NCBI RefSeq assembly: GCF_006345805.1 | Contig: NW_021835244.1 | Coordinates: 1-41,436 of the forward strand | DNA: 41,436 bases | DNA from: Octopus sinensis | Taxonomy: Eukaryota | Reading direction: 5' to 3' | In this document: positions 1-41,436 of the stretch, piece after piece | How the letters are laid out: each line of letters opens with the position of its first letter | How positions within the stretch are numbered: position 1 is the first letter of the stretch | Made by a program: the position numbers and the translations under genes | The notes under the pieces: generated by a model | What the model saw: only the letters and a program-made list of their open reading frames with translations | Databases searched by the model: none | What the model was told of the DNA's origin: nothing

Positions 1-350
1 TCTGATCACGAGCAGAATTAGTGGGGGATCATCATAGCCATGTGTTGAGAGGGATTCTTTGGGCTTTGAATAGTTCACCTCTGTAAACATGGGTGTTTCT
101 TTCAGCATCCTTAAACAACCCTTATTCAGGGACGTTTGAGCGGGAGGGGCTACTCAACTGAAGAAATTCTAACTGGCCCACTGGAAGGTCATGTACTGTT
201 TATCTTGATATGAGATCACCATGTCGCGCACATATGGTTGTGATGCATGTGCCTGTTGTATCGTTGTTTGACGGGTAGTCATAATGGATATATGAGCTTC
301 ATATATTTTAACCCAGTGTCACTTTGATGGCATGCACTACTCACTTACTC
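1..350 (+). mobile_element. Non-coding (TAA)n-tailed retro-repeat, copy 1 (cut by window start)
   Basis: Aligns by eye with 576-896 and ~1372-1727; all copies end ...actc followed by (TAA)n. Confidence 0.75.
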
Positions 351-396
351 TAATAATAATAATAAAACAATAATATAATAATAATAATAATAATAA

Positions 397-896
397 CAGT
401 GGCTCCATGGCTTCTGATCTTAAATTATTAGAAGTGTTATCATGTTACATTGTTTTGTCTTGGTATAAAAGATGGGCTACAGCAAATATTCTGCTCCAAT
501 ACCACAGATTTGCTTGTCAGTTGTTTGACCATAACCAGTGAGCATGTCCTTTAGTGGCTGACGATATGTGCATCTCTGATCACGAGCAGAAGTAGTAGAG
601 GAGCACCATAGCCGTGTATTGAAGGAATTCTTGGAGGTTTGAATAATACACCTTTGGAAACATGGTTGGTCTGTTCAGCATCCTTATTCAGGGACTTTTT
701 GAGCAGGCTGGGCTACTCGACCAGAAGAAAATTCTAACTGGGCCTCTCTTGCAAGGTCATGTGCTGTTTATCTTGATATGAGATCACCATGTTGCGCACT
801 TATGGTTGTGATGCATGTGTAGTCATGATGGTTATACTGGGCTTCGTATATTTTACCCCTGTGTTACACTTGATGACATGCACTGTTCTCTCACTC
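397..896 (+). mobile_element. Non-coding (TAA)n-tailed retro-repeat, copy 2
   Basis: Same family as 1-350; flanked by (TAA)n on both sides; no convincing ORF. Confidence 0.75.
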
Positions 897-968
<72 letters not shown>

Positions 969-1000
969 ATGATGATGAAGATGATGGTGATGATGATGAT
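897..1000. repeat. Compound (AAT)n/(GAT)n microsatellite
   Basis: Direct reading. Confidence 0.95.
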
Positions 1001-1290
1001 ACACAGAAAAAACAGAATAGAAAGCACATCAGAAAGTGATAAGTGCAGAATTTGTGGACAAAATAGAGAAACCGTATGTCATGACAATAAGAAAGAAAAG
1101 TCGATAGATATGACAGGTTAGCTTGGAAAGTTAAGTAGTTGCAGGCGATGAAAAAGATGGTAGTAGTACCAATAATTGTCGGAGCCCTGGGAACATTTAG
1201 TAAAACTCTTGAGAAGTACATGTATATGGGTTGCAATAAGGGTGTAGCACATGCAGAAAAAGCACTGCTTGGAACCGCTCGAATACTCCG
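1001..1290 (+). mobile_element. Internally deleted 3' fragment of R4/Dong-type RLE retrotransposon (family A)
   Basis: SDKCRICGQNRETVCH and VVVPIIVGALG...LLGTARILR match the copy at 2240-2820; the ~290 nt between them in that copy are missing here. Confidence 0.85.
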
Positions 1291-1727
1291 GCTCAATACC
1301 ACAGATTTGCTTGTCAGTTGTTTGACCTTAACCAGTTGACCAGTCCCTTAGTGGCTGAGGATATGTGCATCTCTAATCACGAGCAGAAGTGGTGGTGGAG
1401 CATCCTATACTATATGTTGATAGGGATTCTTTGGGGTTTGGAAATTCACCGCTGGAAGTTTGGTGTTTCGTTCAACATCCTTAAACAACCCTTATACAGG
1501 GACTTTTTGAGCGGGATAGGCTACTGGACCAGAAGAAAATTCTAAGTGGGATCCACCTGTAAGGTAATGCGCTGTTAATCTTGATATGAAATTAAGATGT
1601 CGCGCAAATATGGTTGTGATGCATGTGCCTGTTGTATCGTTGTCTGACGGGTAGTCATAATGGATATACTGAGCTTCATATATTTTAACCCAGTGTCACT
1701 TTGATGGCATGCACTACTCACTTACTC
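1291..1727 (+). mobile_element. Non-coding (TAA)n-tailed retro-repeat, copy 3
   Basis: Starts ctcaataccacagatttgc (compare ~494-512), ends cacttactc + (TAA)n. Confidence 0.75.
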
Positions 1728-1839
1728 AATATAATAATATAATAATATAAATAATAAATAATAATATAATAATAATATAAAATTAATATAATAATAATAA
1801 TAATAATAATCATAATAATAATAATAGTAGTAGTAATAA

Positions 1840-1884
<45 letters not shown>
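1728..1884. repeat. (TAA)n microsatellite
   Basis: Direct reading; similar tracts at 351-396, ~2920-3028 and 6967-6992. Confidence 0.95.
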
Positions 1885-1886
<2 letters not shown>

Positions 1887-2905
1887 TTTTACTCTAATGC
1901 TGTGTTTAGAATTATTATTTACACAGCATTAGAGCAGAAGAAAACAACATAAAATGGTATGTAAAAAACGTCACAGAGCCGCTATTATTAGAAGTAGGAA
2001 GGTTTGGCTTGCGTAGAATGAAAGAATACGAAGATAAAGCACTATAAAAGAAATTGAAAACTAATGAACCTGAAAATAGGTGGCAAAAGAAAAGAATGCA
2101 TGGTCAATGCATGATACGACATACAAAGAAAAAGATGGCTGTGGATGACTAAAAGTGATTTAAAACCGGAAAAGGAGGCCAGAATCTGTGCTGCCCCAGA
2201 GCAAGCACTAACAATAGATTACATAAATTACAAAATAGACAACACATCAGAAAGTGATAAGTGCAGAATCTGTGGACAAAACGGTGAAACCGTATGTCAT
2301 ATTAGCAGCCAATGTACGCCACTAGCCTAGAAGGAATATAAGAGACGTCACGACAATATAGCCGGGCTTGTCCATCGGACACGTTGCACCAAGTATGGAC
2401 GTGACAGAGCCAAAAATTGGTACGACCACAAACCTGAAGGCATCGCCGAAAATAGAAATGCAAATATCCTATGGGATTTTATGATTCAGTGCGACCATGT
2501 GATGATAGAGAATATGAAGCCTGACATAGTCTTAATTGAGAAAGAAAATAAACTATGTTGGATCATAGATATAGCATGCCAAGCTGACAACAAGGATAAG
2601 GAAGAAAGAAAAGTCGAGAGATATGACAGGTTAGCTTGGGAAGTTAAGCAGTTGTGGTATATGAAAAAGGTAGCAGTAGTACCAATAATTGTCGGGGCCC
2701 TGGGAACAGTGAGTAAAAATCTCGAGAAGTAAGTGGAACAAAAAGTGATGCAATAAGAGTGGAGCACTTGCAGAAAATAGCACTGCTTGGAACCGCTCGA
2801 ATACTCCGGAAGGTGCTCGAATAACAAGAGGTGTTACCTTAGTACACTTGTAGTGAACAACTGGACACTGTCGTACATCTCCAGCGTTAGAAGCTGTGCA
2901 AGGCA
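1885..2905 (+). mobile_element. 5'-truncated R4/Dong-type RLE non-LTR retrotransposon (family A), degenerate
   Basis: MHGQ motif, CCHC knuckle CRICGQNGETVCHISSQC, RLE motif KPDIVLIEKENKLCWIIDIAC...KVERYDRL, stop after RKVLE, short 3' UTR, (CAA)/(TAA) tail. Confidence 0.9.
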
Positions 2906-2946
2906 ACAACAACAACAAATATAAAAATAAAAAAATTAATAATAAC

Positions 2947-3008
<62 letters not shown>

Positions 3009-3023
3009 AATAATAGTAATAAT

Positions 3024-6000
3024 AATAACACCGGGGACGTTTAAGAAAATAACACCGGGGACGTTTAAGATGTAAGAAGGAAAATACAGGCTCCGAAATC
3101 TATCCACAACATCGAAAACAAGGACACCCTATGGAGCCAAAGATTACTAACAAAGAATTGGACTATATCCGAGTAAGTAATACTAATTGAAATTTATTAC
3201 TATTTTCGAAACGAAATGATGTATTTTGACTCGATATCATCTCCACCTCTAAACGCAACACATGTAAACATGCGTGAAACATCACGATCATCTCCCGACC
3301 CAAACCATGTACAAAGGAAACTACGAAGAATTAAATGCCACCGATACTATTCAACCCAAAGAATAACAATCGAGCGGTACGTACATTAAACTTACAACAA
3401 AAAATGTACGAAAAACTACACGTGCGAAATAATATGACAACAGAATAAACGGACCGGTACCCTACGAAAATGACGACCGTCAAAATAATGGGCCGGACGT
3501 TTACCCATGTCCCGCAAATAAAAACCCAAAAGACGTAAATGGACACGTGAGGAATACATTTCTATCTTACACCATACTTCACAGCAGTACTCTACCCAAA
3601 AATGAAAATACAACAACACATACATATAAAATATGGAAGGAAATAATAGAGATATAGACTTGGATACAGCAATGAACCCTAATCTTAGCTAACGTACGAA
3701 GATACATTCTCACACAAAAAATATCAGAAATAGAAATAGAACACCTAAAAGAAAACATACACCAGGAAAATGTGATAGAAGCCACACAACAATGCCCCAT
3801 AATATAACACTGAAACTGTAAAACACGAAGACAAACGCAACATTCCCAACAAACACGATGTAAACAACGAAGGGGAGCCTAATGATTATGATAATATATA
3901 ATAAAAAATAAAATAATCAAAGGACTGAAAACCACAGAGCTCAAAATGGACCACCGACATACCTCCCAGAATCAAAATAAACAAAATAACCACACCTATT
4001 ATAAACAGCATACAAACCTAGCCGTCACTGAACTGATAGCCACTGAAACAAAAAAGTGATATCACTGAGCTAAATAACCTAATATACGCAGCAGCCACTG
4101 CAGCCACAAAAGAAGCTGGATACTCACCCAAACCCGCCCAAACCGGTACCACCACCCAAACAAACCCTGTGGATAAATAACATCCAAAGCAAAATAAAAA
4201 AATTAGAAAAGACCTGTCGATTCTTAATGAAATCAGCAACAATCAACGCTACTGAGCAAAAAAAAGAAAAAAGAAAAAATACTCCGCAATATAACATCAC
4301 AGAAAAAAGATTTGCCTGAAATAAAAGAAAAGCTGAAGCAAGATATCCTTGCCAAAGCACAAAGGATCCGCCGGTACAAGAAACGCCAACGCTTCTTTGA
4401 AGAAAAACAAAAGTTCAACTCCAACCCCAAAAGTTCTACCAAGAACTGGGAAAAAATAAAATAGAAGTCACTGCAGCACCCACGGCAGAAGAATTGGAAG
4501 AATTCTGGGAGAAATATGGTCGGCGAACGAACCACCAAAAAAAAGGAGTATCAGAATAACAAACTCGGCATCTGAACAACTTTGGACCCCCATAACAACT
4601 GAAGAGGTCACCCAGGCACTGCAAAGACTAAGCAACTGGAAGGCACTGGGCATGACAAGATCCCCAACTTCTGGTTGAATATCTAACAGGATGCACAAAA
4701 AGCTGGCTGAAAACTTTAACACGTACTAGCAGAGCCAGAGACAATGCCTGAATGGCTCACGAAGGGGAAACCATCTTAATTCCCAAATCAAATGAACAGA
4801 AAACCAGAAAACTACAGACCAATAACCTGCCTCCCTACTATGTTCAAGGCATTTACTGCAGTGATATCACAAAGGCTGAACAAGCACCTGACGAAAACAA
4901 ACTGTTCCCAGAAGAGCAGAAAGATGCCGCAAAGGCTCATATGGCTGTAAAGATCAACTAATGATTAATAAAGCCATAACTGAAGACAGCCACAGAAAGA
5001 AGAAAGGCCTCAGTATGGCCTGGATTGACTACAAAAAGGCGTTTGATAGCATCCCCCACACATGGATCCTCGAAACACTAGCCATTACAAAGTAGCACCA
5101 ACAATCATAAATTCATAGAGCACTCTATGAATAAATGGCAAACAGTCCTACACCTCCAAACAAAAGAGGGACACATGAAAACCAAGACATCCCCATTAAG
5201 AGAGGAATATTCCAGGGAGACACCGCTCTCTCCACTCCTTTTCTGCTTGGCACTGTCACCTCTATCTGATATGCTAAATAGAACTGGATGCGGATATAAA
5301 TGTCACGGCAAAACGATCAGCCACCTTTTATATATGGATGACCTAAAACTATACGCTGCAAATGACAAACAGCGGAAACACTATTAAGACAGTTCATGGA
5401 TTACCAAAGAAATAGATATGAATTTGGATTAAAAAAATGCGCCAAAGTAACCCTGAAAAGAGGAAAACTAGTTAAGAGTAACAACATCACACTAGATAAA
5501 ACCAATGAAATAAAAGAATTAGACCAAAGCCAACTTACAAATACTTAGGAATCCATGAACTAGATAAGACACACCACACACCAATGAAAGAGAAAATAAA
5601 AAAAGAATATTATAGACGGTTAGATCAATACTAACACAGAGCTCAATGCTAAAAAACAAGATAATAGGTATCAACACTTTAGCTGTCCCAGTTATAAGTT
5701 ACAGCTACAATATCCTTACTGGACACGAAATGAACTGACCAAAATAGATCGGAAAACAAGAAAAATATGACAGGATCTAGGATGCATCACCCAAAATCTG
5801 ACATAGAAAGACTATATATACAACGTATAGAAGGTGGATAGGCCTTATACAGCTGGAAAACTACTATAAAATAACCACCATAGGACTGCAAAAATATCTA
5901 CTTCAGAAGGAAGGAAAACTGATCCAGATAGCGGCAAAACACGAGCAAAACAAAAAAATGTTCTCAGTATTTAAGGAAGCTGACAAATACAAACAAGAAA

Positions 6001-6966
6001 TCATACCACCTAATAAACATGAAGAAGAAGATGAAGAAACAACAAAAGCTATAAAACAAATGAAATCCAAACTAAAAATAGAACAGAAACGAACCATGAT
6101 AAAATGATGGCAAGAAAAGCCCCTTCATGGTAAATACTGGACTAAACTAAACGCAAAAAAAAACAAAGAAAAAATCCCAGCAATGGTTGAGAAGCTCAGG
6201 ACTCAAAGCAGGAACAGAGGGTTTTAATTGCATCACAAGACAAAGCCTCCCCACCAGAAATTACCAAAAACATGTAACGAAAAGAAATATTACAAGTAAC
6301 TGCAGATATGTGGAGATGGACAATAAACAATAAATCATATTATCTCTAGCTGCCCAGTCTTGGCTAAGAAGGAATATATTCACAGACATGACACAGTTGG
6401 AACCTACATACATTGGAAGCTATGCCAACATTATGGAATAACAACAGAAAAAAGATGGTATAGGCACACACCAGAAAAGGTCACAGAAAACGAGAAGCAA
6501 CCATACTCTGGGATATGCCGATACACACAGATAGAGAAATTAAGGCCAACAGACCAGATATAGTTGTCAGAGATCATGAAGAAAAAAAATGCTTTCTAAT
6601 TGATGTATCAATACCGGCAGATGACAACGTGTCTCTAAAAGAAATGGAGAAACTTTCAAAATACAAAGACCTGGAAATAGAGGTAACTAGAATGTGGAAT
6701 CTGAAAACAGAAACAATTCCTATCATAGTAGGTGCATTAGGCATGATAAAAAAAATATTCAGACAAATACATAACAAAAACACCAGGACTTACAAACACA
6801 TATAACATACAGAAAATTGCACTACTAGGCACTGCACACATCCTACGCAGAACACTTTCCATACAATAACCATCAGAGCATCACAACAAATCACAGCACA
6901 TACCCAAGGCACACAGAGCTGCGCTCGGTAGTGAAGTGAAAGCACGCTATAAAAATAAAACTACTG
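3024..6966 (+). mobile_element. Near full-length R4/Dong-type RLE non-LTR retrotransposon (family B), frameshifted in this sequence
   Basis: N-terminal RRKWTREE; RT motifs YRPITCLP, WIDYKKAFDSIPH, GIFQGD, HLLYMDDLKLYA (~5322-5357); LHGKY; CCHC; RLE RPDIVVRDHEEKKCFLIDVSIP...KLSKYKDL; (TAA)n on both sides. Confidence 0.95.
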
Positions 6967-7039
6967 AATAATAATAATATAATAATAATAATCCTTTCTT
7001 TATTAGCCACAGGGGCTATTAATTCTATAATCTCCATCT

Positions 7040-7095
7040 ATCTATCATCGTCATCATCATCGCCTTCAATATCATGATGTCGTACTCATCATCAC

Positions 7096-7139
<44 letters not shown>

Positions 7140-7153
7140 CACATCACCATCAC

Positions 7154-7201
<48 letters not shown>

Positions 7202-7460
7202 GTTCATTACTGTCGTCGTCACTGTCGTCGTTGCCCCTGTCTTTGTCATCATCATCACCATCGTCTTCTCCCTCTGCTCCTCTCCTCATCTTTTCATCTA
7301 CACAATATCCATCCTCATCAGTTTCATAATCCTAGTCATCTTCATCATTAACAACTAACTATTGACATCTTTTTCCTTTATGATTATCTTCATCTCAGCC
7401 TGTTGTTTTTCTTTTTCTTATAATCATATTCAGTAGCATCATCATCATCATCATGTCCAT
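7040..7460. repeat. (CAT)n microsatellite and degenerate flanks
   Basis: Direct reading. Confidence 0.9.
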
Positions 7461-7909
7461 CCTCATACTTCTTCTTCCTCTTCTTCTACCCTTCCCTTTT
7501 TTCTTTCTTGTATCCAATTTCCTCGTCATTATTGTCATTCGTTTCTTCTGTATTTTGGCAAATCATCTATTAAAATCTCCATCTCCCCCATGCCCAATTT
7601 AGGATCCATAATTACCCTCATCTAACTGACACACACTTCAAACCTGTCTTTAAACCCTACAATCTTTACTACTGACCCCAACCCAATCCAATTAGATGCA
7701 ATAATACAACACTTAGTAACATTACCGTCACAACACGCCTCCCCACTGTAATGCCTCGCTCTACAATACTACCCATATGACTACATATAGCAGTGATGAT
7801 ATCCCTTCCCAATCCAATACTGGTACTGATTATACCCCCAGTTCCGCTTTGTTGATAACATATCTTACGAACCTGACCTTCCCGTCGATAGATTGCAACC
7901 GTAGGTGAG

Positions 7910-8340
7910 GCAGAAAAACCTGCAATTTCTGGGTGTCTCAACTTTACCCTCTTAAGGTTCTTGACTATGCAAAAATATAATCTACAAATGCCGAGTAGTA
8001 ACACCACGCTCCCACCAAAAAAACGGTCTACATAGGCAGCACCGTTGATTTCAGGCACCACCATCGAGCACGCACGAACTTGCTTTCTCTAATCTAATTC
8101 TAAATGATATGCCTCCTTAGCAACTTATATGCACAAACTCAAATATCGAAATATTCCCCATACCTTACTCTGGTCCATCGTAAGAGAGGTTCCCCATACG
8201 ACACTAATCTCGGCTTTTGTAAGTTGTGTTTAAGGGAATCGCTAAGCATCCTTCGCAACCACAACCCCTCATTATTTAATAGATTCCCAGATGTAATACT
8301 CTCTTGCAAACACAGGTTCACTCATCATTTTCCCATTTTG
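7910..8340 (+). mobile_element. Degenerate Penelope-like element GIY-YIG endonuclease relic (CT-rich 3' region continues to ~11000, split by an LTR element)
   Basis: Manual translation KTCN...PL...CKNIIYKCRVVTPRSHQKTVYIGST, then PYDTNLGFCKLCLRESLSILRNHNPSLFNRFPDVILSCKH, matching the PLE GIY-YIG C-terminus pattern CxLCLxExxxI...LN...CxH. Confidence 0.75.
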
Positions 8341-8908
8341 TTAAATCTATGTAATCGGATTACTATTGACCGTAAGATGCAACTAGGTTTCACTAGCAAC
8401 TTATCCCTTGCATTAATACACTTTTTCTACGGAATTATTCCTTTTTATGATTACCTTTGCACATTCGTTTCACCCTGTACATCGTACCCCCTTACAGTCA
8501 CCCCATCCTCACACCTTGTATTCTTCCCCTTTTCTCCATCTCTCTACAACCCAAATCACCCACAACTACTTCACTGCTCTCGGTACCAGTCTATCTACTC
8601 CTCTTCCCTCCTTTACTCTCATACACTTCTACATACCTCAGTACTCTCCTTCACCGACAACCCACCTACATTACTTGATCCCCCTCTTCAACCTAAAGCC
8701 TCTAGCAATAACTGCTGCTGTCTTAACTACCAAATTACCCCTCACTTACTCTGTCCACTACCCTCTATCTTCTCTCATACCTTTCTACTTACCTTAGTAA
8801 TTTCCCTCCTCCGCCAACTAACTTCTTTTTGTCGAATTGACCCTTAGCCACACCATCAGAATCTATAAATTTGACCTTTCCCTCTCTTTAATAGTTGCCC
8901 TTCCCTTT

Positions 8909-10565
8909 AGTTGTGGGAATAATAGTAATAATGCCACATCCATCCCACGTGACGAGTGGTGTGGGAAGTCGCTATAAATAAGGTGATGTCGGTTAGTATA
9001 GAAAGAAAGTACGAAGTAGACGGTTTTAGTCGTGTTTCTACTGGTCTAAAAACTATACTGCTATACCGAAGAGGGCGTTAAGAATCTGACATTAAGGATT
9101 ATAACAGATGCGACGAGAAATGAACAAAATCACGAGGAATTATCAAACAAAAGTTTTTCTTTTGTGCGAATTTTACGGGAAAAAAATCGCAGAATTACGG
9201 AAAATTTGGTGGCCAATTCGCTCGAGTTGCAAAAACAGCAACAGCAGCAACGGAAAGAACAACAGCAGCAGCAGATGCAATTGCAAGAACAACATCAGAC
9301 GCTACAAAAACAACAATAATTAATATTACAGCAACAAATGCTGTAATTAATGATAGTAACTCATCAGCAAATGCTGGAAAAAATGTTCTCGCCAGATTAT
9401 GTTGCGATTTTACTGGTCCTATAAACGGTTCATACTACTCAGTGGTAGTTGATAGTTTCTCTAGATGGTCTGACATTTGAAAGTGTAAAAACCCAACTAC
9501 CTCAAATGCGACAATTTTTTTCTCTTTAAGTGTTTGCGAGGTTTGGCATGACAGAGGCGATGGTGTCTAACAACGGAACACAATTTGTGTCTCTTGAATA
9601 TAAAAAGATTTGTGAAATAGTCGCAGTAGAGGATGTAACTATTGTGTTGTACCATCTGAGATCTAACGGACAAGCAGAACGCTCTGTCGATACGTTCAAG
9701 AGAAAGACGAATAAGGAGGTCACGGGCGTGGTAGCTCTACAATAATACTGAAGAGCATACCGTGTGACACCAAATCCAAATACACCAACAGGTATACCAC
9801 CAGCAGAGTTGAAGTTTGCGAGGAAAATAAAACCAGTCTTCGACAATTGCCACCGGGCAGGAAAAGAAAAATTACAAGGGAAAATACAGTAAGATTTTTC
9901 AAACTTAGTGAAAAGGTATTTATGAAGGCATATAAGAATGAAAAACAGAGTTGGGAAGATGGTGCGATCACCAAATGCATAGGAAAATGCTATAGTTGGT
10001 AAAAAGTAGAAAAGGCGTATACAAGAGATACATGAACCAACTGAAGAAAATAAAGATTCGTTGAGAACGAAACCAAGAGAATGGAAGAACCAATAGAATG
10101 GCTATATGATACTTTTCAAGTACCAACACCACTACAGGTGATTGAACCCAGGCGCACAAGCGTAAGAAAAAGAAGATGTACATGGTTCCTGGAAGTGGAT
10201 ACCAAACGGAAAAAAATATTAAATATGTGACTAAGAAAAAATACCCCTCAAAAATGAGAAGTGGGGTGATATAAAGAGTATTGCAATTAAAAGAAATAAA
10301 ATGACACTCCATAAGAAAAAAAGAAAGTCGTAAAAGGGGAAATGTTGTTGGGATAGAAATAATAATGGTAGACCCCTCCCACGTCACGTGTAATATGTGA
10401 GTCACTATAAATAAGGTGACGTCGGTTAGTATATAAAGAGAGAAAGATAGAGAGGGACAGAGTACGAAGTAGGCAGTTTTAGATAGCCGTGTCATTACTG
10501 GTCTAACAACTATACTGTTATAGCGAAGAGAGTGATATAACAATCCGACATTAAGGATCACAACA
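8909..10565 (+). mobile_element. Internally deleted Ty3/Gypsy (Mag-like) LTR element with both LTRs
   Basis: LTRs 8909-9106 and 10343-10565 ((T/A)GTTG...AACA); PBS-like gcgacgag after the 5' LTR; PPT aaaaggggaaa 10332-10342; TSD ccttt/tcttt; Gln-rich gag start; integrase VVVDSFSRW...FARFG...VSNNGTQF...SNGQAERSVDTFK. Confidence 0.9.
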
Positions 10566-11492
10566 TCTTTCACATTGTCTCAACTTCCCATTGTTCTATA
10601 ACCAATATCCCTAAATTTTGACATCTATTCACAAACCTAACAACTAACTACCCTTCAATTACTAGCCATTTCACCCCTCCCACTCACCACCCAACTCCCT
10701 TATCCTCTCATCCTTCTCTGCCTCAACAATCCCACTCTCCACCGAGACTTCTACTTCTCCCTCTCCAAAACTGCTTGCTCTACACATTTAACCCCCCCCC
10801 CCTTTAAACTTCTCTGCATCACGATCTGAAATGTAAGATCTTGCTTCTACCCTGACGAGGAAGGGTCAACTTACCCAACGTTTATTTGATTCCATTACTG
10901 GCCACATATTCTGATGAGCTACAACTACAAATATTATGACGGATTTCTGAGCCCCAGAAACGGATGTTGGATTTGTAACACCTTGCCTCCTCCCCTTTAA
11001 TTTTCTCTGTCGTCTGTACGCAGTGTAAGTTTGATCTATTAACATATAAATATTTATATATTTATGCTCAAATATTCATCGTCTAAAAATCTTCAGTCTT
11101 TACTTTCTTTCTCTTTACATATATAAATATACCATATATTTTGTATATCAAGCCCAAGCTGCTGTATTTAATTTGTTTACCCACACAACTGCTTCTGTAT
11201 CTGATCACCTGGATTCCTCTTACAGTCACACATTACCCAACCAACTGGTAAAGGTGTCGGAGTCTAAGTTCGAATCATTTGAGCGCAACAAAGGATTTTC
11301 TTTAACGAGAATCTTTAGATCTCTTATTTCAATTATAAATACACATGTACACACACACATAAACACGCATATATATATATTGCGTCTCATGTTTGATCTT
11401 TGACTTCTGGCCGAAATCACATCGCCATGTTGATTCGCTAGCTTCTTCGCGCATTTTTTTCTCTCCTTCTTTCTGTGTTTCTTTTCTGTGTA

Positions 11493-11530
11493 TCTTTCTG
11501 TTGAAGAGCGTAGGCTCGAAACGTTAAAGA
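11493..11530 (+). ncRNA. Minimal type-I hammerhead ribozyme motif with A6>U core change
   Basis: tcttt-CTGTTGA-a-gagc gtag gctc-GAA-ACGT-T-aaaga: stem I 5 bp, stem II 4 bp, palindromic stem III. Confidence 0.6.
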
Positions 11531-11774
11531 CTTGTTTCATTTATATTTCCTGAGCGCCATACTAATACAATTGTTTGTTTGTATTCCACCTGCCTTCGTC
11601 TTTTGTTTATATCCGTAAACTTGTCTTCGTCTTTTGTATATTTTCATAAAGCTTACCGTTATATATATATATACGCATACATAGACGCACACACTCACGC
11701 ACACGCACATACACACACACACATATATACATTAATAATAAAGAGTATAAATATAGAACTGGTGTGTATATACA

Positions 11775-13705
11775 TACTTGTATGTTTTGTATGTATGTAT
11801 ATGTGAAAATTCTTGTTTTACATTGTGTACGTTTTCTCATGCGTATAGTTGCATATATAGACACGCTCAAATATATTTAAATGATAAACTTCTGGAAAGT
11901 CTTACCGAATTTTGCAGTTCCAGTGAGAAATTGGATCTGTAATCTTTGAATTAGCTTTACGTTTCTGGTATTGACAAGCTCAAATTTCTCAAAATTGGTA
12001 TTTAGGTAGTGTTACATATCCCAGTGCGCTAGTAATTACAGGTACAAACCTGAACTTGTAATCTGCATAGGGTATCGTCAGATTTCTCAATAGTTCAGTG
12101 TAGGTATTCCCTTTTTCACTGATCTTCAGCTTAATGTTAACATCCGCTGGGCAGCAGATTTCCACAACTGTACACAGTTTCTCTTCTCAATCCCAAATCC
12201 TTATATATTTCTTTACTATTTTATATATTTCCTGTCTGTTGTGCTTACACTTTATTGAGGTCTGCATGGGACATTCCACCAGTATTCCTTTTTATTATGA
12301 GTGGATATGGCTTCTACCATAATGTGGGTCCTTATTTCTTCGTCCTCTTTTTTTTTATCCCTTGCATATTCTTTGCATAAAGTTTCATGTCATCCACAAA
12401 GAAACAGTGTGTAATTTTGGTGTTTCTGTTTCCGTGTGAACCAGTGAGATATCTTTTAGACTTCAATAACATGAATGACAAAGGGTTTACAGAAAGTATA
12501 AACACTATCACAGAGAGGCTGTTGCCTTCGAATAGCCTTTGCGACATTGTATTCTATCAGTGATTATACAGTCACTCTTTGCGTTTAATTTCAATATGGT
12601 GGTCTACGATGAAGTCAGGTCAACTATGGTTTTGACCATGCTCACTGGAACTTCAGCAAGTTGAGGGACTTCTAGCATCCATGTGTAGAGAACATAGTCA
12701 AAGGCTTTCTTGTAGTCTAGCTACATTGAAACGAGGTTCATCCTACGTTCTCGCACCTGACATCACACCTTTGTTGATTAACAATTATTCGCCATTGCCC
12801 CAAACTCCCTTCTTCACAGCTGCTTGTTCTGCTGTGAATATGTCATTAGTTTCACAATGGTCCTGGAGGAAGAGTTTTAAACATGTTGTATATATCTTAT
12901 ACATTAAGTTCTGGCATGCAATTGGACGGTAGTTTTGTTTGCTATGTGGATGGTTCTGCATTTGGGGATCAACTTTGTCTCTGTCAGAGCTAACCAGGGT
13001 GGTATGCTACCGTTCCCAATGAGAGTTTGCTGGTAAAGTTCGATAAGATATGGTCGGTAGAATGTTAGCTTCTTGTACCAATATCCAGCAAGTAAGTCTC
13101 TTCCAGATGTTTTTCCATCTTGGAGTTTCTGGATCACAGTTGCAAGGGTTTCACCATCAATGTTGTATGTCTTGGATGTAATGCAGGAGCAATGACTTTT
13201 TCGGATTTCTTCTAGCCATGGAACATCTTGGTTAAATTCCTTCTCTTCACTCCAGATTTTCCTCCACAAGGAGTCTATGTCTCCTAATGAAGGAGCTTCT
13301 GTAATGTTCACTGCTCTTCCTCCTCCTCTCATGTCTGTCTACTGCTGCCTGGTTCCAGTTGAATTTTTATTGTTCTTCTCTCGGTTATTCTCTTCTGATG
13401 TCGAAGTTAATTCACTGACAACTTTTAGCTCTTGCTTCAGGATAATCAGTTTGTAAGTGAAAGTTCTCTTTTTGCTGTCTCCAAACATCATTTCTATCAC
13501 TTTTACTTTCTGTTGCTGGGACGCATAAGGAATTGTTTGTTTGCACGCAATAAGCATCATTACATGACTTTTGGTCTTCCGTAAAGCAGTTATGTTCTTC
13601 TCTGTCTTCAAAGCCCATGGTGGTACTTCCTTTGTTGCTTCGGTTTTGTTTACCTTCTGAATGTCATTCATGTCCTGCTTTGCAGTAGTAACCAGAGTAT
13701 ATAGA
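11775..13705 (-). mobile_element. Degenerate, internally deleted RLE non-LTR retrotransposon (family C, (CATA)n-associated)
   Basis: PPWALK..., WRKIWS, GRDLLAGYWYKKL, RT THCFFVDDMKLYAK, RLE EEKLCTVVEICCPADVNIKLKISEK; 5' end abuts (CATA)n on the element strand. Confidence 0.88.
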
Positions 13706-13711
13706 ATGGCG

Positions 13712-13921
13712 TGTGTGTGTATGTATGTATGTATGTATGTATGTATGTATGTATGTATGTATGTATGTATGTATGTATGTATAAATATATGTACGTATGT
13801 ATGTATGTATGTATGTATGTATAAATATATGTACGTATGTATGTATGTATGTATCTATCTATCTATCCATCCATCTATCTATCTACCTGTCTGTCTGCCT
13901 GCCTGCATATCTATCTATCTT

Positions 13922-13984
<63 letters not shown>

Positions 13985-14064
13985 GTCTGTCTGTCTGTCT
14001 GCCTGTCTATCTATCTATTTGTCTGTCTTCCTGTCTGTCTGTCTGTCTGTCTGTTATCTCTCTC

Positions 14065-14105
<41 letters not shown>

Positions 14106-14132
14106 ATATCTATCTATCTTTTTATCTATCTA
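13712..14132. repeat. Compound (TATG)n/(TATC)n/(TGTC)n microsatellite
   Basis: Direct reading. Confidence 0.95.
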
Positions 14133-14679
14133 ACGAATATCTCTTCCTCCCCCTTCTCCCTCTCTCTGTCTAATCTAACGAATTTATCTGACAAGTGAAT
14201 ATGTATAACGTTTCATTGATTTTTAGGCAACTTATTTGGTGTCAATTGTTGTCCATATATTAACCAGTATTTCAATATCTTCAGTTAACTACTCTTTCAC
14301 AAATCTACTATTTAAATGTTAATGATTTTTATTTCATGAGAAGACCTTCAATGTGTGTCTAATTGTAATATAACAGATTTGAATCGCAACCAGAACCATG
14401 GGGACGGTATATATATTATATCATGTCCGGAACGTAGCAGTTTCCTTATCACTTAATGTTGTTTGGAAGACTGCTAATGAAACGATTGTAGACATTAATT
14501 AGTTCTGTATCATATCTCTGTTCTCATTAGGGTAACTGGCATGTGGCAGTTTTATATATTGTAAAATGGATTTAATTTAACAGCGTTTCTTGAGTAAGTT
14601 TGTACTCTGAAATAATATATATCTCATATATAACTGACGTACTTTACGGTACTTTAGTTTAATACGTGATACTTTGCAG

Positions 14680-14739
14680 GTTTTCTAAAATTCAAATTAT
14701 ATACAACATTCAAATAGTATTTCCAACAACATTGAGCCT
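14680..14739 (+). CDS. Host gene exon A (60 nt, phase 2/2), LRR-like: FSKIQIIYNIQIVFPTTLS(L)
   Basis: tttgcag acceptor, ct|gtgagt donor, open frame; joins exon B in frame to give ...FPTTLS-L-DLRHNQI. Fit to the LRR consensus is imperfect. Confidence 0.55.
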
Positions 14740-14892
14740 GTGAGTGTATGGACTGATATTATAAAGGATATACAGGGTGTCCATAATCAACCCTTATAAT
14801 TTGAATGATTCAGGAAGAATAGAAATAAGGATAACTCAGCAAGTTGCATGCAACCAATGGAACCCACGTAGAAATGTTCTGATGTTTCTAAT

Positions 14893-15147
14893 AAAGAACC
14901 GCTAAGTTACGTAGACGTAAACAACCCAAGACCTGTTGACAAAAGTGTTGGGGGATAAACACAAAGGCAAATACACACACATATATACGACGGACTTCCA
15001 CACAGTTTCCGGTCGCAAATTTATTCAAAGGGCTTATTCGACCCAAGGTTGTAGTAGACGTCACTTACCCAAGGTGGCACACAGTGCTACTCAGGAATCC
15101 ATGTCTGTGACAAGCAATCGTTATACCACAGAGCCATACCTGTGCCT
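14893..15147 (-). mobile_element. tRNA-derived SINE (octopus-type), diverged
   Basis: Reverse complement begins ggcacaggtatggctctgtggta (A-box-like) and aligns with the + strand copy at 35820-35942. Confidence 0.75.
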
Positions 15148-15509
15148 ACATCGAAAATAATATTTCTATCATAGATGAGAATGTTGTATAGACCCCATGA
15201 TATGCACATAACAGAGTCTCGTTGTTGTGTCATTTTTATATTTTATCATCTTCCATCTTTTGTTGTTAGGGGTTTCACAAAAGATTTTCTCTTAGCTTAG
15301 GAAATCTGAATCAGATTGAAGGAACCTATTCCTGTTCAAACAACACTGCCATAAGAACAATTCAAAGAAATAAACAACTGAACTGTGAACATGAACATTT
15401 ATTCCGTTCGTGTTGAGTAAAGAGCATTTTAGACAGTACTGAACAAGAGAAAGCAGATTTATTTACTTTTATTTTAATGTGTATAATATTTGTCTTTCTT
15501 TTTTTTCAG

Positions 15510-15581
15510 AGATTTGAGACATAACCAAATAAAAAACTATGAAGATGGTGCTTTCTTATTCCTCCCCAGCATAAGTCGCAT
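15510..15581 (+). CDS. Host gene exon B (72 nt, phase 2/2), one leucine-rich repeat: DLRHNQIKNYEDGAFLFLPSISR(I)
   Basis: Long polypyrimidine tract + cag acceptor, at|gtaagt donor; classic 72-nt phase-2 LRR exon matching LxLxxNxIxxxxxxxFxxLxxL. Confidence 0.9.
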
Positions 15582-15875
15582 GTAAGTACAACGAATCTGC
15601 TTACTGGAAAATTAAGATCTTATAGAAGAGATCATCCGTTTCTCAGTTCTTTGTGAAAGACAGATGACAATAAATAACGATGAATTGCTTTTAATTTTAG
15701 TGATTCGAAATGGTTATTTCCGAGTATTGTGTTTTATCATTGTAAATCTATGTTCAGATAGCATGAGGGTTGATTTAGCCTAATTTCATCCATGTTTATA
15801 AATATACACAATAAACTGGAGATGATATAATGGCCCAGACACATACATGCATAAATGCTTGTGTATGGGTATGTA

Positions 15876-16414
15876 TTGGGTCATCCCATAAATAATGCAG
15901 CTTTTAAACTTTTATTTTTCAAAATTAAGATAAACAAAGTTCTTTTTTAATCTAAAAATATACTCTCCTTCATTTTCTATAACGCTCTCCCATCTATCTG
16001 GTAGACTTGCGAGGCCCATCTAAAATTCACTTGTCCGTGACAAAAATACCCCTCCAGTACTGTTCTGACCTCGTCTACAGAATTCATATGTTTTTCGGTC
16101 CAAATGATTTTGAAGACTGTGGAATAAATGATAATCAGATGAGGCAATGTCCGGTGAATAAGGTGGGTGGGGTGACGTTTCCCATTCAAACTGCTCCAGC
16201 CTTTGGAATTTCAATCTTCTTGTATGTGGCCGAGAATTATCCTGATGGAAGAATACCTTTCGTCTTGAAACCAAAGATGGTGATTCTTCTTCTAGCGCTG
16301 AATTAATCTACTCAAGCTGCTTGTAGTAGTTCTCCTTTGTTATCGTTTGGTTTCCGGTTTAAAATCTCAAAGAGGATAACAGCACTTTACGTGGGTGGAG
16401 ACCTCTTTAGCCTG
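15876..16414 (-). mobile_element. Mariner transposon 3' half
   Basis: TA + TIR ttgggtcatcccataaataatgc; FHQDNSRPH...HPPYSPDIASSDYHLF (DD34D-type YSPD motif). Confidence 0.92.
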
Positions 16415-17742
16415 TGATTTCGTGGTGAAACCTTAAAAGCCAAGGGTTTAGTGCGGAATAATATGACAAATGTATTTGAAACAGACTGGATGGAATTATT
16501 TAACTGATGGGACTTCACCATCATTTTGTTTTTGTAAAAAATGTGAATCGTTCTTCCGGAGGAATTAAGAAAAGAATTAAAGAACATTTTTCTTATGAAT
16601 TTGGTTTTTACACCAAACAAAGGCGAAGTTTCAAGTAAAAGAAAATTTTCTACCGGTATTTAAACCAAAAAGGACTGTACTTTTGTCAACGTCAAAACGA
16701 GTTAACGAAGAGTTGGATAGACTTGAAAAGCTTCGAGTTATTGAAAAACTTGACAACGCTGAATGGGTGTCCCCAACAGTTTATATCAAGAAAGAAGATC
16801 TGTGTATATGTTGAGTTTTCAACAGAGATAAACGAATATTTGATGCCATATAATTACCCCTTACCAAGTCCGGAAGAAATTTTCGCGAATCTGGAGGAAA
16901 AGTTTTTCGAAGTTGGACCTATCTGAAGCACAACTGCGGGTACAAGTTGATGAGAAATGTTCAAAATTACTAACGATAAATACCCATATAGGAGTGTATA
17001 AATTTAATCGACTTCCTTTTGGTATTAAGTTAGTACCAAGTAGGTTCCAGCAAGTTAGGGACACTATGCTCGCAGGTTCGGATTTCGCAATAGCGTATCC
17101 TGACAACATACTCAAAATAAGTGAATCTCGTGGTCAGCATGCTGAGCATGTTAAAAAGGTCTTCGAAAAAATAAAAGATTAAGTTTAGCGAAGAATACTG
17201 TGGATTTTTATGCCAAGAATAAAATATCTCGGGCAGGTTATAGATGAAAATAGACGTAGACCAGACCCGTCAAAGGCGAGTGCAATATAGAATATGCCTC
17301 CCCCGACAAACATTACAACGTTACAAGCATTGGGTGGGGCTCGCAAATTACTACCAGGTACACATAGCGTATATGCATGATTTGAGAGCACCGCTGATTA
17401 ACTTGTTAAAAGGACGTTAAGTGGAACTGGTCGGACAAATGCCAAAATGATTTTAAAGAAATTAAAAGCATCTTAACGTCAGAATTGTCTTTATCACGTT
17501 TTGACCCGAATTTAGAAATGGTAGTGGCATCAAATGCTAGTAAAATTTGGTATTTGAGCTGTAATTTTACACAAATATGAAGATGGTATCGTGAAAGCTG
17601 TAGCTCGTGTTTTGCGTTCCTTATTTCCGGCTGAGAAAAGTTAGAGTCAAATAGAGAAAGAAACATCAGCCATGAAATCTGCGGTAAAGAAGTTCCATGA
17701 ATTTATACATGGAAGATGATTCCGTCTGCAGATAGACCACTG
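16413..17742 (+). mobile_element. Gypsy (Mag-like) pol relic: protease end, RT, RNase H
   Basis: YPLPSPEEIFANL, LLTINTHIGVYKFNRLPFGIK, AIAYPDNIL (decayed YLDD), IKYLGQVID, SQIEKE. Confidence 0.9.
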
Positions 17743-18110
17743 CTCATTATTCTACTTTCTGGTTTTGTGAAGCCTAATCTCTCAAGATTAGTATTTAGGT
17801 AGTGTGTTACATATCCCAGGGTCCTAATAATTACAGGTATAAACCTGAACTTGTAATCTGGATAGAGTAACCGCAAATTTCTTAATAGTTTATCGTAGGT
17901 ATTTTCATTTTCGCAGATCTTCAGCTTTATGTTTATGTCCGCTGGGCAGCTGATTTCAACAACTCTGCACAATTTCTCTTCTCCATCCCAAATCACTATG
18001 TCAGGTTTGTTGTGTCTACATTTTATTGAGATTTTCACGGGGACATTACACCAGTACTCCTTTTTATTATGAGTGACTACGGCTTCCAGTATACTGTGAG
18101 TTTTATTTCT
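17743..18110 (-). mobile_element. RLE endonuclease fragment, family C
   Basis: HNKPDIVIWDGEEKLCRVVEISCPADINIKLKICENENTY; homologous to ~11960-12300. Confidence 0.88.
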
Positions 18111-18200
18111 TGTCGTCCGGATTATCCGCGGAGCGAATCTCATTATACAGTATCGAAACTAAAACATCATATCTTAGTGTGTGTGTGTGTGTGTGTTGTG

Positions 18201-18231
<31 letters not shown>

Positions 18232-18377
18232 TGTGTGTGTGTGTTTGTGTATGTGTGTGTGTGTATGTGTATGTAGTTACCTAAAAATCAGGAAAAAAAA
18301 GAAGCACTGGGGGTCTGTTATTAGGCAATAAAATTGGTATATTAGTATAGTTTATTTAATGTTATATCATAGACCAA

Positions 18378-18805
18378 GGCAGCGAACCGGCAGAACCGTT
18401 AGCATGCTGGCCAAAAAGAAATGGTCGCCGACGTTTTGTTCGTGTTTATGTTCTGAGTTCAAATTACGCCGAGGTCGACTTTACCTTTCATCATTTAGAG
18501 ATTGATAAATTAAGTACCAGTTGAGGAGAGGGGCCGCTATAACCGACTTACACGCTTTGCTGGACTTGCTGGCCTTGTGCTAAAATTGAAGACGACGAGC
18601 TTGCAGAATCGTTATCATGCTGGACAAAGTGCTTGGCGCTATTTCTTCCGTTTATACGCTCTGAGTTCAAATTCCGAGGCAATCTTTACTTTTCAGCCTT
18701 TCGGAGACGATAAGTTAATTACCAATCGTGTACTAAGGTGGATGTAATCGATAAGACCCCAGCCATAAATCTTCAGACATTGTGCTTGTAGTAGAAAGAA
18801 TATTA
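18378..18805 (+). mobile_element. Two tandem tRNA-derived SINEs (starting 18378 and ~18591)
   Basis: A-box-like tggcagaatcgttag and B-box-like gagttcaaattcc; core ctttcatcctttcg...gataaattaagtaccag; same family as 32303-32522. Confidence 0.8.
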
Positions 18806-19001
18806 TATTCTTGCGATAATCAAATTACCGAATGGTTTCATGGTGGAAATGCAGAGGCGAAAGCACCAATCATCAAACATGTCGGAATGGAAATGTTACG
18901 GATATTATTACTTTTGATAATTTGGTAATCATGTGAATATATCATAATAATAATTATTATTATTATACACGTGTGTGTGTGTGTGTGTGTTTGTGTATAA
19001 A

Positions 19002-19604
19002 CTGGGTCATCCTATAAATAATGCGTTCATGCAGTTGCATGAACTACCTGCATCAACTTGTTATAAAAGCAGGTAGTAGTTCTACCTTGAACATATTCTT
19101 AGTGTAAGTTTTGAAGCGTGCAGTTCGATTTTAACAGTTATATTTTCAAAGCTATAATGGAAGTGACAAAGGAACATATTCGGCTTATTTTGCTTCATGA
19201 GTTCAATAAAGGCAACAATGCAATGAAAAGTGCGAGGAATAAGTTTAACCAGTGTCAACAATGGCGCCAAAACTTCCGAGCCGGAATCTACAGCCTAGAA
19301 GACAAGCCTCAACCAGGAAGATCTGTAGAACTCGACGAGGACGTTCTGAAACATTCCTTCGTAACTGTTGAGGAACTGGCAGATAAGCTTGGATTTGATC
19401 ATTCAACCATTCTTCGACACCTGCGTGCCATCGGAAATGTCAGAGAATTGGGTCAATTGGTTTCCCTCAAACTTTCTGAGTTTAATTGCGCGGGAAGAAT
19501 GAATCTGTGATCTTCTTTCACGTCACGTCTCAAGAGTGAACCTTCTTTGAACCAAATAATGACTGGTGACGAGAAATGGGTTCTCTAGAAAAATGTCAAG
19601 CGCC
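19002..19604 (+). mobile_element. Mariner transposon 5' half
   Basis: TIR ctgggtcatcctataaataatgc; MEVTKEHIRLILLHEFNKG HTH region; MTGDEKWV; breaks after NVKRR. Confidence 0.92.
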
Positions 19605-20690
19605 GGAAGTCGATTAAATTTATACACTCCTATATGGGTATTTATCGTTAGTAATTTTGAACATTTCTCATCAACCTGTACCCGCAGGTGTGCCTCAGAT
19701 AGGTCCAACTTCGGAAAAATTTTCCTCCAAATATTCGTTTATCTCTGTTGAAAACTCAACATATACACAGACCTTTTTTCTTGATATAAACTGTTGGGGA
19801 CACCCATTCAGCGTTGTCAAGTTTTTCAATAACTCGAAGCTTTTCAAGTCTATCCAATTCTTCGTTAACTCGTTTTGACGTTGACAAAAGTACAGTCCTT
19901 TTTGGTTTAAATACCGGTAGAAAATTTTCTTTTACTTGAACCTTCGCCTTTGTTTGGTGCAAAAACCAAATTCATAGGAAAAATTTTCTTTAATTCTTTT
20001 CTTAATTCCTCCGGAAGAACCATTCACATTTTTTACAAAAACAAAATGATGGTGAAGTCTCATCAGTTAAATAATTCCATCCAGTCTGTTTCAAATACAT
20101 TTGTCATATTATTCCGCATTAAACCCTTGGCTTTTAAGGTTTCTCCACGAAATGTCACATCACTTATCATTTTGCCCTTCAAATGCAATTTTTTTCCTGA
20201 AACATCACGTGCAATTTTCTAACTTTCTTTCGACCTATGTTTTCCGATTTTCTCCACGTATCTGCGTTTAGTGTTGTGATATCTCGGCACGTATCCAATT
20301 GTAACTTGGCATTCCACATTATTCATTTTCAAGAACACAAATTTGCTTTTCTGAGCCTCGTTTAGATTGTTTTGTTAGCAATACTTTCTTCGAAGATTTT
20401 TATTCGTTCGAACTTTCTTTTCTCGCTCTGCGATGTGGGGTTTTATATCCGAATTTCCCAGACTCAAAATATTAAAAAGTTTTACAAGACCAGTTACACT
20501 TAAAATGTAAGCCTCCGCACCAATAGTATGGATTGAGTCGTAACATTTGTTTTGCTTTTTTCTTATCCGTTACAGGTCTACTCGCATGAATATGAGACCA
20601 GTCTTGTTCTACAGCTTTATCCGCATCATGTCTTAAATTTATAATGATCTGGAATTCCTCTACAACTGCCTCTATGTTATTAACCGAGCT
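19605..20690 (-). mobile_element. Gypsy (Mag-like) relic: gag knuckles, protease, RT start
   Basis: 19605-20159 is an inverted near-copy of 16413-17016; further upstream YWCGGLHF knuckle remnant and QLDTCRDIT protease-like motif. Confidence 0.88.
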
Positions 20691-22040
20691 TCTATGTTGT
20701 GTTTGGCATATTAGCTGAACAATGACGAGCCTTTTTTTCTCTTTGAGCTCTCGCCAGTATTCGCCTACTTGCTCCCCTATTGTGGGTGCTGTCTCCCCTT
20801 TGTAAGCTGTCTTGTTTCTGCACCGTCCTTCAATACTCCGTAAACTTTAGACTACATTCCTAATCTCACAGTTAACCTGTGCTTTCATACTATGCAATTG
20901 TTTCCCGTACATGTAGGGACCTACCGAAGGAGTAAGTTCTACAGATCAAGATTTTATATGGGTTTCCGGCCTTTCTACTACTTTTATCCATAGATTTTCC
21001 TTTTCTAAGATGGTATGCTTGTTCGCCATTTGGGTCAACATCAACGAAAATGACATTCTGTTATTTCTTGTTGTCATACCATGAGTTGGACTTATCTATG
21101 TTTTTCCTGGTTCATTTGCATCCCGTTTCCATCACTTTTTATGATGGCCTTGTACTTAGCCCTGGCTTCTTTGTACACTCTAATCCTGTTCTTTTGGTTG
21201 TAGCCAGTGACCTGTACGCAGTGGATGAAGTGTTCTATATGTCTTTCCAATTCACAAAGGTCTCAAATGCGTGACACATTCCTCATCACTCTCACCAAGT
21301 CCACTATTAGAATATGAAACTTGCGTTGTCTGCAGTAGCTTCCTTCTTGTGGTCCAAGTATTTAGAAGCCATAGGTTGGGCATAGTGGAAATGAAAGACC
21401 TGGACCTTACTATTCTTAGTTTCCAGCCAGTATTCCGCATCTAAATCCAGTAGCCTATATTTCGGGTGCGTGTTAGGGCTGTCTACTGTAACTTTATTTC
21501 ACTTTGGCCACTATGTCGATATCAACCACATAGGGGCAGCACATGGTTAGGGTTCTAGAGTTCCCTGCTAATCTCCCTTTGAGTCCCTATCCGACCATAA
21601 CATAAATAGGTTAGCCTCATCATCAGCGACACTCACACCGATGGCTACACCTTCCTCTTAGGCGTATATCTTGTTATTAAACTTGAATATGTGGCCCTTA
21701 ACTGTCACCCGGGGACTCGCTCGTACTCATCGCACGTGCAACCATCTCTTTTACACGATCATCATTTTGAGTGGTTGGTATAGCGCTGGTCCACCCGTTC
21801 CATCTCTCTCTCTAGGAGTCTTCTTGGCCACTGAGGTGATAGTAGGGGGTCAACCCTTTACCGATGTAGTGGGACAGAAACGACTAATGTCATATTCATC
21901 TAAGTAAGCCTTGTCAACTGTCAGTTTCAGGAAGGGGCCCAGTTCTTCTGTGTCAACATCAATGGATGGGTATAAGGATACTACATCCATACTGCTCATT
22001 ACACATCGCGCCAGGTCGTAGCTATGGTTGCAGTCACTGA
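20690..22040 (-). mobile_element. Degenerate Penelope-like element (Naiad-like), RT + GIY-YIG
   Basis: Manual translation: SMDVVSLYPSID, HIFKFNNKIY, GVAIGV, PYVVDI, HYAQPMAS, DLVRVMRNVS, SWYDNKK, VIFVD, YKGET; colinear with the ORF at 40287-41252. Confidence 0.85.
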
Positions 22041-23099
22041 TTCAGAAGACTGATTGAATTAATGAGAATTACGAAGGAAAGAAATTAACATCGTATTAAC
22101 AAAGGATGACATAGTAATTAAAACAAAATATTTTCTTGAAGGAATAAATAATTTAGAATTAAAATAATTGTAGCGTGGTTACGGTAACTTAAAAAGTAAA
22201 TTAATAAATAAATTAATAAGTAAATACTCGGTAATGGTTCGGCCAAAGTGTAAAGGGTTCAGAACATTCTCTTTTCTGAAGATTATTTTTGTTAAAAAAA
22301 TGAGTGACGAATGTGAGCGAATTATTTGAAAAGCCTATTATTTCAGATATACCTGCCTTAATTTCCAGATTTATTTAGGATGTTTATCAATTAAAGCTAT
22401 TATATCAGATATAACTGGTATTTTACTCAGCAATACCTTGCAGGTCAGCAAAAACTATCGACTTTGACCAAAATACCTAATGTGTTTGCCGGCTGTAGCT
22501 AGGAGGTCAGCTCTATCTAATAGTTGGTAATCTGTATGTTATAGATTAGCTACATATATCTTGTATATCATCTAAATCTAGTTTGTTACCTGTTTGGTAT
22601 ATCATGTAGTATATTACCTATACATGTCCACTATATATTGTATGTCATCTATATACTGCATTCCTATGTATACTCCCTGTAGTCTCTTTGACCGATACAT
22701 TTTATTGTATCATGTTTGTCTTACGTCTCCGAAGTATATCTAGAATGCTATCTAAAGAAGATATTCTCTCTTTCTCTCCATCCTATTTAATTGTACCTTA
22801 CCAATTCTGATACGCGGAATTCTGTAATATGTCCCCAAATAATTATATTCGTATATATTCGTTTGCGTTTATATGTGAAGAATAATTAAAGACCAAAAGA
22901 AAGAAATGTGAGCTTAGTTCATGCTGAACCTGAAATACAGTTTGATTCAAAGCAGAAAATATTTTCACTTCAACAAAGCCTATTGTAGCATTTAGACGGA
23001 ATAGAAATATAAGAGAACTATTAATCTCTACTTCTGACTCCAGGAAGTCTAACATTAGAGTATCTGCACGCCGTACTTTGAATAACAGCCGTAAGAGAT

Positions 23100-24112
23100 G
23101 TAAGCCCTGTTCATTGTTCTTGTCTTCCTGTCCATCTCCTTTAGTTTCTTCTCTCTCCACTTCACGATTCCAGCGCCATACCGAACTATTGCGACTGCGT
23201 GCGAGTTTATTGCCGAAATTTCTGGCATTTACCTTCGAAGCCAATATATTTCTCACTCGCCTCAGGTACTCTCTTTTCCTTCATGTCATTGTGTTTGATT
23301 CTATCTGCCTCAAGTATTTCCGGGTATTTATAGCTGGATCGAGGTTGAATTGCCCTCATCCTTTCACCACTTAGCAACCATATGCCTTGTCCTGAGAAGC
23401 TTTCCTCGTCTCATCACCGTCGTAGCACATCTTGAGACTCCAAACTCCATCTTAATTTCATTGGATAAAATCCGCACAGACTGGACTAGGCTGTCCAGTT
23501 CTGATTCAGTTTTTGTGAATAGCTTCAGGTCGTCCAGGAATAGCAAGTGGTTTAGTTTTCCCTTACCTTTTCCCAGATCATACCCCAACTTTGTCTTCTG
23601 TAGTATTTCAATCAAGGAAATCATTCTTAGCACGAAGATCAGTGGGGGCACTTTATCTCCCAGGAAGATTCCTCTTTTTGATTTTCGCCTCTCTTAATGC
23701 TTGATTCCATGCTGCCAATTTCGTTCACGAGTCCTTCATGCCATTCCATGTGAGGCTTCACATATTTTCTACTATTCCATACATTCCCATTGTTCTTATT
23801 ATCCAGGTGAGTGCTTTCATATCGTTTGCTTTAAGATTGACAACCAATAACATGTTCAGGTTTGTGTGTCGTTTCTTGCAGTTCCTGCTAATTAGATCAT
23901 CAATTAAGAGCTGATCCTTCGTTCCCCGACCCCTCCTTCGGCACCCTGTCTGTTCAATATCTAGCAGTCCACTTTTTTCAAGAATCTATACGGTTCACCG
24001 GCCAAAACACCTGACATTAGTTTCCACATTAGCAGAAGCCTGTTATTGGTCTAAAGTTGGATGCAACATTTCCCTTTTCAGGATCCTCGGCACATAACAA
24101 TATCTTTCCTTT
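23100..24112 (-). mobile_element. R4-type non-LTR RT fragment
   Basis: [51 protein letters not shown]. Confidence 0.85.
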
Positions 24113-24910
24113 TGTCATCCAGCTGGGTAATTGCATTCTTTCAATTTTGTTTCCATTTCTTGCCGAGTGTCTTTCCGACACCCAGGACAGAGAAATTCAC
24201 TATATACATTCGTAGACCATTTAAATAAACACACCGGATTACGAAGGGAAGTTATGGCATGGAAAGAAGGGAAAGAAGAAGCACAGAATTGGTGAGCCAA
24301 ATGGCTGTGCCATGCCATCATTATTGTTTAGAAAAAGCAGAAAATATTTAATGATATTTCGAAAAATAAACCTTTATCATTTTATTTTCTCCTTGCTAAT
24401 TATGAGCATTCACGTGCATGTCTGCCATAGAAACTAAAAAAGAATACATCTCTGTACTTCTTCAGTTTCTGCAGTGGTACATCTCCAACCTTAAAGACAG
24501 CTGGTGCGTAGAACAATCACAACGTTCCTAGTGCCACAACGTCCCGTCAAAATATATTTTACTCAGAAACAATGGCCAGGTTGTTATTACCAAACCTCCG
24601 ACACCAAAACAGCCCTAAACCACCATAAAATGGAATCATTTCAAGTGGCTAATAGTCTTCTCGCTTAAAGGCACTTTATTATTCAACAATGTTAGCTAAA
24701 AGAGAACAGGAACTTTATATGGTTCCACTTTCCAGTAAAAACCATTTCACATTATTGATGCTATCAGCATCTTTTGGAAAAAATAAACCTGAATGTCATA
24801 ACTTTAATAAGCTTGCTCAAATTTTATAAACCTTGTTTCTTCTTAAATCAAACAGAAGTTTCTCTTTTGATCTGAAGCGTATTCAGTTAGAGTTCTCTTT
24901 ATAATTACAG

Positions 24911-25068
24911 CTACCTCAAAGGCAATAAGGATTTGATGTGTGGATGTCACCTGCCAGCCTTGGTGAAATATATGAGAAATAACTATAACAGAACTGTGAA
25001 TGTCAGTGGCGAGTGTCAGTCAGATCTCGGCAAAAGAATACCAATACCGAAATATTCGCAATGTACAA
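24911..25068 (+). CDS. Host gene exon C (158 nt, phase 2/1), last LRR strand + LRRCT cap: YLKGNKDLMCGCHLPALVKYMRNNYNRTVNVSGECQSDLGKRIPIPKYSQCT
   Basis: ttacag acceptor, a|gttagt donor; GN...CxC...C...C LRRCT cysteine pattern; phases match exons B and D. Confidence 0.9.
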
Positions 25069-25579
25069 GTTAGTAAAATCCTCCTTGTTTCTCTTGTTCT
25101 TTTATTATTAACACAAAGAAAATTCCGGTTATTCTCTGCAGCTCACAATATAATGTCTTACGAAACAGGAACAACAGATACAGATATAAAGAAATAAACG
25201 TTTTACCATCCACACGCTTCACATATTCTTTCTGATGCATTTAAGGAGTCAACTGTATCACACAAACCCTAATTGACACACACACACACACACACACACA
25301 CAAGCACACATAATGACACACACATACACACAACAGCGCACGCAGGCATGAATGGGCATTCACATACACACATGTACAGAGACACATCCTCCTTCTAACT
25401 CACCCTCTCTCACATACATTCTCACTCACATCCGTACGACTACATAAGCATAGAACCAGAAGATAAGATTGATATTGAAGAGGTCATGAATGGCGACAAA
25501 ATGTCTCTAACAACCATAACTGGTTGAGAGAATAATTCGTTAACAAATGATTAAACAAATTGACGAATCATAAAGAAGT

Positions 25580-26005
25580 GAAATTGAACAAGTGCGAGCG
25601 TTTTTTATTGGCATAATGACCTCCCGGAGGTACAATAAATGCTCTAGTATTCGATCCTCAGAAAAGGGCAGCTTGGTAAGAAAGCCTACCCTCATCTATG
25701 GACATGAATGTTGATTAACGACCGGAAGAGTGTGATCACAAAAAAACAGAGGCCGAAATTAATTTCCTCCGAAGAATCTCTAGAATAACACTACTTGACA
25801 GGGTCCATGCTTCGGAGATGACGGCGCCTCTCCAAACCGGCAGAACATCTAAGGGCAGACCAAGAACAAGATGGTGAGATAATATCCAGTTTCAGTCGGT
25901 CCCGTTCGAGAATCCAGCCAGAAAGTGTATTGACAATTGCTTTTGATAGGACCCTATGCATGAGGTACTTCAGGACTCTATCTTCATGACCCTCACTAGA
26001 ATAAT
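25580..26005 (+). mobile_element. RTE-clade LINE 3' fragment, internally deleted
   Basis: PTLIYGHEC...AEINFLRRISRITLLDRV...GRPRTRW. Confidence 0.75.
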
Positions 26006-26899
26006 GAACATAGAGGATGAACATATGGAGGAAAATGTGCAGTGTTCGGATTAAATATGACGATCTTTATATCCCATTTTTTCAGGAAAAGCTTAAGGTA
26101 TTCGTGAACAGTCAATGGCGTTGGAGAGCATAAACATAAAGTTGTAGCTGAGAAAAATTTAGCTGACATGGAGAACTGGGATCCATCTGAATATTGGAAA
26201 ACAGTCACATGTATCATTATGTTTCGTACCGGTTATCAAAATGCTAACATCATGCTTGCTGCTCAATGCTTTGTGAACAATGTAAAGACTGTAAGACGTG
26301 ACATGGAGAGATTCAGCAGAAACTAGAAGCTAAAATTCGAATGCGAGAAGAAAATTATTTGAGAAGATCAAATATCAAGACAAGATAAATTCCAAGAAAC
26401 AAAAGAAAAATCAGGAATATAAAAAGTCTGACAAGATGGCACACTTCATGAAGATCAAATAATGTAGACGGTTCAATCAAGGCGTTGGTACACATGTGTG
26501 AAGAGAGGGTAAGAAAATGGGTGTCAGAAGGAGGAGAGAAGAGCAAAAGTGTTTTTTTATTGGAAGAAGAGTGAACACAATTAGTGAGAGACGGAAGAAG
26601 AGCGATTGCGTGGCGGTTATGTATATGGGAGTGAAATGGTTGCAGTTGATAGCGGCCAAGCAGTAATGAAAGGTAAAAGGAGGAGAGAGACGTGAATGAG
26701 TTAGAGGTACAAACCAAAGCAAGGTTTAAGAAAGTGAATGTGTGAGAGCACATGTGTGTGTGTGTGTCTGAAGAGTAAGTGTGCATGAATATGTCTGGGT
26801 CCATGTACCAGTGTATACTTGTTTGTATGTATGTGTAAATGATAGAAGACGCTAGGGGAAGAGGTGTGCGTGTGTGTGTGTGTGATAAAGTATGAAGAG

Positions 26900-27370
26900 A
26901 GTAACTATGATGACCGAGGTGAGATGTTTGTGTGTGTAAAATCTGCGGCGTGGGCAGGAATTGAAATCAAAAGTTGTATAAGTTTTGAGATAGAAGATAT
27001 ACATCACTTTCCTGAAGAAATGGAGAATCCGGTGCTGAAGGTCAACTTGAAAATCGAGAGGCGTTGGGTAGAGTGGTCGGTGAAGCGGAAACATCGAGTG
27101 ACTGGTGATGCTTTGCCAAGTAGGATGACTCTATGATACTTTAAGATGTCCTTGATATTATGGGCCAGTGTTCACCTAGATCGGATCACGAACAAGCCTT
27201 GTTTTGAGGATATGAGGCTGGTAAATGTCTTTACCGTGACCCTTTCCAAGGCTGCTGTGATTGGCTGGAGAAAAGGGAGGAAGATATCCTCAAACCAGAG
27301 ATATGCCTTGATTGTTTACATCAGAGAAGAAACCTCTGTTAAAGGCGGCCACGGTTCCAAGTGATGGACA
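26900..27370 (-). mobile_element. Highly degenerate Penelope-like GIY-YIG relic
   Basis: ...SPVTRCFRFTDHSTQRLSIF and ...IFYLKTYTTFDFNS resemble the PLE endonuclease tail PVxRHFxxxxHS...LIFxLxTxxPxGLN. Confidence 0.5.
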
Positions 27371-27608
27371 TAATATGGGGATCGATTACGTACACCACCC
27401 AAGAAAACATACACTTCATTATGTATAGAAATGTATATGCGCACACGTACATGCACACATACAAACACATACTCACAGATATACACATACATGCATACAT
27501 ACATACATACATACATACATACATACATACATACATACATACATACAACTTTCCAAAAGAAGAGTAGAATCAAATATGTGGAGCAGGGGCGCACATGAAG
27601 ACAAAATG

Positions 27609-27653
27609 TGTCACTGAAGAGGTCACAGATGCGCGACGAAAGATTTTCAGACA
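27609..27653 (+). ncRNA. Degenerate minimal hammerhead ribozyme motif (canonical C3-G8 core)
   Basis: tgtca-CTGAAGA-g-gtcac agatgc gcgac-GAAA-gattttc-agaca; mismatches in stems I and II; homologous to 38985-39034. Confidence 0.6.
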
Positions 27654-27896
27654 ATGGTCATGAGATAGAATAAGAACAATAATAAAGGTATATTTATTTG
27701 GCGAAAAAAAGGACCATCCCGAAATACAACAATATGTGTTTCAACACGGGATTTCACATCAGAAGTCTTGGAAAATAAATTCATAAACAAGTAAAAGAAT
27801 AAAAGACTAATAGACTATGTATTATAACATTTTATTATATATTTAAATTAAATGTCCTTGACAAGTCTTGCCAAGCAGTTTGTCCTTTCATTTTGC

Positions 27897-27961
<65 letters not shown>

Positions 27962-27962
<1 letters not shown>

Positions 27963-28333
27963 CATCACCGGAACTGTAAAAATCTGTACAACTCTCCACA
28001 AGTTTATCATTTATATATATACAATTATGTCTAGATTCGCAAGTGTATGCATGAGAATACATACATAGTGCAAAACATACGAATCTGTACTTATACATAC
28101 ATATATACATACGTAGATACATACATGCATACATACGTAGATACATACATACATACATACATACATACATACATACATACATACCATACATACATACATA
28201 CATACTACATACATACATACATATAAAAGTACCCTGTTAATGTTGTTGAAACTCTAATGAAGAGCCTAGATTAGAAACCGGTTCTCTCCTAATTGGCAAG
28301 AAATCTTCAAATAAAACTGAATACTGACATACA
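27962..28333 (+). mobile_element. 3' end of RLE family C (last codons + 3' UTR containing (CATA)n)
   Basis: ITGTVKICTTLHKFII and the following UTR match the reverse complement of ~11800-11930; ends gaatactgacatacat. Confidence 0.75.
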
Positions 28334-28662
28334 TCCTTAAACTTATATATTCAAAAGAGCAGCATACTATTGCTAATGTTTTCTAATTTTATTCAAATAT
28401 TTTTTGGCTCAGTTCATGCATTAAGACCATGTTTATTGTTCACATGTTTATAGTTCATAAATTAGGAAAAGGTTTATAGTCTTTGTTAATGTATAAGAAC
28501 ATGTTTATAGTCTTCCGTAATAATTTGGATTATATGTCTAACACGTATTAATTCCAACACTTAACACGTATATATTTGCTTCACATCACAAAGTATTTCT
28601 TGTTATTGCTATGCATGACACTATTTGGTTTCTAAATATGGATATTTATTTATGTTCTCTAG

Positions 28663-28754
28663 ATTACTCGTTGTTTCAACGGAATTTACAGTGTCAGACA
28701 TGTTCAGGGATGATGTGCAATCATTCAGGAGTGACAAACTGTCCAGGAGCAGAG
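28663..28754 (+). CDS. Host gene exon D (92 nt, phase 1/0), first part of Ly6/uPAR-like three-finger domain: (N)YSLFQRNLQCQTCSGMMCNHSGVTNCPGAE
   Basis: ttctctag acceptor, gag|gtaaac donor; LxCxxC start typical of three-finger domains; phase matches exons C and E. Confidence 0.88.
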
Positions 28755-28949
28755 GTAAACCGAAATGTTACTTTCTTCTTTTCCATTAAAATATATCTAC
28801 AACCATCACTCGACAGCCAGTGTGACCAGGTAGCTTGTACTATGCTCTCGCTAATTGTTTTAGGTGCCAGTGTAAACGTAGACACCCTCTCGGTATTTTT
28901 ATCCTTAACTCAATGGGACAGCAAGGATAAGACACATGAAGGGAGAGAT

Positions 28950-29080
28950 TGATGACCATCACTAGACTGGAACTCATTTTAAGTTAAGACTGGGTCAAAG
29001 CGAAATGAGGTGCCTTGTTTAAGAACACAACGTGCCACCCTGTCCAGGAATCGAACACGCGAACTTATGAGTGATCATTG
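28950..29080 (-). mobile_element. tRNA-derived SINE fragment
   Basis: Reverse complement has B-box gttcgattcc followed by gttgtgttcttaaacaaggcacct. Confidence 0.55.
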
Positions 29081-29089
29081 CCTGACAAA

Positions 29090-31420
29090 CATGGTTGTAC
29101 TTAGAGTGTGATATATGAATGCATGTGACCAGGAATCAATTCGGAAACAAAGGTCTCAGTTCAATGACCTCGGAACGCTAGATATAAAAAGGGTCGTTGG
29201 AAGTTGGACGTGTCCCTACCAGCTCGCAACGATTACAGGAAGCGTTTTAATGAATTAGTTAAGCATCAGGTGACAGAAGCAACCATGAAGAACCGGTGGT
29301 AGGACGTACTTAAGGGGCCTATTAGATGAGAATCGAAAGTGTTTCGAAAAGAGCTACCAATAAAGAGGAATAGAGTGGAAAGGTGATTAGGAGAGGTGCT
29401 TGGTAAAAGCATGGCAACCAACATTCTAGTGCTGAATTTGGCCCTCGAGCATTTCTTTAATGGAAAACAAGAAGACTGCGTTACCAGAGCAAAAGTCGTC
29501 TCTGCATTAAAACACGAGGGAACAAACACCCACAATTTGGCCTTTGGTGGATGGAAACGGTACGTGGTACTCGGTTTCGAAGAACAGATATGTATGGCTA
29601 CGGTCGAGTATTCGGGGCCGCTAATGATTCGGAGACAATAGGCGACCTCAAGTGCCTACCTCCATGGACTACCTGCTCCAGTGAGAAGCTGATGACACTA
29701 GCTCATATACTGGAGGTGATGAGCGAAGGAAGAAGGCACAAACTGCCATGTTAAGATGGTCTGCTTTCTGAGATTTACGAATTCATGCCAGATTTGCCTG
29801 GGAAACTCTTAAAAGATAATTATCGCAACTAGCAGCAGAACGGGGGGAATTCCTAGTGGTGTGAGACTGGAGTGGCAATGCCACTAAGAAAAGGAGACAC
29901 ATTATACAATTTTCGGCCCATAACTTTTGCAAATTCAGAATTTAACATATGGGTAAAAATGATAGCTTTTGTTAGGGTCGTGGACATTCTTTACTTGGAC
30001 GATATGCAAGAAGCGGCCGAGTTCGAACAATTTTTACAACACTTTTATTTGCTGCGATGCACAGCGACACCTACTCGGTGGTCAAAGTTTACAGCCTTTT
30101 CTCAAAGAAGGCTGCCCTCTCTCTCGCCTCACATGTAGGTGCCGGGTTTTAAGTCACAACAGCGATAGATGGAACCAGCTCAAAGATGTTCCTTTCGAAC
30201 TGGAAAGTCCTTGTCAGTTTATGCGGACGATGCCATTGTCACGGTATTGGATACTACCGAAGTGAAAACAAACGGTACAATTTTAAAAGAATACGAAACG
30301 GTGGCATGCACTAAGATCAACTTGGACAATTGAGTAGATATAAAGCTAGGCATCTGGAGAGGCAGGTGGAGAGGCTGGCGAAAAGTGTTGTGCTACCCTG
30401 GCACGGTGAACAGCTTAAATTACTTGGCGTCTGGATATCTCCCTACGTCCAGGTGGAGAAGGACTGAAAAAAGATAAGGAGCAGCGTGGCTAGTCTTAAT
30501 CAGAAATGGGCTGAAATAAAGCTGTCTCCGAAGGGTCGGGCAGTGGTGAGGAAATGTCTTATCACCTATTTTATTGATTATCACATGACCATTATGCCCT
30601 GTCCCAGCTTCTATTACACTGGATTTACTTTTCGTGGAAGAGAAGTGTTCCGATTATCGAACAGCCTATCTTTGTGCAGCTCCTTCTGAAAGACGGGTTA
30701 GGAATGCTCTTGCTGCCAATGCACAGGCACGCGTTGAGGGTGTGGAGACCGATCGTGAAGCACGTTTTTTCGCGGTTCGTGTCTGTGAATGGGCTTCGGT
30801 CCTCAGTGAACTTAAGACCAAGATTAGATTCCCGGTATCTATTATGTCATCAGGCAATCTATCCCTCTCGTAGTTGTGTAACTGAATCTGTAGACGCTCC
30901 ACTCTAGCAATGTAGAGGATTTGTAGCAAGGAAGAATGAATGTATCCTCCGAGAAAGTTTAGATGTCGATGGAAACAAATTGGTTACTCTGTTCAGGAGG
31001 ACTTTCGGATCGAGAACTACTATGGTTAACTTCCGGAAGCCTCAGTTCAGGAAGTGCTATCAAGGCACCCTAGCTGTTCGAGCTTTTCTGAGATGCGAGC
31101 AGAGCGATAAAACCATTCTGCACACAGTCGTTCAGTGTCAGGGAATTGCTGACTTGTAGAGTTATATCGAATAAATGTTGTGTGTAAAGCGGATCTGGCT
31201 AATGGCTGAGTCTATAAGGATTATATCCCGTCCCTCTCCTGGAACTGGGCAGAGAACATAGTTTTTCTTTGTCTTGTGGCTTTAGCGATAGAGGTTGTTT
31301 GGTAGACGAGATTGAAAGTTATGAGAACAGAGAAATATATAAACCTGCCAACGAAAAGATGGAAGAGGATTAAATCTTCCCTCATACCAAGTACTTCATC
31401 AAAGTTTCCAGAACATAACT
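29090..31420 (+). mobile_element. Degenerate L1/Tx1-like LINE ORF2 relic
   Basis: NFRPITFANSEFNI, GCPLS, SVYADDA (YADD 30220-30231), KLLGV, LSPKGRAVV, GLGM, C-terminal RCEQSDKTILHTVVQC knuckle; many stops and deletions. Confidence 0.8.
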
Positions 31421-32302
31421 GGTTGGGGATTATTTCAAGTGGAAAAGGCAAAACCTATATATTTAAAACGCAGCCAAAACCCGGGTTGAAATTGCCAGAC
31501 ATGTCCTGGACAACACAGTTATACTCCAGTACATGGGTCAAAGAATCTCAAGTGAGAAAATAAGAGAGACTGAAAACGACACAGAGCTATGGTTCACATC
31601 AACTGATATTGAATCGAGCCGGATATAAGTACATGGCTGCATCCTCTTCTGTTTTACTGTCTGTCCTCTTCTCAGATCTTTTTTTGTTCTCTTGAAGCTG
31701 AATTACCTTATTTAATACTTCATTCATTTGAAATCACCAACTTTATTTGTTTTTTGAAGTTTCAGGTTCAAATTAAGGTTACACACATCTTATTTCTAAC
31801 TTTGTGGTCGATATTTTCATTGCCTTTTATTGTTACCAGGTTTTTGCGATCATTAATTGTATTTTCGTTTTGTATCGTCCTTTTTATCTTCTAAATTTCT
31901 GGTATTTTTTCGTTTTCAGAATCTATCTTATTAAGTTAACTTGTTTGTTGAAGTCCGATACGTTTAGATCTGGGCCATTTTCTCTCCAAATTTTATACAA
32001 ATATATTGTATTTTCATTTCGTGACTATAAACTATGCTTGAGGAATAGAAGCATATTTCTCTTGCGTCCATTTTATGCATTTTCTGTTTTATTTGCTAGA
32101 CTTGAGGAGTTCAGTCTGACAATTATATTTAATTATCATCTTTCTGTGCGGATGTATTAGTTTCCGTTCCTGGTGAGTTTTGCACACGTTATTTTTTTCG
32201 TAAATTTTGCGCAAAAGAAATTCCAGTGTGCATTCTTCGATTGAGAAGAAACTTGGATTGAATGATATTTTGTGTTTTATTGGAATTATTTGACGAATTT
32301 AA

Positions 32303-32522
32303 GGTGGCGAGCTGGCAGAATCGAGAGAGCACTGGACGAGATGCTTAGCGGTATTTTGCCCGTCGTTACGTTCTGAGTTTAAATTCCACCAAGGTCGACT
32401 TTGCCTTTCATCCTTTCGAGGTCACTAAATAAAGTTCCAGTGAGACACTGAGGTGTATGTAATCGAGTAGTCCTCTCCTCTCAAAATTTCAGACCTTGTG
32501 TCTATGATAGAAAGGATTATTT
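32303..32522 (+). mobile_element. tRNA-derived SINE
   Basis: Same family as 18378-18805. Confidence 0.8.
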
Positions 32523-32889
32523 CACTAATTGTAAGTTTGATGGTGAATGACAAAGAGTTGTGATTTTAATATGGACTTTAATTCGATGGCCATGTTTATA
32601 TGTGATCCGAGCGCGTTGGTATTCATGAAGCATTTCAAGAAATGTTATTTATAAATGGTAAATATCAATAAACTTTCAAAGGGATCACTTAATCTATTAT
32701 CTTACAACGCTCTCGCAAATTATTTTCGGTCTTATTTGCTGTTCTGGGATATTCTTTGTAACAATGATTAAACTCTTTTGCGTGGTAAACATCTCCAGCG
32801 TTGTAGTTGTTGTTGTTGCTGTAGTTAGCAGTAGTCGTACAAGTGAATGTCGTGGTTGTAGTATATGACTGTTATATCTATTCTTACAG

Positions 32890-33073
32890 CCTGTTTGTCG
32901 GTTGACTTTATCAATGAAAGGTGTTACACTGAGGTTTGAAAGGTCCTGCAGCACATACAGAAAATGTGTGGAAGCTATGAGAAACAATAGCCACAGATGC
33001 AAGAAATGGACCGATGGCACTTCCTGTACTGGTTGTTGCGTCGGAAACTTGTGTAACAAGAATGACTTCATGG
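32890..33073 (+). CDS. Host gene exon E (184 nt, phase 0/1), rest of three-finger domain: PVCRLTLSMKGVTLRFERSCSTYRKCVEAMRNNSHRCKKWTDGTSCTGCCVGNLCNKNDFM(G)
   Basis: ttcttacag acceptor, g|gtaagt donor; ends with the diagnostic CCxxNLCN motif. Confidence 0.9.
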
Positions 33074-33698
33074 GTAAGTGTTATTTATTATCTAACTACA
33101 TCTGATTTATTACACCTTAGTAGTTAGTAAGAACATTGATTAATAGTTTATATATAGGAAGCTATTTTATTGTGTGCATGTGCGTGTGGCATGTGTGTGT
33201 GCAAATGTGTGTGCATGTGTGTACATATGTGCGTATGCTTTGAGATAAATTTCTTTAATTTTCCCCGAGATAAAAGTCACACAGCACTTTTTTTTTATTT
33301 AAAGCTCCCGTTCCTGTATGGTTGCATTCTATTTACAATCGATCAGGAAGTTTTGACTGGTGAAGTCTTGTCTCCCGCAAGGAACATATGAACTTCCGCA
33401 AAACAGGAGCGCATATTCTATCGGGGTTGACAAATGATCGTTTATGTCTATGATAATGATGTCTGAATGATTCTTCCGTTACCCTAATATATACTTTAGG
33501 TTCATTCCTGTAATTTGATTCAGTATGAATGCTAAATACTATCGACTTTGCCAGACAGTTACCCTCTAGGGGGCAGTTCTAACGAATTCCGGAGGTTGCA
33601 TAATACTTACTGGCCAGCCAGCTGTTTGCATCTTTTGTCGATTCAGCTTCCCAGCATTATAAGCTTTGATACAGCAACTGGAATCCTGGAAATTTATG

Positions 33699-33750
<52 letters not shown>

Positions 33751-33957
33751 TATATATTCTTGATTTTTATATAATTTTCATCTGTCTTGCCCGCCTATGG
33801 TCTGGTGTTGGCTGAATTTTCTTTGGGGAACATTCTTTCTTTGTAGTTAAATCGTATGTGATCTACTTCTAGCATATGGCTGTCCACATAGTGGTTTTTT
33901 AGCCCTAAATACACACACACACACATATATATATATGTATATATACATATATGTATA

Positions 33958-34140
33958 CTAGCAGTATCGCCCGGCGTTGCTCGGGTTTGTAAGGGAAATA
34001 ACTATATAAGCATTTTTAGAGAGTTATAGCCAAAAAATAGCAAAACATTTGGTTAAACTGCACCGCAAAATGTGGGAGTAGTTAGGAATCTAAATCGAAG
34101 GGGACAGACACTCACACAACTACAGTTATATATATATAGA
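33958..34140 (-). mobile_element. Non-autonomous mini-Helitron (183 bp)
   Basis: Minus strand reads A|TC...cccgagcaacgccggg hairpin...CTAG|T, no TSD. Confidence 0.8.
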
Positions 34141-34186
34141 TATACATAGCGCAGTAGTGGTGAGATGTGACAGCAAAGAAAAGCAT

Positions 34187-34749
34187 ACATTCACTCTCTG
34201 CATGCAATTAGACTCGGAAAGTTCGTGAGGAACCCATTGACCCAATTTGCTGACTTTTCCGATAGCACACAGGTCTCAATGAATGGTTGAATGACCAAAT
34301 CCAAGCTTCTCTGCTAGTTCCTCAACAGTTACGATGAGATTTTGTTCCACCAGGGTTTTCAGGATGTCCTTGTCGAGTTCTACAGATCTTTCAGTATGAG
34401 GCTCGTCTTCTAGGCTGTAGTTTATGGCTCGGAATTTCTGGAACCACCATTGACACTGCCTTACGCTTATTGTCCAATCCCCATATACTGCATTAATATT
34501 TCTTGTACTTTCCGTTGCGTTGTTGTCTTTATTGAACTCATAAAGCAAAATATGCAAATATGCTCCTTTGTTACTTCCAACATAGCTTTGAAAAAAATAG
34601 CTGTTAAAATCGAAATGCACTCTTCAAAACTTGCACTATGAATAAGGACAAGATAAAATTACTACCTGCTTTTATAGCAAGTTAATATAAGTAGTTTATC
34701 CCATTCCCCTCTGACTTTTAGTTCAAGCTGTTGAAAAAACCGCATTATT
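34187..34749 (-). mobile_element. Mariner 5' fragment
   Basis: HILLYEFNKDNNATESTRNINAVYGD...WFQKFR; same family as 19002-19604. Confidence 0.88.
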
Positions 34750-35819
34750 ATATATATATACATACATACATACATACATATACACACACACTCTCTCTCT
34801 CACACACATGCACACATTTATATTCTGTTATTCTTTTATATGTTTCAGCCTTGAGGTTGTGGCCATGCTGGATCATGTGTGTGTGTGTGTGTCTATCTGT
34901 CTGTCTGTCTGTATATATATATGTATATGTATGTGTGTGAACAATAATATTTTCAACAGATGTGTTGCAAATGTATCTGATTGTTCTCAAGCTTCAATAC
35001 TGTGTGTGTGTATGTGTGTGTGTATGTATGTATATGTATGTATGTATGTATATGTATGTATGTATGTGTGTATGTATGTATATGTGTGTGTATGTATGTA
35101 TGTGTGTGTATGTGTGTGTGTGTATGTATGTATGTATGTATGTATGTATGTATGTATGTATGTATGTATGTATGTATGAGTGTATGTTTACTTTATTACT
35201 AACACAAGCCACTACGGTTATTTAATGTAAAGTCTTCCTCAAATCACTCTCTCTTGCTATTTACTCTCTTCCAAGAACATTTTCACTCACTCTTATGTCT
35301 TAGCTTCCTATACATTTTGCTCATGTATCTATCAGCGTCATAGACAGAAACAAATATTACATCGCCATCGTCACCGCATTCTATTGTCTACCTGTCAACA
35401 CACTGAATTACTTTCACTTTATTCGTAGCATACTGTGTGTGTGCGTTTGCGTGTGCCGTAAACCAGACTAAGAAAAGCATTTGACATACACACCAGAATG
35501 TGAGTTTTCTGTAAATTTTGCTTAATTGGAGTTTAAATTTTAAAAACTGGACCTGGCATGACCCGATGCATTCTACTCTTAAAAATGCTAGGTAAATTGT
35601 AATTGAAGAAATCCTATATTGTAGATTTCTATAAGATACAAAGGAGGCAGATAAAATCTGCCTTTTATAATAAGAGATATATTAGTACCAGTTACGCACT
35701 GGGGGCGGTGTATATAAACCTACATTGCATTTAACTGTTTATATTAATTGTTTTAGTATACGCATTAGCATTTCGTTAATTTAGCCACAAATATTTCTAG
35801 CAAAAATACATCTACAACA

Positions 35820-35939
35820 GGCGCAGGAGTGGCTCTGTGGTAAGAGGTTTACATCTCGGAGGAGTATCTTCTACTGCAACTTCGGGCCAACCAATCTTTG
35901 TGAGTCGATTTGGTAGACGGAAACTGAAAGAAGATTGTC

Positions 35940-35942
<3 letters not shown>
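35820..35942 (+). mobile_element. tRNA-derived SINE 5' part, internally deleted
   Basis: ggcgcaggagtggctctgtggtaag...gatttggtagacggaaactgaaagaag; same family as 14893-15147. Confidence 0.75.
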
Positions 35943-35991
<49 letters not shown>

Positions 35992-36181
35992 ATAAATATT
36001 AGGGAATAAATCCAAACTTACAGGGAAAAATCAGATTTAGGATTGAATCCAATTTTATAATAAAATATTATATTATATTAAATTAGAGACAAAACCACTA
36101 TTATGCAATTCAAACAAAGAAAGACTTAATCCAATACATACATTAATTTATATTATTTAGAAATTTAACAATTATTAATAT

Positions 36182-36245
36182 CCACTACGATCGTTTCATG
36201 TCTTCTTTTCAACACATCTTTGAGTAGTAGACATTCTTCAGGTGG
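36182..36245 (-). ncRNA. Type-I hammerhead ribozyme with intact core
   Basis: Minus strand: ccac-CTGAAGA-atgtct...agacat-GAA-ACGATCGT-A-gtgg; stem I 4 bp, stem II at least 6 bp, palindromic stem III, GUA cleavage triplet. Confidence 0.85.
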
Positions 36246-37269
36246 TTTCAAATCTAAAATATAATCAATATTTTTAAGATATAAGCAATCTATATAACCT
36301 AAAATAATAATTTACTTATAATAAACTCTATTATTAAATATGATTATATCGAAATCGACTATAATGTTAAATATTAACTTTAATTTATAAGGCAGAAAAT
36401 GCATATTCTAATATCCATTTTAGTCAATATCTACTTATATAGATTTTTGAAATGACTAATATATATACATTATCAATGAAAAAATATATAAATATTATAA
36501 TCAAGATCTAAAATAATCTCTATAAACGATAGTATATAATGAAAACCTAATATATTTAATTTCTCATCTTTAAAGATGAAATTGCTAATTTCAAAATACA
36601 AAAAATATATATACATGCTCACGCTCATATATATATGTATGTATATAAACATATATAAATACGTACATAAACACACACACACATATATATATATCTATAC
36701 ATACACATATAGATATAGACACGGATATATTTTATAATGCAGCCCTATACTTCTACACATTACTTATCATACTCGCACACACACACATACAATCACTCAT
36801 TCATAAACGTATACTCTCAGCAAGACACTAACACAGAGGATAAATAACATCCAGTAGCCGCAGATACTCAACCACATACTTATAGAAATATTCCATTCTT
36901 AGTAATATAGTATTAAATAAATACTATAAGTACTATAAACAAAATTATGGATGGGAATAATTATCTAAAATTATGCTATTAAATTAGACATGGCCTAAAC
37001 CATCTTAAGTCGAAATCTATCTAATTTATCAAAATTTATCTAAATTATTTAATATCTAATAACATAGAAAAATACGATAAATAGATCATTACATAAACAA
37101 CAATATTAACATAAGGAGAATATTATTACTCCAAAGGCTTATACAATATTAAAAATTAACAATTTGAAGATCCACGAAACACGTGGACCAAAACTTAGTC
37201 CGGTGATTCCAAAGACAGTTACGGGGCAGTTATCTCCCTTGCAAGGGTGTGTGTGTGTATAGGGGTGTA

Positions 37270-38149
37270 TTGAGTCATCCCATTAATAATGCGTTTCTTT
37301 GATGCTTTTATTTTTTAATTAGGATCAACAAAGTTCGTTTCTAATCTAAAACAGACACTCCTTCATTTTCTACAATGCTCTTCCATCGATCTAACAGACC
37401 TGCAAAGCCCCTCTTCAAAAATTTACTTGTCCGTGACGGAATGTACTTCTCCAATGCTGTTCTGACCTCGTTTATAGAAATCATATTTTTTCCTTTCAAA
37501 TGATTTTCAAGACTGCGGAATAAATGATAATCAGATGGGGAAATGTCCGGCGAATATGATGGATGGGATATCGTTTCCCATTCAAACTAATCCAGTCTTT
37601 GGAATGTCACCGTCACTATATGTGGCTAAGCATTATCCTCATGGGAGAACACCTTTCGTATTGAAGCAAAATGTGGTCATTTTTTCTAGCGCAGATGTTG
37701 ATGAACGGTTGAATAACCAAATCCAAGCTTCTCTGCAAGTTCTTCAACAGTTACAATGAGATTTTCTTCCACCAGTGTTTACAGGACGTCCTGTCTTCAA
37801 GGCTGTCGTTTTCTGGTATTTCTGGAACCATCGTTGACACTGGCTTACGCTTATTGTCCGATCCCCATATACTACATTAATATTCCTCGCACTTTCCGTT
37901 GCGTTGTTGCCTTTATCAAACGCAGAAAGCAAAATATGCCAAATATGTTACTTTGTCACATCCAATATTGCTTTGAAAAAAGTAACTGCTAAAATCGAAC
38001 TGCACTCTTCAAAATTTGCACTAAGAATAAGCTCATGGTAAAAGTTACTACCTGTTTTTATAGCATGTTGACGCAGGTAGTTTATCCTATCCCCCTCTGA
38101 CTTTTAGTTCATACAGCGGAAAAACCGCAATATTTATGGTACGACCCAA
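37270..38149 (-). mobile_element. Internally deleted mariner with both TIRs (880 bp)
   Basis: TA-ttgagtcatcccattaataatgcg ... ccgcaatatttatggtacgacccaa-TA; N- and C-terminal transposase remnants with the centre deleted. Confidence 0.92.
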
Positions 38150-38408
38150 TATATATATATATATAATTTATTTCGTAATGAGACAAATTAACTCGAAACT
38201 GCAGTCCGTGCGTATCGCTTATGTTTACGAGAGAGGGATGACCTCCCTTTGCAAATACCATAAGAGCACAGAAAGTGTGCCTACAGCCAGCTGGAGACGA
38301 GGGGCTAAAAGCTACAGTAACACCCACCATTAGTGGTTTGCCATATTTATATGGCTAGTATACTTAACGTTGTCGAGCGCTTACTGTTTACATCTCCTTC
38401 AGAGATTA

Positions 38409-38452
<44 letters not shown>

Positions 38453-38565
38453 CATTTAAATTTAAAATAATAAGTGTGAAAAACTGAATATTAATTTAAT
38501 TTCATTTTAAAACCAGTGGTGTAGAATATCGAAAAATCTGAAGTTTCAGAAAAAAATTTATTACG

Positions 38566-38717
38566 TACATATAAGTTGAATGGCCTGTAAATGGACATCC
38601 ATTATGCTAGAAGAAGATCCGCTATGGTCTTATCATTCCATTGTTACTGGTAAGACCGTAGCGGATTTTCTTCTATCATAATGGATGTCCACTTACAGGT
38701 CATCCCTCTTATATGTA
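38566..38717. repeat. Fold-back inverted repeat, ~70-bp arms with 12-nt loop
   Basis: 38566-38635 pairs with 38648-38717. Confidence 0.9.
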
Positions 38718-38783
38718 TATATATATACATGTATATATATATACATTTGTGCAGATGCATACATAGATACATACATACATACA

Positions 38784-38846
<63 letters not shown>

Positions 38847-38984
38847 CGGAGATGTACTCGCATAGCAAGTAATTTGATCTGAGATCGTGTGCTGAAACGA
38901 ATACAATTGAAGCGTGGAAGGTGTTTATAAGCCATTTAAGAAACACACAAAAGCCGTCCGATTCACTTCAACATTTAAGTTTAA

Positions 38985-39034
38985 TTTGTCAAAATATTTT
39001 CGTCGCTAAAATCCGCGACCTGTTCACTGACAAA
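38985..39034 (-). ncRNA. Variant minimal hammerhead ribozyme with G3-C8 core (GUGAACA)
   Basis: Minus strand: tttgtca-GTGAACA-g-gtcgc ggatttta gcgac-GAA-AATATT-T-tgacaaa; perfect 7-bp stem I, 5-bp stem II, palindromic stem III. Confidence 0.75.
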
Positions 39035-39414
39035 GTCCGTGCTGCATCTAAGAAAGTAACATTTAGTTCGTCATATATATGTACGTATGTATGTGTGTAT
39101 GTATGCATACATGTGTGTATGTATGTACGTATGCATGTACGCACATACGCCTGTGTATGCATGTATGTATGTATGTATGTATGTATATATGTATGTGTGT
39201 GTATATGCACGCACATACACTCTATAAAACATAAAGCTATAAACCTGTAGCAATGGATGGATGTAGAGCGACCACTCATCACAACGCTATCAAATTTCAA
39301 CTTTCTACGGCCGAAGCTAGAAAGTGAATTTATGACGCTTACTCCCAAAACTATACCCTAAAATCTATTATCAGAATTTTTATCTCTATATCACAGAACT
39401 AATGTTTTACTATT

Positions 39415-39846
39415 GTGCGTATGTATGTATGTATGTATGTATGTATGTATGTGCGTATGTATGTATGTATGTATGTATGTATGTATGTATGTATGTATGT
39501 ATGTGTGTATGTATGTGTGTATGTACATACGTACGCATGTGCGTATGTATGTATACGCGCTCGTATGCATGTGCCCATGTATTTGTGTGCGTACATGTAC
39601 GTGCGTATGTACGTGTGTATGCCCATACGTAGGTATGTATGTATGTTTGTATCCATGTGCTACGTATGTATGTGAGTGTCTAGGAGAATGGGCAGATGTG
39701 TCTGTGAGAGTGTGTACATGTGTATGTGTATGTGAACGTATGTCCGTGTACTGGCATGTGTCCCTCCAAGTTGTGTACATGACTGTTACTTTGCTGAAGG
39801 TTGTATACATATTTACATATATGTTTGTATAGACGCACACACATAT
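39415..39846. repeat. (TATG)n and degenerate TG/TA microsatellite
   Basis: Direct reading; similar tracts at ~27485-27547, ~28095-28222, ~35000-35180 and ~39075-39220. Confidence 0.9.
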
Positions 39847-41436
39847 ATATATATGTGTGTGGGTGTGTGTTTGTTCCTCTCATCATCGTCTAACCGTGAA
39901 TGGATACAACGCCTAGGTGCAACTGTTCGTATCAAACAACGTCTGCTCATACCGTTGTATATAACTGCACATACGCATTGCAACCTGTATGTAAGGACTA
40001 CAGGTGAAAGGGAGAGAGAGAGGGGGGTAGTTATAGAATAGTCCTTCTGTGCCCTTATACTGCTGTGGATAGAGTCAGCTATGTGTTGTATAGATGTCAT
40101 CACCTGTTCTTCACTTGGTAGAGGGCCCATAACTGTGTCTGTATTATATTTCACAACAAGGTTAATGTCGTCGACGTAACGAGAGTACATAGCCAAGTGG
40201 ATGTTACGGTTTGCTAGGCACTTACCATAGACTACCCCTCTAAACACCCCAGTAAACGATTACCCGTCCTAAATACTGAGCTATGGATGGAAGATGCTAT
40301 GGTTAATGGTACCATTAAACCATGTATACTCCACTCACACTATCAGAAACCGATGGCTAATCCACTAGTAATCCGTAGTGACTCAGCTATGTCGGATACT
40401 GCCAAACTCAACATCCTAGTGGCAGACTTAGTTAGAGTAATGAGGAATGTATCACCACTATGCCAACCACAAGAACGACAACAACACATCCAGCACAACA
40501 TATTCCGAATGCAACACTCCGGATACACACTAGACGATAGAGTCAGGGTATACAAAGGAGCGAAAGCTATATTCGAACGCATTCTAAGGAACGACGAAAA
40601 CGGTATATGCCCCCTGTACCGCAACAAGTTCTGGAATAGGTTAGAGAGGGACACCAACAAAAAGATGAGAAACGTTACTTGGTACGATAACAGGAGATTT
40701 CACGGAGTGATATTCGTTGACGCCACACCTAAGAACGAGCTAAGTAGGGCATTCAAGAAAGTCCTGCGCACTACGGGCCTAAAAGTTAAGGTTGTAGAAA
40801 AGACAGGTAGGACTATCAAATCGGCATTATGCAGATCATATCCATTTGATAGAATCACCTGTCAAAGTAATTGTGCAGTATGTTCGACAAATCCACATGT
40901 AAATTGTAAAACCAAGGGCACTGTATACCAGATTAAGTGCCAGGAGGGAGCTTGCGCGACTAACCCAGAGTCATACATAGGTGAGACCTCTAGAAGCATC
41001 AATGATAGGTTCAAAGAACACCTGGACAACTACATTGAAAGGAAGCCAAACTCCATCTTCTACCAACATGCTGTAGACTGCCACAAGGGATCCTTAGGGG
41101 AGCTTAAGTTGAACATCCTAGCAACACATCCCACCGATGCAATGTTGAGACAGGTCACAGAAGCTGTTTGTATACAAGAATACAAACCTACTCTCAACCG
41201 AAAGTCCGAATGGAATAACATCCAGATCCCATTCAGAAGGACTATTCTATAACCACCCCTCTCTCTCTCTCCCTTTCACCTGTAGTCCTTACATACAGGT
41301 TGCAATGCGTATGTGCAGTTATATACAACGGTATGAGCAGACGTTGTTTGATACGAATAGTTGCACCTAGGCGTTGTATCCATTCACGGTTAGACGATGA
41401 TGAGAGGAACAAACACACACCCACACACATATATAT
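39847..41436 (+). mobile_element. 5'-truncated Penelope-like element (Naiad-like) with inverted terminal copy and inverted RT segment
   Basis: ~203-bp inverted repeats 39847-40049 / 41234-41436, both ending in (TA)n; YVDD segment on the minus strand at 40050-40223. Confidence 0.92.
40224..41252 (+). CDS. PLE ORF remnant: RT C-terminus/thumb + GIY-YIG endonuclease (5'-truncated, no native start)
   Basis: Stop-free frame TIDYPSKHPSKRLPVL...HYQKPM...SGY...TVYQIKC...SYIGETSRSINDRFKEH...RQVTEAVCI...PTLNRKSEW. Confidence 0.9.
   Translation, partial: TIDYPSKHPSKRLPVLNTELWMEDAMVNGTIKPCILHSHYQKPMANPLVIRSDSAMSDTAKLNILVADLVRVMRNVSPLCQPQERQQHIQHNIFRMQHSGYTLDDRVRVYKGAKAIFERILRNDENGICPLYRNKFWNRLERDTNKKMRNVTWYDNRRFHGVIFVDATPKNELSRAFKKVLRTTGLKVKVVEKTGRTIKSALCRSYPFDRITCQSNCAVCSTNPHVNCKTKGTVYQIKCQEGACATNPESYIGETSRSINDRFKEHLDNYIERKPNSIFYQHAVDCHKGSLGELKLNILATHPTDAMLRQVTEAVCIQEYKPTLNRKSEWNNIQIPFRRTIL

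What the first reader, a model, noticed from the sequence alone, without database searches (positions are those of the whole stretch)
14680..33073. Host gene fusing LRR-LRRCT directly to a 12-Cys Ly6/uPAR-like three-finger domain
Seen: five exons with GT-AG sites and matching phases give ...LDLRHNQIKNYEDGAFLFLPSISRIYLKGNKDLMCGCHLP...ECQ...QCT-NYSLFQRN-LQCQTCSGMMCNHSGVTNCPGAEPVCRL...RSCSTYRKCVEAMRNNSHRCKKWTDGTSCTGCCVGNLCNKNDFMG, still open at the 3' end (phase 1). Known: LU/three-finger domains usually have 8-10 Cys and occur in small secreted or GPI-anchored proteins, toxins and TGF-beta receptor ectodomains. LRRCT is usually followed by Ig, FN3, EGF or a TM helix. Inference: this is an unusual extracellular architecture with a probable extra disulfide. 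It may be the ectodomain of a lineage-expanded receptor, for example an adhesion-type GPCR if GAIN/7TM exons follow downstream; none are visible here. The ORF track misses most of it.
Basis: partly seen in the sequence, partly recalled or inferred. Interest (0 to 1): 0.75.

Follow-up and report, generated by a model that had tools for sequence, protein, structure and literature searches.

The report
Octopus three-finger adhesion receptor exons
Four exons here encode the middle of the outer part of an octopus cell-surface receptor (an adhesion GPCR), where leucine-rich repeats run into a predicted three-finger domain of the ordinary 12-cysteine Lynx2/LYPD6 type; it likely signals like other adhesion receptors, and because such receptors are already reported in molluscs and starfish this is a member of a known, expanded family.

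Summary
Four of the five exons hold up (15510-15581, 24911-25068, 28663-28754, 32890-33073): canonical GT-AG, one open frame, and a relative's probable-RNA contig joins the last three at the predicted borders. The first (14680-14739) is most likely intron. The Cys-rich domain is a three-finger (LU) fold by AlphaFold2 plus structure search (Z 8.0 LYPD6B, 7.8 Lynx2) and by profile search (LYPD1, E 7e-5). Its 12 cysteines align one-to-one with LYPD1/LYPD6, so the count is not unusual. The window is about 99% identical to two copies on contig C29; one gives an open 920-aa frame LRR-LRRCT-LU-SEA-like-HRM-GAIN-GPS(HL|TSF)-7TM. The family has dozens of copies here and is Ritschard 2019 'group 3', whose supplement already lists LU hits. 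LU-bearing GPCRs are reported in molluscs, arthropods and starfish. This scan noted the same layout before on other DNA (e1-8842654, e1-9503616). Still open: ligand, role of the LU domain, whether this copy has its 5' exons, and why its last LRR exon diverges faster than its introns.

The parts
15510..15581 (+). Exon B: last leucine-rich repeat (72-nt, phase 2-2 module), DLRHNQIKNYEDGAFLFLPSISR
   Evidence: Splice sites and frame; Pfam LRR_8 E 0.017; matches family proteins; 9 of 72 nt differ from each of three near-identical copies
24911..25068 (+). Exon C: LRRCT cap (CGC...C...C)
   Evidence: 61 genomic matches; 3' border at 25068 seen in probable-RNA contig X8 record 30
28663..28754 (+). 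Exon D: first part of the LU/three-finger domain (Cys 1-4); starts phase 1
   Evidence: loose end at 28663 in X8 resembles the end of exon C; 92-nt gap in X8 record 30
32890..33073 (+). Exon E: second part of the LU domain (Cys 5-12, C-x2-CC-x4-CN); ends phase 1. D+E form a symmetric phase 1-1 module of 92 codons
   Evidence: 78 genomic matches; fold and profile searches; contigs X1 record 8 and X3 record 24 cover 32888-33071 with 3 other letters; tandem LU copies 92 aa apart in P0001
14680..14739 (+).
   Evidence: No family or Pfam match; not conserved in distant paralogues; skipped in model P0005
5014..41436 (+). Segment about 99% identical to G000:C29:3410088-3446957(+); 5014-33723 also matches the inverted copy C29:3409987-3381238. 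In those copies the SEA-like, HRM, GAIN, GPS and 7TM exons follow; the next exon would lie about 9 kb past this contig's end

Best explanation
These four exons encode the last LRR, the LRRCT cap and a predicted three-finger (LU) domain in the ectodomain of an octopus group-3 adhesion GPCR, which likely continues, as its near-identical copies do, into SEA-like, HRM, GAIN and 7TM exons and likely signals by the tethered-agonist mechanism. Most likely working (inferred): a long, variable LRR arm of about 20 or more repeats binds a cell-surface, matrix or microbial ligand. The disulfide-locked LU domain, of LYPD1/LYPD6 type, acts as a second binding or hinge module between arm and stalk. Ligand pull is passed through the GPR126-like SEA-HRM-GAIN stalk, the GAIN domain is self-cleaved at HL|TSF, and the exposed TSFAILM peptide activates the 7TM domain. 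Shown here: exons, frame, family and domain order in the sister copies. Predicted: LU and SEA folds. Inferred: cleavage, signalling, ligand and the LU domain's role.
For: Homologues of exon E are octopus proteins, many named 'adhesion GPCR G6-like', with LRR, GPS and 7tm_2. The inverted C29 copy has 19 GT-AG exons giving an open 920-aa frame to its stop, 71% identical to P0010, with GPS CSCDHL|TSF; the forward copy is open over 18 exons (791 aa) up to a gap. LU model pLDDT 75.5; the top 36 rows of the wide structure search are all three-finger or TGF-beta-receptor ectodomains (LYPD6B Z 8.0, rmsd 2.4, 78 aligned; Lynx2 Z 7.8), and the first unrelated row has Z 4.2; Foldseek agrees. The profile hits LYPD1 at E 7.1e-5 and all 11 hits at E<=10 are three-finger proteins. 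The next domain is ferredoxin-like, with the GPR126 SEA domain (Z 7.6) and two other SEA domains among tied top rows; Pfam SEA E 0.013 in the Argonauta homologue. Three LU-carrying O. bimaculoides homologues are listed in Ritschard group 3. A matching 5' half (signal peptide/LRRNT plus at least 20 LRR exons) at C29:2166452-2244668 runs into an assembly gap. Spliced C-D-E contig.
Against: No 5' family exon lies in the 15.5 kb upstream of exon B in this contig, and the link to the orphan 5' half is not shown. The downstream exons are outside the window and inferred from sister copies. The spliced contig has 15 other letters in 131 (a relative, not this copy), and the runs are only guessed to be RNA. 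Foldseek gave no E<=0.001 match. The SEA call is one of several tied ferredoxin-like folds at Z<8.1. Profile A3 contains one gastropod LU protein; without it (A2) the PDB hits were ACVR1, LYPD6 only, at E 1.5-6.5. No ligand or signalling data exist.
Confidence: 0.8

Rival explanations
1. This copy is a 5'-truncated segmental duplicate, or a redundant haplotype contig, of the C29 gene and makes no protein of its own.
For: It is an unplaced 41-kb contig about 99% identical to C29, with kilobase blocks of zero difference. The 15.5 kb upstream of exon B hold transposon remnants and no family exon.
Against: All four exons are intact. Window, forward and inverted copies each have private sites (120, 97, 153), and a fourth version exists, so there are at least two loci if the assembly is of one diploid animal (not known). 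The family's LRR arrays break the assembly at gaps, which explains missing 5' exons. Exon B differences are mostly amino-acid changing (7 of 9).
Confidence: 0.12
2. The gene makes a secreted or shed LRR-LU(-SEA) recognition protein or decoy without the 7TM part.
For: 41 of 71 stored LU-positive proteins lack a GPS motif. In the third copy no family exon was found after the third GAIN exon before the next LU exon.
Against: Many of those database models are partial or cut at gaps. The window's 3' end follows the forward C29 copy, whose frame stays open into the 7TM exons.
Confidence: 0.08

Closest known systems
Octopus-expanded adhesion GPCRs, group 3 of Ritschard et al. 2019 (PMC6408891)
   Same: Same family: LU-carrying homologues A0A0L8FLR8, A0A0L8GYR2 and A0A0L8HDZ7 are group 3 in its table. 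LRR, GPS and 7TM are reported there. CDD 'LU' (cd00117, E 6e-8) and SSF57302 hits stand in its supplement 3.
   Different: The main-text parts I read (1-4 of 6) name LRR and Death domains but not LU or SEA; this particular copy and the full domain order are not described there.
LU-domain GPCRs of molluscs, arthropods and echinoderms (Paramonov et al. 2026, PMC13719153; starfish LyAr2/LyAp2, PMC9410279, PMC11595613)
   Same: An LU domain in a GPCR ectodomain; the starfish ones are annotated as adhesion GPCRs with LYPD6/Lynx2-like LU; the 2026 figure legend lists LRR, LU, GPS and 7TM among its domains.
   Different: The figure and supplements could not be seen, so whether its mollusc example has this exact order is unknown. 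'Octopus' does not occur in its main text. There is no mention of a dozens-strong expansion or of tandem LU copies.
Human LYPD1/Lynx2, LYPD6, LYPD6B
   Same: 12-Cys LU pattern including C-x2-CC-x4-CN, aligned one-to-one; top structural matches.
   Different: Those are stand-alone membrane-tethered LU proteins (Lynx2 is GPI-anchored, PMC11595613 passage); here the domain is internal, between LRRCT and SEA-like domains, in 1-3 copies.
Vertebrate ADGRG6/GPR126
   Same: SEA-HRM-GAIN-7TM stalk order (PMC6954182 passages; structure match).
   Different: GPR126 has CUB-PTX where this family has LRRs-LRRCT-LU; orthology was not tested.

Membership tests
Ly6/uPAR (LU) three-finger domain | Three-finger beta fold | tested here: met
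   AF2 model pLDDT 75.5; top 36 VIA rows are LU or TGF-beta-receptor ectodomains, best Z 8.0 against 4.2 for the first unrelated row; predicted, not solved
Ly6/uPAR (LU) three-finger domain | Conserved Cys pattern ending CC-x4-CN, with 1-3 optional extra disulfides | tested here: met
   12 Cys align with LYPD1 (E 7.1e-5) and LYPD6; optional extra disulfides stated in PMC9410279
Ly6/uPAR (LU) three-finger domain | Pfam curated cut-off for an LU family | tested here: not met
   UPAR_LY6_2 13.8 bits against cut-off 31.5 for exon E; 6 of 12 members at best E 0.17. This explains why annotators miss it; CDD LU did hit one family member
Ly6/uPAR (LU) three-finger domain | Actual disulfide connectivity | not testable with these tools
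   Needs mass spectrometry or a structure
Adhesion GPCR | GAIN domain with GPS motif next to a class-B 7TM | tested here: met
   Met in the about 99% identical C29 copies and in homologues (Pfam GPS, 7tm_2 above cut-off; GAIN E 4e-4 below cut-off in P0011); these exons lie beyond the window's end
Adhesion GPCR | Cleavage triad H-X-S/T at the GPS | tested here: met
   CSCDHL|TSF in both C29 copies; motif definition from the abstract start of PMC13062082 (search listing); some paralogues have Y or R for H
Adhesion GPCR | Autoproteolysis and tethered-agonist signalling | not testable with these tools
   Needs expression and signalling assays
Octopus group-3 adhesion GPCRs (Ritschard 2019) | Falls with listed group-3 sequences | tested here: met
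   Three listed members carry the same LRRCT-LU module and share a tree with the window peptide (LRRCT-LU only, no outgroup, so monophyly not tested)
SEA domain (downstream, in sister copies) | Ferredoxin-like fold matching solved SEA domains | tested here: inconclusive
   GPR126, TMPRSS6 and 2e7v SEA domains at Z 7.5-7.7 are tied with unrelated ferredoxin-like folds; Pfam SEA E 0.013 in P0047; position before HRM fits

The most novel reading that the evidence does not exclude
The family is a diversified recognition-receptor system of octopods, built by exon shuffling. Interchangeable 72-nt LRR modules vary on their binding face under positive selection or gene conversion, a phase 1-1 LU cassette is copied one to three times as a co-receptor module, and a conserved GAIN-7TM signalling base sits below. 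It would give octopus skin, suckers and gills a variable, VLR/TLR-like sensor for microbes or self that signals through G proteins.
Probability: 0.25. Interest if true: 0.7.

Novelty: new member of a known kind. Interest (0 to 1): 0.3.

Why it matters
It fills in the ectodomain of a known octopus receptor expansion whose middle part annotators miss: LRRs-LRRCT-LU-SEA-like-HRM-GAIN-7TM. That gives defined modules for ligand screens and explains the 1-3 LU copies by a symmetric two-exon cassette. If the fast change of the last LRR exon reflects selection on ligand binding, the family would be a candidate variable recognition system in octopus. As it stands, the architecture class and the family are already in print, so the gain is modest.

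Tried and rejected
Exon A as part of the gene: rejected; no joint 14739-15510 among the rows shown, but 203 rows were not shown, so this is no evidence. '12 Cys is novel': rejected. First model (LU+SEA of P0006): the LU part had pLDDT under 50 and was not used; the LU domain was folded again alone. Sequencing-run search: no RNA holder listed; the runs laid are guessed to be RNA. ESM Atlas: no usable hit for the LU part of P0005; no answer for two other homologues. Search for non-cephalopod proteins with the same layout: the LU profile against 1.84 billion representatives gave 26 hits, of which those named are Octopus, Argonauta and one stand-alone gastropod LU protein (10 of 26 looked up; others known). 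One search gave 2 unnamed hits and one search gave 51 octopod hits. I therefore could not confirm earlier notes that scallops or bivalves share the layout; these searches are too weak to deny it. Search across window 5014 found only a high-copy repeat, so the contig's 5' join is unresolved. PMC10084454 and PMC6900090: passages, nothing on this family. No complex prediction was run, as no partner is proposed.
Full report
Observation. The window is a whole unplaced contig (G000:C11715) of a 2.7-Gb genome; the closest named proteins are from Octopus species. It matches none of 7 family proteins and no Pfam family, falls outside the region conserved with more distant paralogues (homology starts at about 14896), and is skipped by the database model P0005 of the third copy. 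I treat it as intron.

Splicing. No run on record as RNA was listed. Four runs guessed to be RNA were laid on 14500-33140. In X8, one 400-nt contig lies on exon C up to 25068 (letters 9-139) and on 32888-33058 (letters 230-400), leaving exactly exon D's 92 nt; it differs at 15 of 131 letters in exon C, so it is a relative's transcript. X1 and X3 each have a contig covering 32888-33071 with 3 other letters and running on at both ends, and a joint from 15569 to 28663 with unknown letters between. The family is thus spliced as modelled; expression of this very copy is not shown.

The family. Exon E has 78 genomic matches, exon C 61, the signal-peptide/LRRNT exon 63 and the GPS exon 48, clustered on C29 and C27; some on small contigs are probably redundant. 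Window 5014-41436 is about 99% identical to C29:3410088-3446957, and 5014-33723 to an inverted copy beside it; a third copy is 94-96% identical. In the inverted copy 19 GT-AG exons give an open frame of 920 aa to the stop: LRR, LRRCT, Cys domain, SEA-like, HRM, GAIN, GPS (CSCDHL|TSFAILM) and 7TM, 71% identical to P0010. The forward copy is open over 18 exons up to a gap. The next exon would lie about 9 kb beyond this contig. A 5' half whose first exon is identical in protein to that of the third copy (94% DNA identity over 9.3 kb) carries at least 20 LRR exons of 72 nt and ends at an assembly gap (C29:2166452-2244668). Its link to this contig is inferred only. Of 72 stored proteins, 71 hit the LU profile (by construction); 62 have an LRRCT-like CxC just before it, 30 a GPS motif, and 5 have two or three LU copies. 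Exons D+E form a phase 1-1 cassette of 92 codons, the spacing of the repeats in P0001.

The fold. A first model of LU+SEA left the LU part unresolved. Folded alone from 17 sequences, it reached pLDDT 75.5 in the best of five models (61.7-63.0 in the other four). The wide structure search ranks 36 three-finger or TGF-beta-receptor ectodomains first (LYPD6B Z 8.0, rmsd 2.4 over 78 residues; GPIHBP1 and Lynx2 7.8), and the first unrelated chain has Z 4.2. Foldseek gives the same families, none at E<=0.001. The profile hits human LYPD1/Lynx2 at E 7.1e-5 over the whole domain with all 12 Cys aligned, and all 11 hits at E<=10 are three-finger proteins. The narrower profile without the gastropod row gave ACVR1 and LYPD6 only, at E 1.5-6.5. 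Pfam cut-offs are not reached. The following domain is ferredoxin-like, tied between SEA domains (GPR126 Z 7.6) and unrelated folds; its place before HRM matches GPR126 (PMC6954182, passages).

How it likely works. By established adhesion-GPCR biology and the intact H-L-T triad, the receptor is likely self-cleaved in the GAIN domain and activated through its tethered peptide. I infer that the LRR arm binds the ligand and that the LU domain is a rigid second binding or hinge module, by analogy with Lynx2-type proteins, which modulate membrane receptors (PMC11595613, passages). No ligand is known. One hint of diversification: exon B differs from each of the three sister copies at 9 of 72 nt, against 19 of 995, 26 of 998 and 30 of 987 in its flanks (Fisher p 4e-5 to 8e-4; not corrected, one of five exons examined). 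Seven of the nine differences lie in amino-acid-changing codons, several at the variable positions of the LxxN strand. Against the forward and inverted copies it is the second most divergent 72-nt window of the region; exons C and D hardly differ (0-3). Selection and gene conversion from a paralogue are not told apart here.

Rivals. A truncated or redundant copy (0.12): no 5' exon in 15.5 kb and long identical blocks, but intact exons and private sites in each of three versions (120, 97, 153). A secreted form without 7TM (0.08): common among partial database models, but the window follows the copy that stays open into the 7TM.

What is known. Ritschard et al. 2019 (PMC6408891; parts 1-4 of 6 of the text; supplement searches; one part of file 2) describe group 3, an octopus-expanded adhesion-GPCR clade with LRRs in 5 of 22 sequences, signs of positive selection, and expression in axial nerve cord, suckers, skin and gills. 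Three LU-carrying homologues found here are in that group, and its InterPro table has a CDD LU hit and an SSF57302 hit on two of them. Paramonov et al. 2026 (PMC13719153; abstract, whole results section, passages) report LU-bearing GPCRs in molluscs, arthropods and echinoderms, with LRR and GPS in the figure legend. The figure and supplements could not be read and may show this exact layout. Starfish LyAr2/LyAp2 are adhesion GPCRs with a LYPD6/Lynx2-like LU (PMC9410279 and PMC11595613, passages). Six literature searches listed no paper that describes the full LRR-LU-SEA-HRM-GAIN order in octopus; the library lacks most subscription papers. Earlier notes of this scan describe the same layout on other DNA; one gave me the lead to the 2026 paper, which I checked. 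Their claim that bivalves share the layout I could not confirm.

Verdict. A real fragment of a member of a known, expanded octopus adhesion-GPCR family with an internal three-finger domain of an ordinary type. New member of a known kind; interest 0.3.

Noticed in passing
window 15510-15581 against G000:C29:3420580, 3399497, 3143262: The last LRR exon differs at 9 of 72 nt from each sister copy (flanks 2-3%), mostly changing amino acids at the variable strand positions (DLRHNQI / YLHDNRI / DLRGNRI).
   Followed up: partly
G000:C29:3323100-3506512, gap at 3409988-3410087: Two about 99% identical copies of the gene sit back to back as an inverted pair across a 100-N gap, both starting at the base that matches window 5014, inside a high-copy repeat. 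This may be two haplotypes scaffolded as a palindrome.
   Followed up: partly
window about 33720-33760; G000:C29:3456177-3459679: The window and the forward copy part from the inverted and third copies just after exon E. In the forward copy the first two SEA-like exons lie 18 kb downstream and are only 85-89% identical to those of the other copies, whereas later exons are 97-100% identical: a likely exon swap from a paralogue.
   Followed up: partly
G000:C29:2166452-2244668: Orphan 5' half of this subfamily: signal peptide/LRRNT exon plus at least 20 LRR exons of 72 nt in recurring types, cut by an assembly gap.
   Followed up: partly
window 5001-33723: Divergence between sister copies is patchy: kilobases of zero difference alternate with blocks of 2-4%, as from gene conversion, recombination or consensus mixing.
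   Followed up: partly
window 16387-17700 and 19523-20222: An inverted duplication of about 430-600 nt within intron B-C (16417-17016 against 19728-20153) in a decayed retrotransposon-like reverse-transcriptase stretch; element class recalled from motifs, not tested.
   Followed up: no
window 40218-41252 (+): A 344-aa open frame ending in a GIY-YIG-like motif (YIGETSR), resembling a Penelope-type retroelement; label recalled, not tested.
   Followed up: no
P0041 (O. bimaculoides homologue): A family member with LRR-LU-GPS-7TM plus a C-terminal Death domain (Pfam E 3e-6), already noted by Ritschard 2019 and mostly skin-expressed in its table.
   Followed up: partly
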